NCBI RefSeq assembly: GCF_024700885.2
Contig: NZ_CP117016.1
Source of the DNA: Escherichia coli
GTDB taxonomy: Bacteria > Pseudomonadota > Gammaproteobacteria > Enterobacterales > Enterobacteriaceae
Direction: 5' to 3' (one strand)
Length of the DNA stretch: 64,000 bases
In this document: positions 1 to 64,000 of the stretch, one piece after another
Layout: every line of letters begins with the position of its first letter
Numbering within the stretch: the first letter of the stretch is position 1
Notes under the pieces: generated by a model
The model's input: the letters and a program-made list of their open reading frames with translations, nothing else
Told to the model about the DNA's origin: nothing
Databases searched by the model: none
Program-made: the position numbers and the translations under genes

Positions 1-223
1 CGCGAAATACCGGCGCGGAAATCATCGACTTACGCATAGGCGCAAAGTTAAATGGCACGAGGATAATGGCCAGAGGCACCAGTACCCACGCCGACCACAG
101 ACCAGCAACGCCGAGGGCGGCTGTCCAGGCGAGCAAAATCAGACTGCTGATAAATAAGCTCACGCGGTGATAGAACAACGCGCCGAGCAGGACAACCGTA
201 GCGAGAATACTCAAAATCATCAT
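1..223 (-). CDS. fadE: Acyl-CoA dehydrogenase FadE, N-terminal fragment; the gene continues beyond the window start
   Basis: Minus-strand translation from the ATG-ATG at 223 gives MMILSILATVVLLGALFYHRVSLF..., matching the N-terminal membrane anchor of FadE; position upstream of gmhA as in K-12. Confidence 0.75.
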   Translation of the reverse strand, partial: MMILSILATVVLLGALFYHRVSLFISSLILLAWTAALGVAGLWSAWVLVPLAIILVPFNFAPMRKSMISAPVFR

Positions 224-462
224 AACGAAAAGCCCCTTACTTGTAGGAGGTCTGACCACTTGTGATGATATGGTTGTAGTGGATGTAAAAACATTTAGCA
301 ATGTGTTTACAATATAATTACAACAAAGCTCACATTGTTGCTGTTTTTATCCGCACTTCAGGTCAAAAAGTCCTGGTCATAGCACCTGCCCGTACTTCTC
401 GCTTTTGGCGGTATCCGGTACACTGCATTTTGTCTATTACATTTATGCTGAAGGATATCCTC

Positions 463-1041
463 ATGTACCAGGATCTTATTCGTAACGAACTGAACGAAGC
501 GGCGGAAACGCTGGCTAACTTTTTAAAAGATGACGCCAATATTCACGCCATTCAGCGCGCGGCGGTCCTGTTAGCAGACAGCTTTAAAGCCGGTGGCAAA
601 GTGCTTTCCTGCGGCAACGGCGGCTCCCATTGCGACGCTATGCACTTTGCCGAAGAGTTGACCGGTCGCTACCGTGAAAACCGTCCGGGCTACCCGGCGA
701 TTGCCATTTCTGACGTTAGTCATATTTCCTGCGTCGGTAACGATTTTGGTTTCAATGATATTTTCTCCCGTTACGTTGAAGCGGTAGGTCGCGAAGGCGA
801 TGTACTGCTGGGGATCTCCACCTCCGGTAACTCTGCAAACGTGATCAAAGCGATCGCGGCGGCGCGTGAGAAGGGGATGAAAGTGATCACCCTGACCGGT
901 AAAGACGGCGGTAAAATGGCTGGCACAGCGGATATCGAAATTCGTGTTCCGCACTTTGGTTATGCCGACCGCATTCAGGAGATCCACATTAAAGTGATCC
1001 ATATCCTGATCCAGTTAATTGAAAAAGAGATGGTTAAGTAA
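463..1041 (+). CDS. gmhA: Phosphoheptose isomerase (sedoheptulose-7-phosphate isomerase), 192 aa; true start inside the longer track ORF
   Basis: ORF 301..1041 contains [17 protein letters not shown]... with a SIS domain ([16 protein letters not shown]); AAGGAT ribosome-binding site before ATG 463. Confidence 0.9.
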
Positions 1042-1049
1042 GGTCTTTT

Positions 1050-1090
1050 CTCCCTCTCCCTTTCAGGGAGAGGGCCGGGGTGAGGGTAAC
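1050..1090. repeat. GC-rich repetitive extragenic element with a 9-bp perfect hairpin (CCCTCTCCC / GGGAGAGGG) followed by GGGGTGAGGG; likely gmhA terminator or REP-like element
   Basis: Inverted repeat read directly; a near-copy of the motif GGGAGAGGG-N-GGGTGAGGG recurs at 10889-10930. Confidence 0.6.
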
Positions 1091-1162
1091 AGCCTGAACC
1101 TTTGTACTTTTTAATCAATCTTCGCCGGGGGCCATGTGCTCCCGCTGTTGTGGAGGTTACCC

Positions 1163-1930
1163 ATGTGCGAATTGCTCGGGATGAGCGCCAACGTCCCTAC
1201 CGATATCTGCTTTAGTTTCACCGGGCTTGTACAGCGTGGTGGTGGAACCGGGCCACATAAAGATGGCTGGGGCATCACCTTTTACGAAGGTAAAGGCTGT
1301 CGCACATTTAAAGATCCACAACCCAGCTTTAATTCCCCCATCGCCAAACTTGTCCAGGACTACCCGATAAAATCCTGTTCGGTGGTGGCTCATATTCGCC
1401 AGGCGAATCGGGGCGAGGTGGCGCTGGAAAATACTCACCCGTTTACCCGCGAGTTATGGGGGCGTAACTGGACTTATGCCCATAATGGGCAACTGACGGG
1501 CTATAAATCACTGGAAACCGGCAACTTCCGCCCGGTCGGTGAAACCGACAGCGAAAAAGCCTTCTGCTGGCTCCTGCATAAATTAACGCAGCGTTACCCG
1601 CGCACACCGGGCAACATGGCGGCAGTGTTTAAATATATCGCCTCACTGGCGGATGAACTGCGGCAGAAGGGCGTTTTCAACATGCTGCTTTCTGACGGGC
1701 GCTATGTAATGGCGTATTGCTCGACTAATTTACACTGGATCACCCGCCGCGCGCCGTTTGGCGTGGCAACGTTGCTGGATCAGGATGTGGAAATCGACTT
1801 CAGCTCGCAGACCACACCGAATGATGTGGTCACGGTGATTGCGACACAGCCGCTGACGGGCAATGAAACCTGGCAAAAGATTATGCCAGGCGAATGGCGC
1901 TTATTTTGCCTCGGGGAGCGTGTAGTTTGA
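1163..1930 (+). CDS. yafJ: Class II glutamine amidotransferase YafJ
   Basis: [12 protein letters not shown]... N-terminal Cys-1 Gn-AT motif; GGAGG ribosome-binding site; K-12 synteny. Confidence 0.85.
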
Positions 1931-2641
1931 TGCCAGCTGTGGCTGCACAACTTCGTGGCTTAACGGCTTGCTGACCACGTAACGACCATTGACCACAGAA
2001 ACGGTCGGTGGCTTACGGGTTTGCTCAAAGTAGTCGTAACCCGGCTTCAGCTGCTCCCAGAAGTCCTTAAAGTTGGAATATTTATGGCGCTTCATATTGG
2101 CGTCGGTCATGCGGAACGGGTAAATACTCACTTGCACGCTCGGCTGACCAAAAACCAGCGCACCAGTAACGAACTGGAAGATCTCATCAATACCCTGATT
2201 GGTCATCGCGTAGCAGCCGATGGAAACACAATCGCCGTGGATCATCAGATATTTCCCTTCATAACCATGCGCACGGTCATAGGCATTGGGGAATCCAATA
2301 TTAATCGCCTTGTAGTAACGGCTGTCTGGTTTTAACTGATTACGCTGGACGCTATAAAACCCTTCCGGGCTTTTGAAATCGCCCTGACGCTGTTTTGGCC
2401 CCAAGCCGCCGGAATATTTACAGATTTTATAGCTGTCGAGCAGTTGATATTGCTCGCCCATTTTGACGTAGAGATCGAGCGTACGTTCTTCCTTGAAGAT
2501 CTGGATGTAGACAGGGGATCCCATCAACTGCTGCTTATACTCTTTGCTCACTGGCGTGGTCGAGCTACTGCTGCCCAGCAAACCGGCAAACGAAACGCAC
2601 GGGATCAACAACATCGCAAGAATTAATGCGATTTTACGCAT
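1901..2641 (-). CDS. yafK: L,D-transpeptidase-like periplasmic protein YafK
   Basis: Signal peptide [19 protein letters not shown]; YkuD-like HGxxxxSxGC motif ([14 protein letters not shown]). Confidence 0.85.
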
Positions 2642-2932
2642 ACTGCTTATTCCTTGATAAAACGGTTACACACGCCAGGACGGCAAAATAGATCCCAAAT
2701 CGGAATAGTCTGGATTTGGAAGGCTCACATTATCACCAAAAGAGTTTTACGCAAGCCTGTCGGCGCAGGGTTTACAAATTTAGCACAGGGGCAGTTTTCA
2801 ATAGTCCGAAAAGCGCATGTATCATTTATTTCCTAAGATTATGAAACCTCAATAGTAATATGCAAATAAGCAATTAATAATCCCGTTTACTCCTCCGGTC
2901 TTTTAAAATTCTCACCTTCATTCAGCCGGTTT

Positions 2933-3691
2933 ATGTCCTTCATGTCTTCGTTCTTGCTCGGCAGATTTCTGCATCCAGGCGTGTTTTCGTTATGCGTTTT
3001 GCTCCCTTTACTCGCCAGCGCCACCACATCACATATCTCATTCAGCTACGCCGCCCGCCAGCGGATGCAAAACCGTGCGCGTTTATTAAAACAGTACCAA
3101 ACCCATCTGAAAAAACAGGCCAGCTATATTGTGGAAGGCAATGCCGAAAGCAGAAAGGCGCTGCGCCAGCACAACCGCGAACAGATAAAACAGCATCCAG
3201 AATGGTTTCCTGCGCCGCTCAAGGCAAGTGACAGACGCTGGCAGGCGCTGGCGGAGAACAACCATTTCTTAAGCAGCGACCATCTACACAACATCACCGA
3301 AGTGGCGATTCACCGCCTGGAGCAGCAGCTTGGCAAGCCTTACGTCTGGGGCGGCACGCGGCCCGATCAAGGCTTCGACTGTAGCGGGTTGGTTTTTTAT
3401 GCCTACAACAAGATCCTCGAGGCGAAGCTCCCGCGCACGGCCAATGAGATGTATCACTACCATCGGGCAACGATTGTGGCGAACAACGACCTGCGCCGGG
3501 GAGATTTGCTGTTTTTCCATATTCACAGCCGTGAAATTGCCGACCATATGGGCGTGTATCTGGGAGACGGTCAGTTTATCGAGTCGCCGCGCACGGGGGA
3601 AACCATTCGGGTAAGTCGGTTAGCTGAACCTTTCTGGCAGGATCATTTTTTAGGCGCGCGGCGGATTTTGACGGAGGAGACGATTTTGTAA
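2933..3691 (+). CDS. yafL: NlpC/P60 family peptidoglycan endopeptidase YafL (alternative start at 2942)
   Basis: NlpC/P60 catalytic region YVWGGTRPDQGFDCSGLVFYAY...H...H; signal-like N-terminus. Confidence 0.8.
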   Translation: MSFMSSFLLGRFLHPGVFSLCVLLPLLASATTSHISFSYAARQRMQNRARLLKQYQTHLKKQASYIVEGNAESRKALRQHNREQIKQHPEWFPAPLKASDRRWQALAENNHFLSSDHLHNITEVAIHRLEQQLGKPYVWGGTRPDQGFDCSGLVFYAYNKILEAKLPRTANEMYHYHRATIVANNDLRRGDLLFFHIHSREIADHMGVYLGDGQFIESPRTGETIRVSRLAEPFWQDHFLGARRILTEETIL

Positions 3692-3718
3692 ATGGGTAAT
3701 ATTGACGAACTGGCAAAA

Positions 3719-3744
3719 GGTCGGATGCCACGCGGCATCCGACC
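3719..3744. repeat. Perfect 11-bp-stem palindrome GGTCGGATGCC-acgc-GGCATCCGACC between the convergent yafL and hicB-like genes; REP-like or bidirectional terminator
   Basis: Inverted repeat read directly; no clear U-tract. Confidence 0.5.
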
Positions 3745-3747
3745 TGT

Positions 3748-4104
3748 TTACATCTGGGCTGAAAACTCACGTTCTAAGACATCAACAATGAGCTGGTTTT
3801 TTGAAATGGAATGTTGTCTGGCGACGATGGTCAGCCGCGAATCAATGTGATGAGGAACACGAAGCGTCAGGCGTTTTTGCTCTTCTTCTTCACGAAAAGG
3901 GGCAATACCGTCCTCTTCACAATCCGCCATCCACTCATCCAGCGCGCTTTCGCCTTCACGATATAATGCCTCAATACTTGTGGCTACAAAGTCACAATAA
4001 CCGTTTACATTGAGGAACTTGCCGCGAAATGCGTTGATATCGGCTTCAAATGTCACTGCGGCTGGTTGACCTTTAATTGTGATAATGTTCGATGCTTTAT
4101 TCAT
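3748..4104 (-). CDS. HicB-family antitoxin-like protein (N-terminal HicB fold plus C-terminal ribbon-helix-helix)
   Basis: 118 aa; C-terminus RLTLRVPHHIDSRLTIVARQHSISKNQLIVDVLERE is CopG/RHH-like; overlaps the upstream hicA-like gene by 8 nt. Confidence 0.6.
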   Translation of the reverse strand: MNKASNIITIKGQPAAVTFEADINAFRGKFLNVNGYCDFVATSIEALYREGESALDEWMADCEEDGIAPFREEEEQKRLTLRVPHHIDSRLTIVARQHSISKNQLIVDVLEREFSAQM

Positions 4105-4396
4105 AATCTACCCCTACACAGTTAACAAACCACTCCTTAAGACCTGCTACTGCGCCTTTATCCATCACATTCTTTGGATGTGGCTCATGTGTGCTGAATT
4201 TGGTCGTTCCAATCTGAAATTTTCGTCTGGAGCCGTTGTTATTTTTTATTGTTCCACCCACAGCTTTAATGAGTGCAACAACATCATCCCATTTAATTCC
4301 AGATTTTGGCGGCTCCGTCATTACATCGTCGAATGTTTTTCTATGACGAGAGCCTAGCGCGCTGACCTTAATCATACTATCAATCCATGACGTCAT
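4097..4396 (-). CDS. HicA/YcfA-family mRNA interferase toxin-like protein (start uncertain)
   Basis: 99 aa; ...KWDDVVALIKAVGG...THEPHPKNVMDKGAVAGLKEWF resembles the HicA double-stranded-RNA-binding-like fold; operon order toxin then antitoxin, as in hicAB. Confidence 0.55.
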   Translation of the reverse strand: MTSWIDSMIKVSALGSRHRKTFDDVMTEPPKSGIKWDDVVALIKAVGGTIKNNNGSRRKFQIGTTKFSTHEPHPKNVMDKGAVAGLKEWFVNCVGVDYE

Positions 4397-4479
4397 TGTA
4401 TGGTGTCATCGTAGTCTCTTTGCAGTGTGACGTCAATTAATGGTGTCAGGTGCTGCAAAGCATGGAAAAGATTCCTCAA

Positions 4480-6573
4480 TCAACTCAACGCCCCCATAAT
4501 CTTCAACTCCAGCTCATCCGGCACTTCGTTATACGACAGCACATGCAGCCCCGGCGCAAACAATCTCGCATAGCGCGCCAGCAAAGGACGCAACTGCGGC
4601 GGCACCAGCAGCACCGGGTCTTTCCCCGCCGCTTTCATCTGCTCCTTCACCTGCGGCATCGTGATCTGAAACTGGTTGAGCATATTCGGGTCAACCGGTA
4701 CGCTGTCGAGCATCACTTTCCCGCCCTGTTGCGCCTGATTCACCACGTTGGTCAGCAGATTTTCCAGCTCATTATTCAGCGTATACACCGTCAGCTCCTG
4801 CTTGCGAACGAGCGGATGGGTAATGCTGCGCCGTAGCGCCAGGCGCACATCAGCTGCCAGCAGAATATGATCTTTGGTCACTGTGCTACTGGCGACCAGC
4901 ACGGTGGCGATGGTGACGATATCGCGCAGGGAAACGCCTTCAGTCAGTAGCGCCCGGTACACTTTCAGCAACTGGCTGTAATTGAGCGCCGCGCTCAAAT
5001 CTTCCGCCAGTCGCGGTGCCATCGACGACAAACGGTTATGCAGCTGAGTAATATCGTCATAGTTAAACAAATCAGGAATATAGCTGCGGACAATCTTGTT
5101 CACATGGGTGGCAATCACGCTGGCGCTGTCGATCACCTGATACCCCATATTCAGCGCCTTCGCTTTCTGCGCAGGCTGAATCCAGGTGACCGGCATCCCG
5201 TACGCCGGGTCGTTCCCCAATACGCCGTCTATCTCGCCGTAGGTTTCGCTGGAGGGCAGGGCCATCAGTTTATCCGCCGGAATATCCGCTTCATCAGCCT
5301 TAATGCCGTTGATGAAAATGGCGTACTGGCTGGGCTTGAGGCGGAAATTTTCCCGAATGCGGATCTCCGGCAGCAGCACGCCGTTGCCGTCGGAAATCAC
5401 CTGCCGCACGCCGCGAATCCGCTGGGTGAGCGGGTTACCTTGGGCTTTATCGACCAGCGCCACCAGCTTGTAGCCGAGGCTTAAGCTGATGGGCTCGATC
5501 AGCGGAATGGTTTCCCAACTGACCTGTTGCTCGCTGGTTTCAGTGATAGTGCGGGTCAGCGTTTCGAGACTTTTCTCTTCTGCCTCCGCCGCCTGCGGGC
5601 GTTTGCTCATCCGCCAGCCGGTAAAGCCAAGCAGGGCGCTGAACAGCAAAAACGGCAGATGCGGCATTCCCGGCACCACCGCCAGTACGAACATGATCCC
5701 GGTGGCGGTGTAGAGCACCGACGGGCTTGCCAGCAGCTGGTGGCGCACGTCATGGGCGATATCGCCGTTGTCGCTGACGCGGGTGACGATAATCGCCGCC
5801 GCGGTGGAAAGCAGCAGGGAAGGGATCTGCGCCACCAGGCCGTCGCCGATGGTCATCAGCACATATTGCTGGAAGGCGGCGTCGGCGCTCAGGTTGTATT
5901 TGAAGATCCCGATACAGACGCCGCCGATCAGGTTGATCGCCAGAATCATCATCCCGGCTATGGCATCCCCACGCACAAACTTCGATGCCCCGTCCATCGC
6001 GCCGTAGAAATCGGCCTCGCTGGCAACATCTTTACGCCGTGTTTGCGCCTGCGCCTGGTTGATCAACCCGGCGTTAAGATCGGCGTCAATCGCCATCTGT
6101 TTGCCGGGCATCGCGTCCAGGGTAAAGCGGGCGGAAACCTCGGAAATACGCTCGGCCCCTTTGGTGACGACGATAAAGTTGATGATCATCAGGATGATAA
6201 ACACCACGAAACCGACGACAAAGTTGCCGCCAATCACCACCTGACCAAATGACTCAATCACCTTACCTGCTGCGCCCGCGCCGAGATGCCCGTGCAGTAG
6301 CACCACGCGCGTAGAAGCAACGTTCAGCGTCAGGCGCATTAAGGTGGTGATCAGCAAAATGGTCGGGAACAGGCTGAATTCCAGCGGCCTTTTCGCCGAC
6401 ACCGCCACCAGCAGCACCATCACCGCCAGCACAATGTTGAAGGTGAACAGAATATCCAGCAGCGCAGGCGGCAGCGGCAAAATAACCATCGCCAGAATAC
6501 ACAGGATCACCAGCGGCACGCCGGGATTACCGCCGCGCAGTAGCGCGAGGAACGATTTAGTTGTTTTCGCCAT
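4480..6573 (-). CDS. lfhA: Flag-2 (lateral flagellar) export apparatus protein FlhA homolog, intact 697 aa
   Basis: FlhA/type III secretion inner-membrane family with N-terminal TM domain plus cytoplasmic domain; K-12 carries only a fragment here (fhiA). Confidence 0.85.
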   Translation of the reverse strand: MAKTTKSFLALLRGGNPGVPLVILCILAMVILPLPPALLDILFTFNIVLAVMVLLVAVSAKRPLEFSLFPTILLITTLMRLTLNVASTRVVLLHGHLGAGAAGKVIESFGQVVIGGNFVVGFVVFIILMIINFIVVTKGAERISEVSARFTLDAMPGKQMAIDADLNAGLINQAQAQTRRKDVASEADFYGAMDGASKFVRGDAIAGMMILAINLIGGVCIGIFKYNLSADAAFQQYVLMTIGDGLVAQIPSLLLSTAAAIIVTRVSDNGDIAHDVRHQLLASPSVLYTATGIMFVLAVVPGMPHLPFLLFSALLGFTGWRMSKRPQAAEAEEKSLETLTRTITETSEQQVSWETIPLIEPISLSLGYKLVALVDKAQGNPLTQRIRGVRQVISDGNGVLLPEIRIRENFRLKPSQYAIFINGIKADEADIPADKLMALPSSETYGEIDGVLGNDPAYGMPVTWIQPAQKAKALNMGYQVIDSASVIATHVNKIVRSYIPDLFNYDDITQLHNRLSSMAPRLAEDLSAALNYSQLLKVYRALLTEGVSLRDIVTIATVLVASSTVTKDHILLAADVRLALRRSITHPLVRKQELTVYTLNNELENLLTNVVNQAQQGGKVMLDSVPVDPNMLNQFQITMPQVKEQMKAAGKDPVLLVPPQLRPLLARYARLFAPGLHVLSYNEVPDELELKIMGALS

Positions 6574-7696
6574 CCAGTTTAAGCACCTCTTTGGGAATGG
6601 AAATATGTCTGTTCAGGGCCGGGCGCGGCTGTGCGCCGTCGCGCCAGTGTTTCATTTGCAGGACGTAGGTCAGAACGTGGGCGATGGCCCGGTAAAGCTG
6701 AAACGGAATTTGCTGGTTCACCTGGGTGGTGTAGTAAACCGAGCGCGCCAGCCGCGGGAACTCGACCACTTCCACCTGATTCTCAGCAGCGACCTGACGA
6801 ATATAGAGGGCGATTTCATCGGTGCCTTTCGCCACCACAAACGGCGCGGCGGCGCGCGACTGGTCGTACTGCAACGCTACGGCGTAGTGGGTCGGGTTGG
6901 TGATCACCACGTTGGCTTTTGGCACCACTTTGCGGATTTGCCCCATCGCCAGCTGCCGTTGCAGCCGCCGCACGCGTGCCTTCACTTCCGGCTTGCCTTC
7001 CTGATTTTTGTACTCTTCTTTCAGCTCCTGCTTGGTCATCTTCAGTCCTTTGGTGAACAGGGCTTTCGCCAGCGGCACGTCGATTAACGCAAAGAAGATA
7101 AACAGGATGACAAAGTTGCGCATCACGCTGGCGTAGAGCGATAAACCGTCATTCATCGCCAGTTTGAACGGTAGTGCCTGCAGGCCGAGAAAGGCGGCAA
7201 AGTTATTGCGCAGGCTTACCCACAGCATCACCAGCACCACCACCGACTTCACCGTCATCTTTCCCGTTTCCGCCAGATGTTCGCTGGAAAACAGTCGCCC
7301 AATGCCTTTTAACGGGCTGATTTTGCTGAAATCCGGGAGGATTTTTTTCGGCAGAAACAGCCAGCCGCCGGGCACCAGCGAAGAGAGCAGCGCGGCGGCG
7401 GGCATCGGTAGCAAGGTAAGAATAAACTTGCCGAGAATTAACAGGTGATGGCGCAGAAACTGGCCGAGCACCTGCGGGTTATTAATCTCCTGCGCATACT
7501 GATGCACGCTGATAAAACTCTCGCGTACAAAATCGGCGTACCACGGAAAACTGCTGGAGATCACCACAAACGCCGCAAACAGGCTCGCCGCTAGCCCCAT
7601 ATCCTTCGAGCGCGGCAGTTGCCCCTCTTCACGCGCTTTACGCAGCTTTTGCGCCGAGGGTTTCTCTGTTTTTTCTTCGCTGCTGCTATCCGCCAT
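6557..7696 (-). CDS. lfhB: Flag-2 export apparatus protein FlhB homolog
   Basis: 379 aa; FlhB family with the NPTH autocleavage motif (VITNPTHYAVAL); overlaps lfhA by 17 nt. Confidence 0.85.
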   Translation of the reverse strand: MADSSSEEKTEKPSAQKLRKAREEGQLPRSKDMGLAASLFAAFVVISSSFPWYADFVRESFISVHQYAQEINNPQVLGQFLRHHLLILGKFILTLLPMPAAALLSSLVPGGWLFLPKKILPDFSKISPLKGIGRLFSSEHLAETGKMTVKSVVVLVMLWVSLRNNFAAFLGLQALPFKLAMNDGLSLYASVMRNFVILFIFFALIDVPLAKALFTKGLKMTKQELKEEYKNQEGKPEVKARVRRLQRQLAMGQIRKVVPKANVVITNPTHYAVALQYDQSRAAAPFVVAKGTDEIALYIRQVAAENQVEVVEFPRLARSVYYTTQVNQQIPFQLYRAIAHVLTYVLQMKHWRDGAQPRPALNRHISIPKEVLKLDGENN

Positions 7697-8468
7697 AGTG
7701 ACCTTTCAGCGCGTCGAGTTGCTGCAACACAAAATTCGCCAGATGCAGATAGTGATCCGGCAGGTTGTAGAGCAGGGTGGCGAAGCAGACCAGCCCCGCC
7801 AGCATGTTGATGGGAAAGCCGAGCGAAAAGAGGTTCAGCGGCGGCGCGATGCGGTTGAGCAGGCCAAAGCAGCCCTGCACAATCAGCATGATAAAGGTGG
7901 TCGGCAGCGCCAGCAGCGATGCGGACGCCAGCACCCAGCTAAAGGCCAGTGCGATGGTGCGCAGGGGTTGCGGATGCAGCGCGTTGCCAATCGGCCAGTA
8001 GGTGAAGCCCTTATACAAAACACTCACCAGCAACAGATGCCCGTCCATGGCAAAAAACAGCAGGATTGCGTAGACGTTGATTAACTCCGCCAGCACGGTG
8101 GTCGATGCGCCGCTGCTCGGGTCGTTCATCACCGCCATGCTCATCCCCATATTGAACGAGAGAATTTGCCCGGCCAGTTGCAGCGCCAGAAACAGAAACT
8201 GAAACATCAGCCCGAACAACATGCCCCATAATATTTGCTCCACCGTCAGGATCAGGCTGTTGAGCGATAGCAGGTCGTGGGGAATGGGATGGGGGATCAA
8301 CGGCGTGATGATGATTGCCAGCGCCAGCGACAAAATGATCCGCACACGCACGGTCAGGGCGCTGTTATCCAGCACCGGCACATAGCGCAGAAACGCCATA
8401 ATGCGCACGAAGGGAAACCACAGCCCCATCGCCAGATCCATCAGTTGCGTAACGTCGCTTGTACGCAT
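7686..8468 (-). CDS. lfiR: Flag-2 FliR homolog (start taken at MRTSDV...)
   Basis: Polytopic membrane protein of FliR size immediately downstream of the fliQ homolog. Confidence 0.75.
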   Translation of the reverse strand: MRTSDVTQLMDLAMGLWFPFVRIMAFLRYVPVLDNSALTVRVRIILSLALAIIITPLIPHPIPHDLLSLNSLILTVEQILWGMLFGLMFQFLFLALQLAGQILSFNMGMSMAVMNDPSSGASTTVLAELINVYAILLFFAMDGHLLLVSVLYKGFTYWPIGNALHPQPLRTIALAFSWVLASASLLALPTTFIMLIVQGCFGLLNRIAPPLNLFSLGFPINMLAGLVCFATLLYNLPDHYLHLANFVLQQLDALKGHYGG

Positions 8469-8469
8469 C

Positions 8470-8742
8470 TTAATGCACCAGCAACGCGGCCTGGGTAAAC
8501 AGATGAATACACAGATCATGCAACTGGATAATCATCCATTTGCCGCACACGCCCAGCACCACCAGCGTGACAATCAGCCTCGGCAAAAAACTCAGGGTCT
8601 GTTCGTTAATCTGCGTCACCGCCTGGAACACGCTCACCAGCAGGCCAACCAGCAGGCTCGGCACTACCAGCACGGAAACCAGCAAAATCACCACTTTTAT
8701 GCCGCTCGCGACAATGTCGGCGGCTACGTCTACGGTCAACAT
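8470..8742 (-). CDS. lfiQ: Flag-2 FliQ homolog, 90 aa
   Basis: FliQ signature ...QAVTQINEQTLSF.PRLIV... Confidence 0.8.
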   Translation of the reverse strand: MLTVDVAADIVASGIKVVILLVSVLVVPSLLVGLLVSVFQAVTQINEQTLSFLPRLIVTLVVLGVCGKWMIIQLHDLCIHLFTQAALLVH

Positions 8743-8744
8743 AA

Positions 8745-9497
8745 TCAGCCCAGCCCCAGCCCGCGAATGCTGGTGGTGAGCGTACCGATTGTCAGCGACC
8801 AGCCGTCGATCAGCACAAACAGCATCAGTTTAAAGGGCAGCGAAACAATCAGCGGCGACAGCATCATCATCCCCATCGCCATCAATACGCTGGCGACAAT
8901 CAGGTCGATAACCAGAAACGGGATGTAAATCATAAAGCCAATCTGGAAGGCGGTTTTCAGCTCGCTCAACACATAGGCAGGCACCACGATGGAGAGATCC
9001 TGATCGGCGGCATTGCCCTTCGCGCCGCCGATGGTCATGATTTGCGCCATCGCTTTTTTGTCGGTCTGCGCCAGCATAAAGCGTTTGAGCGGCGTCGCGG
9101 CGGTGCTTAATGCATCGGTCAGGGTAATCTGATCGTTTTCGAACGGCACTACCGCGTGGTCGTAAATATTGAGCCAGATAGGGCGCATCACCAGCATAGT
9201 GAGTGAGAGCGCAATACCAATCAAAATGCGGTTTGGCGGCGTTTGTTGCAGCCCCAGCGCCTGGCGCAGCAGCGACAGCACGATAATAAAGCGCGTAAAG
9301 CAGGTCATCATCAGCACCATCGTCGGCAGCAAACCGACGAGGGTCATCAGAATCAGTACCTGAATTTTGACGCTGTACTCCTGAGTGTTGCCGTGGGTGA
9401 CCACGTTAAGCAGCGCAATATCGCCACCCTGGGCTAACGCCAGCGGCGCAAGCGCCAGCAGCCCAAGGCCCAGCGTCAGTTGAGTGCGGCGTTTCAT
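8745..9497 (-). CDS. lfiP: Flag-2 FliP homolog
   Basis: 250 aa; signal peptide plus FliP family membrane topology; position in the fliPQR set. Confidence 0.8.
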   Translation of the reverse strand: MKRRTQLTLGLGLLALAPLALAQGGDIALLNVVTHGNTQEYSVKIQVLILMTLVGLLPTMVLMMTCFTRFIIVLSLLRQALGLQQTPPNRILIGIALSLTMLVMRPIWLNIYDHAVVPFENDQITLTDALSTAATPLKRFMLAQTDKKAMAQIMTIGGAKGNAADQDLSIVVPAYVLSELKTAFQIGFMIYIPFLVIDLIVASVLMAMGMMMLSPLIVSLPFKLMLFVLIDGWSLTIGTLTTSIRGLGLG

Positions 9498-9865
9498 GGT
9501 GCCAGGTCGTTGATATCGCGGGTGTTAAACTCCAGCACGCGCAGGCCGTACTTCTCGTTGACCACCACCACTTCTGCTTTGCCCAACAGGATATTGTTTA
9601 CTTTAATATCCAGCGGCTCCCCGGCGAGCTTATCCAGCTCAATCACCGTGTCGTCGTCGATGTTAAGGAGGTCGGCTAACATGATCTCTACTGATGACAC
9701 TTCCAGCGTTAAGGTCACCGGAATGCGTTTTAGCAGCGTCATCGAGTCGGAAAAACGGTCTTCCAGGCGGGTGACCAGCGTTTCAGCGTCGGCAGATTTC
9801 GCGACAGGCGCAACTTCATCGGTGAGGCCAAAATCCCCGGCTAAAATATCTTCTTGCTTACTCAT
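9494..9865 (-). CDS. lfiN: Flag-2 FliN-like switch protein (start at MSKQEDIL)
   Basis: C-terminal SpoA/FliN domain (VTLTLEVSSVEIMLADLLNI...ELDKLAGEPLDIKVNNILLGKAEVVVV). Confidence 0.75.
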   Translation of the reverse strand: MSKQEDILAGDFGLTDEVAPVAKSADAETLVTRLEDRFSDSMTLLKRIPVTLTLEVSSVEIMLADLLNIDDDTVIELDKLAGEPLDIKVNNILLGKAEVVVVNEKYGLRVLEFNTRDINDLAP

Positions 9866-10709
9866 GGCTATTCTCATTTTTGCCCGCCAGCTCCGACAAA
9901 AACAGTTTGTCTTTGTCTTCCACAATCAGGGCGCTAAATAATTCAGATTGCCCAATCGCCACCGGGAACGTTTCTCCCAGCGAGATGGGTAAAATATCCC
10001 CGGCTTTTATCTGCGTGAGATCCGCGACATTCAGCGACAGCTCGGCGATTTTGACGTTCAGGGTCAGCGGCAGAGAGCGGATAATCTCTTTAATCAGGGC
10101 CGGTTTATTAACGGATTTCGCCACCTGCTGCGGTTTACTGTGCTCGCTGTGGCGGATCAGATTCAAAATAAAATCGGTGTGGGCGTCGTCGAGCAAAATA
10201 CGAAAACTGCTCTCTTCATCGCCCGCAAGGGTAAAGGTTAATTGATACGCCCAGTGGGTAATCACCGTGCTGCTATCCAGCTTTAATTTCAGCGCAATAC
10301 CGGAGGTTTGCAGATTAAATATCAGCGTGCAGATATCCAGCGCGAGTCGGTTTTTTAAACGAGTTTCGGTTTTGGTCGGCAGCCCGTTATGCGCTTTCGC
10401 CTCTTCAAGAGAGGACTCCAGACCATAAAAATTGCCCAGCAGCATTAACAATAAGGAGCGATCAATATCAAACGCCAGATGCCCGACCTGGGAAACCATC
10501 AGTTCGGCGTTTTTATTAATAATATCCATTTCGCAGCCAATCTTTTTTAAGGTGATATTGCTGCGATGCTTTTTGAGAAAGTAGCTGCCCAGATGCGAAT
10601 CAATCACGTCAAAATTCCCCGTAAACAGGGTCGGCAGGCGATGGTAGGGGCGTCCGAGCCGATTACCTTCTAATTTAAAGATGCCTGGCGTTTTACTGTA
10701 CTTCAGCAT
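9858..10709 (-). CDS. lfiM: Flag-2 FliM-like switch protein
   Basis: 283 aa; directly upstream of and overlapping the fliN homolog; size and position consistent with FliM. Confidence 0.7.
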   Translation of the reverse strand: MLKYSKTPGIFKLEGNRLGRPYHRLPTLFTGNFDVIDSHLGSYFLKKHRSNITLKKIGCEMDIINKNAELMVSQVGHLAFDIDRSLLLMLLGNFYGLESSLEEAKAHNGLPTKTETRLKNRLALDICTLIFNLQTSGIALKLKLDSSTVITHWAYQLTFTLAGDEESSFRILLDDAHTDFILNLIRHSEHSKPQQVAKSVNKPALIKEIIRSLPLTLNVKIAELSLNVADLTQIKAGDILPISLGETFPVAIGQSELFSALIVEDKDKLFLSELAGKNENSHE

Positions 10710-10888
10710 GGCTTACTTTCTCTGCTGTAATGGTATGGGTGTTTCTGTGCACGCAAATCCGGCTGTGACACAAGGTGAGGTATTAAATAGAGGGGGAGTG
10801 AAAGGGGCAAATTATTAATAGGATGAAAAAATAATTAATCGATTAATTGCTTAATGGGAGTGATTTTCGCCAATCAGTCTGCGGTCTG

Positions 10889-10930
10889 TCCCCTCGCCCC
10901 ATCCGGGGAGAGGGTTAGGGTGAGGGGGCA
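10889..10930. repeat. Second copy of the GC-rich element seen at 1050-1090 (CCCCTCGCCCC...GGGGAGAGGGTTAGGGTGAGGGGG)
   Basis: Motif GGGAGAGGG-N-GGGTGAGGG shared with 1050-1090; imperfect hairpin. Confidence 0.55.
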
Positions 10931-11081
10931 TCACAGATGTCCAAATTAACAGTATTAATATCTAACTAATTGTTTACCATCAAATAATATTTTTATTATC
11001 GTTTAATTCGAACTTGTTAATCCCGCCGGTGATACGCTTCAGAACATCCTGTTTTCTGTCGCTACTTATATCGTTCACCCT

Positions 11082-11349
11082 ATGTCTGAACTTATTGCAA
11101 CTGCCGCTTCCAGCATTAACGCTTTTACTCTGGCAAAGCGTGTCGCCGCATTTAACGTGCCGGTGCTCATTCAGGGCGAAACCGGCGCGGGCAAAGAATG
11201 CGTGGCAAAATATATTCACACCGTCGCCTTTGGTGAAAATGATAACGCGCCCTATATCGGCGTGAACTGCGCGGCGATCCCGGAAAACATGCTGGAAGCT
11301 ACATTATTTGGCTACGACAAAGGCGCATTTACCGGCGCAATTGCCAGCG
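11082..11349 (+). pseudogene. lafK: N-terminal about 90 codons of a sigma-54-dependent activator (LafK-like), truncated by IS1
   Basis: AAA+ sigma-54 interaction Walker A GETGAGKE; the reading frame runs straight into the IS1 left inverted repeat at 11350. Confidence 0.7.
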
Positions 11350-11404
11350 GGTGATGCTGCCAACTTACTGATTTAGTGTATGATGGTGTTTTTGAGGTGC
11401 TCCA

Positions 11405-11680
11405 GTGGCTTCTGTTTCTATCAGCTGTCCCTCCTGTTCAGCTACTGACGGGGTGGTGCGTAACGGCAAAAGCACCGCCGGACATCAGCGCTATCTCTGC
11501 TCTCACTGCCGTAAAACATGGCAACTGCAGTTCACTTACACCGCTTCTCAACCCGGTACGCACCAGAAAATCATTGATATGGCCATGAATGGCGTTGGAT
11601 GCCGGGCAACCGCCCGCATTATGGGCGTTGGCCTCAACACGATTTTCCGCCATTTAAAAAACTCAGGCCGCAGTCGGTAA
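11405..11680 (+). CDS. insA: IS1 InsA (91 aa)
   Basis: [43 protein letters not shown]... canonical InsA. Confidence 0.95.
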
Positions 11681-12102
11681 CCTCGCGCATACAGCCGGGC
11701 AGTGACGTCATCGTCTGCGCGGAAATGGACGAACAGTGGGGATACGTCGGGGCTAAATCGCGCCAGCGCTGGCTGTTTTACGCGTATGACAGGCTCCGGA
11801 AGACGGTTGTTGCGCACGTATTCGGTGAACGCACTATGGCGACGCTGGGGCGTCTTATGAGCCTGCTGTCACCCTTTGACGTGGTGATATGGATGACGGA
11901 TGGCTGGCCGCTGTATGAATCCCGCCTGAAGGGAAAGCTGCACGTAATCAGCAAGCGATATACGCAGCGAATTGAGCGGCATAACCTGAATCTGAGGCAG
12001 CACCTGGCACGGCTGGGACGGAAGTCGCTGTCGTTCTCAAAATCGGTGGAGCTGCATGACAAAGTCATCGGGCATTATCTGAACATAAAACACTATCAAT
12101 AA
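11599..12102 (+). CDS. insB: IS1 InsB' frame; the InsAB' transposase is made by a -1 frameshift
   Basis: Canonical IS1 InsB sequence ...[72 protein letters not shown]. Confidence 0.9.
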
Positions 12103-12117
12103 GTTGGAGTCATTACC

Positions 12118-12273
12118 GGAATGCCTGACGGAAATGAAATTTGAAGATTTGCGCGGCATGAAAATATCCGCCATCCGCAAACTGATTTCTGATGCGCTAA
12201 AGAAAGATCTTCAGCGTCGCAAAATGAGCGCACCGTATAAGGATTTGCTGGTGAAAAAAGTGGTCTTCCAGTA
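12118..12273 (+). pseudogene. 3'-terminal remnant (about 51 codons) of the gene that preceded lafS in the Flag-2 cluster, now abutting the IS1 right end
   Basis: Open frame ...EFEDLRGMKISAIRKLISDALKKDLQRRKMSAPYKDLLVKKVVFQ* begins at the IS1 boundary with no start codon. Confidence 0.5.
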
Positions 12274-12293
12274 ATCACCAGGCGGATATAAAC

Positions 12294-13010
12294 ATGCTAC
12301 AGGACGTATTCGAGTCAGAAGAATTTGCTGCCGCGCCGGTATTAACCCCGCAGCAGGAGAGCCACTACTTGCAGGCCTATTTACCGTTGGTGCGTAAAGT
12401 GGTGCGGCAACTTGCCCCGCAGTGTAATTGCATTATTGATCGTCAGGATATGGAACAAATGGCGTTAATGGGGCTGCTTAATGCCATTCGTCGCTACGGG
12501 CTGCCGGACGAAGGTTTTGCGGGCTATGCCGTGCACCGTATTCGCGGCGCGATCCTGGATGAGCTGCGCGCTCTCGACTGGCGACCGCGCCAGCTGCGAC
12601 AGAAATATCATCAGATGAAAGATCTGATACGCGAAACGCGTAAAAAACTGGGGCACGAACCGGAGTGGTCAGAACTGGCCGTGGAAGGGATTTCGCATGA
12701 AGATTATATCGAATATCAGCAACTGGAAGGGGCGGAAACGCTCGCCAGCCTTGACGAACTGCTGAACGGCGAAGGGCCAGGCATTCCACTTGTTGGCAGG
12801 GAACTGGAAGATCAGTTTGTCACCCAGCAAATGCTGCAATACGCGCTTTCACTATTAAGCGAAAAAGAGCAACTGATCCTCTCCATGTATTACCAGCATG
12901 AGATGAATCTCAAAGAGATTGCGCTGGTATTAGGGCTAACCGAGGCCCGAATTTGTCAACTGAATAAACAGATCGCGCAGAAAATTCGTGATTTTGTCTA
13001 TCCGAATTAA
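12294..13010 (+). CDS. lafS: Flag-2 FliA-type (sigma-28 family) sigma factor
   Basis: Sigma-70 regions 2 and 4 (…LSEKEQLILSMYYQHEMNLKEIALVLGLTEARICQLNKQ…). Confidence 0.85.
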   Translation: MLQDVFESEEFAAAPVLTPQQESHYLQAYLPLVRKVVRQLAPQCNCIIDRQDMEQMALMGLLNAIRRYGLPDEGFAGYAVHRIRGAILDELRALDWRPRQLRQKYHQMKDLIRETRKKLGHEPEWSELAVEGISHEDYIEYQQLEGAETLASLDELLNGEGPGIPLVGRELEDQFVTQQMLQYALSLLSEKEQLILSMYYQHEMNLKEIALVLGLTEARICQLNKQIAQKIRDFVYPN

Positions 13011-13022
13011 AGTGAAGAAATC

Positions 13023-13886
13023 ATGCAAAAAATATTAGGTTTACTGGTGGTGCTCGGCTGCGTATTTGGCGGTTATTTTGAAGCGGGCGGGCAACTAGTG
13101 GCTATCTGGCAACCGGCGGAGATGATCATTATTTTGGGTGCCGGTTTCGGGGCGATGATTATTGGTAATCCGAAACATGTGCTGAAAGAGATTGCTCATC
13201 AAATTAAAGGCGTGATCAGTAAAAAACAGCTCGGGCCGGAGTTTCAGCGTCAGCTATTAATGTGCCTGTATGAGTTGCTCGAAATGGTACAAAACGGCGG
13301 CCTGCGCATGTTGGATCAGCATATTGAGCAGCCGGAAGAGAGCACCGTTTTCCAGAAATACCCGCTGGTGTTAACCCAGAAGCGGCTGGTGACCTTTATT
13401 GCCGATAACTTTCGCCTGATGGCGATGGGCAAAATCGACGCCCACGAACTGGAAGGCATTCTCGATCAGGAGCTGGATACCGCCGAAGAGTCGCTGCTCA
13501 CGCCGTCGCGCTCGCTGCAACGTACCGCCGAAGCGATGCCGGGATTTGGTATTTGCGCGGCGGTGCTGGGCATCATCATCACCATGCAGTCGATTGATGG
13601 ATCTATCGCCCTGATTGGCCTGAAAGTGGCGGCGGCTCTGGTGGGGACGTTTTTAGGCGTCTTTATCTGCTACTGCCTGATGGACCCGCTTGCCAACGCC
13701 ATGGAACAACAGGCGCGGGCGGAACATTCTTTGCTGGAATGTGTGCGTACCGTGCTGGTGGCGCAGGCGGGCGGTAAACCGACGCTGCTGGCGGTAGACG
13801 CCGGGCGTAAGCTGCTGCATCTAGCGTCCAAACCGACCTTCGCCAACCTCGACGCGTGGGTGAATGCGATGCTGGAGCAAGAATAA
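13023..13886 (+). CDS. lafT: Flag-2 MotA-like stator protein
   Basis: 287 aa; MotA/TolQ/ExbB family with 4 TM segments; precedes the motB-like gene. Confidence 0.8.
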   Translation: MQKILGLLVVLGCVFGGYFEAGGQLVAIWQPAEMIIILGAGFGAMIIGNPKHVLKEIAHQIKGVISKKQLGPEFQRQLLMCLYELLEMVQNGGLRMLDQHIEQPEESTVFQKYPLVLTQKRLVTFIADNFRLMAMGKIDAHELEGILDQELDTAEESLLTPSRSLQRTAEAMPGFGICAAVLGIIITMQSIDGSIALIGLKVAAALVGTFLGVFICYCLMDPLANAMEQQARAEHSLLECVRTVLVAQAGGKPTLLAVDAGRKLLHLASKPTFANLDAWVNAMLEQE

Positions 13887-13888
13887 GC

Positions 13889-14812
13889 ATGAGAAAGACG
13901 GGCAACCGCCGCGAGCGTGGGGCAAAAACCACCATCGTCCGGCGGCAGATCAAAAAGAATCATGCCGGGCATCACGGCGGGGCGTGGAAGGTGGCGTTCG
14001 CCGACTTTACTTTGGCAATGATGGCGCTATTTATGACGCTGTGGATTGTCAACAGCGTCAGTAAATCCGAGCGTGAAAGCATTATCGCCGCGCTGCACGG
14101 GCAGTCGATTTTCAATGGCGGCGGGTTGTCGCCGTTAAATAAAATCAGCCCGTCTCATCCGCCAAAACCTGCCACCGTGGCGGTGCCGGAAGAGACGGAG
14201 AAAAAAGCGCGTGACGTCAATGAGAAAACGGCGCTGCTGAAGAAGAAATCAGCCACTGAGCTTGGCGAGCTGGCGACCAGTATCAACACCATTGCCCGTG
14301 ATGCACATATGGAAGCGAATCTGGAGATGGAGATTGTTCCCCAGGGACTGCGCGTGCTGATTAAAGATGACCAGAACCGCAATATGTTTGAACGCGGCAG
14401 CGCACAGATTATGCCGTTCTTTAAAACTTTGCTGGTGGAGCTCGCGCCAGTGTTCGACTCGCTCGATAACAAAATTATTATTACCGGGCATACCGATGCG
14501 ATGGCCTACAAAAACAATATCTACAACAACTGGAACCTTTCGGGCGATCGCGCGCTTTCGGCTCGTCGGGTGCTGGAAGAGGCCGGAATGCCGGAAGATA
14601 AAGTGATGCAGGTGAGCGCGATGGCGGACCAGATGCTGCTGGACGCGAAAAATCCGCAAAGCGCGGGCAACCGACGCATTGAGATTATGGTGCTGACCAA
14701 AAGTGCGTCCGATACGCTGTATCAATACTTTGGTCAGCATGGGGATAAAGTGGTGCAGCCGCTGGTGCAAAAGCTGGATAAGCAGCAGGTGCATTCGCAG
14801 CGAACGCGCTAG
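13889..14812 (+). CDS. lafU: Flag-2 MotB-like stator protein (K-12 mbhA homolog), start at MRKTGN
   Basis: N-terminal TM segment plus C-terminal OmpA-like peptidoglycan-binding domain (IIITGHTDAM...LSGDRALSARRVLEE). Confidence 0.8.
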   Translation: MRKTGNRRERGAKTTIVRRQIKKNHAGHHGGAWKVAFADFTLAMMALFMTLWIVNSVSKSERESIIAALHGQSIFNGGGLSPLNKISPSHPPKPATVAVPEETEKKARDVNEKTALLKKKSATELGELATSINTIARDAHMEANLEMEIVPQGLRVLIKDDQNRNMFERGSAQIMPFFKTLLVELAPVFDSLDNKIIITGHTDAMAYKNNIYNNWNLSGDRALSARRVLEEAGMPEDKVMQVSAMADQMLLDAKNPQSAGNRRIEIMVLTKSASDTLYQYFGQHGDKVVQPLVQKLDKQQVHSQRTR

Positions 14813-14850
14813 ATGCTGAATCTTTACGCATTTCTCAAACCCTGAAATCA

Positions 14851-14866
14851 CTGTATACTTTACCAG
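14851..14866. promoter_or_regulatory. LexA (SOS) box CTGTATACTTTACCAG upstream of dinB
   Basis: Matches CTGT-N8-ACAG; 17 bp upstream of the dinB start. Confidence 0.8.
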
Positions 14867-14882
14867 TGTTGAGAGGTGAGCA

Positions 14883-15938
14883 ATGCGTAAAATCATTCAT
14901 GTGGATATGGACTGCTTTTTCGCAGCGGTGGAGATGCGCGACAATCCCGCCCTGCGCGATATCCCTATTGCTATTGGCGGCAGCCGCGAACGTCGGGGGG
15001 TGATCAGCACCGCCAATTATCCCGCGCGTAAATTTGGCGTACGTAGCGCTATGCCGACAGGGATGGCGCTCAAATTATGCCCACATCTCACCTTGCTTCC
15101 GGGGCGCTTTGACGCCTACAAAGAAGCCTCAAATCATATCCGTGAAATCTTCTCGCGCTACACCTCGCGTATTGAACCGTTGTCACTGGATGAAGCCTAT
15201 CTCGATGTCACTGATAGCGTCCATTGCCACGGTTCTGCGACCCTCATCGCCCAGGAAATCCGCCAGACGATTTTCAGCGAGCTGCAACTGACGGCGTCTG
15301 CGGGCGTGGCACCAGTAAAGTTTCTCGCCAAAATCGCCTCCGACATGAATAAACCCAACGGCCAGTTTGTGATTACGCCGGCAGAAGTTCCGGCATTTTT
15401 ACAAACCTTACCACTGGCAAAAATCCCCGGCGTCGGCAAAGTCTCGGCGGCAAAACTGGAAGCGATGGGGCTGCGGACCTGCGGTGATGTACAAAAGTGT
15501 GATCTGGTGATGCTGCTTAAACGCTTTGGCAAATTTGGCCGCATTTTGTGGGAGCGTAGTCAGGGGATTGACGAACGCGATGTTAACAGCGAACGGTTGC
15601 GAAAATCCGTCGGCGTGGAACGCACGATGGCGGAAGATATTCATCACTGGTCTGAATGTGAAGCGATTATCGAGCGGCTGTATCCGGAACTTGAACGCCG
15701 TCTGGCAAAGGTGAAACCTGATTTACTGATTGCTCGCCAGGGGGTGAAATTAAAGTTTGATGATTTTCAGCAAACCACTCAGGAGCACGTCTGGCCGCGG
15801 CTGAATAAAGCTGATCTAATCGCCACCGCGCGTAAAACCTGGGATGAACGCCGCGGCGGGCGCGGTGTGCGACTGGTGGGGCTGCATGTGACGTTGCTTG
15901 ACCCTCAAATGGAAAGACAACTGGTGCTGGGATTATGA
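14883..15938 (+). CDS. dinB: DNA polymerase IV
   Basis: 351 aa; [34 protein letters not shown]-family polymerase. Confidence 0.95.
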
Positions 15939-15989
15939 TGTATACTATTATGTCTATTCTGGTGTGCATTATTATGAGGGGATCACTGT

Positions 15990-16283
15990 ATGCATCGAAT
16001 TCTCGCTGAAAAATCGGTCAATATCACTGAGTTACGTAAAAACCCAGCTAAATACTTTATTGATCAACCGGTTGCGGTTCTTTCTAATAATCGCCCCGCA
16101 GGATATCTCTTAAGTGCCAGCGCATTCGAAGCGTTAATGGACATGCTTGCTGAACAAGAGGAGAAAAAACTGGTTAAGGCGCGCTTCCGTCCGAGTGCCG
16201 CAAGATTAGAGGAAATTACACGCCGCGCTGAACAATATCTTAATGATATGACGGATGATGATTTCAATGACTTTAAGGAATAA
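15990..16283 (+). CDS. yafN: Antitoxin YafN
   Basis: 97 aa Phd/YefM-like; synteny dinB-yafN-yafO-yafP. Confidence 0.85.
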   Translation: MHRILAEKSVNITELRKNPAKYFIDQPVAVLSNNRPAGYLLSASAFEALMDMLAEQEEKKLVKARFRPSAARLEEITRRAEQYLNDMTDDDFNDFKE

Positions 16284-16285
16284 GG

Positions 16286-16684
16286 ATGCGGGTATTCAAA
16301 ACAAAACTTATTTGCCTGCAACTTACAGCAGAGGAACTTGATGCGTTAACGGCGGATTTTATTTCCTATAAGCGTGACGGTGTTTTGCCAGATATATTTG
16401 GTCGCGATGCACTCTACGACGACTCGTTTACCTGGCCATTAATCAAATTTGAGCGAGTTGCTCATATTCATCTGGCAAATGTGAATAATCCATTTCCGCC
16501 ACAGTTGCGCCAATTCAGCAGAACGAATGACGAAGCGCATTTGGTATATTGTCAGGGTGCGTTTGATGAGCAAGCATGGTTGCTCATTGCCATTCTGAAA
16601 CCTGAACCTCATAAACTGGCTCGAGATAACAACCAAATGCATAAAATTGGGAAAATGGCAGAAGCGTTTCGCATGCGTTTTTGA
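16286..16684 (+). CDS. yafO: Ribosome-dependent mRNA interferase toxin YafO
   Basis: 132 aa; coupled to yafN (3-nt gap). Confidence 0.85.
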   Translation: MRVFKTKLICLQLTAEELDALTADFISYKRDGVLPDIFGRDALYDDSFTWPLIKFERVAHIHLANVNNPFPPQLRQFSRTNDEAHLVYCQGAFDEQAWLLIAILKPEPHKLARDNNQMHKIGKMAEAFRMRF

Positions 16685-16693
16685 ATTTATATT

Positions 16694-17146
16694 ATGAATA
16701 ACATACAAATAAGAAACTATCAGCCTGGCGATTTTCAGCAACTATGCGCTATTTTCCTTAGAGCGGTTACGATGACCGCCAGTCAGCATTATTCACCACA
16801 ACAAATTGCCGCCTGGGCGCAGATTGACGAATCTCGCTGGAAGGAGAAACTCGCGAAATCACAAGTATGGGTTGCGATCATTAATGCACAACCGGTTGGT
16901 TTTATTTCCCGCATTGAACACTATATCGATATGTTATTTGTTGACCCTGAATACACCCGCCGTGGGGTTGCCAGCGCTTTGTTAAAACCTTTGATTAAGT
17001 CTGAATCCGAACTTACGGTGGACGCAAGCATAACCGCAAAACCCTTTTTTGAACGTTATGGTTTTCAGACAGTTAAGCAGCAGCGCGTTGAATGCAGGGG
17101 AGCGTGGTTTACTAATTTTTCTATGCGATATAAACCGCAACATTAA
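16694..17146 (+). CDS. yafP: GNAT family N-acetyltransferase YafP
   Basis: 150 aa; GNAT fold (…RRGVASALL…). Confidence 0.8.
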   Translation: MNNIQIRNYQPGDFQQLCAIFLRAVTMTASQHYSPQQIAAWAQIDESRWKEKLAKSQVWVAIINAQPVGFISRIEHYIDMLFVDPEYTRRGVASALLKPLIKSESELTVDASITAKPFFERYGFQTVKQQRVECRGAWFTNFSMRYKPQH

Positions 17147-17378
17147 ATTCAGCTTGCAATGAAAATAACACCCGCCTGGTATGTGCGCGTTTTCTTATTC
17201 CACAAACTGCAAGGAGGTAAATCATGACAAATCCTTTATCAATGACTCTTTGCAGACCTTTCCAGGATTAATTCTTTTTTCTTGCCCTGGATTCGTCTGC
17301 CATTTCCTGATTTTTATATTTATATACTCTAAATAATTCGAGTCGCAGTACATGCAACTTGAAGTATGACGAGTATAA

Positions 17379-17945
17379 ATGGGATGGTACATGGGCAAAT
17401 CTATTCGTCCCTTATCCGATGCGGTATTTACCATCGCATCTGATGGCCTGTGGATCGAGAGTTTAGCGATCCAACAATTACACACCACGGCAAATTTACC
17501 CAACATGCAGCGCGTAGTAGGGATGCCAGATTTACACCCCGGACGCGGCTACCCGATTGGCGCAGCGTTCTTCTCCGCAGGCCGTTTTTACCCGGCAAGA
17601 CGTCGCGGTAACGGTGCTGGAAACAGAAACGGGCCGCTACTCTGACACGCTGCGTTCGGCGCTGATTTCTCTGGATGGCGATAACGCATGGGCATTAAGC
17701 GAAAGTTGGTGCGGCACTATTCAGTGGATTTGTCCGAGTCCGTATCGGCCTCATCATGGGCGCAAAAACTGGTTTCTGGGCATGCTAACAAGCGGCTGGC
17801 GCGATTGCTGATTGCCTGGAAGCTGGAACAACAGCAACAGGAAAATAGCGCGGCGCTGAAATCGCAGTGGCGAATGTTCCATCATCAAATTGAACGTGGC
17901 AACCCGCGACGGACATTTACAGGGATGGCTTTTATCGAAGGATAA
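17379..17945 (+). pseudogene. prfH: Degenerate ykfJ (RtcB-like N-terminal fragment) and prfH (release-factor homolog) remnants, in at least three frames
   Basis: 17379..17645 reads as the RtcB N-terminus (…[17 protein letters not shown]…) and then runs out of frame; 17557..17811 and 17688..17945 carry prfH-like pieces in different frames. Confidence 0.6.
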
Positions 17946-18001
17946 TGAAGGATGAAACTGCCGGAAGGCGATTAAACGCCATCCGGCAGCAAATCAAATA
18001 A

Positions 18002-19459
18002 TTACTTCGCCGGAATTTCTTTCAGCAGTTCAGTCAGCAGTGTCCAGTAATGACCAACGCTTTCGATATGAACCTGCTCATCCGGAGAGTGCGGACCGGT
18101 GATGGTTGGCCCGATAGAAACCATGTCCATTTCCGGATACGGTTTTTTAAACAGACCACATTCCAGGCCCGCGTGGATAATCTGGATGTTCGGCGTCTTG
18201 TTGAACAGACGCTGATAGGTTTCACGCACCAGGTGCATCACCGGAGAATTAGCGTCCGGCTGCCAGCCTGGATACGCGCCTTTCGCTTCGGTTTTCGCGC
18301 CAGCCAGTTTACCCAGCGAATCCAGCATGCTCACCACGTAGTCTTTACCGCTGTCGATCAGAGAACGGATCAGGCAGTGAATTTCTACGTTATTGTCAGT
18401 CATGGTCACCACACCGACGTTCAGGGAGGTTTCGACCACACCTTTTGCCACGTCGGAGTTGCGGATCACACCGTTCGGGGTAGCGTTCAGCAGACGAATA
18501 AAGGTATCGCGAGATTTCGCAATCAGGGCAGCTTTATCGTTCGCAACAGAGTCCAGCAGCAATGCCAGATTTTTCTCTTTCTCTGCCAGCTCGTTTTTCA
18601 GGATCTCCTGATAGGTATTCACCAGAGATTTCAGTGCGTCGACTTTATCAGCTGCGACAGCAATCGTCGCAAAGGCTTCACGCGGGATGGCGTTACGCAG
18701 TGTGCCACCGTTGAAATCGATAAGGCGCAGGTCCAGCTCTTCCGCATGACCCGCCAGGAAGCGCACCAGCAGTTTGTTGGCATTACCCAGGCCAACGTGG
18801 ATTTCACCGCCGGAGTGACCGCCTTTCAGGCCTTTTAAGGTTAACTTGAAGGTTTCAAAGCCAGCTGGAACCGCTTCACGATCTAAATGCAGGTTGGAGG
18901 TAAAGTCGATACCCCCCGCGCAACCCATGTAGATTTCACCTTCCTCTTCGGAGTCGGTGTTAATCAGAATATCAGCCTGCAACCAGTTGCTCTGTAAGCC
19001 AAAAGCACCATCCATACCGGCTTCTTCGGTCATGGTCAGCAGCACTTCCAGCGGGCCGTGAACCACGTTTTCGTCAGCCAGAACCGCCAGCGCAGACGCC
19101 ATACCAATGCCGTTATCCGCACCCAGCGTGGTGCCGCGCGCTTTAACCCATTCGCCATCAATATAAGGCTGGATAGGATCTTTAGTGAAGTCATGCACAG
19201 TGTCGTTATTTTTCTGCGGCACCATATCGAGGTGGGCCTGCAAGACGACCGGTTTACGATTTTCCATACCTGCGGTAGCAGGTTTACGAATCAGGATATT
19301 ACCTACCTGATCGCGTTCGACATGGAAACCTTTCTCTTTTGCCCAACCAACAATGTATTCAGCGAGTTGCTCTTCATGATAGGACGGGTGAGGAATAGAA
19401 CAGATTTTGGCAAAAATATCCCACAGCGGCTGTGGAGATAATTGAGACAGTTCAGACAC
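18002..19459 (-). CDS. pepD: Cytosol non-specific dipeptidase (aminoacyl-histidine dipeptidase)
   Basis: 485 aa M20 family; MSELSQLSPQPLWDIFAKICSIPHPSYHEE. Confidence 0.95.
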   Translation of the reverse strand: MSELSQLSPQPLWDIFAKICSIPHPSYHEEQLAEYIVGWAKEKGFHVERDQVGNILIRKPATAGMENRKPVVLQAHLDMVPQKNNDTVHDFTKDPIQPYIDGEWVKARGTTLGADNGIGMASALAVLADENVVHGPLEVLLTMTEEAGMDGAFGLQSNWLQADILINTDSEEEGEIYMGCAGGIDFTSNLHLDREAVPAGFETFKLTLKGLKGGHSGGEIHVGLGNANKLLVRFLAGHAEELDLRLIDFNGGTLRNAIPREAFATIAVAADKVDALKSLVNTYQEILKNELAEKEKNLALLLDSVANDKAALIAKSRDTFIRLLNATPNGVIRNSDVAKGVVETSLNVGVVTMTDNNVEIHCLIRSLIDSGKDYVVSMLDSLGKLAGAKTEAKGAYPGWQPDANSPVMHLVRETYQRLFNKTPNIQIIHAGLECGLFKKPYPEMDMVSIGPTITGPHSPDEQVHIESVGHYWTLLTELLKEIPAK

Positions 19460-19719
19460 GTTAAGTCTCCTTGTCGATCACCCGCAAAACAGTATTGCAG
19501 GTCACAGGGTTAGCAGAAAATGTTGTCAACACAAGACAGGCTTGCGAGATATGTTTGAGAATACCACTTTATCCCGCGTCAGGGAGAGGCAGTGCGTAAA
19601 AAGACGCGGACTCATGTGAAATACTGGTTTTTAGTGCGCCAGATCTCTATAATCTCGCGCAACCTATTTTCCCCTCGAACACTTTTTAAGCCGTAGATAA
19701 ACAGGCTGGGACACTTCAC

Positions 19720-20178
19720 ATGAGCGAAAAATACATCGTCACCTGGGACATGTTGCAGATCCATGCACGTAAACTCGCAAGCCGACTGATGCCTTCTGAA
19801 CAATGGAAAGGCATTATTGCCGTAAGCCGTGGCGGTCTGGTACCGGGTGCGTTACTGGCGCGTGAACTGGGTATTCGTCATGTCGATACCGTTTGTATTT
19901 CCAGCTACGATCACGACAACCAGCGCGAGCTTAAAGTGCTGAAACGTGCAGAAGGCGATGGCGAAGGCTTCATCGTTATTGATGACCTGGTGGATACCGG
20001 TGGTACTGCGGTTGCGATTCGTGAAATGTATCCAAAAGCGCACTTTGTCACCATCTTCGCAAAACCGGCCGGTCGCCCGCTGGTTGATGATTATGTTGTT
20101 GATATCCCGCAAGATACCTGGATCGAACAGCCGTGGGATATGGGCGTCGTATTCGTCCCGCCAATCTCCGGTCGCTAA
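19720..20178 (+). CDS. gpt: Xanthine-guanine phosphoribosyltransferase
   Basis: 152 aa; [23 protein letters not shown]...; PRPP-binding motif [11 protein letters not shown]. Confidence 0.95.
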
Positions 20179-20269
20179 TCTTTTCAACGCCTGGCACTGC
20201 CGGGCGTTGTTCTTTTTAACTTCAGGCAGGTTACAATAGTTTCCAGTAAGTATTCTGGAGGCTGCATCC

Positions 20270-21514
20270 ATGACACAGGCAAACCTGAGCGAAACCCTGT
20301 TCAAACCCCGCTTTAAACATCCTGAAACCTCGACGCTAGTTCGCCGCTTTAATCACGGCGCACAACCGCCTGTGCAGTCGGCCCTTGATGGTAAAACCAT
20401 CCCTCACTGGTATCGCATGATTAACCGTCTGATGTGGATCTGGCGCGGCATTGACCCACGTGAAATCCTCGACGTCCAGGCACGTATTGTGATGAGCGAT
20501 GCCGAACGTACCGACGATGATTTATACGATACGGTGATTGGCTACCGCGGCGGCAACTGGATTTATGAGTGGGCTACCCAGGCGATGGTGTGGCAACAAA
20601 AAGCCTGTGCGGAAGAAGATCCGCAACTCAGTGGTCGTCACTGGCTGCATGCGGCTACGTTGTACAACATTGCCGCCTATCCTCATCTGAAAGGAGATGA
20701 CCTGGCCGAGCAAGCGCAGGCTTTGTCAAACCGCGCCTATGAAGAGGCCGCCCAGCGTCTGCCGGGCACCATGCGGCAGATGGAGTTTACCGTACCCGGC
20801 GGTGCGCCCATCACCGGCTTTTTGCATATGCCGAAAGGGGATGGCCCGTTCCCGACAGTATTAATGTGTGGTGGTCTGGATGCGATGCAGACGGACTATT
20901 ACAGCCTGTATGAACGTTATTTTGCGCCGCGCGGCATTGCGATGCTGACTATTGATATGCCGTCGGTGGGCTTTTCTTCAAAATGGAAGCTCACCCAGGA
21001 CTCCAGCCTGTTGCATCAGCACGTCTTAAAGGCGCTGCCTAACGTACCGTGGGTAGATCACACTCGCGTCGCGGCCTTTGGTTTCCGTTTCGGCGCTAAC
21101 GTTGCCGTACGTCTGGCATACCTTGAATCGCCGCGTCTGAAAGCGGTTGCCTGTCTTGGTCCGGTAGTTCATACCCTGTTGAGTGATTTTAAGTGCCAGC
21201 AACAGGTGCCGGAAATGTATCTTGACGTTCTGGCGAGTCGTTTGGGGATGCATGATGCTTCCGACGAAGCGTTGCGCGTGGAGCTGAATCGCTATTCATT
21301 AAAAGTGCAAGGATTGCTGGGACGTCGCTGCCCAACGCCAATGTTATCAGGCTACTGGAAGAACGATCCGTTCAGCCCGGAAGAGGACTCACGCTTAATC
21401 ACCTCATCATCTGCTGACGGTAAATTATTAGAGATCCCATTTAACCCAGTGTATCGGAATTTTGACAAAGGTCTTCAGGAAATCACCGACTGGATCGAAA
21501 AACGATTGTGTTAA
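20270..21514 (+). CDS. frsA: Fermentation/respiration switch protein (esterase) FrsA
   Basis: 414 aa alpha/beta hydrolase; K-12 synteny. Confidence 0.9.
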
Positions 21515-21973
<459 letters not shown>

Positions 21974-22011
21974 GTGAAATGTGCCGGATGCATCACATCC
22001 GGCAATATCCA

Positions 22012-23067
22012 TTAAAACTGATAGGTCATGCCAACCGCGACAATATCATCATTATTGATGTTCAGCTTATTATCGCTATCCAGTTGGTTTATTTTATAAT
22101 CAACAAATGCCGACATATTTTTGTTGAAATAATACGTAGCACCAACATCGATATAATTGACCAGATCTTCATCACCGATGCCTTCAATATCTTTCCCTTT
22201 CGATAAGACATAACCCAGCGACGGACGTAGACCAAAGTCAAACTGGTATTGGGCGACCGCTTCAAAGTTCTGTGTCTTATTGGCAAAGCCGCCAGTTATT
22301 GGCGTCATTTTGCGTGTTTCAGAATAGAAAGTTGCCAGATAAATATTATTGGCATCGTATTTCAGACCTGTTGCCCATGCTTCTGCACGCTTGCCTGTGC
22401 CACGGCTTTGCAGGTTCTGCTCGTTGGTGCGATCAGAGTTGGTATAGGCTCCACTGATGGCGAAATCGCTGCCACCAAAGTCATATGTCAATGACGTGCC
22501 GAAGCCATCGCCGTTTTGCTTTTTAACGTCGCGGTTTTCGTTTTTCCCTTGATATTGCAGGGTTAAGTTCAGACCATCGATAACGCCGAAGAAGTCGGTG
22601 TTCCTATACGTCGCCAGACCGCTGGCACGTTTGGTCATAAAGTTGTCGGTCTGTGCGGAGGAGTCGCCACCAAATTCCGGGAACATATCGGTCCAGGCTT
22701 CCACGTCATACAGCGCGCCCAGGTTACGACCATAATCGAAAGAACCCAAATCTTTATATTTCAACCCGGCAAAAGCGAGACGTGTTTTTTGCTGTGCAGT
22801 ATCACTCTCTGCTTTATTACCGGCAAACTCTGCTTCCCAGCGACCATAACCGGTCAATTGATCGTTAATTTGTGTTTCGCCTTTAAAACCAAAACGGATA
22901 TAACTCTGGTCGCCATCTTTACTGTCATTATCACTCATATAATGCATGGCTTTAACTTTGCCATAGACATCCAGTTTATTACCGTCTTTGTTATATATTT
23001 CTGCGGCCTGTACGGATGCAGATGCCACAATGCCCATCACCACTAATGCCAGAGTGCTCTTTTTCAT
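22012..23067 (-). CDS. phoE: Outer membrane phosphoporin PhoE (start at MKKSTLAL)
   Basis: Porin family; C-terminal ...GMTYQF; signal peptide. Confidence 0.95.
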
Positions 23068-23142
23068 TTTCATTCCTGATTTTAATTAACGCGCGAATAT
23101 TCAGCGGGAGAGTCCCGTTGAAAACAGGAAAGTTTTTAACCT

Positions 23143-23166
23143 GAGATTGTTAAAGATATATTACAG
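23143..23166 (-). promoter_or_regulatory. Pho box for phoE (reverse complement CTGTAATATATCTTTAACAATC)
   Basis: Tandem CTGT(A/C)AT-type half-sites upstream of phoE on its coding strand. Confidence 0.6.
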
Positions 23167-23354
23167 ATTAATAATATTCTTAAAATGTGGTAATTTATTA
23201 AATCTGTAATAAAAGCGTAAACAACTGCCGCTACGCTTGCTGATCCCGCGCAACAAAACGCCATGCTTTGCTCGCAGATGGTTGGCAACCGACGACAGTC
23301 CTGCTAAAACGTTCGTTTGATATCATTTTTCCTAAAATTGAATGGCAGAGAATC

Positions 23355-24458
23355 ATGAGTGACAGCCAGACGCTGGTGGTAAAACTCGGCACCAGTGTGC
23401 TAACAGGCGGATCGCGCCGTCTGAACCGTGCCCATATCGTTGAACTTGTTCGCCAGTGCGCGCAGTTACATGCCGCCGGGCATCGGATTGTTATTGTGAC
23501 GTCGGGCGCGATCGCCGCCGGACGTGAGCACCTGGGTTACCCGGAACTGCCAGCGACTATCGCCTCGAAACAACTGCTGGCGGCGGTAGGGCAGAGTCGA
23601 CTGATTCAACTGTGGGAACAGCTGTTTTCTATTTATGGCATTCACGTCGGGCAAATGCTGCTGACCCGTGCTGATATGGAAGACCGTGAACGCTTCCTGA
23701 ACGCCCGCGACACCCTGCGTGCGTTGCTCGATAACAATATCGTTCCGGTAATCAATGAGAACGATGCTGTCGCTACTGCAGAGATTAAGGTCGGCGATAA
23801 CGACAATCTTTCTGCGCTGGCGGCGATTCTGGCGGGTGCCGATAAACTGTTGCTGCTGACCGATCAAAAAGGTTTGTATACCGCTGACCCGCGCAGCAAT
23901 CCGCAGGCAGAACTGATTAAAGATGTTTACGGCATTGATGACGCACTGCGCGCGATTGCTGGCGACAGCGTTTCAGGCCTCGGAACTGGCGGCATGAGTA
24001 CCAAATTGCAGGCCGCAGACGTGGCTTGCCGTGCGGGTATCGACACCATTATTGCCGCGGGCAGCAAGCCGGGCGTTATTGGTGATGTGATGGAAGGCAT
24101 TTCCGTCGGTACGCTGTTCCATGCCCAGGCGACTCCGCTTGAAAACCGTAAACGCTGGATTTTCGGTGCACCACCTGCGGGTGAAATCACGGTAGATGAA
24201 GGGGCAACCGCCGCCATTCTTGAACGCGGCAGCTCCCTGTTGCCGAAAGGCATTAAGAGCGTAACTGGCAATTTCTCGCGTGGTGAAGTCATCCGCATTT
24301 GCAACCTCGAAGGTCGCGATATCGCCCACGGCGTCAGTCGTTACAACAGCGATGCATTACGCCGCATTGCCGGACACCACTCGCAAGAAATTGATGCAAT
24401 ACTGGGATATGAATATGGCCCGGTTGCCGTTCACCGTGATGACATGATTACCCGTTAA
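23355..24458 (+). CDS. proB: Glutamate 5-kinase (start at [16 protein letters not shown])
   Basis: Amino-acid kinase plus PUA domains; track ORF extended upstream. Confidence 0.95.
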
Positions 24459-24469
24459 GGAGCAGGCTG

Positions 24470-25723
24470 ATGCTGGAACAAATGGGCATTGCCGCGAAGC
24501 AAGCCTCGTATAAATTAGCGCAACTCTCCAGCCGCGAAAAAAATCGCGTGCTGGAAAAAATCGCCGATGAACTGGAAGCACAGAGCGAAATCATCCTCAA
24601 CGCTAACGCCCAGGATGTTGCTGACGCGCGTGCCAATGGCCTTAGCGAAGCGATGATTGACCGTCTGGCACTGACGCCCGCACGGCTGAAAGGCATTGCC
24701 GATGATGTGCGCCAGGTGTGCAACCTCGCCGATCCGGTGGGGCAGGTAATCGATGGTGGCGTGCTGGACAGTGGCCTGCGTCTGGAGCGCCGTCGCGTGC
24801 CGCTGGGTGTGATTGGCGTGATTTATGAAGCGCGGCCGAACGTGACGGTTGATGTCGCTTCGCTGTGCCTGAAAACCGGTAACGCAGTGATCCTGCGTGG
24901 TGGCAAAGAAACCTGTCGCACTAACGCTGCAACGGTGGCGGTGATTCAGGACGCCCTGAAATCCTGCGATTTACCGGCAGGCGCAGTACAAGCGATTGAT
25001 AATCCTGACCGCGCGCTGGTCAGTGAAATGCTGCGTATGGATAAATACATCGACATGCTGATCCCGCGTGGTGGCGCTGGCCTGCATAAACTGTGCCGCG
25101 AACAGTCGACGATCCCGGTGATCACAGGTGGTATAGGCGTATGCCATATTTATGTTGATGAAAGTGCAGAGATCGCTGAAGCCCTGAAAGTAATCGTCAA
25201 CGCGAAAACCCAGCGTCCGAGCACATGTAATACGGTTGAAACGTTGCTGGTGAATAAAAACATCGCCGATAGCTTCCTGCCTGTGTTAAGCAAACAGATG
25301 GCTGAAAGCGGTGTGACGTTACACGCCGATGCTACCGCACTGACGCAATTGCAGGCAGGTCCCGCGAAGGTGGTTGCTGTTAAAGCTGAAGAGTATGACG
25401 ATGAGTTTCTGTCATTAGATTTGAACGTCAAAATCGTCAGCGATCTTGACGATGCCATCGCCCATATTCGTGAACACGGCACACAACACTCCGATGCGAT
25501 CCTGACCCGCGATATGCGCAACGCCCAGCGTTTTGTTAATGAAGTAGATTCATCCGCTGTTTACGTTAACGCCTCTACGCGTTTTACCGACGGCGGCCAG
25601 TTTGGACTGGGCGCGGAAGTGGCGGTAAGCACACAAAAACTCCACGCGCGTGGCCCAATGGGGCTGGAAGCGCTGACCACTTACAAGTGGATCGGCATTG
25701 GTGATTACACCATTCGTGCGTAA
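24470..25723 (+). CDS. proA: Gamma-glutamyl phosphate reductase
   Basis: 417 aa aldehyde dehydrogenase family; coupled to proB. Confidence 0.95.
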
Positions 25724-25837
25724 ATAAAACCGGGTGATGCAAAAGTAGCCATTTGATTCACAAGGCCATTGACGCATCGCCCGGTTAGTTTTAACCTTGT
25801 CCACCGTGATTCACGTTCGTGAACATGTCCTTTCAGG

Positions 25838-25913
25838 GCCGATATAGCTCAGTTGGTAGAGCAGCGCATTCGTAATGCGAAGGTCGTAGGTTCGACTCCT
25901 ATTATCGGCACCA
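25838..25913 (+). tRNA. thrW: tRNA-Thr (anticodon CGU)
   Basis: GCCGATATAGCTCAGTTGGTAGAGCAGCGCATTCGTAATGCGAAGGTCGTAGGTTCGACTCCTATTATCGGCACCA; cloverleaf with anticodon loop tTCGTAAt. Confidence 0.95.
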
Positions 25914-26077
25914 TCACCTAGTTTTCCCAAGTCAACCCACATCAACAAAATCATTTAAAAACATATATATTACGTTGTTTTCATACGTTTGAGGTCAACC
26001 CTTGTCTCTTGAAATCAACACGCGGTTGGGGGCACAATCAGGGGCATGTTCTGTTCGGTCTAGGAAATGTGCCCCCA

Positions 26078-27268
26078 ATGATGCTGAATGCCCGCAAGGT
26101 TGAAGCTGCGAAAGGAAAAGAGAAGAGCTACAAGCTGTTTGATGGAGGTGGCCTATATCTTCAGGTCGAACCTAATGGCTCGCGTTACTGGCGTATGAAA
26201 TACCGTTTTGCTGGTAAAGAGAAACGATTGTCCTTTGGTGTTTATCCAACAGTCACACTTGCTGATGCCAGACAAAAACGAGAAGACGCGAAGAAACTAC
26301 TCGCAGCAGGTGAAGATCCCGGCGAAGTCAAAAAAGCCAAAAAGCAGGCTTTAAATGCAGCGATTGAGACACTTAACCCATTCAGAGAAGTGGCGTTAGA
26401 GTGGCACAAAATGAAATCACCCAAATGGTCTGAGGGCTATGCTTCCGACATCATTGAGGCATTCGAGAAAGACATTTTCCCGCATATTGGGCACAGACCT
26501 ATAGCTGATATTCAGCCCCTTGAACTGCTTGAAGTTCTGAGATTGATAGAAGCTCGAGGCGCTATGGAGAAAGCGAAGAAAGTCCGTCAGCGATGCGGTG
26601 AAGTTTTTCGCTATGCCATCGTAACGGGTAGGGCAATCTACAATCCGGCACCGGATCTTGCCAGTGCGATGCAAGGACATGAAGCAGTCCACTATCCATT
26701 CCTCAAAGCCAACGAACTACCGGAGTTCTTTAATGCCCTTAATTCTTATTCAGGAAGTCCAATTGTATTGTTGGGGGCGCATTTACTTATCCTGACAGGT
26801 CTACGAACTGGAGAACTACGAGCAGGTGAGTGGCGAGAGGTGGATTTTGATAATGCGGTGTGGGAGATCCCAAAAGAACGTATGAAAATGCGTAGGAGCC
26901 ATATTGTCCCGTTGTCAAAACAAGCATTATCCCATCTCAAAAGTTTGAAAGAACTAACTGGGAACTACCCGCTGATGTTCCCTGGACGCAACGATCCTAG
27001 CAAATTTATGAGTGAAGCAAGCATTAATCAGGTGTTTAAACGTATTGGATATGCAGGGCGTGTTACGGGGCATGGTTTCAGGCATACGATGAGTACAATC
27101 CTACATGAGAAAGGATTTAACAGCGCTTGGATTGAAACCCAGCTTGCTCATTCGGACAAAAACTCTATTCGTGGAATTTATAACCATGCCCAATATCTCG
27201 AAGGGAGAAGAGAAATGATGCAATGGTATGCTAATTATTTATCTGAGCTAATTGGTACTCATAAATGA
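26078..27268 (+). CDS. int: P4-type tyrosine integrase (track ORF begins at 26009; likely start MMLNARK)
   Basis: N-terminus ...YKLFDGGGLYLQVEPNGSRYWRMKYRFAGKEKRLSFGVYP (P4 integrase arm-binding domain); catalytic HGFRHT...Y near the C-terminus. Confidence 0.9.
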   Translation: MMLNARKVEAAKGKEKSYKLFDGGGLYLQVEPNGSRYWRMKYRFAGKEKRLSFGVYPTVTLADARQKREDAKKLLAAGEDPGEVKKAKKQALNAAIETLNPFREVALEWHKMKSPKWSEGYASDIIEAFEKDIFPHIGHRPIADIQPLELLEVLRLIEARGAMEKAKKVRQRCGEVFRYAIVTGRAIYNPAPDLASAMQGHEAVHYPFLKANELPEFFNALNSYSGSPIVLLGAHLLILTGLRTGELRAGEWREVDFDNAVWEIPKERMKMRRSHIVPLSKQALSHLKSLKELTGNYPLMFPGRNDPSKFMSEASINQVFKRIGYAGRVTGHGFRHTMSTILHEKGFNSAWIETQLAHSDKNSIRGIYNHAQYLEGRREMMQWYANYLSELIGTHK

Positions 27269-28089
27269 ATATTTTAAAAATTAATAATACTGATTCTCTG
27301 CTCAGAGATTACTACCAGTTGGATGAAGCTTCAGAAAAAATTGGTTGTAGTGAAAAGGATATACTCTGGTTTGCCAGAGAACGAGATGTAGAGCTATGCA
27401 TGGAATTCCATGATGATGAGTATGATGTTTCATGTGGTTTGAAGATTGATGGTCAAATGGATGAGTTCTTATCTAATCTGAAATATTTACCACGAGATAG
27501 AAATGGCAATATTATGTTGTCAGACTTAAGTTCTATAAGAATCCCTGATGAAGATAATTTAATTGATAAAAATGGTTTTATTCGATGTTTCATATCCGGT
27601 TTATGGGCTGTTGATTATGAATATAAAGATCTGTTAGTTAAGCATGAGGGGCAACCGGATTCCTGGCCTATTCATTTTCTACTGGCGGGTACGCCTAATA
27701 TAAATTGTAAGGTAATTCTTTATGTAAATTATGATGAAAAAGAAAATTATTATCTTTTTGAGGTTTTGTGGATTACAAAGGTACAGATTCAAAAATTCAT
27801 TGATATAGTCTTATGCGAACAAAAGCGGATAAAAAACGCCAATAAATATAAATCACAATCTGAGGCGCAAAAACAAAAACATGCTGTTCCTCGAGCTGAA
27901 ATACTCATGGCTATTATTTCGCTCTATCATCGTGATATGAGGCTAAGAAGAGAGAGTCCAGCAGCGATAGCTGATTATCTTTTTCAACATGCCAGTGAGT
28001 TCTGGCCTAAGACCGGAGAACCGCCTTTGAGCTATGATACTGTTGTTAGTTTGCTACGTAGTTGCATGAAAAACACTAAGTTTAACTAA
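27265..28089 (+). CDS. Hypothetical 274-aa protein, AT-rich, with an N-terminal HTH_17/AlpA-like helix-turn-helix; overlaps the integrase stop by 4 nt
   Basis: YQLDEASEKIGCSEKDILWFARE resembles Xis/AlpA/MerR-type HTH; the remainder has no recognisable motif; markedly lower GC than int. Confidence 0.5.
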   Translation: MNILKINNTDSLLRDYYQLDEASEKIGCSEKDILWFARERDVELCMEFHDDEYDVSCGLKIDGQMDEFLSNLKYLPRDRNGNIMLSDLSSIRIPDEDNLIDKNGFIRCFISGLWAVDYEYKDLLVKHEGQPDSWPIHFLLAGTPNINCKVILYVNYDEKENYYLFEVLWITKVQIQKFIDIVLCEQKRIKNANKYKSQSEAQKQKHAVPRAEILMAIISLYHRDMRLRRESPAAIADYLFQHASEFWPKTGEPPLSYDTVVSLLRSCMKNTKFN

Positions 28090-28214
28090 ATATTAACAAT
28101 TATTGTGGCTAATGATTTTGGATTTTTTTCATTAGTCACATTTTTCTCATTTATAACCTATGTTTTAATTTTCCGTGTTGAAGCCAATAGACTTAGATAA
28201 ACGGAGAATGATGA

Positions 28215-28421
28215 ATGTTATCTAAACATGATAATACTACTTTGCAACGACCTTCAATGGATTCTCTGATCGATATGAAGTTTATTACTTCCGATTGTTT
28301 ATTAAGTGATAAATGGATTTATCGATTGATTTCTCTGAATCGCTTTCCAAAACCTATAAAAATAGGTCGGATGTCACGATGGCGCGCTGCTGATTATTAT
28401 AAGTGGCGAGATGGGTTTTAA
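28215..28421 (+). CDS. alpA: AlpA-family prophage transcriptional regulator
   Basis: 68 aa; ...DKWIYRLISLNRFPKPIKIGRMSRWRAADYYKWRD matches the AlpA HTH pattern. Confidence 0.75.
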   Translation: MLSKHDNTTLQRPSMDSLIDMKFITSDCLLSDKWIYRLISLNRFPKPIKIGRMSRWRAADYYKWRDGF

Positions 28422-28537
28422 GAAAACTCAGGTCAACATTTTGAGGGAATGAGAAATAAGGCAAGAGCAATTAATAAAGGGAATAGATTATCACCTACTC
28501 CCTAAGCCTTAATTGATAGTTAGTAATATTTAACTGA

Positions 28538-28711
28538 TTAGCCTTTAGGGTCAATCCCGCGTGATTGGAGTTCTTTGCGTAAAATTCTTTTAATCCAAGT
28601 TGCCAACGCGCTATCTCCATCTTTGCGCATTTCGTTTTCGAGTTGCAACCTAAAATCGTCGGTAAGACGCATTTGGAATGGTGGAGAACGTTTCTCTTGT
28701 GGTGTTGACAT
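28538..28711 (-). CDS. Ribbon-helix-helix (Arc/CopG-like) small DNA-binding protein, 57 aa; below the ORF-track cutoff
   Basis: Minus-strand translation MSTPQEKRSPPFQMRLTDDFRLQLENEMRKDGDSALATWIKRILRKELQSRGIDPKG; beta-strand then two helices typical of RHH. Confidence 0.6.
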   Translation of the reverse strand: MSTPQEKRSPPFQMRLTDDFRLQLENEMRKDGDSALATWIKRILRKELQSRGIDPKG

Positions 28712-28751
28712 GGTAATTACCCTAGAATATGATGACTACATGGTAATTACC
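28709..28751. promoter_or_regulatory. Two copies of CATGGTAATTACC (10-bp perfect palindrome GGTAATTACC), 30 bp apart; the first overlaps the RHH start codon; candidate operator
   Basis: Direct reading; spacing equals three helical turns; position at the divergent promoter region. Confidence 0.55.
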
Positions 28752-28842
28752 ATTGTAAGTATAGTTCGCTTGTAAAAGCAATGCCCGATTGTGCGGGAAC
28801 ACAAATCGGGCATTTAACCAACCGTTATAAGAGGTAACGAAG

Positions 28843-29016
28843 ATGGCTAAACAGAAGTGTACTTGGTTATTTGCGGCGATCAACCGCAGTCAACGCAATG
28901 CCCGTCCTGTGATGTTAAGGATCACCGCAGATAACGAGCGGTCAGCGCGGCGCAGACTTGCCCCGGACTATGTACTGAGCTTTGCCGGGCGCATTCCCTG
29001 CGGAGGTGAACATGCG
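28843..29016 (+). CDS. Small hypothetical ORF (57 aa), stop overlapping the next ORF start (ATGCGTAA)
   Basis: MAKQKCTWLFAAINRSQRNARPVMLRITADNERSARRRLAPDYVLSFAGRIPCGGEHA; translational-coupling geometry; no homology recognised. Confidence 0.35.
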
Positions 29017-29371
29017 TAATTATCCGCACCCCGGCGAACGCTGGCAGCATGAACGTGGCTGGACGGTCACGATTATCCGATTAATAGAAGCATCGCCCTC
29101 TGTGGCACTGGTTAATCCTGAATTCAGCTGTGAAGTGCTGATACGTCATGACAGCGACAACCAGCTTTCTTCCTGCCCTCTGGCATGGTTTGAACAGCGG
29201 TATACGCGCCTGTTTGATGTACCGCTCTTTAAGCCTGCACCAGCTCCTGCAGGCGGTAGTGGTTCCGGCCCGCTGACACTGCATCCGTCTGTGCTATTTA
29301 TCCGCTGGCGGGAGCGTAGCATATGGCGTTCTGCTGAGCCTGACGACGGTCACTATTCAAAGTTTCTCTGA
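29012..29371 (+). CDS. Hypothetical protein (start at MRNYPHPGERW)
   Basis: ORF in the island early-gene cluster; Gly/Pro linker in the middle. Confidence 0.45.
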   Translation: MRNYPHPGERWQHERGWTVTIIRLIEASPSVALVNPEFSCEVLIRHDSDNQLSSCPLAWFEQRYTRLFDVPLFKPAPAPAGGSGSGPLTLHPSVLFIRWRERSIWRSAEPDDGHYSKFL

Positions 29372-29402
29372 CAAAATACCGCTGAAAACGGAGTAATCCA
29401 CG

Positions 29403-29687
29403 ATGAATATTTCAAACGGGCACAACGGTGCTCAGGGCCACACTTTGCCTGAAAAACACAATACCGGTGCTTTTGCCTATGGGTTGTCAGAGGACAGTTT
29501 CGGAAAGCTGACCCGCGCAAGAAATGCCTGCGACATGCTCCAGCTTCTCTTTTCTGAATACCCGTCTCAGGCCGGAGCACTGGACGCTGGCTGTGCGCAT
29601 GGTGTCGCCGCGCTGATGGAGTACCTGCTGGCAGATTTGACGGATATTGCACACAGCTGCGCACTGATTGAAGGAGGTGCCAGATGA
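29403..29687 (+). CDS. Hypothetical protein, 94 aa
   Basis: ORF with AGGA-like ribosome-binding site; 4-nt overlap with the next ORF. Confidence 0.45.
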   Translation: MNISNGHNGAQGHTLPEKHNTGAFAYGLSEDSFGKLTRARNACDMLQLLFSEYPSQAGALDAGCAHGVAALMEYLLADLTDIAHSCALIEGGAR

Positions 29688-30067
29688 ACCAGCCGCAGGT
29701 TTCCATTTTCCCGGCAGAAATGACCACCGCGCTTTACCGGCGGGCTATTGCTTCAGCATGGCGGCAGAAAATGCTGAACGAAACTGGCAGTGATCAGTAT
29801 GGTCCGCACAGCCTGACGGTGGAGCGTATTGAAATGGCCATTGCGCTGCATATCGAGTGCGTACTGATTAACGAGTACGGCGAAGTGCAGGGCGCCGCTG
29901 CCGCGCTGGCACTGCTGACTGACATGCTGGAGCCGTCACTGCTGACCGCGCCGCCGGTACTGACCGCGCGCGGCTGTGAAGTGATGGCGGAGATGTACCG
30001 CACGCTTCCGGCGGCCTTTGATGACTTCTGCAGTACCGGTGTGACGTTGTATGAGGGGGAAGTATGA
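29684..30067 (+). CDS. Hypothetical protein, 127 aa; stop overlaps the primase start
   Basis: Coupled series of ORFs upstream of the alpha-like primase. Confidence 0.45.
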   Translation: MNQPQVSIFPAEMTTALYRRAIASAWRQKMLNETGSDQYGPHSLTVERIEMAIALHIECVLINEYGEVQGAAAALALLTDMLEPSLLTAPPVLTARGCEVMAEMYRTLPAAFDDFCSTGVTLYEGEV

Positions 30068-32736
30068 CAATACAGACGGTTACGCAGATTTCAGCCGCCG
30101 CACGGGGGAAATGGCCCGTTATTCTGCAGATGCTGCGTATTGATGTACCTGAAAACGGCAGGCACGGTCCCTGCCCGAAATGTGGGGGCAAGGATCGTTT
30201 TCGCCTTGATGACCTTGACGGGCGCGGGACGTGGATCTGCAGCCAGTGTGGCAATGGTGACGGTCTGGATCTGGTTAAGCTCGTAACCGGTTACAGCGTC
30301 AGAAAGGCTGCGCAGGAGGTGGCGCAGGTGCTTAATGTGCCGAATATGCAGGAACTGCCTGTTAAGCCTGCCAGACAAAAAGCCCCTAAACGCGACATGG
30401 GTCTTACCGTGGCGGCGCTGATGAAAGAGAGCCACACGGGAGAAAGCGCCTATCTGACAGGAAAAGGGTTCGCCGGATACCCGGCCTCTCTGACCGGAAG
30501 CGTGCAGCATATCAGCGGTAAGGATTTCCCTGCCGGTTCCCTGCTGTTACCACTCACGACCAACACCGGAGCCGTGACCGGTGCACAGCTTATCGCCCCG
30601 ACGGGTGAAAAAAGCATACTGCCCGGCAGCACGATGAAAGGCGCGTTTGTGTCGCTCAGCCCGTTACCGTCTGAACCACCGGTACAGGTGGTGATTACCG
30701 AAGGTTACGCTACGGCGCTGACGGTAAGTCAGCTCACTGCCGGATGCGTAGTGGCTGCCATATCTGCGGGCAACCTGCCCAATGTGGCGCAGTCGCTGCG
30801 GGCACGCTGGCCTGAGGTAAAAATTATCATCGCCGGTGATAACGATTTTCAGGACGGAGATGAGAATCCCGGCAGAGCCTTTGCTGAACGGGCGGCAAAA
30901 GCTGTTGGCGGCTGGATGACGCTGCCACCAGGAGAGATTAAGGCTGACTGGAATGACTTTCATCGGGAGCACGGTATTACCCGTGCCCGTGAAGCCTTTC
31001 GCAACGGTCTGGTACTGTGCGGGGAAGGCCGCACGCAACTGCCGCACGGGTTCCGTCTTACCCAGGAATATCTCTGGTATGAAAAGCAGGTACAGCGCAA
31101 CGGTGAGACGGAGATCCAGAACGTCAAAATATGCAGCCCGCTGCGCGTGACGGCAATCACCTGCGATGCCGATGGCGGTAACTTCGGACGACTGCTGGAA
31201 TGGGAAGATACGTGGGGTGAGTGTCGCCGCTGGGCGATGCCGATGGAAATGCTGAGCGGCAGTGGTGAGGAACTGCGCCGGGTACTGCTGGTTAACGGGC
31301 TGTCTTATATCAGCACCACCGGTGAGGCACGCGCACGCCTGATGGAATATATCTCACTGTGTAAACCGGAACGCCGCGTGACCTGCGTCAGTCGTACTGG
31401 CTGGCATGGTCAGGTTTACGTCCTGCAGGATGAGGTCAGCGGTGAAGGTGCAGAGGGTGTCATTCTCCAGACCACTTCCGTGCAGGGGCGTGATTTCCGC
31501 GTGTCGGGCACAACAGAGGAATGGCGGGAGCATGTATCCCGCTACTGTACCGGCAACTCCCGCGTGGCATTTGCTGTCAGCCTGGCCTTTGCTGCACCAC
31601 TGTTACGGCTGGTTGGTATGGACGGCGGCGGCTACCACCTCAAAGGGGAATCGACAGACGGTAAGACCACCACCATGAAAGCGGCAACCTCCGTCTGCGG
31701 CGGGCCTGACTACTGGCAGACATGGCGGGCCACCGGCAACGCGCTGGAGGGATGCGCCAGCCGCCGCAACGATGCCGCCATGATGCTTGATGAGATCCGG
31801 GAAGTTGACGGACGCGAGGCAGGCAATATCGCCTACATGCTGGCAAACGGTCAGGGCAAGGGCCGTGCCGGTACGGACGGTGAGCTGCGTACCCGTAAGC
31901 AGTGGCGCCTGTTGTTCTTTTCAACTGGCGAGTTGTCTCTGACCGAACATGCGGCAAAGGCCGGTGAGCGTACTTTTGCCGGGATGGAAGTCAGGATGAT
32001 CCAGATCCCCAGCGATTCCGGGAAGTTTGGCGTTTTTGAGGAGCTGCACGGCTTCGACAGCGGCAAGGCTCTGGCAGAGCATCTTGAATGGGCCACGTCC
32101 TGCTACTACGGTTCGCCGTTCCGGGAGTGGCTGAAAGCACTGACCGCTGATCTTAACGGACTAACGGCACAGGCAAAATCGCTGATGAAGGAATATGCTG
32201 CCGCCCTGACTCCGAAAGATGCAGGCAATCAGGTGGGCCGGGCTGTGAACCGCTTTGCTCTGGTGGCGATGGCAGGTGAACTGGCAACCCGTCTGGGTAT
32301 CACCGGCTGGCCTGAGGGTGAAGCACTGCGGGCAACCCGCGTCTGCCTGAACGCATGGCTGAAAGATCGCGGGCACACCGCCAATCAGGAAGATATCGCC
32401 GCACTGGAGCAGGTTCGCAGTTTCTTTACCGCGAATCAGTACAGCCGCTTTGCAGACTGGTATGACGAGCGCAACCGCCCCGGCAATATGGTGGGCTGGC
32501 GCAGGGTGGAGAAAGGCAGTACCGCGCAGGGCACGGAAGCTGTCACTACGTTCTATGTCATGCCGTCCGGCTGGAAAGAAATCTGCAGGGGATTTGACCC
32601 GCGCAAGGTGGCGCGTCTGTGCGCAGATCGTGGATACCTGCTGCCCTCCACAGATGGCAAACTCCAGACAACCATTCGCCCGCCAGAGATGAATCCCCGC
32701 AGGCTCTATGTCTTCAACAGCGAGGTGCCTGGTTAA
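30064..32736 (+). CDS. P4 alpha-like bifunctional primase-helicase (zinc-binding primase, Toprim and D5/P-loop NTPase domains)
   Basis: CPKCGG...CSQCG zinc ribbon near the N-terminus; Toprim-like ITEGYATALT...IIAGDND; Walker A GESTDGKTT; 890 aa. Confidence 0.85.
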   Translation: MTIQTVTQISAAARGKWPVILQMLRIDVPENGRHGPCPKCGGKDRFRLDDLDGRGTWICSQCGNGDGLDLVKLVTGYSVRKAAQEVAQVLNVPNMQELPVKPARQKAPKRDMGLTVAALMKESHTGESAYLTGKGFAGYPASLTGSVQHISGKDFPAGSLLLPLTTNTGAVTGAQLIAPTGEKSILPGSTMKGAFVSLSPLPSEPPVQVVITEGYATALTVSQLTAGCVVAAISAGNLPNVAQSLRARWPEVKIIIAGDNDFQDGDENPGRAFAERAAKAVGGWMTLPPGEIKADWNDFHREHGITRAREAFRNGLVLCGEGRTQLPHGFRLTQEYLWYEKQVQRNGETEIQNVKICSPLRVTAITCDADGGNFGRLLEWEDTWGECRRWAMPMEMLSGSGEELRRVLLVNGLSYISTTGEARARLMEYISLCKPERRVTCVSRTGWHGQVYVLQDEVSGEGAEGVILQTTSVQGRDFRVSGTTEEWREHVSRYCTGNSRVAFAVSLAFAAPLLRLVGMDGGGYHLKGESTDGKTTTMKAATSVCGGPDYWQTWRATGNALEGCASRRNDAAMMLDEIREVDGREAGNIAYMLANGQGKGRAGTDGELRTRKQWRLLFFSTGELSLTEHAAKAGERTFAGMEVRMIQIPSDSGKFGVFEELHGFDSGKALAEHLEWATSCYYGSPFREWLKALTADLNGLTAQAKSLMKEYAAALTPKDAGNQVGRAVNRFALVAMAGELATRLGITGWPEGEALRATRVCLNAWLKDRGHTANQEDIAALEQVRSFFTANQYSRFADWYDERNRPGNMVGWRRVEKGSTAQGTEAVTTFYVMPSGWKEICRGFDPRKVARLCADRGYLLPSTDGKLQTTIRPPEMNPRRLYVFNSEVPG

Positions 32737-32770
32737 GGCTTTGCGTGAGTCTTATTTATTAAGGGTAACA

Positions 32771-32958
32771 GGTGAAACAGGTGGAACAACCGTATTTTAC
32801 AGGGCTGAACCTGTTCCACCTTCTGAAATAGTGAGGTGGAACAGATGTAACGCCAGCCAATCCGCTGTTCCACCTTGTTACCCGCGATGTTCCACCGGTG
32901 CAGTGTATATAAATGCCTTATAAAACAAAGCCGTAACACATGTTTCACCTGTTCCACC
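32771..32958. repeat. Iteron cluster (replication origin): at least 8 copies of TGTT(C/T)CACC / GGTG(G/A)AACA in both orientations, plus an AT-rich patch
   Basis: Copies at 32771, 32780, 32811, 32836, 32864, 32888, 32941, 32949; the motif is one base off the P4 ori/crr repeat TGTTCACC bound by alpha. Confidence 0.7.
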
Positions 32959-33136
32959 GCATCAGGGACATAAAGCAGACTGAAACAGAGGGCATTTTTA
33001 TCTGGCTGGCTTTCATAGCCACGTCTGAATAACCGCAAGCGCCCGTTGTGCCAGCCACCACACACTGAACACCGATAGTGTGCTTGTGTCAGCCACGACA
33101 CAATTGACGTAACGAACCAACCCGACAGGAGAAGTC

Positions 33137-33880
33137 ATGAACAATACCGCAGTAAATAACAACCTTTCCACTTTTCCGGCTGTAACGCAGCGGGCACTGG
33201 AAACCATGAACACAGCCAGAAACGCATGGCTTGAAGCACGTCGTCAGCAGAAAGCGGCAGCGGATAATATTGCGACAATCCGCCAGCGTCGCGCTGAAAT
33301 GGAAGCCACGACGAACACACTGAATGAGGAGTGGCGCACGCTGTTTCGTGAAAGTCAGGGCGTGATCTCAAAGGAAATGAAAAAACTGCGCACGGAAATT
33401 GCGCTGGGACGAGAAACGCTTGAGGATTTTGATGAGCTGCTGGCGGCTCAGGAAAGCGAAAATGCACTTTTGCCGCAGAAAGCTGCAGAATTAGCCGGAA
33501 AGTATATCCACGCGCATAACATTCTTGTGGATATTCGCGCAAAACAAATCTGGGAGGATTTTATGCAGTCGCATGGAAAAGTGCTTATTCAGACGCTGAG
33601 CCTGCTTAAATCCACAATGGGCCGGGAAGCCAGTGCCGTTGTGGGTGTGGTGAATTCAGTTAATGACCCGGACACAGTGCTGAAAGACTTTATTCATAAA
33701 TATATCACCAGACCGGCTCTGGCTAACGATGCGATGCCTGAGCAGGACCCGGTGTTTAAACTGGCGGGAGTTGCCCCGGATTATGCGGCGCGTCTGGATT
33801 TCAGTAATCAACTCTCTCCGGCAGCTATGCATAAAATTAAGGTTCGTCAGGAACTTGCTGAGAAGGAGAAAGCAGTATGA
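33137..33880 (+). CDS. Hypothetical alpha-helical or coiled-coil protein, 247 aa
   Basis: A/E/R/Q-rich predicted helices; size and position are only suggestive of a Sid-like scaffold protein. Confidence 0.45.
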   Translation: MNNTAVNNNLSTFPAVTQRALETMNTARNAWLEARRQQKAAADNIATIRQRRAEMEATTNTLNEEWRTLFRESQGVISKEMKKLRTEIALGRETLEDFDELLAAQESENALLPQKAAELAGKYIHAHNILVDIRAKQIWEDFMQSHGKVLIQTLSLLKSTMGREASAVVGVVNSVNDPDTVLKDFIHKYITRPALANDAMPEQDPVFKLAGVAPDYAARLDFSNQLSPAAMHKIKVRQELAEKEKAV

Positions 33881-34428
33881 CGGCCCGAGGCACGCCTGAC
33901 CAGGCACTTACCAGTTTTCGGAATGCCCGTATTCTGTGGGCCGGACATAATGAGAGCCGAAAAGCCGTTGAACAACAGATAACATCTCTCCTCGCTGCCA
34001 CAGAAAAACCAGCAGATTATGCCCGACAGCTCGAATTACTGCGGGAACGTCTGGATGTGCTGAAATGGCAAATTAACTGTGCTGCGCGCGAATGCATTTA
34101 CTCGCAGCATTTACTGATGGAGGCCTGCACAGAAGCCGCTCTCAGCAATTTTATGCAGGCGAATGGGGCAGCCCTGACATCTGCACTGGCTCCGTTCCTG
34201 AAGGGGCGCGGAGGGGTTGACGTTGCGTCCCGTATATTACGCAGTGCTCTGGTTCGCCAGCTGGCAATAACACCGCCTGAATTTGCCGGGGATTATCGTG
34301 AGATCCTGGATGAATCCGGTTTGATGCTTGACCCCGGGATGATTCGTGATTGCCAGGGTTCTTACACCCCGGCACAACATCTGCGTTTTCAGCAACGCCT
34401 GAATGACATTAACGATATACAGGAGTGA
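33877..34428 (+). CDS. Hypothetical protein, 183 aa, coupled to the previous ORF
   Basis: 4-nt overlap with 33137..33880. Confidence 0.45.
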   Translation: MTARGTPDQALTSFRNARILWAGHNESRKAVEQQITSLLAATEKPADYARQLELLRERLDVLKWQINCAARECIYSQHLLMEACTEAALSNFMQANGAALTSALAPFLKGRGGVDVASRILRSALVRQLAITPPEFAGDYREILDESGLMLDPGMIRDCQGSYTPAQHLRFQQRLNDINDIQE

Positions 34429-34433
34429 TATTA

Positions 34434-34706
34434 ATGGCACTTAAATGTCCGGAATGCGGTACAGTTGCACACGCCAGAACAGCAGCCTATGAAGCTCCGT
34501 CAGTTAAACGCTCGTGGTATCAGTGCCAGAATCTGGAATGTTCCTGCACATTTACGGCACTGGAGAGTGTGGATAAGATAATCATGAAACCCCGGCGCAA
34601 TGAACAGGAACCAGACAAATCACAAACCCCGGTAAAACAACAGCAAACGCTCAATCGCTATGGCTCCGCGTCAAAACTGTCAAGCCGTCAGCAGATTCCT
34701 GTCTGA
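34434..34706 (+). CDS. Ogr/Delta-family zinc-finger late transcription activator (start at MALKCPECG)
   Basis: CPECG-N-H...YQCQNLECSCTF four-Cys zinc-finger pattern of P2 Ogr and P4 Delta. Confidence 0.8.
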   Translation: MALKCPECGTVAHARTAAYEAPSVKRSWYQCQNLECSCTFTALESVDKIIMKPRRNEQEPDKSQTPVKQQQTLNRYGSASKLSSRQQIPV

Positions 34707-35299
34707 TTAGAAAAAAAATGCCCACGTAATCCCGGTCGAGTACTGGGATTTTTAACACCTTACCCCTGGCTGGCCTGAGAGCGCATGAGTGCATGTCTAT
34801 GGCGCATGAAAACGCATGAGTCTCATGCACCATTTTTGACGCGAAAGCCCTTGTGTGGTGGCTTCTGAGACGATTAATGAGGTGCATGAAAACCAGTCTG
34901 TTAAGTGAAGCGGGAAGGCGTGCGGGGCTGCGCACGTAGCAGGGTTAAATGGTCAATTCTGGCGCAGCTCACGACATTAAGTCAGCCTCAATAGATGTAC
35001 GTGTTGGTAGGGGTAATTCGCTACTTTTTTGTATCCTAAATTGTATGGTTTGATGCTGATCGTTTCTTCACCGCACCTGCAGAGATATCAATTCAATGTG
35101 GACAAAAATGAGTCTGGCTCTTTCCGTATCACTAGAATTGCCAGTATTGTTAGGGATGATGCCCATATCATACGGAGGGAGCCAGTGGGGGCGATTGCGC
35201 GTGGAAAGTGCTTTGGATTTATTCATCGGTTTTATGATTCTACATAAGGAGCAAAGGTACTTGTATCGTATGAAAAAAAATAGTATAGATATAATGCTC

Positions 35300-35525
35300 C
35301 TTACGCGTTATGGCATAGTTATATGCTAGTCGGGCGATTAGCCAGACTCGAACTTATTGAACGGTATTAGGGTTGCGCTTGGTGTGCCTCTGGATTGCAC
35401 TCCATGCTGTCGCGCAATCCAGAGGCACACCAAGCGCTTCCTTTAGGTAAGTGAGTAAAAACAGCACCTTCTTCGATTTATGATGAAGGTGCTGCAATCG
35501 TAACGTTTTTTGTATACACGGATAG
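35300..35525 (+). ncRNA. Candidate retron non-coding RNA (msr-msd): 63-nt perfect hairpin 35375-35437 plus a second hairpin 35462-35494; boundaries and a1/a2 unresolved
   Basis: A perfect long inverted repeat immediately upstream of an effector-RT operon is the hallmark of msd; TATAAT at 35291. Confidence 0.5.
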
Positions 35526-35529
35526 TATA

Positions 35530-36498
35530 GTGGCTGAGACATACGAAGATAAAGTTGCTAATCATGTTTCAGAGTGGGAAATGGAAAATTTCCGTGTATG
35601 TTATGATGATCAGGTTATTTTCTTATGTGGTGCGGAAGTACTTCCTCAAGGAAGTGTTCAGACTTCAATGAGAGGGCATTTTTATCACTATTGCCTGAAT
35701 AAAAATAAAGATATAGCTGATAAAATAATTCTTGCCGAAAACTTCAAAAAATATCTTCAAAATAATCATTATCCAGACTTAATAACTTTTGAGCATGATG
35801 TTGCAAGTATATCTAGTTTAGTTGTTATTTTCTTGGAAAGCAGTGGTTCAATTGCTGAGTTAGGTGTTTTCTGTAATATTAGTGATGTCAATAAAAAATT
35901 ATTGATATTTGTTCCATCAGATGAAGTTGAAGGTGACAAGAAAGAGTCTTTCATTTACTTAGGGCCTTTATTGTTTTTAAAAGAAAAGGTCAATGAAAAA
36001 GCATTTAAGATTTATCCAAAACCCACTAATGGTTCTGATTACTCCGAGCATTTAGAGATTATGGCTGATGACTTGGCTGAACTATTACCTAGAAGTGGTA
36101 AGTTTGAAAGCTTCGATCCTGACAATTTAGGGCATATAGCTTTTCTTATATGCAGAATTGTGCATTTAGTAATGCCTATTAAGCTAAAGGAAATATTAAA
36201 TTGTTTAAAAATAATAGGTATCAATAAATATACTCTGACTGAGGTTGAAAGAATTTTGTTTTTATTGGAAACATTGGGTTTTATAAATATTTATCCGTAT
36301 GGCGATTTAAAATACTATTATTCAATGCAAGCCAGGCAAAATCTTAAATTAGGGAAAAATAAAACCGGATTCACAATCGATGAGGCTGGTATTTTTACTG
36401 ATATTAGTGTTTTTATCAATGACAATAAATTATGTAGTGATAAAAAAAGACGGCTGGTTTTGAAAGGCATTAAGGAGAAGCATAATGGACATAATTAA
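35530..36498 (+). CDS. Retron effector: nucleoside 2-deoxyribosyltransferase-like N-domain plus winged-helix-like C-domain (GTG start at 35530 or ATG at 35578)
   Basis: VIFLCGAEV and ESSGSIAELGVF resemble the NDT P-loop-like and catalytic-Glu motifs; overlaps the RT start by 14 nt; AT-rich. Confidence 0.6.
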   Translation: MAETYEDKVANHVSEWEMENFRVCYDDQVIFLCGAEVLPQGSVQTSMRGHFYHYCLNKNKDIADKIILAENFKKYLQNNHYPDLITFEHDVASISSLVVIFLESSGSIAELGVFCNISDVNKKLLIFVPSDEVEGDKKESFIYLGPLLFLKEKVNEKAFKIYPKPTNGSDYSEHLEIMADDLAELLPRSGKFESFDPDNLGHIAFLICRIVHLVMPIKLKEILNCLKIIGINKYTLTEVERILFLLETLGFINIYPYGDLKYYYSMQARQNLKLGKNKTGFTIDEAGIFTDISVFINDNKLCSDKKRRLVLKGIKEKHNGHN

Positions 36499-37417
36499 AA
36501 AAATCGCAGATGAAACTCTAATGCCGGTATCAAAAGTATCTGCTTTTATATTTACAGCCCCATATAGATATAAAGTATATCCCATCCCCAAAAGGAATGG
36601 TGGGTTTAGGGAGATTGCTCAACCGTCAAGGGCATTAAAGTTTATGCAAAGGATTGTTATTGCTGAACTAGAGAAAGTACTTAAGGTTCATGAAAACGCA
36701 TATGCTTATGTCAAAGGACGTAGTATAAAAGATAATGTGGAAAAGCATCAAAGAAACTCTTATATTTTGAAAGTTGATTTCTGCGACTTTTTTAATAGCA
36801 TAAACCCTTACGACCTTGAGTTATGTTTAAAAAACAATGGGTTAGACTCATTGTTAAGCTCACAAGAATTATTGAATAAACTTTTTTTCTATAAGAAAAG
36901 TAAAAGAGGTGCTTTATCAATGAGCATCGGGGCACCTAGTTCTCCATTTTTGTCAAATGCGATTATGTATAAGTTTGATTCAGTCATTAGTGATATGTGT
37001 TCAAATAAAAATATTACTTATACAAGATATGCTGATGATCTTACATTTTCTACTAATGAAAAAGGTATTTTGTATGAATTCATACATGAAATAGATAAAG
37101 TTCTTGAGGAGATAGATAGTCCTAAATTAAAACTAAATGATAAGAAAACCATATTTGCATCTAAAAAATGCAATCGTCATATAACAGGAATTGTTATTAA
37201 TAACGAAGAAAAACTTTCAATTGGTAGAGATAAAAAACGTTACTTAAGTAGTTTAATTCATAAATTCTCGCTTAATGCACTTAATGAGGAAGGAGTTGAA
37301 CATTTAAAAGGGTATTTGGCGTATGTAAATAAAATTGAACCTTCATTCATTAGCAGAATGAAAAGGAAATATGGAGTCGAAGTTGTCAACTCCATAATCA
37401 CATTTAATCCATTATAA
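36485..37417 (+). CDS. Retron-type reverse transcriptase, 310 aa
   Basis: RT motifs LKVDFCDFFNSI, SIGAPSSPFLSNAIMY, YTRYADDLTF (YADD) and the retron-specific ITGIVIN (VTG) motif. Confidence 0.85.
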   Translation: MDIIKKIADETLMPVSKVSAFIFTAPYRYKVYPIPKRNGGFREIAQPSRALKFMQRIVIAELEKVLKVHENAYAYVKGRSIKDNVEKHQRNSYILKVDFCDFFNSINPYDLELCLKNNGLDSLLSSQELLNKLFFYKKSKRGALSMSIGAPSSPFLSNAIMYKFDSVISDMCSNKNITYTRYADDLTFSTNEKGILYEFIHEIDKVLEEIDSPKLKLNDKKTIFASKKCNRHITGIVINNEEKLSIGRDKKRYLSSLIHKFSLNALNEEGVEHLKGYLAYVNKIEPSFISRMKRKYGVEVVNSIITFNPL

Positions 37418-37894
37418 ATGTGAACTTATTATATTTATAATGGTTGTGCTTTTTTCTTGTACCTTAGGGGTGTAAAAGAATGTCATCATGAAGATAATTA
37501 AAAAATGAATGGCAATAAGAGTAATAGGTAACATTTTTTCAATATCACTTAAATGGCGATGCCTTTTTTGTGTAATAACTTCCTCTTCTCTTTTGAAAGG
37601 AGTTATACCTATCTTGACCTCCATCTCCTGAATTACTGTAAACTTAGCAGCATTAATTCTTTTATAGGAAGTAATTAGATTTATCCAATAGATATTAATT
37701 ACGACTCCAGCGAGAGAGATTAAGATTACCCAAATAGGCTGTATTGTTGGCTTTAAAGAAAAATATCCAACAAGCGGTAAAATAGAAGAGTTTAAGGCTA
37801 ATAAAAATGTATTTGACTTAAGTCTTCGATCACTTATTCTATCCGCCATCTCAACGCATGTTTTATATATTTCTATGACTTTATCATCCGTCAC
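37412..37894 (-). CDS. Small multi-TM membrane protein (160 aa), SLATT-like topology; convergent on the RT, last gene before attR
   Basis: N-terminal amphipathic segment followed by 2-3 hydrophobic helices (ILPLVGYFSL..., IWVILISLAGVVINIYWINLI, LPITLIAIHFLIIFMMTFFY); AT-rich. Confidence 0.5.
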   Translation of the reverse strand: MTDDKVIEIYKTCVEMADRISDRRLKSNTFLLALNSSILPLVGYFSLKPTIQPIWVILISLAGVVINIYWINLITSYKRINAAKFTVIQEMEVKIGITPFKREEEVITQKRHRHLSDIEKMLPITLIAIHFLIIFMMTFFYTPKVQEKSTTIINIISSHL

Positions 37895-38137
37895 TAATAG
37901 TATCCTTATAAATTTCTGAGTTGTTCAAATAAATGTTATCATATATTTTTATCAACGTAATATGTATTTTTACGTATTTTTAACTGTGAGAGATACATAG
38001 TGATTGTTGGGTGCATGTACAATCCTTGATACTTAACAATGAAAGCGTAGTTGTGGGGGGGGGGCATATTTGGGGGCATTACTATTTAATCTTTCTTGAT
38101 TTTTATTATAAAACAACTGGTTGTATTGATGTTTTGT

Positions 38138-38153
38138 TCCTATTATCGCACCA
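38138..38153 (+). repeat. attR: TCCTATTATCGCACCA, a 15/16 match to the thrW 3' end
   Basis: Direct repeat of 25897-25913 lacking one G. Confidence 0.7.
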
Positions 38154-38280
38154 TTTAAATCAAGTAGTTACCTCACATTCAATTACACCACATTTTCCTC
38201 CTGTGCCGTATTTGTGCCATTGTAACCCTGGCAATTCATCAAAATACTGTTCTGACATCAGGCAGTGCAGGTGCAGACAT

Positions 38281-38496
38281 TTAAGCCAATTGCTGCCGCC
38301 ATTCCTTGACGTGGTCAATCAGGGCGCGGAGCTTTGGTGCAATATTGCGACGCTGTGGGAAATACAGATAGAAGCCCGGAAATTGTGGAAGAAAGTCATC
38401 AAGCAGCGATACAAGCTTACCGCTTTCAATATATGGCCTGAAAGTTTCCTGAGTGGCAATTGTTATGCCTGCGCCGGCAAGAGCCAGCCTCAACAT
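38281..38496 (-). pseudogene. C-terminal 71-aa fragment of a LysR-family regulator (yagP-like remnant) just outside attR
   Basis: LTTR C-terminal pattern ...KLVSLLDDFLPQFPGFYLYFPQRRNIAPKLRALIDHV with no N-terminal HTH. Confidence 0.6.
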
Positions 38497-38589
38497 CAGA
38501 CGCAGATCATTCTGCTAATCCCACCGATGCTTCGGTCTGGAGTGGTAAATTAATATTGGACACAGTTTTATTTTCTCTCTTTTTCGAGG

Positions 38590-38900
38590 GCTATATGAAC
38601 AGGAAGAATACATCCCTAAGCGGTTAATGCTGGCGTAATCAATAGACCAGCATTAATCACAGATGATTACCAATCAGACAGAAATGGTTAAATCGTCGAA
38701 TTCATATTTAATACGTTTTCTTACGCCGCTGAGCAACTTGAAAGCAGGAAAAGGATGTATATTTTAAATATCAGTGAAGTGAACAGTTTATTGCCGTTAT
38801 TAATAGAGATGGAGGAATAAATAGGCGTATTCTACTATTGCAACAAAAACAACGATAATGATCAGTTTTCATAATGAAGTAACCTGACAGATATAAAAAT
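38590..38900. repeat. Degenerate paralogous copy of the ykgO 3' end fused to the ykgR upstream region and coding sequence (about 28-nt internal deletion, frameshifted)
   Basis: 38600-38730 aligns with 57207-57340; 38740-38885 aligns with 58030-58190. Confidence 0.6.
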
Positions 38901-39079
38901 GTTGATTGAGGCTAAATGCCCGGATGAAGGTTGTCGAGGGAGCCAGGTGGTTTTTTCTTTTGGGTGATCTCCATTGCTGGATAGTCCTCTCTTTCTCGCT
39001 CAAAGCAGACCCTGGAATTGAATGCAGAGGGACTACCTGACACAATTTTGCACAGTGAAGAGTCGGTCGTTATTAACGT

Positions 39080-39964
39080 TCAGATTTTCAATGTATCAAT
39101 GACCATCCGCAGGGCGGGGGAGACGTTGCGATGAGGGTAATAGAGAAACAATCCCTCCATTCGCAGGCTGTAACGCTGCAACACCCTGATAAGCTTACCG
39201 TGTTCTAAATCATCCGCGACCAGTTCAACAGGAACATAGGCCAATCCGAGGCCCAGCCGGGCTGCTTCTGCTTCCATATAGCTGTCGGATAAGGCCCATT
39301 GCCCTTCAGGGCGATGAGTGATTTTTTTATCATCCTGATTGAGTTCCCACTGGTATACGCTGCCGTCGGCAAACTGATAGGCGATACAGGGATGCGCCTT
39401 TAAATCCGCCGGGGTTTGCGGAAAACCATAGCGACGAAAATGTTCCGGAGTCCCCACAATTGCCATCTCCATATCGGGCGTGATGCGTACCGCGACCATA
39501 CCCTGGCCGACTTCAGGCCCCAGGCGGACACCTGCATCGAATCTTTCCTCGATGATATCGACGAACCGGCTCTCATTTATCAGTTCAAGCCGGATATCAG
39601 GATATCTCTGTTTAAATACCGCCAGCTTTGGCAGCAGGCATTTATCAATCGCGTGCTGGCTGGCATTGATACGCACCGTGCCGGAGGGCGTCTCTCGATA
39701 GTGCGCCAGCGTGGCAAGCCCAAGATCTAACATTTCAAATCCAGATGCCGTCTTCTGGTAGAGCTGCTCGCCTGCTTGTGTCAGCGACAGTTTACGCGTG
39801 GTGCGCACTAGCAGCTGGACGCCCAGCCTTTCTTCAAGCTCGCGAACAGAACGGCTGACTCCTGACTGAGCAAGACCCAGCCGCTGAGCCGCTGCGGTAA
39901 AGCTGCCTTCCCGCACCACCTGCATAAACAGGTACAGCTCGTTGTAGTTCTCCCTTTTCGCCAT
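39080..39964 (-). CDS. LysR-family transcriptional regulator
   Basis: N-terminal HTH (FMQVVREGSFTAAAQRLGLAQSGVSRSVRELEERLG) plus substrate-binding domain. Confidence 0.85.
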   Translation of the reverse strand: MAKRENYNELYLFMQVVREGSFTAAAQRLGLAQSGVSRSVRELEERLGVQLLVRTTRKLSLTQAGEQLYQKTASGFEMLDLGLATLAHYRETPSGTVRINASQHAIDKCLLPKLAVFKQRYPDIRLELINESRFVDIIEERFDAGVRLGPEVGQGMVAVRITPDMEMAIVGTPEHFRRYGFPQTPADLKAHPCIAYQFADGSVYQWELNQDDKKITHRPEGQWALSDSYMEAEAARLGLGLAYVPVELVADDLEHGKLIRVLQRYSLRMEGLFLYYPHRNVSPALRMVIDTLKI

Positions 39965-40150
39965 TGAAACATCCCCCCTTCATGCCGGCAATCTCCGCAT
40001 TAATTTATAACAATATGGTATTAATCTTAGCATTAATCGCCCCCTAATCAGCACTAATTCTGCTCACTATAATGACCCCATCAAAGTAAAGCACCGCAGC
40101 GTTGTCCGTCGGAAACCTGTATCTCTCTGTTGTTTTTTATGGGGATTTTT

Positions 40151-41279
40151 ATGAAAGCCTTCACCCGCACGCTAAAAACCGCGATGCCGACCATGCTGCT
40201 TTTCGCATCATTAAGTGGAGTCACGACAATGAGTTATGCTGATTCAACCAATCCTAATGCCCCTGTGTCCATGACAGATAAATGGGATAAAACGTTCGCC
40301 GAGAGCCAGAAAGTCGATCACCGTAAAGTCTCGTTCCCGAACCGATATGGCATCACCTTAGTGGGCGATCTTTACCTGCCTAAAGACCGTGGCGATCGCA
40401 AGCTGGCGGCGATTGCGGTCAGTGGGCCATTTGGCGCGGTGAAAGAGCAATCCAGCGGCTTGTATGCGCAGACGCTGGCGGAACGAGGGTTTGTTACCCT
40501 GGCGTTCGATCCTTCTTACACCGGGGAAAGCGGCGGCTATCCGCGAAACGTCGCCTCACCGGATATCAACACTGAAGATTTCAGCGCGGCGGTGGATTTC
40601 TTAGGGCTGCAAAAAGAGGTAGATCGCAACCGTATCGGGCTGCTCGGTATTTGTGGCTGGGGCGGCATGGCGCTGAACGACGTGGCGATGGATACCCGCG
40701 TTAAAGCGGTAGCTACCAGCGTGATGTATGACATGAGCCGGGCGATGGGTCATGGTGTGGGGGATGGCAAAGACCGTTATTCTACCGCCGACCGTCGTGC
40801 CGTTCTGCAATATCTGAATGAACAGCGCTGGAAGGATGCGCAGAGCGGAACGTTCGCTCACGGTGGTCATGATATTAATGTCGACAGCAACGGCAAGGTC
40901 AGTGCGGGCGAGCGCATTCTGCCAGAAACGCTGCCGGCAAATCCTCATCCGGTACTGAAAGAGTTCTTTGACTACTATCGCATGCCGCGCGGCTTCCACG
41001 AACGTTCCGTTAACTCTACCGGGGCGTGGACGGCAACGATGCCGCTGGAATATGCCGCTGTTGAGCTACGCCAGTGAAATCACCATCCCGACGCTGATTG
41101 TGACCGGTGAGAAAGCGCATTCACGCTATTTTGCTGAAGATGCTTACAAGGTGGTTGGCAGTAACGACAAAGAGCTGGTGGTGGTACCAGGGGCAAATCA
41201 CGTGGACCTGTACGATAACGTGGCCGGAAAAATACCTTTCGCGAAGTTCGAACAATTTTTCCAGACCAAACTGAAATAA
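40151..41279 (+). pseudogene. Secreted alpha/beta hydrolase (dienelactone-hydrolase-like), frameshifted near 41039-41064 by a 13-bp tandem duplication
   Basis: Two overlapping frames (40130..41077 and 40968..41279) together align with the intact paralog at 60049..60969; duplicated ATGCCGCTG(G/T) unit at the junction. Confidence 0.6.
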
Positions 41280-41354
41280 AACCTCTCCTGAATTGATGCA
41301 AAGCCACCGGCCATAGGCTGGTGGCTTTTATCCTGATCTTTGTGAAATTTCACT

Positions 41355-42548
41355 ATGTCGACACTAAGCCAAACACTATCACCTCATCATCAGCGCGCAT
41401 ACTGGGGCGGTATTTTTGCCATGACCCTGTGCGTGTTTGTGCTGATTGCTTCTGAATTTATGCCCGTCAGCCTGCTCACGCCGATTACCCGCGATTTAGG
41501 CGTGACGGAGGGGCTGGCAGGGCAGGGGATTGCTATCTCCGGCGCGCTGGCGGTTCTGACCAGCCTGACGCTTTCAACGCTAGCTGGAAAGATGAATCGT
41601 AAGTTCCTGCTGCTGGGGATGACGGTTCTGATGGCCGTATCGGGGCTTATTATTGCGCTGGCTTCCAGTTATCTGATGTATATGGTCGGTCGTGCGATGA
41701 TTGGTGTGGCTATTGGCGGATTCTGGTCGATGTCAGCGGCAACGGCGATTCGTCTGGTGCCGCAGCATCAGGTCACGCGTGCGCTGGCAATTTTCAACGC
41801 CGGTAATGCGCTGGCGACGGTCGTGGCCGCACCGCTGGGAAGCTATCTGGGGGCTACGGTCGGATGGCGAGGCGCTTTCTTGTGCCTGGTGCCCATCGCG
41901 GTTGTCGCCTTTATCTGGCAGTGCATCAGCCTGCCAAGCATGGATGCGAATAAAAGCCACACTTCATGTGGCGCGGTATTCCGCTTATTTAGCCGCCGCA
42001 TGGTTGTGGTCGGCATGATAGCCTGCTGCCTGTTTTTCATGGGGCAGTTTGCACTATTCACCTATGTGCGCCCGTTTCTGGAGTCGGTGACACGGGTTAA
42101 TTCCTTAGGCTTGTCGTTGATTTTGCTGATTATCGGCGTGGCCGGTTTTATTGGCACGCTGGTTGTTTCGGCATTTCTCAACAGAAAATTCTACCCCACG
42201 CTGATGGCCATACCCGGACTGATGGCCGTCATTGCTATCGGTCTGATGCTGACCGGGCATCACGTCTGGACGGTCTCGCTGCTGTTAGGACTCTGGGGCA
42301 TGCTGGCCACCGCCGCGCCAACCGGATGGTGGACATGGATTGCGCGTACGTTGCCTGACAACGCCGAAGCCGGAGGCGGGCTCATGGTCGCGGTGATTCA
42401 GCTCTCCATCGCCCTTGGATCAACAGCAGGAGGCATCGTATTTGACCGCCTTGGCTGGCAGAGCACGTTTGCTATGAGTAGCGTGCTGCTCCTTTGCGCT
42501 GGCGTACTGACCTTTGTTACCGCACGCCAGAAGGCCGGTGCGCTTTAG
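41355..42548 (+). CDS. MFS transporter
   Basis: 12-TM profile; 397 aa. Confidence 0.8.
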   Translation: MSTLSQTLSPHHQRAYWGGIFAMTLCVFVLIASEFMPVSLLTPITRDLGVTEGLAGQGIAISGALAVLTSLTLSTLAGKMNRKFLLLGMTVLMAVSGLIIALASSYLMYMVGRAMIGVAIGGFWSMSAATAIRLVPQHQVTRALAIFNAGNALATVVAAPLGSYLGATVGWRGAFLCLVPIAVVAFIWQCISLPSMDANKSHTSCGAVFRLFSRRMVVVGMIACCLFFMGQFALFTYVRPFLESVTRVNSLGLSLILLIIGVAGFIGTLVVSAFLNRKFYPTLMAIPGLMAVIAIGLMLTGHHVWTVSLLLGLWGMLATAAPTGWWTWIARTLPDNAEAGGGLMVAVIQLSIALGSTAGGIVFDRLGWQSTFAMSSVLLLCAGVLTFVTARQKAGAL

Positions 42549-42727
42549 TCCGGCGAGGGCGCGCGTTGCTGAATAAGTTACACAAGGCGATGAGCGCCCA
42601 CTATGGGTTGGGTGCTCTTTTAAACGATTTAGGTGATTTTCTAAAACGGCTACTGCAGATTTTTCTCTTAATTTATGGGTATTTCCCCCGGAGGCGAGAA
42701 AGCGCTCTCCACGCCCGGCCGCAAGGA

Positions 42728-43684
42728 TCAGGACGACGGGGGCAGGCATGAATCCTCCTCCTGATGGAGACGTACAGAGGCGACTTCTGCCAGCACGGAG
42801 AGTGCCAGAGTATGCGCATCCCGGGCTTTGGGGAATATCCCGACGGGTGCCCGGATTTGCGCTGTCTCCTCCCTGGACCATCCCAGCTCGTGGAGCTTTT
42901 GCAGACGTAAAGTGTGGGTTCGATAGCTGCCCAATGCGCCGAGATAAAAGGGTTTTGCTTCTCGCGCGGCCTGCAACACTGGCAGCTCCCGGTTGAGATC
43001 ATGGCACAGCAAAATGACCGCCGTATCGGTATCGATCTGAGCGCTGGCTGAGGCCGGAAAAAGATCGAAGATATGGCTGTCATAGCCTGTGGCTGCTGCA
43101 AGACTCGCGGTTGCCTGCGCCTCAAGAGAACGTCCGTAAATCATCAGCCTGACGCATGGCCTGAACCCCACCTCAAAGCCATTGAGACTCCAGCCCGTCC
43201 GGGTTTGCGTGGGCAGGCACACCAGCGATTGAGCTTGCGGATCGTAGCGCAGACCCGCCGGTTTTCTCTGTTCCAGGCGGTTCAGCACGGCGAGCAGAGG
43301 CTGTGCCGAGCGTAGTTTATGGAGCGTCAGCGTGATCCCACCGCCGCAGGGCAGAACGATGTCAAACCACGGCGAACCTTCGCCATAGCGAACTTCGCGA
43401 TCGCGGCCTGAGCCCATCACCTCCAGCGCTTCAAAAGCGGCAGCGGCCTCCACGCAGCCGCCAGAGACAAAACCGCAGTAACGGCCATCTTCGCGCACCA
43501 CCATCTGCGCCCCGAGCGGGCGCGCCGCGCCGCCGCGTATCTCCACCAGCGTCACCAGCACCGCTCCTTTACCGGACATTAGCGCCTCTACGGCGAAGCG
43601 CAGAATGGTCCGGTGGTCATCGGTGAGAAACGCCTGCTCTGGCTTATGCCAGTGCTCGTCTTTATCAAAAAGCGAGTATGACAT
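42728..43684 (-). CDS. paoD: XdhC/CoxI-family molybdenum cofactor insertion chaperone
   Basis: 318 aa; follows paoABC on the same strand. Confidence 0.8.
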   Translation of the reverse strand: MSYSLFDKDEHWHKPEQAFLTDDHRTILRFAVEALMSGKGAVLVTLVEIRGGAARPLGAQMVVREDGRYCGFVSGGCVEAAAAFEALEVMGSGRDREVRYGEGSPWFDIVLPCGGGITLTLHKLRSAQPLLAVLNRLEQRKPAGLRYDPQAQSLVCLPTQTRTGWSLNGFEVGFRPCVRLMIYGRSLEAQATASLAAATGYDSHIFDLFPASASAQIDTDTAVILLCHDLNRELPVLQAAREAKPFYLGALGSYRTHTLRLQKLHELGWSREETAQIRAPVGIFPKARDAHTLALSVLAEVASVRLHQEEDSCLPPSS

Positions 43685-43693
43685 TGTTCCTCC

Positions 43694-45892
43694 TTAAACC
43701 ACATCCGGCAGTTTATCGAGCAGCTTATCCAGAGTGATGGGATAATCCCGTACCCGAATACCGGTGGCGTTATACACCGCGTTGGCGATAGCCGCGCTCA
43801 CGCCGCACAGGCCCAGCTCACCGACACCTTTGGCCTTCATCGGGGAGGAGATGGGGTCGGTATCATCCAGGAAAATCACCTCCTGTTTTGGGATATCCGC
43901 ATGAACCGGCACCTCATACCCCGCCATATCGTGATTAACGAAGTAGCCCAAACGGTCATCTACCGCCAGCTCCTCCATCAGTGCCGCGCCCATGCCCATA
44001 GTCATCGCGCCAATGACCTGGCTACGTGCAGTTTTCGGATTCAGGATGCGTCCTGCAGCACACACAGCGAGCATACGCCGGACCCGAACTTCTCCCGTCG
44101 CGCTATGCACGCCGACCTCCACAAAATGCCCGGCAAAGGTCGACTGCTGGTACTCCTTGCTCAGTGTTCCGAATTCAATGCTCTCTTCCGCTGTCAGTCT
44201 GCCGCCTGCGGTGGCCTCATGTAGCGTGGCGCTTCGGGTACCGTTGGTAATCTTGCCGTCGGCAAACTGCGACTGCTCAGGATCAAACCCGACTGCCGAG
44301 GCAATCATTTCGCGAAGTTTCACACAGGCGGCGTAAACGCCGGAGGTGGAGGTATTCGCGCCCCATTGTCCACCAGACCCCGCAGAAACCGGGAAACTGG
44401 AATCGCCGAGGTGAACCGCAACCTGCTCCAGCGGTACGCCAAGCATTTCCGCTGCCGTCTGGGCCAGAATGGTGTAGCTGCCAGTGCCAATATCGGTCAT
44501 GTCCGTTTCCACGGTAACGGTGCCGTTTTGTTCGAGATGAACCCGCGCACCCGATTTTTCCAGCAGATTATTGCGAAAGCCCGCCGCAACACCGTGGCCG
44601 ACTAGCCACTCCCCGTCGCGTACCTGTCCGGGTGTGGCGTTGCGCTGCTTCCAGCCAAATTTATCCGCTCCGGTGCGCAAGCACTCAATAAGCTGACGGC
44701 GAGAGAAGCGGCGCGTCGGGTCGGCGGGGTCAACCTGAGTGTCATTCAGGATGCGAAACTCGACGGGATCGATGCCCGCTTTTTCCGCCAGTTCATCGAT
44801 CGCGATTTCGAGCGCCATCAGACCGGGGGCTTCGCCGGGCGCACGCATGGCGTTCCCTTCCGGCAAATCAAGCGTGGCGAGCCGCAGGCCGGTATGACGA
44901 TTCGCCCCTGCGTAAAGAAATTCGCTTTGCTGTACCGCCGTTTCCGGCGTGCCGCCGGGCAGGTTTCCGGACCAGCTTTCATGTGAGATAGCAGTGATTT
45001 TCCCGCTCTGGTCGGCACCGATACGCAGGTGCTGAAGGGTGGCGGGGCGGTGCGTTGTGTTATTGGGAATAGTGGGGCGGGGGAGCATCACTTTAACCGG
45101 ACGTTTCACCGCACGGGCGGCGAGGGCCGCCAGCAGCGCATCGCTTCTCAGGAACAGCTTGCCGCCAAACCCTCCACCGATATACGGGGAGATAATACGC
45201 ACATTCTCCACGGGCACTTTCAGCGTTTTTGCCAGATCGGTGCGGCACCAGTCAATCATCTGATTTGAGGTCCAGAGGGTAAGCTTATTTCCATCCCAGA
45301 CGGCCATCGAGGCATGCGGCTCCATCGCCATATGGCTCTGGTCCGGGGTCGTGTAGGTAGCATCAATCTTCACCGCAGCGGAGGTGAAAGCCCCGTCAAA
45401 GTCACCAACATTTTTATCGGGCGTGTCTTCCGGCGGCTGACTGACGGCCTGTTTCTCGTCCGCCAGGGAGTAAGCTCCTTTATTACGGCGATAGTGCGCC
45501 TGCACCAGCGAGGCCGCCGCTCGTGCCTGTTCGAAGGTCTCGGCCACTACCAGCGCAATGGCCTGATGATAGTGCTCAATAGTGGGGCCGCCTAACAGCC
45601 TGGCGGTGTTTTTGTCGCCTTTGCCGAGCACCCCGGCGTTACTGGCGGTAATGACAGCCAGTACGCCCGGCGCTTTTTGCGCGGCGTCCGTATCGAGGGC
45701 GGTGAGGCATCCTTTGGCAATGGCGGAACCGACGATATAACCATAGGCGGCGTTGGGGGCTTCTTCATGCCATTCGTAGGCGTAGCGTGCCGTGCCGGTA
45801 GTTTTCAGCGGTCCGTCGATGCGGTCATGGGGACGACCGACAACCTTCAGCTGATCGATCGGGTTTTCCCCTGCGGGTTTATCAAATTTCAT
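43694..45892 (-). CDS. paoC: Periplasmic aldehyde oxidoreductase, molybdopterin subunit
   Basis: 732 aa xanthine-dehydrogenase-family molybdopterin-binding subunit. Confidence 0.85.
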
Positions 45893-46845
45893 GCCTGTGC
45901 CCTCGCTTCAGCCAGTACGGAGGCAAGCGTTCGCTTCGCCAACAGGAGTTTAAAGGTGTTTTCAGCGGTGGGATGGGCGCTGGCGAACAGCGCGTCATAT
46001 ACGGCCTGCGCCCCCTGGGATAGCTGAGCATCCGCAGCCTCAATGCGCCAGGGCTTATGTGCTACTCCGCCCAGCGCGACGCGCCCGCTGCCGTCAGGCT
46101 GAATAATCGCTGCGACCGATACCAGGGCAAAGGCGTAGGAGGCGCGATCGCGCACCTTACGGTAAATATGTTTTCCGCCGAGCGGCGGAGGTAACGTCAC
46201 CGCAACGATAAGCTCACCGGGAAGCAGGGCGGTTTCAATGTGCGGCGTTTTTCCCGGAGGGTGATAAAAATCAGCCAGTGTGATACTGCGAGTCTTTCCC
46301 TCCGGCGTGATGGTTTCCACCACCGCATCCAGCAACCGCATTGCGACCGCCATATCGCTCGGATGGGTGGCAATGCAGGCTTCGCTTACGCCTACCACCG
46401 CGTGCTGACGGCTAAAGCCTTCAAGTGCCGCGCAGCCGCTCCCGGGCAGGCGCTTATTGCAGGGCTGATTGGTGTCGTAAAAATAGGGGCAGCGCGTGCG
46501 CTGGAGCAGATTACCTGCGGTGGTTGCCTGATTACGTAACTGACCAGACGCGCCAGCGAGCAGGGCGCGGGAGAGTACCGCGTAATCACGACGCACGCGC
46601 TCGTGAGCTGCCAGGTCGGTGTTCCGTACCAGTGCGCCGATGCGCAGCCCACCCGCGTCGGTCACTTCAATCTTATCGAGCCCGAGCCCGTTCACATCGA
46701 TAAGGTGGGTTGGCGTTTCAATTTCCAGCTTCATCAGGTCCAGCAGATTGGTCCCGCCCGCGATAAATTTTGCGCCGGGTACGCGCTGAGCGCTAAGTGC
46801 CGCCTCGGCCGGGGTGTTCACTCGTTCATAGGTAAACGCCTTCAT
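45889..46845 (-). CDS. paoB: Aldehyde oxidoreductase FAD-binding subunit
   Basis: 318 aa FAD-binding subunit of the CO dehydrogenase flavoprotein family. Confidence 0.85.
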
Positions 46846-47531
46846 GATTTTATCTCCCCCGCAGCGTCTTCAATGGCGGCAAGGATGTTAGCGTATGCTC
46901 CACAGCGACAGATGTTGCCGCTCATACGTTCACGGATCTCATCGGCAGTTCTTTCTGGAGGGGAAACCAAATCGACCGTGACGTGACTGGGAATGCCGTC
47001 CTGAATCTCTTTTAGCACCGCTACTGATGAGCAAATTTGCCCGGAGGTGCAGTAGCCGCACTGGAAGCCATCATGCTTGATAAAGGCCGCCTGCATGGGG
47101 TGAAGATTCTCTGGTGAACCCAGGCCTTCAATGGTGGTGATCTCGGCCCCCTGATGCATGACTGCAAGCGTCAGGCAGGCATTAAGCCTGCGACCATTGA
47201 CCAGCACGGTACAGGCTCCGCACTGTCCGTGATCGCAACCTTTCTTGGTACCGAACAGATGCAGATTTTCACGCAAAGCGTCCAGTAGCGTGGTTCGGGT
47301 ATCCACCTCAAGCTGCTCGGTTTTGCCGTTCACCTTAAGTGTCAGGGGCATTATCTCTGGCGCGGGTGTAGCTGCCGGAACGCTTGCTGCAAGCGTAGAA
47401 TGAGGATAAACCACGGCGGTCGCCGCCGTTGCGGCGCTGACTTTAATCAGATCGCGACGGGTCAAACTAAAATCGTGCGGCTCGTGCTTCCCAACCCGAT
47501 TATCTTCGGGGTATTCGCCTTGGTTGCTCAT
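46842..47531 (-). CDS. paoA: Aldehyde oxidoreductase 2Fe-2S subunit with twin-arginine signal
   Basis: [16 protein letters not shown]at motif; two [2Fe-2S] Cys clusters. Confidence 0.85.
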
Positions 47532-47937
47532 ACCAGGCCTCCGGTATTCTAAAGGGGAAAATAAGAGAGCGTTGCGAGAGTGCTGATGCTTTTTTAAACG
47601 TTAAGCATAGTCGGTGAGAGCAGGAGGATTATTCTTAAAACGCGAATGCAGCTATGAGCCCGGCTAATTAATTCATATTCGCCGATGACGGGAGCTCGTT
47701 TATTGCTTTAGTTGTGCGATGCAAAAACCGATAAGGAAACCTGTGATTGTCAGCTCTGCATCACCCTACAAATCTTTGTCACTTCTAACATAAAAATAGG
47801 GAGAAATGATGGTGCTTATATTCATTGGCGATTAGGAAACTATCTTGTTATACAAAACAATACAGTTCTTTACATTTGTCTTGTTTTATGAATACTCCTG
47901 AAGAGGTGTATAACATAATGGTACAAGCAGGGTAGAT

Positions 47938-48552
47938 ATGAATATATTTGAACAAACTCCACCGAACCGCAGACGTTATGGTCTTGCTGCATTCATTGGG
48001 CTGATTGCTGGCGTTGTTTCCGCATTTGTGAAGTGGGGGGCTGAAGTTCCATTGCCGCCACGTAGCCCGGTGGATATGTTTAATGCAGCGTGTGGCCCGG
48101 AATCATTAATCAGGGCTGCTGGGCAAATTGATTGCTCCCGTAATTTTCTCAATCCTCCGTATGTTTTTCTTCGAGACTGGCTAGGGCTGACAGATCCCAA
48201 TGCGGCTGTTTATACCTTTGCCGGGCATGTCTTTAACTGGGTTGGCGTTACGCACATTATCTTTTCGATAGTGTTTGCTGTCGGTTATTGTGTGGTTGCT
48301 GAAGTATTTCCAAAAATTAAACTCTGGCAGGGCTTACTGGCAGGTGCTTTAGCCCAACTTTTTGTTCATATGATTTCATTCCCTCTCATGGGACTGACGC
48401 CACCTCTGTTTGATCTCCCGTGGTATGAGAATGTTTCTGAAATTTTTGGACATTTAGTCTGGTTCTGGTCCATTGAAATTATTCGCAGAGATTTACGAAA
48501 CAGAATTACTCATGAGCCAGACCCTGAGATCCCTTTAGGCTCAAACAGATAA
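47938..48552 (+). CDS. yagU: Inner membrane protein YagU (DUF1440)
   Basis: 204 aa; 3-4 TM segments; synteny. Confidence 0.8.
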
Positions 48553-48800
48553 TGCATTGAATAATAAAAATGGCGCAAATGCAGCGCCATTTTTATAGGT
48601 TAAAAACATTGCTTTTTACTTTCTGAAGCAGATAGCCAGTGAGTACATCGCGCTACTTCAGGATGCTGTAGATCCGGAGAACACTATAGAGGAAGATGCA
48701 TTGTTGCTGGCAGATGGAAGAAGTTTCGGGTTTTGTTATCCCTGAAAAACGAAGCCCCGCGGTTATAGCTGGCGGGGCAGTGCAATTAATTATTGCATAT

Positions 48801-49130
48801 TTATAACGGTGTCAGCCCGTATTTAGCTCTTGCACGATTGCAAGCCTCATTGACGACTCCGTTCTCACCAGACATGGCGAATTCTCTGCACGTGGACGAT
48901 CGATTTTTATATATCGTGCAGCAGGCATTTTTGCCCGGTGTTCCTGCAAGGGCAATACATCGGGGGTTTTTCTGATTGGTACCGCTCATGCATCGGTGAA
49001 AAGGGGATATTTGTTCAGTGAGCCTGGCGGGAATGGTACCGCCAGCATCGTCGGCTTCGGCCCAGTAAAAAGAGACGCGGAAAAATGCACAACAGGCACC
49101 ACACGTCATGCATGGATTCAGATTGCTCAT
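48801..49130 (-). CDS. ykgJ: YkgJ-family Cys-cluster (ferredoxin-like) protein
   Basis: 109 aa with CxxC...C motifs. Confidence 0.8.
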
Positions 49131-49443
49131 AATTCACCAGTACAGCTATAAATCGTAAAGAGAACAACGGTACATCGTATGTAAGAACGTACCGCGGTTG
49201 GCTGGGGAACTTTCGATAGTGTGAGTATTGAATGATTTCCAGCCGTTACCGATTTTACGTACTAATTCGTGAATAAACCACTCGTTAGCAGGCTGCCTGG
49301 TACCTTTCCGTGTCTCCTGAACACTATGGTGTACATATGAGAAAGCCCATCGTTACAGGTGACATTGACGATCGCTTCCACATCATTTAATCGATTATTT
49401 GAGTCTCTGAGGTGGAATTCTTCCCTCGTCCGATGGATAAGTC

Positions 49444-50154
49444 TTAGTCCGCCGAAGGGGGCTTAGCAGGACAGGAATCGCTAATCTTAATGAATTTGTC
49501 GTTATAGACCAGATAATGATTCCCCGGCTGACGTAACTCAGGCTGATGAACCACGTCTCCCGGACGTAGATACCAGGCGTCGCCTTCCTCTTCGGTCGAA
49601 TCACATCCTGGTTTAATCAGTAGCTTAAACCACGTGTTGCCGGTGTTACTTACCGTTCCTTTCACCTGGTCGAAGGACCATCTAAACTGAACCTGACGAG
49701 GTCGTACTACCAGAATGGTATCCATCACCACCACCGGCTCCGTGCTGACCTCGCCGCCGGTCGGGCTACGTCTTGTCTGGTTGCGAGTGGGGACCTCGCG
49801 AAATGAGACCCGGTAGTAGCGCTCGCGGTTATCCCGTGGACCATGATAGTAAAATTTAAAATACTCGCTCTCACCAGCCTGCAACGCCAGCTGGCGGGGG
49901 GCGAAAAGCAGTTCACCATCCACCGGTCGGGTGCGCAATTCACTGCTGCCCGGGCTATCGATAGCACTGATGGCAATACGGTATATCCGTGCGCTTTTGT
50001 TGTTATTCACTACACGTTTGCTGACAAAGTCAGTCTCGGACGGCAGCGAAAATGTCAGATTGCCGACCGAAATCGCCTGTGTCAAAGGTGCCGCTAGCAT
50101 ACAGACCACTGTCAGCAGGGCCTTAGTTAATGTTACGCCACGTCGCCTGAACAT
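49444..50154 (-). CDS. ecpE: E. coli common pilus chaperone EcpE (start at MFRRRGV)
   Basis: Signal peptide; position after ecpD. Confidence 0.8.
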
Positions 50155-51766
50155 GAATTTCTCCTGAAGCGCTGACTTCGCCAAACCAGCCGTTATCATC
50201 TACCGTACGCAGCGAAATGGCGTTATCCATTGGAATCGAAAATTTGACAGTGGTCTTATCCATCTGCCCCACTTCGCCAGAGATATCAGTCCACGGTGTA
50301 GTCAGCCACAGCGCATCGGTCATATCCCGCCAGCTATCATCGCACCCGGCATCGTAGGTTTTTGTAGCTCCGTTGCGGGTAATAAAGGAAAGCGTCGCCG
50401 GGAACGGTACTTTCGCCTTACCGTCATCGGAGCTGAAGACACAATAGGAGCGCCCGCCAATCACCTGCGCGGGTCCGGTCACCTTGATCAGCACTTCGTC
50501 GGCAGCTGTTTTACCGCTGGTGGTTACGATATAGCCGAAATCGAGTGCCGACTCGCCGCTGCCGACATATCCCTCCCGCGACGGTGTCTGAGTATATTCA
50601 TCGGAGATAATACTGATGCTGAAATCACGGGGTTTGATAATCAGCGTGTTGGAGGTAGAAAATTCATACCAGCCAGACTCCGGTGATGTCGTGTTCTGAA
50701 AGCGAAAGTTGAATAGATCTTTGGTGTTGATATCGCTGATCCCGAGGTTCACCATCTGCTTAAAGAAGTTGCTCGAGAAGAAAACATAGATCGAGTCTGC
50801 GCTCTTCATCTCGTTGAAGGTGTAGTAATAGGCAGTATTGCTCACCGGTTTCCATGAACTGCCATTCAGACTGAACTGCATATCGTACGCCCCGACGGCC
50901 GAGGCTAACGACGAGTTGGCGATCGCCGGGAATATATGGATTGAGATGTTGCTGAGTCCGTTTGTTTGCAGGGTGTAGTTGACCATCTTACAACTTAATC
51001 CTGAAAGGCTGCCGATGGTTTGCGTCCGGCAGTCGGCGTTCCCTTCGCCCAGAGTCGGTACTCCGTCGCTGTTGATAAATACCTCCGCCAGCGAGTGGGT
51101 ATTTATTAACCGCAGATTTGCTGCTTTCGTATGGGTGACATTGCGAACATACCAGTTGCCGGAGGCCTGATCCTTACAACGCGCGCCGCTGCTGGCGTCA
51201 TAGTTCACAGAGGTCTGACAGGCATTGATGGTCATTGTAAAGCTGCTGCCGACGGGCATTTGTTGCATATACTGGTAAAACGCGTCTGACAACATGCCGT
51301 GCATCCACTTCGCGCCGCCGCTGGTCACCGTCGCGCCATAAAATCCACTGGCGTCGGTGGTTTGCGGCAGGATAAGACTGGTGGTCATATTACACCCTGC
51401 GTACCAGTTGATGCAGCGCAAGCCAGTTAAAGGAGATGAAACTGGTGAATTTTCCAGCCACATATCAAACTTCCAGTTGGTATAAAGGCCGGTGTTGTAA
51501 CCGTTATCAATGTAGCCGAGGCTTTGCTGATAGATGGTTCCTGAACCATTGTATTTTAAACCGGTCCAGCGGTTGGCACCGGTCAGGCGCGGATCCAGCG
51601 CCCCGCCAGGCGTGACGAAAAAGTTGTCGTCTGAGTTGTTTTCGACAAACACAAACTCGCTTGCCGGTGCATCCGCCCAGGTTGTTTTGCTCACTGCAGC
51701 TCTGAGCGCGGTTGCAGGCCAGATTAGCGCAAATATTATCATCGCTATCAGTAGGTTAACTCTCAT
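50123..51766 (-). CDS. ecpD: ECP tip adhesin or minor pilin EcpD
   Basis: 547 aa secreted; ecp operon synteny. Confidence 0.85.
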
Positions 51767-54281
51767 TCTCTTCTCCTGTCTGCGTCACCGCCGCCCACGA
51801 TGAGAGGCCGCTGCAGACCACATCACCGACCCAGACGGCACCGCGCGCCTGGCTGAGTTCCAGTGCCACTTCGCAGGTTTTATTGCCACTGTAGCGAAAA
51901 TCGATAGTGGGGTATTTCTTATCCACGTCCATGACAAACTCGCCGTTTTCATCGGTTCGGGTTCGGCCGATATGGTTGTTAATCCGTGCGTTAGCCAGCA
52001 GTGTGCCGTCTTCCGCACGGATACGACCGGAGACGGTAACCATCTGCTTCACCTCTGGCTCAATGACAGCGACATTGCCTGGATAGAGAGTCAGATGACT
52101 TTTGCGACCGCTGACGATATCGTAACTGTCGAGTGAGTTTTTGCTGTTCTGTAACTCCACCTCATATCTTCCATAGGGAGAGAGCGGGAGATAGTTACGC
52201 TTGCCGTTAAGCGGGAAAATCCGCCCGTTGATTTTGGCGCTGATCTGACCGTCGTCCTCCAGCCCGGTGTTGAATATCACCCCAGCGTTGCCATCAGTCC
52301 GCCCGCTGGCAGCAATGTTTTTACCCTGCCAGCCGACGCTGCCATTGGCGGTCAAGTTGGTATTGACGTAGCCGTCCGCCGCGCTATTGATGTTCAGCGT
52401 TCCGCTGGCGTAACGAGCGTCGAACTGTGCATACGCTCCACCGCTGAGGGTTTTGTCATCACCGGTATCGCCGGAGATGGCTCGTGACAGATTGGCACCA
52501 ACAGTGCGAATGGTCCCTTCATCAAACTGCTTGCGTGCTGACAGGTTTGCCATGGTGTAGCCGTTTTGATGGGTCATCCCTGCGCTAAACCAGTTGCCCA
52601 GTGGTAGCGAGAGATCGAGAGCGATATATTTTCCTGTATTGGCGCTGCTGTCGCCGTTGTTATAGCGCTGAATACCGGCCCGCAGGCCAAGCGTACCAAA
52701 GGTACCGCTGTAGACACTTTGATAGTAATCTGCCGTGTAATAATGGCTGTTGTAACGGCGGTCATCATTGTAGCTGATGCTGAATGTGCCCAGCTTCGAC
52801 CACAGTGAGTTCAGGTTGAGTGTGCCGCCGATAGCACGGTTGTCGGCATCGCTACGTCGCAATTGATTGCCAATGCGGGTTTTTTCCTGATTAACCCACA
52901 GCGAACTAAAGCCTCCCGGTAGAGTGGCGCTGATGCTGCCGATGCTGCTCCATGAGCTGTCACTGGCCAGCATATTTTGCAGGTTAACGTTGATCGCTCC
53001 CCCAAGCGGCAGCGTCAGACGGGTTTCACCCACCGCCTGATTATCGTATCCATATCCCGTTGCCGCCCAGCTAAGCGTACTCAGTGAGCCGGAGGTCGAG
53101 GCACCTGCCAGCCAACTCTCTTTGGCTGGTCGCGTCTTTTTCCCGTTTTCCGACCAGCGATCCATATGAAAGCTACCGCCCCATATCTGCCACGCCAGTG
53201 GTGCACCGACGCCGCGCCCCCGGCTAAACAGCTTATTGACCCGTTGAGTGCGTTTGCTGATCACGCGACCGTTAACGATGACCTCAACTTCCACATCGTA
53301 AATACCGTACGGTAGACCCCGGGTATCCACTTCATGATTGCCCATGGTGAAGTTCTGAACGCTTAGTAGCCGCCCATCACGGGTGAGATGTACTTCGCCC
53401 GCCGCCGGTAAAAAGGCGATCACTGGCGTGGCTGACTGGCTGCTGTCGAAGATGGTGGAGCTGGCCTGGTTTCCCCAGGAAAGGCCGTAAATCTTCCCTG
53501 CTGAAATGGCGGTCATCGGCCCTAAGGACTGCAAGTTCCAGGTGTCGAGCATTCCACCGGCAAATCGGTGACCGGCAAAATCGCGTTCATACATCGCTTT
53601 ATATAATTCACTGTCCTGTTGACCGCTACCGATCCCGTACAGCGAGCCGTCGAGCACCACGTGATGTTCGCGCAGTGCAGTAACGTTATTCAGCGACAGA
53701 TAGCTGGATGTGTTGCTCCCGCCGTTACGCAACTGGTTGTTATAGACGCCGAAGTTATAGCTCAGATTACTGCTGAGGGTGTTAACACTGGACTGCCCGA
53801 TGTCTTCGCTACGTGAGCGTAGTACGGTGCCCAGCGCTTCGCGCTTGACCACTAGCTGCAGCAGCAGTTGGCGCAAGCTGAGATCCAGCTGCGCGTTGTC
53901 AGTCAGGGGGATGGTAAGGGCCTCATTGAACGGGGCGTTCGCCAGAGCCATCAGCTGCTGTCGAGTTTGTTCGCTGACACTGGCGTTATCTTCACTCTCT
54001 TCCAGCTGTATTTTCCGGATGCGTAGCTGTCCATCATCCAGCCAGATAAAAGCGCTGCCGATTCGCTGATCGTCCTGGCGACCCTGGCTACCGGCGAGAT
54101 GAATATAAAGCGGGACGCTCATGCCGTCCTGGAGCGCCTGACTGAAGGCCTGCGGAATAATCACCCCACCTATTTGCTGCGCACTTATGTCAGCAGCGCT
54201 GGCATCGGGCTGAACGAACAAAAAGACCATGCCGAAGGCAAACTGGGCTTTCAGTCCTGGGGAGAACCGTCGTAAAGGCAT
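51756..54281 (-). CDS. ecpC: ECP outer-membrane usher EcpC
   Basis: 841 aa usher-sized beta-barrel protein. Confidence 0.85.
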
Positions 54282-54306
54282 TGTCGTTATCCATCTGCAC
54301 AGCTAT

Positions 54307-54975
54307 CTATTTCACGGGAATGAACTTATCACCCTGCCAAAGTGCAACCCGTCCTTTGTTATCCGCCGTGTCCACGCGGGTAAAACGACGCGACTTGCCC
54401 GGCATCAGGTAGTAATTCTCTTTACACTCCTTACCATTGGCGGCTTTCAGGCAGGGGCCGTAGGCGAGGATCCGCAGCGTCGCATTTCCTGTATTTGTCA
54501 GGGAGCCGTTGGCGTACTGAAAGCGGTAGTTCGCCTGGCGGGGGGCGACGACCAGAATGGTGCCGATGCGGGCGGAAGCAGTGGCTACAGCGCTGCGGTT
54601 GGCATTATCGCGCTGCGCATCACTGAGGGCCTGATCGAACCAGACAATGCGGTAATAGCGCTCTTTCTCATCTACTGGTCCCTTATAGAAGAAGCGGATC
54701 ACTTCGCTGGCTTGGGCGGGTAGCAGCAAGCTAGCGGGAGTGAGTAGCAACTCATCCGGCTTGTCCATTGAGATAACCTGCCCGTCGTCAAGCGGTGAAG
54801 AGAGCCGTTCGAGACGGATATTGATGAGGCGGCCACTGTCGGTACTGTTTTGGATCGTTTTGCTCAGCGTGCTGCTGTCACTGTTCATAAACGATGATAT
54901 ATCGCCGACATCCAGCGCCTGGGCCGGAGATATTCCGGAAAACAGCAGAGCGAGAGGCAGAAGGTGCTTTTTCAT
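54307..54975 (-). CDS. ecpB: ECP periplasmic chaperone EcpB
   Basis: 222 aa with signal peptide. Confidence 0.85.
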
Positions 54976-55032
54976 AACAATTCCGTCCAGGAATAAAGCA
55001 GGGGGGCTACCCCTGCTGGTACATCAGAGAGA

Positions 55033-55620
55033 TTAACTGGTCCAGGTCGCGTCGAACTGTACGCTAACGTCGCCGCTCCAGATGCCTTCCGGTAGAGTGC
55101 TGTAATCGGTTACTGCGGTGGTACCATTGGTGGTGCCGCTGATGATGGTGAAGGTGAAACCATCCTGTGCGGTGGTACGATTGCTGGCATTGTAACCGTT
55201 AGCCAGCGGGCTAAGGTTGCCGCCCAGTACGCCGTTGGCGGTATCGATCATCACGGTATCGCCAGTTTTTTCGACTGCCGCGCCGTTATAATCCACGCCC
55301 ACATTCAGTGTGGAACCTGAGGTATCCAACTGGGTTAATGTGTTGGTGATAAGACGTGAGGTCAGTTTAAAGGCGGTAGCCGTTGAGTCACCTTCGATAG
55401 CCACGTCAAATAGACCTTTCTGTGAGTTAAAACCTTTAATGCCTTCGGCATACTGGAACGCCAGGCTACCGAGTGGCGTCACAACCAGCTTACTGGTGGT
55501 GTCTTTTTTGGCTGTTGCTGACCAGGTCGCTACAGCCTGAGCTGTTACGTCAGCAGCCTGCGCCACACCCATGCCGGTAAACACCGTTACCAGAGCTATT
55601 GCCAGAACCTTTTTTTTCAT
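55033..55620 (-). CDS. ecpA: ECP major pilin EcpA (Mat fimbrillin)
   Basis: 195 aa; [22 protein letters not shown] signal. Confidence 0.9.
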
Positions 55621-55693
55621 TGCTTTTCTTCCCGAGTTGAATTGAGGACATGAAGTCCCGGTGAGTCATTTTTAAAACTAACTTGCCTGGAGT

Positions 55694-56305
<612 letters not shown>

Positions 56306-57319
56306 TTACAGGTGCATTCAGTTTCCTTAGTAAACCGGAGGTAAATAAGATACGTAGTACATATCAATAAAGGTTAAACGAGATTAAGTTTAATTATTTT
56401 CGATTGGGCTTAAATTTATGTTTTTTTCCCGATGAGTGTCAATATGTGAACGGAAAAGGAATTCAATGGTTAAGTCAATATTTAGAAAAACTGAAAATAT
56501 TGCTTTTTTGATAAGAAGAAAAAGACATTTAGTTTCATAAGGTTATTGGCAATATAACGTTCATTTCTTACTTGCATTTTATATTGGTCAGGAACTTTGC
56601 CCTGAAGTGTTAGGAATAGTCTTAATGCGCTGTGTGATGGACTAGTAAAAAAACAAGTTTTAAGGGTAAGGGATAGAATATAAAACTATTATGAGCTGTC
56701 ATTGAAGATGATTTGCCAATCAGTAAGATATTTTAATGGATTAACATGCCGCACAAAATGGTTATAGGTGTTCATTACAATAAGTGATGGAAAATTGAAC
56801 GGGTATAAGTACGTCATCTGTTCGGTAAGTCCCCCAAGAGCCAAATTAAGTGAAGTTAAACGAAGGCTGCCAGCTGTCACAGGAACGATGGCCTCTTTGT
56901 CAGGGCACTGCATTCAGTCATCTGTGCGCATTACTCTAACTGGCACTCGAACGTCAGCGACGGGGTTACCGGTGGATCAGGCTGTTCCTGTGGCGTAAAC
57001 GTTTTTATGTTAGTACCAACAGATTTACCACATTTATCATCTTAACAGTTTGAGTGAAAATGCAGGCTGCGCCGCAAAGGGAGGAGACTGATGGCGTGTT
57101 CAGTCTAAAAGAGGGTTGATGCCAGCATACAGGGGCGAAGCTGGTCAACACGTCAACATTAATATAATGGAATATTCGGAGAGAAACGTCAGGCAGTTGA
57201 CCTTAAATGAACAGGAAGATACATCCCCAGGAAAATTAATGCTGGTGTAATAAATACACCAACATTAATCCGGTCTGATTATTAATCAGACAAATATCGT
57301 TAATTCGTCGAATTTTAAA

Positions 57320-57460
57320 TCAACGTTTTTTCTTACGACCCTGAACGGCCTTAAAACGTGGATTAGATTTACAAATCACATACAGCCGTCCTTTTCGCTT
57401 CACAATCTGACAGTCTGGATGGCGTTCTTTTGCGGTACGCAGAGAGTTAAGGACTTTCAT
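57320..57460 (-). CDS. ykgO: Zinc-independent ribosomal protein L36 paralog
   Basis: [46 protein letters not shown]. Confidence 0.9.
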
Positions 57461-57726
57461 CATGCCTCCTTTTTCGTGCTAACAAAACGACCAAAACGTT
57501 GGGTGAACCGTGCAACATTTCCTTCTGATGCCACTGTTCTCAGCTTCCCTGTATAGAACGGGTGCGATTTCGAAGAGACATCAATTGTTACGTACGGATA
57601 CGTTACGCCATCCAGCTCAATCTCACGGTCTGTTTTGATAGTCGAGCCGATTTTAAAGTACTCATCAACACTGGTGTCATGGAACACCACAGTACGATAC
57701 TCAGGATGGATATTGGGTTTCATCAT
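57460..57726 (-). CDS. ykgM: Zinc-independent ribosomal protein L31 paralog
   Basis: [32 protein letters not shown]...; stop overlaps the ykgO start. Confidence 0.9.
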
Positions 57727-57733
57727 TTTTACC

Positions 57734-57753
57734 GGTTATGTTATAACATAACC
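57734..57753. promoter_or_regulatory. Zur box: 20-bp perfect palindrome GGTTATGTTATAACATAACC upstream of ykgM
   Basis: Matches the Zur consensus core TGTTATA-ATAACA; read directly. Confidence 0.75.
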
Positions 57754-58087
57754 GCAAAGATACATGCTCATCCGGATCATTTCAACACCCAATCCCTGTG
57801 ACTATTTGTAGGATGTGGAATTTCCGCAACGGAGAAGTCTGGTATTGTTAGCAGCCATTGGCGACGCTCTCATAAACGCCTGGATGAGTGATTGATGATG
57901 GTTTCGCTGAGAGTATGAATTTTTCGAGAATGGAGGCTATCTCCACTTTACTGGCCGATGATTTATCGCAGTTTGATTGATTACCTGACAGCGTGTATTC
58001 CTCTCCCACGGATATAATAATTACTTACAAAAAAGGGAGAGGATGCATATTTTAAATATCACTGCAGTGAACAGTTTATTGCCGTTA

Positions 58088-58189
58088 TTAATAGAAATGG
58101 AGAAATAAATAGGCGTATTCTACAATTGCGACAAAAACAACGATATTAATCAGTTTATGACTGATTTGCTGTACTTTATTCTCTTTCAT
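58088..58189 (-). CDS. ykgR: Small membrane protein YkgR (33 aa)
   Basis: Minus-strand MKENKVQQISHKLINIVVFVAIVEYAYLFLHFY. Confidence 0.65.
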   Translation of the reverse strand: MKENKVQQISHKLINIVVFVAIVEYAYLFLHFY

Positions 58190-58661
58190 TGGTACTTCCT
58201 CGCTTTAAAAAAGAGTGCACTTCGTAAGTGCCCTTATATAAATAACGAGTTTGGTCAACCAATTTTTTGATATGTATCACAAATTTGAATAGATGTATTA
58301 CATCGGCTATCTTTTATTGCCCCAACGTCATTGATATATGTCGCCTGAAGTCAGTCCGGGAATGAGTCTGATCTCAAAACTGGCCCAGTCCGGGCGTTGA
58401 TTGGTGCTGAGGAGCATATCGCATCTCATCATAATGTCGTATCTCCTGGGGTGTTATACAAGATATCGTTGTTGGTGACCTGGGCGAGGAATTGAGTTCT
58501 ATTAAACCGTCAACTATGCTGGATACATACTGGATTACACTGCAGGCACGCCTTACGAGAGAACGTGCCGCAGTGACGGGTTAATTATCTGAAAGAATTT
58601 GCGAGACTGTATCGGTTACTCATTGATTTGATAGTTTTACTCTCGGGAGAGTAATAGATAT

Positions 58662-59804
58662 TTAATCTATTAACGGAAACCAGCCAGTTCCTTTCGATGC
58701 CTGAATTTGATCCCATAGTTTATCCGGAATGGTTAATTCAGGAACAAGTTGTGGATTAAGGGTTGTTTGAATTTCATGGCCTCTACCTGATTCAGCTAAA
58801 GTCACCCATTCTGGATTTATCACCAGCCCTTTACCGATCGCAACAAGTGGCAGGCCAGTGGAAATTGCTTCTTGAGCCTGAGACGGTGTGCGTATTTTAC
58901 CTGCAGCGATTACCGGCACTCTGCCTGCAATATGATTTAAAATCAATTCAATAGTTCGGGGGCCATTTGGCGACTCAACAGGGTAGCTATCGTTAATACT
59001 GACCAGCGAGGTATGTATATACGAAATACCGGATGAAATGAGCCGATCAAGGAGTTTATAAGTATCCTCTATCCGCAGCCCCCCTGTTACAGATTCTTCA
59101 GGAGATATTCTGTAACCGATAGCAAAGGGCTTTGTCGCATATTCATAGACTACATTTTTTACTTCCTGTAATACGGCCAGCGGGAAGCGCATACGTCCTT
59201 CAAGATCTCCTCCCCATCGGTCATTACGCTGGTTAAATAGAGGGGAGAAGAAATTCTGCAGAAGGAATCCGTGCGCACCATGAAGTTCAACGCCATCAAA
59301 ACCTGCTTTAATCGCCCTTTTTGTGACATCTCCGAATGCTCTAATGGTTTCCTGAATTTCGTTTTCAGTCATTTCCCTGCTTTGTACCACTCTCTTCATA
59401 AAGTCACCAGATTTTACGCTTGATGCGCTGGCACTAATAACATCGTTATTTGGTACAAGCTCCGGGATGGCTTTATTACCGGCGTGGAAAATCTGCAAAA
59501 TAGCCGGAGCCCCCCCACTTTGGGCTGCCGCTGCTAACTTTTCAAGGCTGTTAATGAAACGGTCGTCATATGCGGCAAATTCATGAGTAAACCCAATGCC
59601 GCTTGGCGTGACATAGGTACATCCTGTTATTACTAAACCAACATTTTGTGAGCGGCGTTTATAAAATTCGAGTTCTTGCTCAGAGATGGTTCCATCAGGA
59701 TTCGCTGACCAGGTCGTCATAGGGGCCATAACGATACGATTACGTAGCTTTATTTTTTCTGTCAGCATAAAAGGAGAAAACAATGATGGGTGTTTATTTG
59801 TCAT
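58662..59804 (-). CDS. NADH:flavin oxidoreductase (Old Yellow Enzyme family)
   Basis: 380 aa TIM-barrel flavin-mononucleotide reductase motifs (…VMAPMTT…HGAHGFLLQNFFSP…). Confidence 0.8.
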   Translation of the reverse strand: MTNKHPSLFSPFMLTEKIKLRNRIVMAPMTTWSANPDGTISEQELEFYKRRSQNVGLVITGCTYVTPSGIGFTHEFAAYDDRFINSLEKLAAAAQSGGAPAILQIFHAGNKAIPELVPNNDVISASASSVKSGDFMKRVVQSREMTENEIQETIRAFGDVTKRAIKAGFDGVELHGAHGFLLQNFFSPLFNQRNDRWGGDLEGRMRFPLAVLQEVKNVVYEYATKPFAIGYRISPEESVTGGLRIEDTYKLLDRLISSGISYIHTSLVSINDSYPVESPNGPRTIELILNHIAGRVPVIAAGKIRTPSQAQEAISTGLPLVAIGKGLVINPEWVTLAESGRGHEIQTTLNPQLVPELTIPDKLWDQIQASKGTGWFPLID

Positions 59805-60048
59805 AACAATACCTCAAATGTTTATCTGATTTTGATGCGTATGTTTTAACTGGTTAGTTGTTGCCAGCTTTGGAACCAAGATTTCTGGCTTTATTTATAA
59901 TCCCTTCAAAGGGTTTCTAATAATCTTAATAATTGAGTTGCTGCTTTTTTGTTTCTTTAATGAAATTTCTTTTTGAGTAATTTTATTATTGTTGTGTAGT
60001 CAATAAAGGATAAATGTCAGGGAGATAAGGAATCTCCCTGTAAAATTA

Positions 60049-60969
60049 TTACAAATGTGTTTTATAAAAAGGAATTAATTTATCGAGTGCCTGTTTCACA
60101 GGTTCTGGCTTATCATACAGGTCGTAATGTGAATAACCTTCAACCACGACCAGCTCTTTATGTTTTGAGGCAGCGCGGCCAATAATTTCGCAGCCGTCAC
60201 GGTAGGCACCAAATGCGCCCACTCTATCGCCCACCACAACCATTATTGGTTGAGTTAACAGGACTTCTGCAAGATGAAATGCATCCCAACCCACGGCAAC
60301 AGTCTGATGTGAGAATAGCGAACGATTTACCCCATTAGGTGCACAGCCTCGTGGCGAACGATAATATTCTGTGGCTTCAAAAAGGTCTATTTCTGTTAAT
60401 CCCGCTTCAAGAGCTGCATCCGGAGAAGAGGGGAGTAAATCATCTACGCGAAGTTTTGCGCCGTTAGCTTCGTCTGTTCTTTGTTGCGCCATTGCTTCGA
60501 GTGCTCCGATAGGATTAAACGCTGTAAATCCCTCACGCATAAGACGCCCGTAGTTTGCACCCGTGACAGTACCAATAGCTTTAATTCGACGTTCTGTCAT
60601 TGCGGCATTAATGGCATATCCACCTCCACCACAAATACCCAGTACACCAATACGCCCGGCATCAACGTAAGGTAAGGTGGTAAGGTAATCAACGACAATG
60701 CTGAAGTCTTTTACTCGCATTGTTGGATCTTCCAGATAACGCGGTTCCCCACCGCTGCTTCCCTGAAAACTGGCATCAAAAGCAATGACGATAAAGCCAG
60801 CTTTTGCCAGGGCGGCACCATACACACTACCCGATGTCTGTTCTTTGCAGCTTCCAATTGGATGGGCGCTGATAATGGCAGGATACTTTTTTTCACTATT
60901 AAAATCGTCAGGGAAATAGATATCAGCAGCTATATCCCAGTAAGTGTGTTTTATCGAAACAGTTTTCAT
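60049..60969 (-). CDS. Alpha/beta hydrolase (dienelactone hydrolase-like), paralog of the frameshifted gene at 40151
   Basis: 306 aa; nucleophile elbow GICGGGG. Confidence 0.75.
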   Translation of the reverse strand: MKTVSIKHTYWDIAADIYFPDDFNSEKKYPAIISAHPIGSCKEQTSGSVYGAALAKAGFIVIAFDASFQGSSGGEPRYLEDPTMRVKDFSIVVDYLTTLPYVDAGRIGVLGICGGGGYAINAAMTERRIKAIGTVTGANYGRLMREGFTAFNPIGALEAMAQQRTDEANGAKLRVDDLLPSSPDAALEAGLTEIDLFEATEYYRSPRGCAPNGVNRSLFSHQTVAVGWDAFHLAEVLLTQPIMVVVGDRVGAFGAYRDGCEIIGRAASKHKELVVVEGYSHYDLYDKPEPVKQALDKLIPFYKTHL

Positions 60970-61125
60970 TTCAAGCTCCGGGGATTTGCCTAAACAGATT
61001 TAAATATCATTTCTATTATCCGCAACTGGCATTCGTGTTCATATCGAGAACGGCGTAATAGTATGACTTGTATTGGTTATCATCAATGGTCTAATATCTA
61101 TCACAGTGTTAAGTTAAGGTTTACA

Positions 61126-62052
61126 ATGATGAAAATAGAGCCTTCAATTTTGCCTTCTCTTGCCTGGTTTGCGCATATTGTTCGTGCCGGCAGTTTTTCC
61201 AGAGCCGCTTCTGAAATGGGTATTACGCGGGCCGCATTGTCCCAGAATTTAAAATCTCTTGAGGAACGTCTTAACACCAAGCTGATATACCGTACGACCC
61301 GCAATATGTCGCTTACTGAGGAAGGACTGCGTCTGTATGAAGTGCTGGTGTCGGCTTTGGGGCAAATTGATGATGCTTTGAAAGATGTTGGTGATACCCA
61401 ACTTGAACCTACAGGCCTGTTGAGAATAAATTCCTCCCGTGTTGCAGCAAGGATGCTTATTGAGCCTCATATTGGCGAGTTTCTTACTCGTTACCCCAAA
61501 ACAAAGATAGAACTCATTATGGATGACGGTTTATCTAACATTATTGCGGACGGCTGTGATGTGGGCATACGTCTTGAGCAAGGACTGGATGAGCATATGA
61601 CTGCCGTTCCTGTTTCTCCGCTTATTAAACTGGTTACTGTGGCATCGCCAGATTATTTAAAAGAACACGGTATTCCTGAAACGCCTCAGGAACTGAGTAA
61701 CCATAATTGCCTTCGGTTGCGGCATAAAAGTAGCGGTGCACTCTCTGCATGGGAGTTTTCTAATGTTGCGGGCGGGAATGAAGAGTTCGAAATAGAGGTT
61801 TCAGGTAAGTATATTTCTAATGATGACGAAAGCATGATACGAATGGCGCTGAATGGAACGGGTATCATTCAACATCTGGATTTTGCAATCGCTGAACATA
61901 TCAATGCGGGCAAGTTACAGCCGATTCTTGAGGATTGGGCCGTTTCATTTCCTGGGTTTTATATATATGTTTCATCACGGGTGAGAATGCCCTCTAAAGT
62001 TCGTGCTTTTATTGATTTTATGGTGGAGAAAAGAGTAAAAATAGAAAGTTAA
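61126..62052 (+). CDS. LysR-family regulator (track ORF starts at 61063)
   Basis: HTH FAHIVRAGSFSRAASEMGITRAALSQNLKSLEERL. Confidence 0.8.
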   Translation: MMKIEPSILPSLAWFAHIVRAGSFSRAASEMGITRAALSQNLKSLEERLNTKLIYRTTRNMSLTEEGLRLYEVLVSALGQIDDALKDVGDTQLEPTGLLRINSSRVAARMLIEPHIGEFLTRYPKTKIELIMDDGLSNIIADGCDVGIRLEQGLDEHMTAVPVSPLIKLVTVASPDYLKEHGIPETPQELSNHNCLRLRHKSSGALSAWEFSNVAGGNEEFEIEVSGKYISNDDESMIRMALNGTGIIQHLDFAIAEHINAGKLQPILEDWAVSFPGFYIYVSSRVRMPSKVRAFIDFMVEKRVKIES

Positions 62053-62134
62053 TGATGTGTGTCAGAATATCGGTAAGAAGAATGGCACAATCGTGAGGAT
62101 ACGTTTATTCATAATAAATCTCCTGAAAGTTTAG

Positions 62135-64000
<1,866 letters not shown>

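What the first reader, a model, noticed from the sequence alone, without database searches (positions are those of the whole stretch)
32771..32958. P4-ori-like iteron array TGTT(C/T)CACC downstream of the primase gene
At least eight copies of a 9-mer in both orientations lie within 190 bp directly after the alpha-like gene, next to an AT-rich stretch (TGTATATAAATGCCTTATAAAAC). The P4 ori and crr are built of TGTTCACC repeats bound by alpha. Here the repeat carries one extra base, which suggests a distinct but related primase specificity.
Basis: partly seen in the sequence, partly recalled or inferred. Interest (0 to 1): 0.5.

Follow-up and report, generated by a model that had tools for sequence, protein, structure and literature searches.

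The report
Satellite replication origin with iterons
The repeats are real and are almost certainly the replication origin of a 12-kb P4-like phage satellite, but they are read by a SaPI-Rep/Cch-type helicase tail fused to a P4-type primase, not by a P4-alpha-type origin-binding domain, so it is an ordinary kind of origin in a little-described family.

Summary
Observation confirmed. TGTTYCACC occurs 8 times in 32771-32958 (9 in the window; 0.93 expected), 35 bp after the stop of the 890-aa gene. A 27%-GC stretch lies inside the array.

Interpretation partly right. It is very probably an iteron origin read by the neighbouring protein, but not a P4-type ori. Only residues 5-316 (zinc ribbon and TOPRIM) are homologous to P4 alpha. 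The rest is a DUF927 helicase with a C-terminal winged helix. Its closest solved structures are SaPIbov1 Rep, SCCmec Cch and TcpK. No similarity to the P4 alpha origin-binding domain was detected.

Comparative evidence is strong. Nearly all of ~130 related loci carry an array after the gene. Layout is conserved across the 55 genome loci. The 9-mer differs by lineage: 13 dominant 9-mers, about 10 clearly distinct types. Iteron bases are conserved while spacers drift (2/72 vs 30/117 variable columns). Iteron type co-varies with the last 51 residues of the protein (exact Mann-Whitney p=0.0003). Residue 866 partitions the types without exception.

The element (25897-38153) has one array, lying both after the primase gene and before a Psid-like promoter; P4 keeps crr and ori 4.5 kb apart.

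Verdict: a new member of the known "self-loading helicase plus downstream iterons" kind. Function is inferred, not tested.

The parts
25897..25913 (+). attL: the 3' end of tRNA-Thr(CGT), the left end of the ~12.25-kb satellite
   Evidence: tRNA at 25838-25913. The repeat TCCTATTATCG(G)CACCA recurs at 38138-38153.
29684..30067 (+). DUF5375 gene, the same family as P4 ORF106 (known to me as cnr), directly upstream of the replicase gene
   Evidence: Pfam DUF5375, 2.4e-13. P4 ORF106 is annotated as DUF5375. The name cnr comes from my own knowledge and from PMC8628076.
30064..32736 (+). Replicase gene, 890 aa. Zinc ribbon (residues 32-68), TOPRIM primase (209-304), DUF927 AAA+ helicase (330-612), then a helical region and a C-terminal winged helix (about 792-890).
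32581..32733 (+). Codons for residues 840-890, the predicted recognition helix and wing. This segment co-varies with iteron type.
32744..32757 (+). Conserved non-iteron block CGTGAGTCTTATTT at the 5' edge of the array, in a 30-37% GC stretch
   Evidence: Alignment of 30 arrays; composition.
32762..32788 (-). Left triplet of sites on the - strand: degenerate TGTTACCCT (32762-32770), TGTTTCACC (32771-32779), TGTTCCACC (32780-32788)
32812..32820 (+). Iteron TGTTCCACC
32835..32852 (-). Iteron TGTTCCACC (32835-32843) plus a decayed neighbour (32844-32852, GATGTAACG). Close relatives have GGTGGAACG at the decayed position.
32866..32896 (+). Iterons TGTTCCACC at 32866-32874 and 32888-32896, with degenerate TGTTACCCG at 32876-32884 between them
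32904..32929 (.). AT-rich stretch TGTATATAAATGCCTTATAAAACAAA, the proposed DNA unwinding element. Its position is conserved across the family.
   Evidence: GC 0.27; conserved TATAAAWCAA block.
32932..32958 (+). Right triplet on the + strand: degenerate CGTAACACA (32932-32940), TGTTTCACC (32941-32949), TGTTCCACC (32950-32958). It is inverted relative to the left triplet.
   Evidence: (inverted repeats I1 and I3).
32995..33010 (+). Conserved block TTTTTATCTGGCTGGC about 40 bp after the last iteron. Function unknown. It travels with the array whatever gene follows.
   Evidence: A similar CTTTTCCTGGCTTGCC follows the P4 ori iterons.
33047..33102 (+). Psid-like late promoter region with two TGT-N12-ACA dyads 38 bp apart. 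It neighbours the origin but is not part of it.
   Evidence: (D4). P4 has the same spacing at L002 9494-9511 and 9532-9549.
38138..38153 (+). attR, the right end of the satellite

Best explanation
The array (about 32744-33010, core 32762-32958) is the vegetative replication origin of a 12.25-kb P4-like satellite prophage integrated in tRNA-Thr.

Proposed mechanism:
1. The 890-aa protein encoded just upstream binds the 9-bp iterons through its C-terminal winged-helix domain (residues about 792-890, with the reading elements in 840-890).
2. It assembles as DUF927/MCM-like hexamers on the inverted outer triplets and inner sites.
3. It melts the 27%-GC stretch at 32904-32929 and loads itself, without a separate loader.
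4. Its own N-terminal zinc-ribbon/TOPRIM domain lays down the primers.

This is the SaPI Rep / Gram-negative PICI pri-rep-ori logic, carried out by a chimera of a P4-alpha-type primase and a SaPIbov1-Rep/Cch-type helicase.

Shown here: the repeats, their selective conservation, the family-wide conserved layout with lineage-specific sequence, co-variation with the last 51 residues, and the domain homologies.

Inferred: DNA binding, melting, self-loading and origin firing.
For: (1) Enrichment: 8 copies in 188 bp against 0.93 expected per 64 kb.

(2) Family-wide occurrence.
- In the 55 genome loci with a relative of the protein, every locus with an intact gene and enough downstream sequence has an array. 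Three carry it about 1.1 kb downstream, behind an inserted recombinase gene.
- The site layout is the same: offsets from the stop of about 38<, 47<, 80>, 103<, 112<, 134>, 156>, 176<, [AT-rich], 209>, 218>.
- The 9-mer differs by lineage: TGTTCCACC, TGTTACACC, TGTTACCCC, TGTTACCCA, TGTTACCAG, TGTTACCAC, TGTATCCAC, TGTAACCGC, TGTTCCCAC, TGTAGTACA.
- In the 130 genome and metagenome loci analysed, 13 dominant 9-mers were found, and most loci show a clear array.

(3) Purifying selection on iterons only: 2/72 against 30/117 variable columns, p=1.6e-5.

(4) Co-variation with the protein's C-terminus.
- In protein pairs 90-98% identical overall but with different iterons, residues 840-890 differ by 5.9-19.6%. 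In pairs with the same iterons they differ by 0-3.9%, mostly 0.
- A hand-picked set of lineage contrasts (5 different-type against 10 same-type pairs) gives exact Mann-Whitney p=0.00033.
- L019 and L030 are 98.1% identical overall. Their divergence is confined to the last ~200 nt of the gene plus the array, while the upstream cnr-like gene is 99-100% identical.

(5) Residue 866 is K (or M) in all 76 loci whose iteron has C at position 8, and R in all 54 others. One recent K-to-R switch accompanies TGTTACACC to TGTTACCAG in 96%-identical Xenorhabdus proteins.

(6) Serratia and Brenneria relatives whose match starts at residue ~324, so apparently without the primase domain (L050, L051), still have arrays.

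(7) Homology and fold.
- The helicase part matches PDB 8TCH (SaPIbov1 Rep, 4.6e-15) and 5DGK (Cch, 2.9e-13).
- In the AF2 model of residues 640-890, the last ~100 residues have pLDDT above 90.

(8) Precedent from the literature.
- SaPI Reps recognise iterons immediately downstream of rep through a C-terminal winged helix. An AT-rich region lies among the iterons, and the Reps self-load (PMC9371898; PMC7581432).
- Gram-negative PICIs have the same layout, and a pri-ori plasmid replicates (PMC6092414).

(9) Nothing else explains the region: no Rfam match, and no consensus promoter or terminator in the array.
Against: - There is no experimental evidence for this family.
- The AT-rich stretch is off-centre (6-9 sites on the left, 2-3 on the right), unlike the roughly central SaPI arrangement.
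- In this window the inverted copy that abuts the AT stretch in many relatives has decayed.
- No single alignment column separates TGTTCCACC from TGTTACACC readers in both independent lineages. The recognition rule is therefore not simple, and part of the K/R866 partition may be phylogenetic inertia.
- In two of the switched pairs, a small upstream ORF also diverges. A second specificity factor cannot be excluded.
- The AF2 model is moderate overall (pLDDT 77.6, pTM 0.52).
Confidence: 0.8

Rival explanations
1. A genuine P4-type origin. The iterons are a one-base variant of the P4 type I repeat. They would be bound by an alpha-like C-terminal (Pox_D5 winged-helix) domain of related specificity, working as P4 ori/crr does.
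For: - The iteron resembles CTGTTCACC with one inserted base.
- The N-terminal primase is homologous to that of alpha.
- A DUF5375 (cnr-family) gene precedes the replicase gene, as in P4.
- The array precedes a Psid-like promoter at the same distance as P4 ori does.
- A CTGGC-containing block follows the iterons in both.
Against: - The protein has no D5_N, DUF5906 or Pox_D5 domain.
- hhalign against the alpha C-terminus gives probability 0.8%.
- The array contains no exact TGTTCACC.
- There is no DNA similarity to P4 ori or crr.
- The element has a single array, not the bipartite ori plus crr.
- Most family members use TGTTACCAG-like iterons.
Confidence: 0.04
2. The array is a binding platform for the same protein but not the initiation site. 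It would act as a crr-like cis enhancer, as copy-number control or incompatibility (handcuffing) iterons, or as an operator that autoregulates read-through into the late operon.
For: - In P4 the array in this position, directly after alpha, is crr, which is required in cis but is not where replication starts (annotation, plus my own knowledge).
- The array lies between the replicase gene and the late genes, with no terminator found. Bound protein could therefore gate transcription.
- Co-resident family members always carry different iteron types (3 of 3 genomes). This fits incompatibility pressure.
Against: - No second iteron cluster exists in the 12-kb element that could serve as the real origin.
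- An AT-rich unwinding-type block is conserved inside the array.
- The SaPI and PICI precedents combine binding and initiation at this same site.
- These roles do not exclude origin function.
Confidence: 0.12
3. The repeats are read by a different protein, and the association with the replicase gene is only linkage. Candidates are Ogr/Delta, AlpA, the DUF5375 protein, or the 72-74-aa ORF seen in relatives.
For: - Iterons start with TGT, the half-site of Ogr/Delta dyads.
- In two of the switched pairs, the small ORF upstream of the primase gene also diverges.
Against: - The Delta-type TGT-N12-ACA dyads form a separate, distinct pair at 33047-33102.
- In L019/L030 the upstream genes are 99-100% identical while the iterons differ.
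- The genes downstream of the array vary (sid-like, delta, others) while the array stays with the replicase gene.
- Divergence localises to the replicase C-terminus in every switched pair.
Confidence: 0.04

Closest known systems
SaPI replication module (SaPIbov1 Rep and its ori) and the related SCCmec Cch helicase
   Same: - DUF927 / MCM-like AAA+ helicase core, with sequence matches to 8TCH and 5DGK.
- C-terminal region of the same fold, ending in a winged helix.
- Short iterons immediately 3' of the gene, in both orientations, around an AT-rich stretch.
- Specificity tracks the C-terminus.
   Different: - Gram-negative host.
- Iterons are 9 bp rather than 5-6 bp.
- The AT-rich stretch is off-centre.
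- The primase is a fused DnaG-type zinc-ribbon/TOPRIM domain of P4-alpha ancestry.
- The element hijacks its helper through Psu/Sid/Delta-type genes rather than SaPI functions.
Gram-negative PICI pri-rep-ori modules (for example EcCICFT073; Fillol-Salom et al. 2018, PMC6092414)
   Same: - Unidirectional int-alpA-...-primase-ori organisation.
[quoted passage not shown]
- Plasmid replication dependent on pri and ori was shown for one member.
   Different: - I could not establish whether the EcCICFT073 primase is of the DUF927 type, because the iteron sequences appear only in a figure.
- This element carries Psu, Sid-like and Delta genes and a Psid-like promoter, so it is P4-like rather than a lambda-dependent PICI.
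Phage P4 alpha with ori and crr
   Same: - Homologous primase domain (39% identity over 321 aligned positions, residues 5-316).
- Upstream DUF5375/cnr-family gene.
- Iterons in both orientations near an AT-rich stretch.
- An array sits after the replicase gene (like crr) and before the Psid promoter (like ori).
   Different: - The helicase is DUF927 rather than D5/SF3 type, and the origin-binding domain is different.
- The iteron is 9 bp rather than 8 bp.
- There is one array instead of two sites 4.5 kb apart.
- The late operon is co-directional, in the order sid-like, psu, delta.
TcpK winged helix bound to pCW3 oriT (PDB 5VFX)
   Different: It is a relaxosome accessory protein for conjugation, not a replication initiator. 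Sequence identity is 7%.

Membership tests
P4 alpha-ori/crr replication system | Initiator with D5-type (D5_N/DUF5906) SF3 helicase | tested here: not met
   Pfam finds DUF927 instead. P4 alpha, run in parallel, shows D5_N and DUF5906. BLASTP similarity stops at residue 316.
P4 alpha-ori/crr replication system | C-terminal Pox_D5-type winged-helix origin-binding domain | tested here: not met
   No Pfam match in residues 634-890. hhalign probability 0.8%. The P4 alpha origin-binding domain (1KA8) was not returned by the sequence or fold searches.
P4 alpha-ori/crr replication system | Type I iteron TGTTCACC | tested here: not met
   No exact copy in the array. The repeat is the 9-mer TGTTYCACC.
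P4 alpha-ori/crr replication system | Two cis sites (ori and crr) several kb apart | tested here: not met
   Only one cluster lies within 25897-38153, even allowing one mismatch.
P4 alpha-ori/crr replication system | Zinc-ribbon plus TOPRIM primase domain homologous to alpha, and an upstream cnr-family gene | tested here: met
   39% identity over residues 5-316, E=1e-48. DUF5375 gene at 29684-30067.
SaPI/PICI-type Rep-ori (self-loading helicase with downstream iterons) | Iteron array immediately 3' of the initiator gene | tested here: met
   The first site lies 26-35 bp after the stop. The same holds for the genome loci and for most of the 130 loci analysed.
SaPI/PICI-type Rep-ori (self-loading helicase with downstream iterons) | Iterons on both sides of an AT-rich region, in opposite orientations | tested here: met
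   Sites lie on both sides of 32904-32929 (GC 0.27), and the outer triplets are inverted. The arrangement is off-centre, and in this window the copy abutting the AT stretch has decayed.
SaPI/PICI-type Rep-ori (self-loading helicase with downstream iterons) | Initiator is a Rep/Cch-type AAA+ helicase with a C-terminal winged-helix domain | tested here: met
SaPI/PICI-type Rep-ori (self-loading helicase with downstream iterons) | Iteron sequence matched by initiator C-terminal specificity | tested here: met
   Statistical co-variation only. Binding itself was not tested.
SaPI/PICI-type Rep-ori (self-loading helicase with downstream iterons) | Initiator plus array is sufficient for autonomous replication; ATP-independent binding and melting | not testable with these tools
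   This needs plasmid replication, EMSA and footprinting experiments.
P4-like satellite (element level) | Integrase, AlpA, replicase, Psu/Sid and Delta genes in an element of about 10 kb at a tRNA | tested here: met
   Pfam matches for int, AlpA, two Psu-family genes and Ogr_Delta. RefSeq annotation of an identical locus. att sites. No epsilon homologue and no P2/P4 cos were found.

The most novel reading that the evidence does not exclude
This family would be a natural set of at least ten mutually orthogonal replicons. Origin specificity would be set by a ~50-residue winged-helix cassette (residues 840-890, with residue 866 reading iteron position 8). The cassette would be exchanged or co-evolve together with the adjacent array, driven by incompatibility between satellites sharing a cell. 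If so, the specificity code could be read from sequence and transplanted. It would also show that P4-like satellites replaced the P4 bipartite ori/crr with a single SaPI-type origin through a domain swap across the Gram divide.
Probability: 0.35. Interest if true: 0.55.

Novelty: new member of a known kind. Interest (0 to 1): 0.36.

Why it matters
- **Prevalence.** This exact element is in 326 of 5426 complete E. coli genomes. The conserved helicase core of its replicase gene matches 916 of 5426 genomes at 60-100% nucleotide identity. Relatives occur across Enterobacterales.
- **Gap in the P4 model.** These satellites carry anti-phage defence cargo (here a retron), yet their replication is assumed to follow the P4 model. 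For this family the P4 ori/crr-alpha paradigm does not apply. The module is a P4-primase / SaPI-Rep-type chimera with one origin.
- **Testable specificity map.** The comparative data give a sequence-level hypothesis for how a winged helix reads iterons: which 51 residues, which iteron types, and one candidate residue.
- **Possible uses.** The same data could predict incompatibility between co-resident satellites. They could also provide orthogonal origin-initiator pairs for engineering.
- **Limits.** None of this changes how origins are understood in general.

Tried and rejected
- **Literature search for TGTTCACC**. It returned only primer matches and was useless.
- **BLAST of the intergenic region.** There was no match against phage records. 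The only plasmid matches were 0.65-1.2-Mb records of doubtful plasmid status.
- **Search for alignment columns that cleanly separate TGTTCCACC readers from TGTTACACC readers.** None was found in the part of the protein shared by both independent lineages.
- **Mutual information between columns and iteron type**. It was dominated by the hypervariable N-terminal linker, that is by phylogeny, so I used contrasts between close pairs instead.
- **DNA comparison with the whole P4 genome.** Only int, the primase 5' part and psu match; nothing at ori or crr does.
- **P2/P4 cos.** Not found, even with 3 mismatches.
- **16-nt exact repeat** at 32987 and 35671. The contexts differ, so it is probably chance.
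- **Arrays apparently absent from L039, L047 and L056.** This was rejected: the arrays lie 1.1 kb downstream, behind an inserted recombinase gene. L054 is a decayed pseudogene with no array.
- **RNA element, promoter or terminator as explanations for the repeats.** Rejected.

Full report
**1. The observation**

The 9-mer TGTTYCACC occurs eight times between 32771 and 32958. Three copies are on the minus strand and five on the plus strand. There is only one other copy in the 64-kb window, and shuffles give a mean of 0.93 copies.

The array starts 35 bp after the stop codon of the ORF 30064-32736.

The exact P4 octamer TGTTCACC is absent from the array.

Four degenerate copies sit where relatives have good copies, so the array is really about twelve sites over 32762-32958. 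It has an inverted triplet at each end.

**2. Context**

The region lies in a 12.25-kb island between the 3' end of tRNA-Thr(CGT) (25897-25913) and a repeat of that sequence at 38138-38153. All genes from int to RT below are on the plus strand:

- integrase
- AlpA-like regulator
- Icd-like gene
- DUF5375 gene (the family of P4 ORF106/cnr)
- the 890-aa replicase
- the array
- a 247-aa Psu-family gene (Sid-like by size and position)
- Psu
- Ogr/Delta
- a retron (msr, effector, RT)

So this is a P4-like satellite. An identical stretch is present in 326 of 5426 complete E. coli genomes.

In P4 itself, the array directly after alpha is crr. The ori lies 4.5 kb away, just upstream of sid. Here the late genes follow the replicase gene on the same strand, so one array occupies both relative positions. 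No second cluster exists in the element, even allowing one mismatch.

**3. The protein is not an alpha**

- BLASTP against P4 alpha aligns only residues 5-316 (zinc ribbon and TOPRIM), at 39% identity.
- P4 alpha continues with D5_N, DUF5906 and Pox_D5 domains. The window protein continues with DUF927 and then about 250 residues with no Pfam match.
- The helicase part matches the solved structures 8TCH (SaPIbov1 Rep) and 5DGK (SCCmec Cch) by sequence.
- An AlphaFold2 model of residues 640-890 is confident over the last ~100 residues.
- The P4 alpha origin-binding domain does not appear in either list.
- A profile comparison with the last 134 residues of alpha gives a probability of 0.8%.
- The literature describes two families of staphylococcal self-loading helicases: a DUF927 type (SaPIbov1 Rep, Cch) and a D5 type (SaPI5 Rep, Cch2) (PMC7581432). 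P4 alpha is of the D5 type. The protein here is of the DUF927 type, fused to an alpha-type primase.

**4. Comparative evidence that the array is functional and is read by this protein**

*Family size.* The protein family is large in Enterobacterales, with 1709 hits.

*Occurrence and layout.*
- I fetched 55 genome loci and 80 metagenome loci.
- A de novo k-mer analysis of the DNA after each gene found an array in every genome locus with an intact gene and enough downstream sequence.
- In three loci a recombinase gene has been inserted between gene and array, which lies 1.1 kb away.
- The positions and orientations of the sites relative to the stop codon are conserved.
- Three non-iteron blocks are also conserved: a 5' CGTGAGTCTTATTT, the AT-rich TATAAAWCAA, and a 3' TTTYTCTGGCNGGC.

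*Lineage-specific sequence.* The 9-mer itself is lineage-specific. Thirteen dominant 9-mers were found in the 130 loci analysed, about ten of them clearly distinct. A concerted change of all copies with the layout kept is what co-evolution with a binding protein predicts.

*Selection.* Within six TGTTCCACC arrays from different genera, 2 of 72 iteron columns vary against 30 of 117 spacer columns (p=1.6e-5).

*Which protein part tracks the iterons.*
- In protein pairs 90-98% identical overall but with different iterons, the last 51 residues differ by 5.9-19.6%. In equally close pairs with the same iterons they differ by 0-3.9%. A hand-picked set of lineage contrasts gives an exact test of p=0.0003.
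- The hypervariable linker between zinc ribbon and TOPRIM does not discriminate between the two classes of pair.
- At the DNA level, L019 and L030 are 95-100% identical along 6 kb. The exception is an island covering the last ~200 nt of the gene and the array. The upstream cnr-like gene is 99-100% identical there.
- Residue 866 lies at the start of the predicted wing strand. It is K or M in all 76 loci whose iteron has C at position 8, and R in all 54 others. One recent switch sits in a 96%-identical background. Part of this partition may be shared ancestry.
- No single column explains TGTTCCACC against TGTTACACC in both independent lineages.

**5. Mechanism**

By analogy with SaPI Reps, I propose the following. 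SaPI Reps have a C-terminal winged helix that binds iterons directly after rep. An AT-rich region lies among the iterons, binding and melting are ATP-independent, and the helicase loads itself (PMC9371898). Gram-negative PICI pri-ori modules follow the same plan (PMC6092414).

In this element, the winged helix would bind the iterons. Hexamers would form on the array. The 27%-GC stretch would be melted, the helicase would load itself, and the fused TOPRIM domain would prime. All of these steps are inferred.

Rivals are scored in the report sections:
- a binding platform for copy control or transcription gating, without initiation at this site
- a different reader protein
- a true P4-type origin

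The main loose end is a small ORF upstream of the primase gene that also diverges in two of the switched pairs.

**6. Comparison with the known, and novelty**

The module works like a SaPI/PICI Rep-ori and meets every feature of that kind that could be tested here. It fails four of five defining features of the P4 alpha-ori/crr system.

The resemblance of TGTTCCACC to TGTTCACC is probably a coincidence of one lineage. The family's commonest iteron is TGTTACCAG, and there is no DNA similarity to P4 ori or crr.

I found no paper describing the origin of DUF927-type P4-like satellites. The kind of system is well known, however. This is a new member of a known kind, with a useful specificity map attached.

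**7. Verdict**

Noticed in passing
window 33047-33064 and 33085-33102: Two near-identical TGT-N12-ACA dyads (TGTGCCAGCCACCACACA and TGTGTCAGCCACGACACA) lie 38 bp apart, just upstream of the Sid-like gene. P4 Psid has dyads with the same spacing (L002 9494-9511 and 9532-9549). This is probably a Delta/Ogr-activated late promoter.
   Followed up: partly
window 35296-37417: A retron sits in the slot after delta: msr RNA at 35296-35365 (Rfam, above gathering), the effector at 35530-36498 and the reverse transcriptase at 36485-37417. RefSeq annotates them as the St85 family. Relatives carry other cargo at the same place (another RT in L018, AbiTii in L024).
   Followed up: partly
window 25897-25913 and 38138-38153: These are the att repeats that delimit the satellite (TCCTATTATCGGCACCA and TCCTATTATCG-CACCA), giving about 12.25 kb in tRNA-Thr(CGT) next to proA. 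A 20-nt match to a P4 attP arm repeat lies at 38060-38079.
   Followed up: yes
whole window: The P2/P4 cos sequence GGCGAGGCGGGGAAAGCAC has no match, even with 3 mismatches, although the element has Psu, Sid-like and Delta genes. The packaging site, and hence the helper type, is unknown.
   Followed up: partly
window 32744-32757 and 32995-33010; also L002 9448-9465: Two non-iteron blocks flank the array and are conserved across the family, whatever gene follows: CGTGAGTCTTATTT and TTTTTATCTGGCTGGC. P4 has a similar CTTTTCCTGGCTTGCC about 35 bp after its last ori iteron. Function unknown.
   Followed up: partly
L023 2741-2959, L024 2735-2959 (likewise L025 and L028 around 2700-2900): A 72-74-aa ORF directly upstream of the primase gene is only 65-77% identical at the nucleotide level in the two pairs that switched iteron type. 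In a same-type pair it is 99-100% identical. It may be a partner that co-evolves with the winged helix, analogous to P4 Cnr. The pattern is absent in L019/L030.
   Followed up: partly
L039 5649-6656 (also L047 and L056): A 335-aa integrase-like ORF (by its sequence; no family search was run) is inserted between the primase gene and its array. The array (TGTTCCCAC, 10 copies) lies about 1.1 kb downstream with its layout intact.
   Followed up: partly
L004/L046, L012/L042, L013/L052: Three genomes each carry two family members, and in each case the iteron types differ: Pantoea stewartii (TGTTCCACC and TGTTACACC), Enterobacter intestinihominis (TGTTACCAG and TGTTCCACC), Pantoea leporis (TGTTACACC and TGTTACCAG). 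This fits incompatibility avoidance, but three cases are too few to be significant.
   Followed up: no
L058 (E. coli 2/0, tRNA-Arg) and L059 (E. coli SCU-313, ssrA): Another 585 E. coli genomes match the helicase-core DNA only at 60-80% identity. Two were inspected. L058 is a satellite with a P2-family major capsid gene, Ogr/Delta and TGTTACCAG iterons. L059 is an ssrA island with AlpA, a DUF927-only protein and TGTACCACC-type repeats.
   Followed up: partly
window 32844-32852 and about 32897-32905: This window's array has lost two copies that close relatives keep. One reads GATGTAACG where they have GGTGGAACG. The other is the inverted copy that abuts the AT-rich stretch.
   Followed up: yes
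metagenome loci among L060-L139: Four loci have methionine instead of lysine at residue 866 (DGMLQTN), with unchanged TGTTCCACC iterons. Three others (L071, L075, L127) have arrays in which TGTTTCACC outnumbers TGTTCCACC.
   Followed up: no
window 28777-28848 (-): A weak, sub-threshold Rfam match to the SymR antitoxin RNA (31.6 bits against a gathering score of 61, E=0.011) lies next to the Icd-like gene. It is probably chance. The region corresponds to where P4 encodes its immunity RNA.
   Followed up: no

Follow-up and report, generated by a model that had tools for sequence, protein, structure and literature searches.

In a stretch of Escherichia coli DNA of 64,000 nucleotides (contig NZ_CP117016.1 of assembly GCF_024700885.2; hereafter the window), a reverse transcriptase (RT) gene shares a locus with a long hairpin and a gene for a two-domain protein. 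This raises the questions whether these are the parts of an intact retron, to which type such a retron belongs, and what the small membrane-protein gene next to it has to do with it. Our analysis indicates that the locus is very probably an intact type II-A1 retron of the Sen2/St85 family, carried in the cargo slot of a P4-like satellite at thrW and acting as a tripartite toxin-antitoxin system in abortive infection, a judgement that covers identity and mechanism together. The parts were found in the order ncRNA, effector with NDT-like and winged-helix domains, RT, as a preliminary description of this DNA had proposed (Table 1). The retron is ordinary for its family save for the small membrane-protein gene that constantly accompanies its sub-branch.

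Table 1. Features of the retron, its satellite carrier and the adjoining gene (positions in the window)
Feature	Position	Strand	Basis
tRNA-Thr (CGT), thrW	25838-25913	+	ARAGORN
Left attachment repeat, tRNA-Thr 3' end, CTCCTATTATCGGCACCA	25896-25913	+	Sequence
Tyrosine integrase of P4-like satellite	26009-27268	+	ORF; RefSeq annotation of a 99.96%-identical stretch in L001
P4 alpha-type primase/helicase (Zn-ribbon, Toprim, DUF927)	30064-32736	+	Pfam
sid-like gene with Psu fold	33137-33880	+	Pfam Psu 2.2e-09
psu	33877-34428	+	Pfam Psu 5.4e-43
ogr/delta	34425-34706	+	Pfam Ogr_Delta 7.2e-16
Candidate sigma-70 promoter of ncRNA (TTGTAT, 17 nt, TATAGA)	35261-35289	+	Read from sequence
Retron ncRNA (msr-msd), 161 nt	35296-35456	+	Rfam msr, fold, covariation
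a1, GCTCCTTAC	35296-35304	+	Kept with a2 by compensatory changes in relatives
Probable branching G	35305	+	By analogy
msr stem-loops	35311-35328, 35329-35347	+	
msd	35366-35446	+	
msd hairpin, presumed template of msDNA stem	35375-35437	+	24-bp perfect stem, 15-nt loop
a2 (GTAAG-T-GAGT)	35447-35456	+	Pairs with a1
Hairpin (13-bp stem, one mismatch) then T-run; terminator or attenuator	35462-35511	+	Between ncRNA and effector gene
Effector/toxin (RcaT-like), 322 aa, GTG start	35530-36498	+	NDT_II-A, NF038232, AF2
Retron RT, 310 aa, ATG start	36485-37417	+	RVT_1, RT_II-A, NF038233
8xMP-family membrane protein, 160 aa (RefSeq 'RipA family octameric membrane protein')	37412-37894	-	Pfam PF24838 1.5e-28
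Right attachment repeat TTCCTATTATCG-CACCA, imperfect tRNA-Thr 3' copy, satellite end	38137-38153	+	11-mer match, sequence

The carrier spans 25896-38153 (~12.3 kb) with the retron at its cargo end. It combines an integrase, an alpha-type primase, sid-like, psu and delta genes and attachment repeats derived from tRNA-Thr within the ~11-13 kb of a P4-like satellite, and the earlier assignment to such an element is thereby confirmed. In the PGAP annotation the integrase starts at the position equivalent to 26078. For the canonical P2/P4 cos 19-mer, allowing up to 3 mismatches, no match was obtained. Retrons have been described before among the cargo of the P4 hotspot (PMC9122126).

The ncRNA lies on the same strand as the effector and RT genes and has the make-up of a retron transcript, with a1/a2 repeats, a conserved G after a1, msr stem-loops and an msd hairpin. 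The Rfam covariance model msr (RF00170) matched 35296-35365 with 53.4 bits, above the gathering score of 52. The model STnc400, the family of the Sen2 msd transcript, matched 35368-35486 with 53 bits, below its gathering score of 80. The fold of the ncRNA reached -83.4 kcal/mol (z = -9.2 against shuffled sequences). The a1/a2 stem of ~10 bp covaries in relatives, and A35303, C35304, G35305 and G35307 (branching context ACG.G) are invariant in five of them. A 12-nt inverted repeat (35268-35279 / 35506-35517) was also considered as a1/a2 and rejected, being unconserved in relatives, whereas 35296-35304 / 35447-35456 covaries. The start at 35300 given previously thus falls on the locus, but cuts the first 4 nt off an ncRNA that begins at ~35296.

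The perfect hairpin of 63 nt with a 24-bp stem was found as described: its 24-nt arms (35375-35398 and 35414-35437) are 100% complementary, and for its size it is unique in the window, where the next three inverted repeats are imperfect palindromes of 17-20 nt. Contrary to what had been stated, it does not directly precede the effector gene: 92 nt separate its end from the GTG, and in between lies a second, terminator-like hairpin (35462-35494). The predicted msDNA of ~75-80 nt would be the complement of roughly 35368-35446, and no Dam (GATC) or Dcm (CCWGG) sites occur in it. The branching G, the msDNA ends and the promoter are those we infer by analogy; the TATAGAT of the candidate promoter is conserved among relatives, and a consensus promoter scan neither called the candidate at 35261-35289 nor found a strong promoter.

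Conservation differs between the two hairpins. Relatives with proteins of 56-68% identity have msd arms that are still 88-97% identical, and the stem contains one compensatory pair (T:A, G:C, C:G). In the terminator-like region the sequence is unrelated in four relatives (36-52% identity), with the hairpin and T-run retained in place and several compensatory pairs in the stem. The near-invariance of the msd stem despite protein divergence to 56% suggests that the msDNA is read in a sequence-specific manner. The pattern in Sen2/Eco9 is the opposite (msr 85%, msd 58%). Upstream of most of 37 more distant II-A1 effector genes checked, long hairpins of variable sequence were found at a distance of 60-170 nt.

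The RT was recognized by Pfam RVT_1 (1.4e-24), by PADLOC RT_II-A (6.6e-123) and by the NCBIfam model of the retron St85 RT, NF038233 (347 bits, cutoff 235); its best PDB matches in phmmer were the Ec78/Ec83 RTs (~1e-77). It had been credited with the full set of retron RT motifs. The YADD box is present at 182-185, but region Y (233-235) reads ITG instead of VTG, and region X (84-88) reads NVEKH in place of NAxxH. The experimentally verified RT of Vc81 carries the same V to I change (PMC6868368). As previously reported, the RT gene and the 322-codon gene upstream of it overlap by 14 nt (36485-36498). The same overlap is present in L084, L085, L087, L089 and Ec73. The AAGGAG Shine-Dalgarno sequence of the RT gene lies inside the end of the effector gene, and the start of the RT is translationally coupled to the effector end.

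A different class for the RT (group II intron, DGR or Abi/DRT), with the hairpin as a terminator or repeat that has nothing to do with it, is so improbable that it can practically be set aside. The RVT_1 core is common to all RTs and there are weak matches to group II and DRT models; these, however, lie far under their cutoffs (group II intron model 67.5 bits against 300; Drt models 24-46 against 200-550), while the St85 model is passed by a wide margin. The nearest solved structures are retron RTs, and the msr that scores above gathering lies directly upstream on the same strand. Neither an intron RNA domain nor a DGR template/variable repeat was found, and a search for direct repeats in 25700-39200 returned only short repeats at chance level.

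The effector consists of an N-terminal NDT-like domain with the motif ESSGSIAELG, a putative N-glycosidase with E110 as putative catalytic residue, and a C-terminal winged-helix domain. The motifs quoted earlier from this protein were located at residue 31 (FLCGAEV) and residue 104 (SSGSIAELGVF). Its two-domain architecture, likewise proposed before, is borne out by family models (PADLOC NDT_II-A, 2.3e-79; NCBIfam NF038232 of the St85/STM3845 effector family, 224.5 bits, cutoff 100) and by an AF2 model (pLDDT 88.4, pTM 0.87). In Foldseek this model retrieved, along its full length, the Retron-Eco1 effector (8qbl/8qbk/7xjg; 2-4e-9), then the CMP N-glycosidase MilB and then the winged-helix proteins PadR/MecI/SlyA. 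E110 is invariant across 21 homologues, the Ec73 effector included; the exchange E117Q at the equivalent position of the Ec73 effector abolishes defence (10.1101/2020.06.21.156273).

In the classification of Mestre 2020 (PMC7736814), Sen2, Ec73 and Vc81 are of type II-A1 and Ec86 is of type II-A3; RT clade 1 with IA/IIA1-type ncRNA defines II-A1, and clade 9 with IIA3-type ncRNA defines II-A3. The II-A1 effector is described there as a nucleoside deoxyribosyltransferase-like domain followed by a C-terminal DNA-binding domain, which is the layout of the 35530-36498 product. Judging from match scores and identities, the window RT probably falls into clade 1, being nearer to the Ec78/Ec83 and St85-family RTs (~1e-77; 43-51% identity) than to that of Ec86 (1e-34), and the msr family is common to the window locus and Sen2-type loci. 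The previous label of type II-A3 is therefore to be replaced by II-A1, while the view that the retron is a member of a known family rather than wholly new was right.

The group of Sen2 (St85, from Salmonella Typhimurium) and Eco9 is similar in gene order (msrmsd-rcaT-rrtT), in Rfam msr family and in the msd flanks, which align to STnc400, and the NCBIfam models that bear the name of Sen2 recognise both window proteins. The protein comparison used as proxies three loci (L008, L010, L011) at which STnc400 and msr match strongly; their effectors are 38-39% and their RTs 44-46% identical to those of the window. The window retron differs from this type also in the sequence of its msd stem, in its location on a P4-like satellite and in its linked 8xMP gene, which the proxies lack. 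No Salmonella loci were among the 80 matches listed in the genome scan. Identity with Eco9 of E. coli NILS-16 was rejected: Ser 155/181/254/292 of Eco9 RcaT correspond to N/D/I/I here, and no offset fits.

Ec73 (Retron-Eco3) was located by means of published Ec73 primer fragments in a phiR73-like element (L002). It shares with the window the position as P4-like satellite cargo beside primase/psu/delta, the gene order, the 14-nt overlap, an alignable catalytic Glu motif and the II-A1 type of Mestre 2020. The kinship suggested earlier thus holds at the level of type, but Ec73 is remote, and identity with it was rejected. Its effector aligns over about half its length, at 26% identity, and its RT is 30% identical; this RT has 316 aa and VTG (310 aa and ITG in the window), and the Ec73 ncRNA is of unrelated sequence and does not match Rfam msr at the gathering score. 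Further, Ec73 is integrated at tRNA-Sec, in contrast to tRNA-Thr for the satellite in the window, and has a rhuM fragment after the RT and no 8xMP gene. The window retron is accordingly to be kept apart from Ec73, from Eco9 and from the Sen2 type.

Type I-A retrons (Ec78/Eco7, Ec83/Eco4) provide the closest RT-ncRNA module with solved structures (~1e-77) and share the msr family; the type I-A RT of E. coli 19KM1776 is 43% identical to that of the window. A common ncRNA-RT cassette of I-A and II-A1 has been described (Mestre 2020, PMC7736814). The I-A effectors, however, are a PtuA ATPase and a PtuB HNH nuclease encoded downstream of the RT, unlike the upstream NDT-like protein of the window. 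Conversely, Retron-Eco1 (Ec86, II-A3) has the sole solved structure that resembles the window effector over both domains (15-18% identity in the structural alignment), with a sequence match to the N-domain at 1.1e-06, whereas its RT is far more distant and belongs to another clade, with another ncRNA type. The Eco1 effector is an NAD(P)+-hydrolysing N-glycosidase (PMC12673091) in an RT-msDNA-effector filament, triggered by msDNA methylation.

The retron is present in 23 of 5,426 complete E. coli genomes and was also found in Salmonella, Morganella and Enterobacter; in total, at least 1,000 contigs from four genera carry the locus. RefSeq annotation already names it "retron St85 family". In the literature no experimental study of this retron was found, and neither its msd nor its RT sequence is contained in the searched supplements of the retron census. 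A DNA search of a phage collection gave a single match, 52 nt long and internal to the msr, in a Vibrio record, and no phiR73-like record; the protein search of the collection gave only effectors of Pseudomonas Pf retrons (~30% identity).

A silent or decaying relic that makes no msDNA and gives no defence is a very unlikely reading of the locus. It would fit the non-canonical ITG and NVEKH of the RT and the promoter scan without a strong hit. Against it, both ORFs are full-length in comparison with the family models and YADD and E110 are intact, ITG is also present in the verified Vc81 RT, and 22 complete E. coli genomes of differing host and country share the locus at 100% identity, besides its spread over four genera. 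Purifying selection is visible across relatives of 56-68% identity, including compensatory changes in a1/a2 and in the msd stem.

For the intact retron, a tripartite toxin-antitoxin system of abortive infection is the most likely mechanism, with steps transferred from experiments on Sen2, Eco9, Ec73 and Eco1. [quoted passage not shown] The RT-msDNA complex would be the antitoxin that binds the effector and keeps it inactive. A phage product degrading, modifying or sequestering the msDNA would release the effector, and the freed N-glycosidase domain would attack NAD(P)+ or nucleotides and halt growth before the phage cycle is completed, protecting the clonal population and the satellite. Most transcripts probably end at the hairpin and T-run after the ncRNA, so that more ncRNA than toxin/RT mRNA would be made. 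Sen2 and Eco9 have a tripartite toxin-antitoxin organisation, with RcaT neutralised by RT-msDNA (10.1101/2020.06.22.160168), and phage proteins such as RecE, Dam and RacC trigger or block these systems (10.1101/2020.06.22.160242). Points that speak against our preferred explanation are ITG for VTG, NVEKH for NAxxH, the STnc400 match below gathering and the remoteness of the effector from the Eco1 enzyme.

The preliminary description, whose core reading was supported wherever it could be tested, had overlooked the terminator hairpin and a conserved convergent gene. The product of the latter belongs to the 8xMP family according to its match to PF24838 (99.8 bits, cutoff 30), and it retains the four family-invariant residues W70, K84, E103 and E119. 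The gene overlaps the RT stop by 6 nt with its own stop, and a terminator-like hairpin lies on the minus strand at 37396-37370. In every close relative with enough sequence, i.e. ~9 distinct lineages with effectors 53-68% identical, an 8xMP gene adjoins the RT stop with a 4-6-nt overlap, and none was found at 73 more distant II-A1 loci or at Ec73. Hence, 8xMP is conserved with the sub-branch of the window retron. This linkage and the near-invariant msd stem are both unreported features. The tripartite model leaves the always-linked 8xMP gene unaccounted for.

One could accordingly think of a four-part system in which 8xMP is a functional partner, for instance a second, membrane-acting effector switched on by the N-glycosidase product, or a protein that modulates the toxin or gives immunity to it; with both variants taken together this is possible, if on the unlikely side. 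Besides the strict linkage within the sub-branch, pairwise identities of 8xMP follow those of RT and effector (r = 0.96 and 0.97, respectively) no less closely than RT and effector follow each other (0.97), yet neighbours in a small P4 cargo slot would co-diverge merely through joint inheritance. Between L087 and L088 the sequence past 8xMP differs and 8xMP itself is kept. The Sen2, Eco9 and Ec73 three-part systems function without 8xMP. The family numbers 2,574 representatives, and 8 of 11 sampled 8xMP genes away from retrons come directly after a small, co-oriented TIR gene of ThsB-like type, in bacteria as well as archaea. These two-gene modules share with the window the Pfam family PF24838 and the invariant residues, and the retron loci have no TIR gene but encode a relative of an NAD(P)+-type N-glycosidase. 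The partner differs, being a co-directional, overlapping TIR gene there and a convergent retron here, where 8xMP is encoded on the other strand, has a terminator-like hairpin to itself and is presumably read from a separate promoter. A search of the literature on the function of RipA, 8xMP or octameric membrane proteins yielded nothing relevant, and PDB, PHROG and PADLOC gave no match for the protein, whose AF2 monomer model is weak (pLDDT 69.5).

More specifically, the retron of this sub-branch may have been joined to an 8xMP arm in a Thoeris-like manner, the effector making or unmasking a signal, either a small molecule or a protein, that opens an 8xMP membrane assembly, a combination which we consider doubtful. 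The N-glycosidase would then not, or not only, kill by nucleotide depletion, and the near-invariance of the msd stem would reflect its role in a four-part machine, as a surface for sequence-specific docking or sensing.

As a retron of the tripartite kind, which remains our preferred reading, the locus adds little, because family, gene order, toxin-antitoxin logic and carriage in the P4 slot are published and RefSeq names both proteins. Its practical value is that of an E. coli/Salmonella retron with a clean 24-bp msd stem, a candidate for defence and genome-editing panels. Should the 8xMP link prove functional, retrons would be tied to TIR-type signalling effectors, and there would be a first point of entry into a family that has more than 2,500 representative clusters and for which no published function was found. 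A metagenome scan with the 8xMP protein recovered only close relatives that are themselves retron-linked.

Both open reading frames and their 14-nt overlap lie exactly where the preliminary description had placed them, and the reverse transcriptase (RT) gene has an AAGGAG Shine-Dalgarno sequence 8 nt before its start, within the effector gene. The effector peptide strings and the YADD motif that had been read from the sequence are present, whereas the reported VTG triplet of the RT is absent and reads ITG, a replacement already recorded for the Vc81 RT (PMC6868368). The region-X motif is NVEKH. With 347 bits the RT passed the NCBI model "retron St85 family RNA-directed DNA polymerase" (cutoff 235), and it stayed far below the cutoffs of the NCBI group II intron and DRT models. 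Among PADLOC models RT_II-A scored best (6.6e-123) with RT_I-A as a close second (3.3e-117), and the nearest solved structures were the Ec78 and Ec83 RTs (~1e-77), Ec86 being far behind (1e-34).

The effector passed the STM3845-family effector model (224.5 bits, cutoff 100) and matched PADLOC NDT_II-A at 2.3e-79. Its AlphaFold model was confident (pLDDT 88.4, pTM 0.87) and matched the Retron-Eco1 effector over both domains (E 2-4e-9); the next matches of the N-domain were the CMP N-glycosidases MilB/BcmB, and the C-domain matched PadR, MecI/BlaI, SlyA and Fur-type winged helices. Because of these model scores and structure matches, the two points on which the retron interpretation had been made to depend, an RT clustering apart from group II intron and DGR enzymes and an NDT fold in the upstream protein, both came out in its favour. 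Residue E110 of the ESSGSIAELG motif was invariant in 21 homologues, the Ec73 effector among them, and the aligned substitution E117Q in Ec73 abolishes defence (10.1101/2020.06.21.156273).

Features of the retron and its carrier element (window coordinates)
Feature	Position	Strand	Remarks
tRNA-Thr(CGT), thrW	25838-25913	+	3' end (25896-25913) is the left att repeat
msd hairpin	35375-35437	+	24-bp perfect stem, 15-nt loop
Second hairpin	35462-35494, then T-run (to 35511)	+	between ncRNA and effector gene
Effector gene	35530-36498	+	GTG start, 322 aa
RT gene	36485-37417	+	ATG start, 310 aa; 14-nt overlap with effector gene
8xMP gene	37412-37894	-	160 aa, overlaps RT stop by 6 nt; Pfam PF24838
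Right att repeat	38137-38153	+	TTCCTATTATCG-CACCA, imperfect copy of tRNA 3' end

The perfect hairpin noted upstream of the effector gene is real and by far the largest within the 64-kb window. It is part of a 165-nt stretch (35294-35458) that folds into the textbook retron shape (z = -9.2), with a terminal stem (35296-35304 / 35447-35456), two msr stem-loops and the long msd hairpin. The Rfam retron msr model matched 35296-35365 with 53.4 bits (gathering score 52), and 35368-35486 aligned end to end, below threshold (53 vs 80 bits), with STnc400, a Salmonella sRNA family that we take to correspond to the Sen2 msd transcript. When upstream regions of relatives with effectors 57-68% identical to the window effector were aligned, the stem formed by the end repeats a1/a2 proved to be kept via compensatory changes (GCTCC/GTGAG in the window, GCTTC/GAAAGC in L085, TAGCTCT/AGAGCTA in L089 and L003), and one msd pair changed from T:A to G:C to C:G. 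Since the ACG.G context after a1 was invariant across the aligned relatives, G35305 is likely the branching guanosine. Another candidate a1/a2 pair, 35268-35279 / 35506-35517, was not conserved in the relatives and was rejected. The second hairpin is unrelated in sequence in each close relative, yet a hairpin with T-run was present at the equivalent place in all of them. We infer that it is a terminator/attenuator separating ncRNA production from toxin/RT expression, and as an attenuator it probably sets the ncRNA:mRNA ratio.

The subtype label given in the preliminary description, II-A3, should read II-A1, because Mestre et al. 2020 (PMC7736814) place Sen2 (St85), Vc81 and Ec73 in type II-A1 (RT clade 1, IA/IIA1-type ncRNA); type II-A3 is Ec86/Vc137. 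An Ec73 locus was recovered with published Ec73 primer fragments; it lies in E. coli M10, on a phiR73-like satellite integrated at tRNA-Sec. Its architecture and its 14-nt effector/RT overlap match those of the window retron, but the effectors are only 26% identical over part of their length, the RTs 30%, and the ncRNAs are unrelated. Sen2 was compared by proxy, through three loci that match both STnc400 (97-127 bits) and msr (72-73 bits) strongly; their effectors are 38-39% and their RTs 44-46% identical to those of the window retron. Identity with Eco9 was rejected: Ser 155, 181, 254 and 292 of RcaT-Eco9 are N, D, I and I in the window effector, and no offset fits.

The exact locus occurs in 23 of 5,426 complete E. 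coli genomes (at least 99% identity in 22) and is already annotated by RefSeq as "retron St85 family". The effector cluster was found on at least 1,000 contigs of E. coli, Salmonella enterica and Morganella, the RT cluster also in Enterobacter. A literature search found no experimental work on this retron, and its sequences are absent from the retron census supplements searched. The retron is an annotated, uncharacterised member of a known family and not wholly new, as had been proposed. The original observation is confirmed and its interpretation as a retron supported, with corrections of subtype and motif. In UniRef the identical effector is called 'Hmp' (A3RLX4_ECOLX), a name that tells nothing of its function. 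For both proteins many of the Salmonella and E. coli entries in databases are incomplete, which points to frequent breaks of draft assemblies within the AT-rich locus.

Sen2 and Eco9 both work as tripartite toxin-antitoxin systems in which the msDNA-loaded RT is the antitoxin of the RcaT toxin, specificity comes from the RT, and the msDNA is matured by RNase H and Exo VII (10.1101/2020.06.22.160168). Some phage functions trigger the toxin by degrading the msDNA (RecE), methylating it (Dam) or disturbing it in another way; others, RacC or the T7 kinase for example, block the toxin (10.1101/2020.06.22.160242). The related Eco1 effector is an N-glycosidase in an RT-msDNA-effector filament and hydrolyses NAD(P)+ after msDNA methylation (PMC12673091). 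By analogy, the window retron most likely follows the same logic: an msDNA of ~75-80 nt, templated by roughly 35368-35446, would keep the N-glycosidase/winged-helix toxin in check, and a phage product disturbing the msDNA would free the toxin. The predicted msDNA contains no GATC or CCWGG site, and the trigger is not readable from the sequence. The tripartite picture leaves a near-invariant msd stem and a linked 8xMP gene unexplained; it is these two, in a retron of otherwise well-known kind, that merit experiment.

Within the msd (35366-35446) the stem arms were 88-97% identical to those of the retron relatives L084, L085, L089 and L003, whose proteins are 56-68% identical. In the same relatives the msr was 74-87%, the msd loop 50-70% and the terminator hairpin 36-52% identical. 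Sen2 and Eco9 show the opposite pattern (msr 85%, msd 58%; 10.1101/2020.06.22.160168). In most of the 37 more distant II-A1 loci checked, the effector gene is likewise preceded, at 60-170 nt, by a hairpin of 18-29 bp, and these stems differ widely in sequence, which is the usual retron pattern. Conservation this strong in an msd sequence is unusual, and it looks as if some factor recognises the stem sequence in this retron branch.

The gene following the RT belongs to the Pfam "octameric membrane protein family (8xMP)" and is named "RipA family octameric membrane protein" in RefSeq. Wherever the sequence of a close relative extended far enough, the gene was convergent and overlapped the RT stop (~9 distinct lineages, drawn from genomes, metagenomes and IMG/VR), the retron-linked loci being the window, L003, L084, L085, L087-L092 and L094-L100; it was missing from all 73 more distant II-A1 loci examined and from the neighbourhood of Ec73. 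Pairwise identities of 8xMP correlated with those of the two retron proteins (r = 0.96-0.97) no less closely than RT with effector. Only two of the 2,574 PF24838 representatives (E <= 1e-3) belong to this retron-linked twig. Outside it, 8 of 11 sampled 8xMP genes came directly after, and in the same orientation as, a small gene for a ThsB-like TIR protein (L093 4507-5438; L102, L103, L105, L106, L108, L110, L111), one followed an NB-ARC protein and two had unannotated neighbours. The TIR-8xMP pairs came from Proteobacteria, Actinobacteria, Firmicutes, Cyanobacteria and two haloarchaea and look like an unnamed Thoeris-like two-gene module, for whose membrane partner PADLOC 2023 has no model and our search found no literature. 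TIR and NDT-like domains have related folds, and both act as NAD/nucleotide N-glycosidases. Tentatively, the retron effector might replace TIR in the window's branch, with 8xMP as its functional partner and downstream membrane effector, although we consider this rather unlikely. 8xMP also has a terminator-like hairpin to itself (37396-37370), and the more cautious reading is that the gene is transcribed separately and was simply inherited along with the retron in the small P4 cargo slot.

The window is E. coli chromosome, 25868-51442 being 99.96% identical to strain elppa4. The P4-like satellite proposed as carrier was recovered: after the tRNA-Thr follow a tyrosine integrase, a DUF5375 gene, an alpha-type primase (Zn-ribbon, Toprim and DUF927 domains), a sid-like gene, psu and ogr/delta, and the copy of the tRNA 3' end at the right att repeat gives an element of ~12.3 kb. 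No match to the canonical P2/P4 cos 19-mer was found with up to 3 mismatches. The retron and the next gene are AT-rich (32% G+C vs 50% for the window) and fill the cargo slot after psu/delta, adjoining the att end; this P4 hotspot is known to carry retrons (PMC9122126). The 243 nt that separate the 8xMP start codon from the right att repeat contain ten consecutive G (38055-38064), which could represent either a tract prone to slippage close to the 8xMP promoter or a homopolymer prone to sequencing error.

The closest relatives of the retron-8xMP cassette are in P4-like satellites at tRNA-Sec (L089 6740-6830, L003 6165-6255), the phiR73 site, whereas the window satellite is at tRNA-Thr; hence the cassette has passed from one satellite to another with a different integrase. 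In E. coli 19KM1776 a type I-A retron (RT, PtuA, HNH; L083 3952-7807) lies directly after thrW with no P4-like satellite between them, so thrW is a recurrent landing site for retrons of the RT clade shared with the window retron. Left of 25868 the window differs from elppa4, which has P22-like prophage genes there (Arc-family repressor, tailspike, acyltransferase; L001 1-4241): the satellite is common to both strains, its left neighbour is not. Just beyond the right att repeat lies a LysR substrate-binding-domain fragment (38281-38496, minus strand; a pseudogene in RefSeq), and 58034-58156 (123 nt) is 91% identical to L001 17497-17619, shortly past the LysR fragment in the elppa4 genome; both look like scars of earlier rearrangements at the integration site.

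What the first reader, a model, noticed from the sequence alone, without database searches (positions are those of the whole stretch)
35375..35494. The hairpins of the candidate msr-msd sit in an unexpected order
The 24-bp perfect stem (35375-35437, loop ACTCCATGCTGTCGC) precedes a shorter 10-bp-stem hairpin (35462-35494) and then the effector start. In canonical retrons the long msd hairpin lies 3' of the short msr stem-loops. I could not find convincing a1/a2 inverted repeats flanking the region, only a 9-nt direct repeat ATAGTATAG at about 35280 and about 35522. Either the ncRNA boundaries differ from what I assume (msr further upstream, in 35250-35375), or this family folds differently. 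Hairpin plus tail is about 73 nt, which would fit an Ec73-sized msDNA.
Basis: seen in the sequence. Interest (0 to 1): 0.55.

Follow-up and report, generated by a model that had tools for sequence, protein, structure and literature searches.

The report
Ordinary St85-family retron RNA, canonical order
The two hairpins belong to an ordinary St85/Sen2-type retron whose parts sit in the usual order (msr, then the long msd hairpin, then a terminator-like hairpin), so nothing is out of place.

Summary
The sequence features are real: a perfect 24-bp hairpin (35375-35437), a 13-bp hairpin with one mismatch (35462-35494) and the ATAGTATAG repeat. The reading "unexpected order" is not supported. Rfam's retron msr model matches 35296-35365, directly upstream of the long hairpin, so the order is the canonical msr then msd. 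The missing a1/a2 repeats exist. They are a1 35295-35304 and a2 35447-35457 (10 bp, one bulged U), with the branching G at 35305, and covariation across 41 related retron loci supports them. The short hairpin lies 3' of a2. It is therefore outside the reverse-transcribed unit and is neither msr nor msd. It sits where related retrons carry a hairpin, which in most of them is followed by a U-tract (an intrinsic terminator). Rfam family STnc400, the Salmonella Sen2/St85 msd region, has the same layout of long hairpin, a2, second hairpin and U-rich tail. In this window the U-tract is missing, so the hairpin is probably a weak terminator or a 3'-end stabiliser. This function is inferred. The locus is a type II-A retron (effector 35530-36498, RT 36485-37417) on a P4-like satellite prophage at tRNA-Thr, and 23 E. 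coli genomes carry it with the proteins already annotated. It is not Retron-Eco9. Interest is low.

The parts
35262..35289 (+). Probable sigma-70 promoter of the ncRNA: -35 TTGTAT 35262-35267, 16-nt spacer, -10 TATAGA 35284-35289. This is inferred.
   Evidence: The -10 box aligns with TATAAA in the Klebsiella and Serratia relatives. The simple consensus scan did not call it, because the -35 matches only 3 of 6. Family papers place the promoter about 5 bp upstream of msr and the branch G at RNA position 12 (PMC3335539; PMC11701397).
35295..35304 (+). a1 inverted repeat, UGCUCCUUAC. The conserved core is 35297-35304.
   Evidence: Best RNAduplex partner in the 230 nt downstream is 35447-35457, at -10.2 kcal/mol. 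It is the closing stem in the fold of 35294-35460. Covariation over 41 loci supports it.
35305..35305 (+). Predicted branching (priming) G. It is unpaired and lies immediately 3' of a1.
   Evidence: It aligns with the G of the conserved UUA(C)G-CG motif in the Rfam msr model and in 41 related loci. The branch itself was not tested.
35296..35365 (+). msr: match to Rfam RF00170. It contains stem-loop 1 (35311-35328) and the conserved stem-loop 2 (35329-35347, GUCGGGC...GCCAGAC).
   Evidence: 53.4 bits against a gathering score of 52. Stem-loop 2 is in the RNAalifold consensus of 41 loci, with its outer pair covarying as AU 19, UA 12, GC 3.
35366..35446 (+). msd, the template for msDNA. It holds the 24-bp hairpin 35375-35437, extended by 35369-35372 pairing with 35440-35443. 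Reverse transcription is predicted to start opposite G35446 and to end near 35365-35372, giving an msDNA of about 77-82 nt.
   Evidence: As DNA, the reverse complement folds at -35.7 kcal/mol, z = -10.9. A sub-threshold STnc400 match covers 35368-35486. The ends are inferred from the family rule, not measured.
35447..35457 (+). a2 inverted repeat, GUAAG-U-GAGUA, with U35452 bulged.
   Evidence: It is conserved as (G)GUAA... directly after the msd hairpin in 41 loci.
35462..35494 (+). Post-a2 hairpin: 13-bp stem with one U-U mismatch and a 7-nt loop. It is the positional homologue of the terminator hairpin of related retrons. Here A5 lies on its 5' side and there is no U-tract on its 3' side.
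   Evidence: The STnc400 consensus structure has a second hairpin in this place. The stem is conserved in L082 and L090, while the 3' flank varies.
35506..35511 (+). T6 run 12 nt after the hairpin. It is too far away to act as its U-tract and it is not conserved.
   Evidence: It reads TTCTTG in E. coli SY038 (L090) and TTTTT after a different spacer in L082. The terminator scan found nothing here.
35530..36498 (+). Retron effector of the STM3845/RcaT family (NDT-like), GTG start.
   Evidence: NCBIfam NF038232, 224.5 bits against a cut-off of 100. PADLOC NDT_II-A, 264.7 bits.
36485..37417 (+). Retron reverse transcriptase of the St85 family. It overlaps the effector gene by 14 nt.
   Evidence: NF038233, 347.4 bits against a cut-off of 235. 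PADLOC RT_II-A, 408 bits. Pfam RVT_1.

Best explanation
The region 35294-35494 is the non-coding RNA gene of an St85/Sen2-family (type II-A) retron, with its parts in the canonical order. A promoter near 35262-35289 starts the RNA at about 35294-35296. a1 (35295-35304) pairs with a2 (35447-35457), which places the unpaired G35305 at the end of that duplex. The two msr stem-loops (35311-35328 and 35329-35347) are the handle for the RT. The RT primes from the 2'-OH of G35305 and copies the msd template leftwards from G35446, through the 24-bp hairpin, to about 35365-35372. This gives an msDNA of roughly 80 nt whose body is the long hairpin. The short hairpin 35462-35494 lies 3' of a2, so it is never reverse transcribed and is neither msr nor msd. 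It is the counterpart of the intrinsic terminator that follows a2 in related retrons. It most likely ends or stabilises the roughly 200-nt primary ncRNA and limits read-through into the toxic effector and RT genes. It has lost its U-tract here, so it is probably leaky. Shown here: the msr position, the a1/a2 pairing with covariation, the msd hairpin, and the positional conservation of the post-a2 hairpin. Inferred: the transcription start, the branch at G35305, the msDNA ends, and termination or attenuation by the hairpin.
For: The msr model RF00170 matches 35296-35365 above its gathering score and matches the same relative position in 12 of 20 related loci. Folding 35294-35460 alone gives the textbook retron fold, at -83.4 kcal/mol, z = -8.1. 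The best duplex partner of a1 is 35447-35457. For a1/a2 across 41 loci, 80.5% of cells pair against 68.4 +/- 1.4% in shuffles (0 of 500), 9 of 10 pairs show double changes, and slid controls give 31-50%. A significantly stable hairpin starts 6-17 nt after the start of a2 in 24 of 42 loci, with unrelated sequences. In 15 of those 24 it has a strict U-tract. The Rfam STnc400 consensus reads long hairpin, CUAGUAAAGAGU (a2), second hairpin, U-rich tail. STnc400 maps to the STM3844/STM3845 intergenic region, and a roughly 190-nt precursor was seen on Northern blots (PMC2515195). The effector and RT pass the curated St85-family cut-offs.
Against: The msr score is only 1.4 bits above the gathering score, and the STnc400 score (53) is below its threshold of 80. 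The window's hairpin has no U-tract and neither consensus scan called a promoter or a terminator, so termination here is unproven. The ViennaRNA minimum-free-energy fold of the longer stretch 35280-35530 pairs 35305-35312 with about 35499-35506 instead, which would enclose the short hairpin. No transcript or msDNA data exist for this locus.
Confidence: 0.88

Rival explanations
1. The short hairpin is inside the retron RNA. On this view the true closing helix is GCGUUAUG (35305-35312) paired with CGUAACGU (about 35499-35506), so both hairpins would be msd and the msDNA would carry two stem-loops, which would be an unusual fold for the family.
For: The minimum-free-energy and centroid folds of 35280-35530 contain this outer helix.
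Against: The 3' arm is not conserved in the closest relatives. It reads CGTAATAT in E. coli SY038 (L090) and ATTAATAT in L082, while both hairpins and the 35295-304/35447-57 helix are kept. This helix would pair the G35305 that the family alignment marks as the branch G. The a1/a2 helix at 35295-304/35447-57 has family-wide covariation. In relatives the post-a2 hairpin is followed directly by a U-tract and then the ORF, which leaves no room for an a2 after it.
Confidence: 0.04
2. The short hairpin works mainly on the other strand. It would be an intrinsic terminator for leftward (antisense) transcription, which it stops before it enters msd, msr and their promoter. For example, this could be read-through from the convergent 8xMP gene.
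For: On the minus strand the stem is followed at once by UUUUU (the A5 at 35457-35461), whereas the plus-strand side has no U-tract. The window and L082 have the strongest 5' A-tracts of the 24 hairpins. Several relatives have A-tract, stem and U-tract, that is, bidirectional terminators.
Against: The nearest minus-strand gene is 1.9 kb away, beyond the antisense of two genes. The scan did not call a terminator on either strand. In the family the conserved polarity is plus-strand, with a U-tract in 15 of 24 loci. There are no expression data.
Confidence: 0.12
3. The short hairpin does not terminate transcription at all. It would be a processing or stability element, either an RNase III/E site that frees the ncRNA from the operon mRNA or a block to 3' exonucleases. 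Alternatively it could be a translational regulator of the effector.
For: There is no U-tract in the window, L082, L090 and some relatives (L016, L021, L032) although the stems are strong. In Salmonella the roughly 190-nt species is faint and a roughly 55-nt product accumulates, which shows processing (PMC2515195).
Against: The hairpin ends 35 nt before the GTG at 35530 and does not cover its ribosome-binding site. Most relatives have a canonical terminator in this place.
Confidence: 0.25

Closest known systems
Retron-Sen2 (St85) of Salmonella Typhimurium, type II-A1: msr (Rfam RF00170) plus STnc400 (RF02058), rcaT/STM3845 and rrtT/STM3846
   Same: The gene order msr-msd-effector-RT is the same. 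The effector and RT pass the curated St85-family models. The msr model matches above threshold. The RNA layout of long msd hairpin, a2 (GUAAAGAG-like), second hairpin and then effector is the same. By homology, a tripartite toxin/antitoxin mode is expected in which the RT-msDNA complex holds the effector in check (10.1101/2020.06.22.160168).
   Different: The msd stem sequence is different, and STnc400 scores only 53 bits against a threshold of 80. a1 ends in UUAC-G rather than UUA-G, and a2 has a bulged U. The post-a2 hairpin lacks the U-rich tail. The element sits on a P4-like satellite at tRNA-Thr.
Retron-Eco9 (E. coli NILS-16), the other characterised E. coli Sen2-like retron
   Same: It has the same family and operon structure.
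   Different: It is not the same retron. RcaT-Eco9 has Ser155, Ser181, Ser254 and Ser292 (PMC13645617). The window's effector has N, D, I and I at those positions.
Type I-A retrons (Ec78/Eco7, Ec83/Eco4), the closest RTs with solved structures
   Same: The RT is related: 9l7p_E matches at 263 bits and 9e8z_H at 243 bits. The ncRNA plan is the same, with the 5' and 3' ends forming the a1/a2 stem next to the priming G (PMC12475279). RT-adjacent msr loci of this clade carry the same post-a2 hairpin.
   Different: Those systems have msr-msd directly upstream of the RT and use PtuAB-type ATPase/HNH effectors. Here an STM3845-family effector lies between msd and RT.
Retron-Ec73 (Eco3) on retronphage phiR73
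   Same: It is also a retron with an accessory ORF between msd and RT, carried by a P4-like element (PMC6868368).
   Different: phiR73 integrates at the selenocysteine tRNA gene, whereas this satellite sits at tRNA-Thr(CGU). The curated models assign the proteins to the St85 family. The inferred template is about 80 nt, not 73 nt. No sequence comparison with Ec73 could be run.

Membership tests
Retron (msr-msd-RT retroelement) | Retron-type reverse transcriptase | tested here: met
   Pfam RVT_1, 87 bits. NCBIfam retron_St85_RT, 347.4 bits against a cut-off of 235. PADLOC RT_II-A, 408 bits.
Retron (msr-msd-RT retroelement) | msr RNA 5' of msd on the same strand as the RT | tested here: met
   RF00170 matches 35296-35365 (+) at 53.4 bits against a gathering score of 52, 10 nt upstream of the long hairpin.
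Retron (msr-msd-RT retroelement) | a1/a2 inverted repeats enclosing msr-msd, with an unpaired G just 3' of a1 | tested here: met
   35295-35304 pairs with 35447-35457 (10 bp, one bulge) and G35305 is unpaired. Covariation over 41 loci beats all 500 shuffles and all slid controls.
Retron (msr-msd-RT retroelement) | Stable msd stem-loop that folds as DNA | tested here: met
   24-bp perfect stem. The DNA fold is -35.7 kcal/mol, z = -10.9.
Retron (msr-msd-RT retroelement) | Production of msDNA linked 2'-5' to the branch G | not testable with these tools
   This needs msDNA isolation and sequencing.
St85/Sen2 family, type II-A | STM3845/RcaT-family (NDT-like) effector between msd and RT | tested here: met
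   NF038232, 224.5 bits against a cut-off of 100. PADLOC NDT_II-A, 264.7 bits. The order is 35530-36498 then 36485-37417.
St85/Sen2 family, type II-A | msd region matching Rfam STnc400 (RF02058) | tested here: inconclusive
   53 bits over 35368-35486 against a gathering score of 80. The architecture is the same but the stem sequence differs.
Retron-Eco9 | RcaT with Ser at positions 155, 181, 254 and 292 | tested here: not met
   The window's effector has N155, D181, I254 and I292.
Retron-Ec73 / phiR73 | P4-like element integrated at the selenocysteine tRNA gene | tested here: not met
   The only tRNA in the window is tRNA-Thr(CGU) at 25838-25913. By contrast, the Klebsiella and Serratia relatives L085 and L087 do lie next to tRNA-Sec.
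Retron-Ec73 / phiR73 | 73-nt msDNA | not testable with these tools
   The template inferred from a2 and the msr 3' end is about 77-82 nt. The real ends are unknown.
Intrinsic (Rho-independent) terminator, for hairpin 35462-35494 | Stable G+C-containing stem-loop | tested here: met
   -17.7 kcal/mol, 12 of 13 pairs.
Intrinsic (Rho-independent) terminator, for hairpin 35462-35494 | U-tract immediately 3' of the stem | tested here: not met
   The tail is CAAUCGUAAC, with at most 2 T in any 6-nt window. The feature is met in 15 of 24 homologous positions in relatives. The scan found no terminator.

The most novel reading that the evidence does not exclude
The most novel reading has two parts. First, the hairpin after a2 could be a conserved and so far undescribed regulatory part of retrons of the St85/Ec78 clade. 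It would be an attenuator that fixes the ratio of antitoxin RNA to toxin mRNA. In the E. coli/Salmonella P4-satellite lineage it has lost its U-tract and kept an upstream A-tract, which would mean it has been repurposed as a leaky or antisense-facing terminator. Second, the msd stem in this lineage appears to be under sequence-level purifying selection, not merely selection for pairing. That would imply that the effector, or a phage trigger, reads the msDNA sequence.
Probability: 0.2. Interest if true: 0.4.

Novelty: already known. Interest (0 to 1): 0.12.

Why it matters
It matters little for discovery. The locus is a standard type II-A retron, its proteins are already annotated in RefSeq, and existing Rfam models capture its RNA. 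The practical value is a correct map for anyone who wants to use or test this retron. That map covers a1, the branch G, msr, msd, a2 and a downstream hairpin that should be left out of engineered ncRNA cassettes. It also gives a warning for sequence-only reading: in this clade a second hairpin after the msd hairpin is the transcript's 3' element, not an msr stem-loop. The two side observations, a terminator-like hairpin conserved after a2 and an msd stem nearly identical across genera, could bear on toxin/antitoxin dosing and on msDNA recognition. They are modest leads.

Tried and rejected
1. Consensus promoter and terminator scans over 35000-35700 found none on either strand. The promoter is therefore inferred from alignment only.
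2. I tested whether this is Retron-Eco9 using the published phosphoserine positions. None matches.
3. A full-text search for the msd stem sequence found no paper, and the supplements of PMC8989520 held no ncRNA sequences.
4. The phage collection gave only distant RT relatives and no phiR73 record, so no direct Ec73 comparison was possible.
5. The E. coli E2348/69 msr-like match is a remnant next to a truncated RT and was not informative.
6. The 'second place' per genome in the E. coli BLAST is the palindromic hairpin matching itself.
7. The test of cognate against non-cognate a1/a2 duplex energy was weak, -9.4 against -7.5 kcal/mol, because a1 is conserved across many loci. I replaced it with the anchored covariation count.
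8. MAFFT with RNAalifold on the msr region recovered only stem-loop 2, because stem-loop 1 varies too much in length to align.
9. The P2/P4 cos sequence, recalled from memory, was not found with up to 3 mismatches.
10. A literature search for the 8xMP/RipA protein returned nothing relevant.

Full report
OBSERVATION. The long inverted repeat has arms at 35375-35398 and 35414-35437, 24 nt each, perfectly complementary and 15 nt apart. The second has arms at 35462-35474 and 35482-35494, 13 nt with one mismatch, around a 7-nt loop. ATAGTATAG occurs at 35280 and at 35522. The region folds far better than shuffled sequence, with z = -8.4.

CONTEXT. The window is an E. coli P4-like satellite prophage next to tRNA-Thr(CGU) at 25838-25913. 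It carries an alpha-type primase (30064-32736), a Psu homologue and a Delta/Ogr homologue. Downstream of the hairpins lie a 322-aa ORF (35530-36498) and a 310-aa ORF (36485-37417). These pass NCBI's curated cut-offs for 'retron St85 family effector' (224.5 bits against 100) and 'retron St85 family RT' (347.4 bits against 235). Their best PADLOC hits are NDT_II-A and RT_II-A. The identical 2.2-kb locus is present in 23 of 5426 complete E. coli genomes, where RefSeq already names both proteins but annotates no RNA.

WHERE THE msr IS. Rfam's retron msr model (RF00170) matches 35296-35365 on the plus strand at 53.4 bits, against a gathering score of 52. That is directly upstream of the long hairpin. 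The same model matches the equivalent position in 12 of 20 related loci, at 54-77 bits. The order is therefore msr then msd, which is the canonical one. The headline 'unexpected order' came from treating the downstream short hairpin as an msr stem-loop.

a1/a2. I collected 80 loci of the RT family from one genome per species, plus close relatives from E. coli, Klebsiella and Serratia. An nhmmer profile of the msr region located the msr in 43 of them. A conserved motif...CUUUA-G-CG or ...CUUAC-G-CG, lies 19-44 nt upstream of the invariant GUCGGGC...GCCAGAC stem-loop. A conserved (G)GUAA... motif lies directly after the msd hairpin.

In the window, the best duplex between the 10 nt before G35305 and the next 230 nt is UGCUCCUUAC (35295-35304) with GUAAG-U-GAGUA (35447-35457), at -10.2 kcal/mol. 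Folding 35294-35460 alone gives the textbook retron fold. It has the a1/a2 closing stem, an unpaired G35305, two msr stem-loops (35311-35328 and 35329-35347), and the msd hairpin extended by 35369-35372 pairing with 35440-35443. The energy is -83.4 kcal/mol, z = -8.1.

To avoid choosing the register by complementarity, I anchored a1 on its UUA motif and a2 on its UAA motif and counted pairs over 41 loci. 80.5% of cells pair, against 68.4 +/- 1.4% in shuffles (0 of 500). Nine of ten pairs show changes on both sides. The covariation score is 0.424 against 0.205 (0 of 500). Sliding the partner by 1-3 columns drops pairing to 31-50%. Examples of variants are CACUUAC/GUAAGUG, CACUUGC/GCAAGUG, UUCUUCAC/GUGAAGAA and UCAAUUAC/GUAAUUGA.

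THE SHORT HAIRPIN. It starts 5 nt after a2. Retron reverse transcription primes at the G beside the a1/a2 duplex and copies the RNA 5' of a2. This is established retron biochemistry and is summarised for this RT clade in PMC12475279. Anything 3' of a2 is therefore not template. The hairpin is neither msr nor msd.

Three lines of evidence show what it is.

(i) In 24 of 42 loci, the 55 nt after a2 contain a hairpin more stable than nearly all shuffles (at most 2 of 200 shuffles as stable). The sequences are unrelated. For example, Klebsiella and Serratia have AAGCUUACGCCAC...GUGGCGUAAGCUU in the same place. In 15 of the 24 the stem is followed at once by a U-tract, which makes it a canonical intrinsic terminator. 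The hairpin is found both where the effector gene follows and where the RT gene follows. Loci without it are mostly distant relatives in which the ORF starts 9-20 nt after the start of a2.

(ii) The consensus structure of Rfam family STnc400 (RF02058) reads msd hairpin, then CUAGUAAAGAGU (a2), then a second hairpin (aaauagcggggc-aAAA-gccccgcuauuu), then a U-rich tail. This is seen in full in locus L018 at 93 bits. The window matches this model over 35368-35486 at 53 bits, below its threshold of 80.

(iii) STnc400 was defined in Salmonella in the STM3844/STM3845 intergenic region, on the same strand. A faint transcript of about 190 nt and a product of about 55 nt were seen on Northern blots (PMC2515195). 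STM3845 and STM3846 are the Sen2 effector and RT. So the type member of the family makes a discrete transcript of about the length from promoter to post-a2 hairpin.

The arrangement 'long hairpin, short hairpin, effector start' is thus the normal layout of this family.

WHAT DIFFERS IN THE WINDOW. The hairpin has no U-tract. Its tail is CAAUCGUAAC, and the T6 run lies 12 nt away. In E. coli SY038 that run reads TTCTTG, and in the 89%-identical relative L082 the spacer is different, while the stem is kept. Instead there is an A5 run on the 5' side, so on the minus strand the element looks like a proper terminator. The simple scan called nothing on either strand, partly because of the mismatch in the stem.

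My best reading is a degenerate, leaky terminator or 3'-end stabiliser that lets some transcription continue into the effector and RT genes. Two lower-ranked alternatives are an antisense-facing terminator and a pure processing site. None of these can be settled without transcript mapping.

THE RIVAL FOLD. The minimum-free-energy fold of the longer stretch 35280-35530 pairs 35305-35312 with about 35499-35506 and so encloses the short hairpin. I reject it for two reasons. Its 3' arm changes without compensation in SY038 and L082. It also pairs the G that the family alignment marks as the branch point.

msDNA SIZE. With a2 starting at 35447, the first templated base is G35446. Family papers put the branch G at RNA position 12 and give an RNA of about 79 nt for the Sen2-like Vmi1 retron (PMC11701397). 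That would end the msr RNA near 35372, with the DNA 3' end paired to it. The template would then be about 35365-35446, or 77-82 nt. Both figures are inference.

IDENTITY. The retron is not Eco9. The four serines reported in RcaT-Eco9 are N, D, I and I here. It is not on a selC-integrated phiR73-type element. No solved structure has the same RT. The closest are the Ec78 and Ec83 RTs at about 243-263 bits, where a self-match would score about 640. I found no paper containing its msd sequence.

VERDICT. This is an ordinary, already annotated St85-family retron with a canonical ncRNA, followed by the family's usual terminator-type hairpin, which is degenerate here. Interest is low. Two side observations are recorded for anyone studying retron regulation: the conserved post-a2 hairpin and the unusually conserved msd stem.

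Noticed in passing
window 35366-35446, compared with L085 1372-1458 and L087 1371-1457: The msd is the best-conserved part of the whole retron between E. coli and its Klebsiella and Serratia relatives. It is 85-89% identical, and by my count from the alignment the two stem arms are 47/48 identical. The one difference creates a mismatch in the Klebsiella and Serratia stems. The loop differs by substitutions and a 7-nt indel. The effector and RT genes are only about 65% identical at DNA level (55-59% at protein level), and the flanking non-coding DNA is 45-51% identical. msd is usually regarded as the most variable retron part, so the stem sequence itself seems to be under selection in this lineage.
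   Followed up: partly
window 37412-37894 (-), and L082-L088: A gene for an 8xMP/RipA-family octameric membrane protein (Pfam PF24838) lies convergent with the RT gene and overlaps its 3' end by a few bases. The same arrangement is found in every relative of the P4-satellite subclade (E. coli, Klebsiella, Serratia and two unassigned contigs; 40-83% identity). It is found in none of the 80 more distant loci. It may be a fourth component or a separate hitch-hiking defence gene.
   Followed up: partly
L021, L024, L033, L023, L014, L008, L007 and others (msd loops; sequences): Many msd hairpin loops in the wider family share a motif, UCGUUCCUC, or close variants such as UCGUGCCUC and UCGUCCCUC, although their stems are unrelated. 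The window's loop (ACUCCAUGCUGUCGC) lacks it.
   Followed up: no
window 35262-35288 and 35510-35530: Both copies of ATAGTATAG are preceded by TTGTAT, 12 nt and 6 nt upstream respectively. The first pair coincides with the likely -35 and -10 boxes of the ncRNA promoter. The second copy lies just before the effector start and reads ATAGTATTG in L082, so the repeat is probably chance.
   Followed up: partly
window 34707-35260: About 550 nt between the Delta/Ogr gene and the retron promoter carry no annotated gene in RefSeq, although they hold short ORFs (35029-35247 and 35096-35329) and a G+C-rich stretch near 34900-34950. I looked for the P2/P4 cos sequence and found no match with up to 3 mismatches.
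   Followed up: partly
L085 5272-5362 and L087 5288-5378: The Klebsiella and Serratia satellites that carry the related retron sit next to tRNA-Sec, the integration site reported for phiR73/Ec73. The E. coli element in the window sits at tRNA-Thr instead.
   Followed up: no
window 48558-48758 (+): Rfam IS009 (RF02111) matches at 190.7 bits, well outside the satellite.
   Followed up: no
L089 (E. coli E2348/69, NC_011601.1 1701554-1702061): A 52-nt stretch 92.5% identical to the window's msr lies upstream of a truncated 133-aa 'reverse transcriptase domain-containing protein'. This looks like a decayed retron next to an integrase fragment and hipBA.
   Followed up: no
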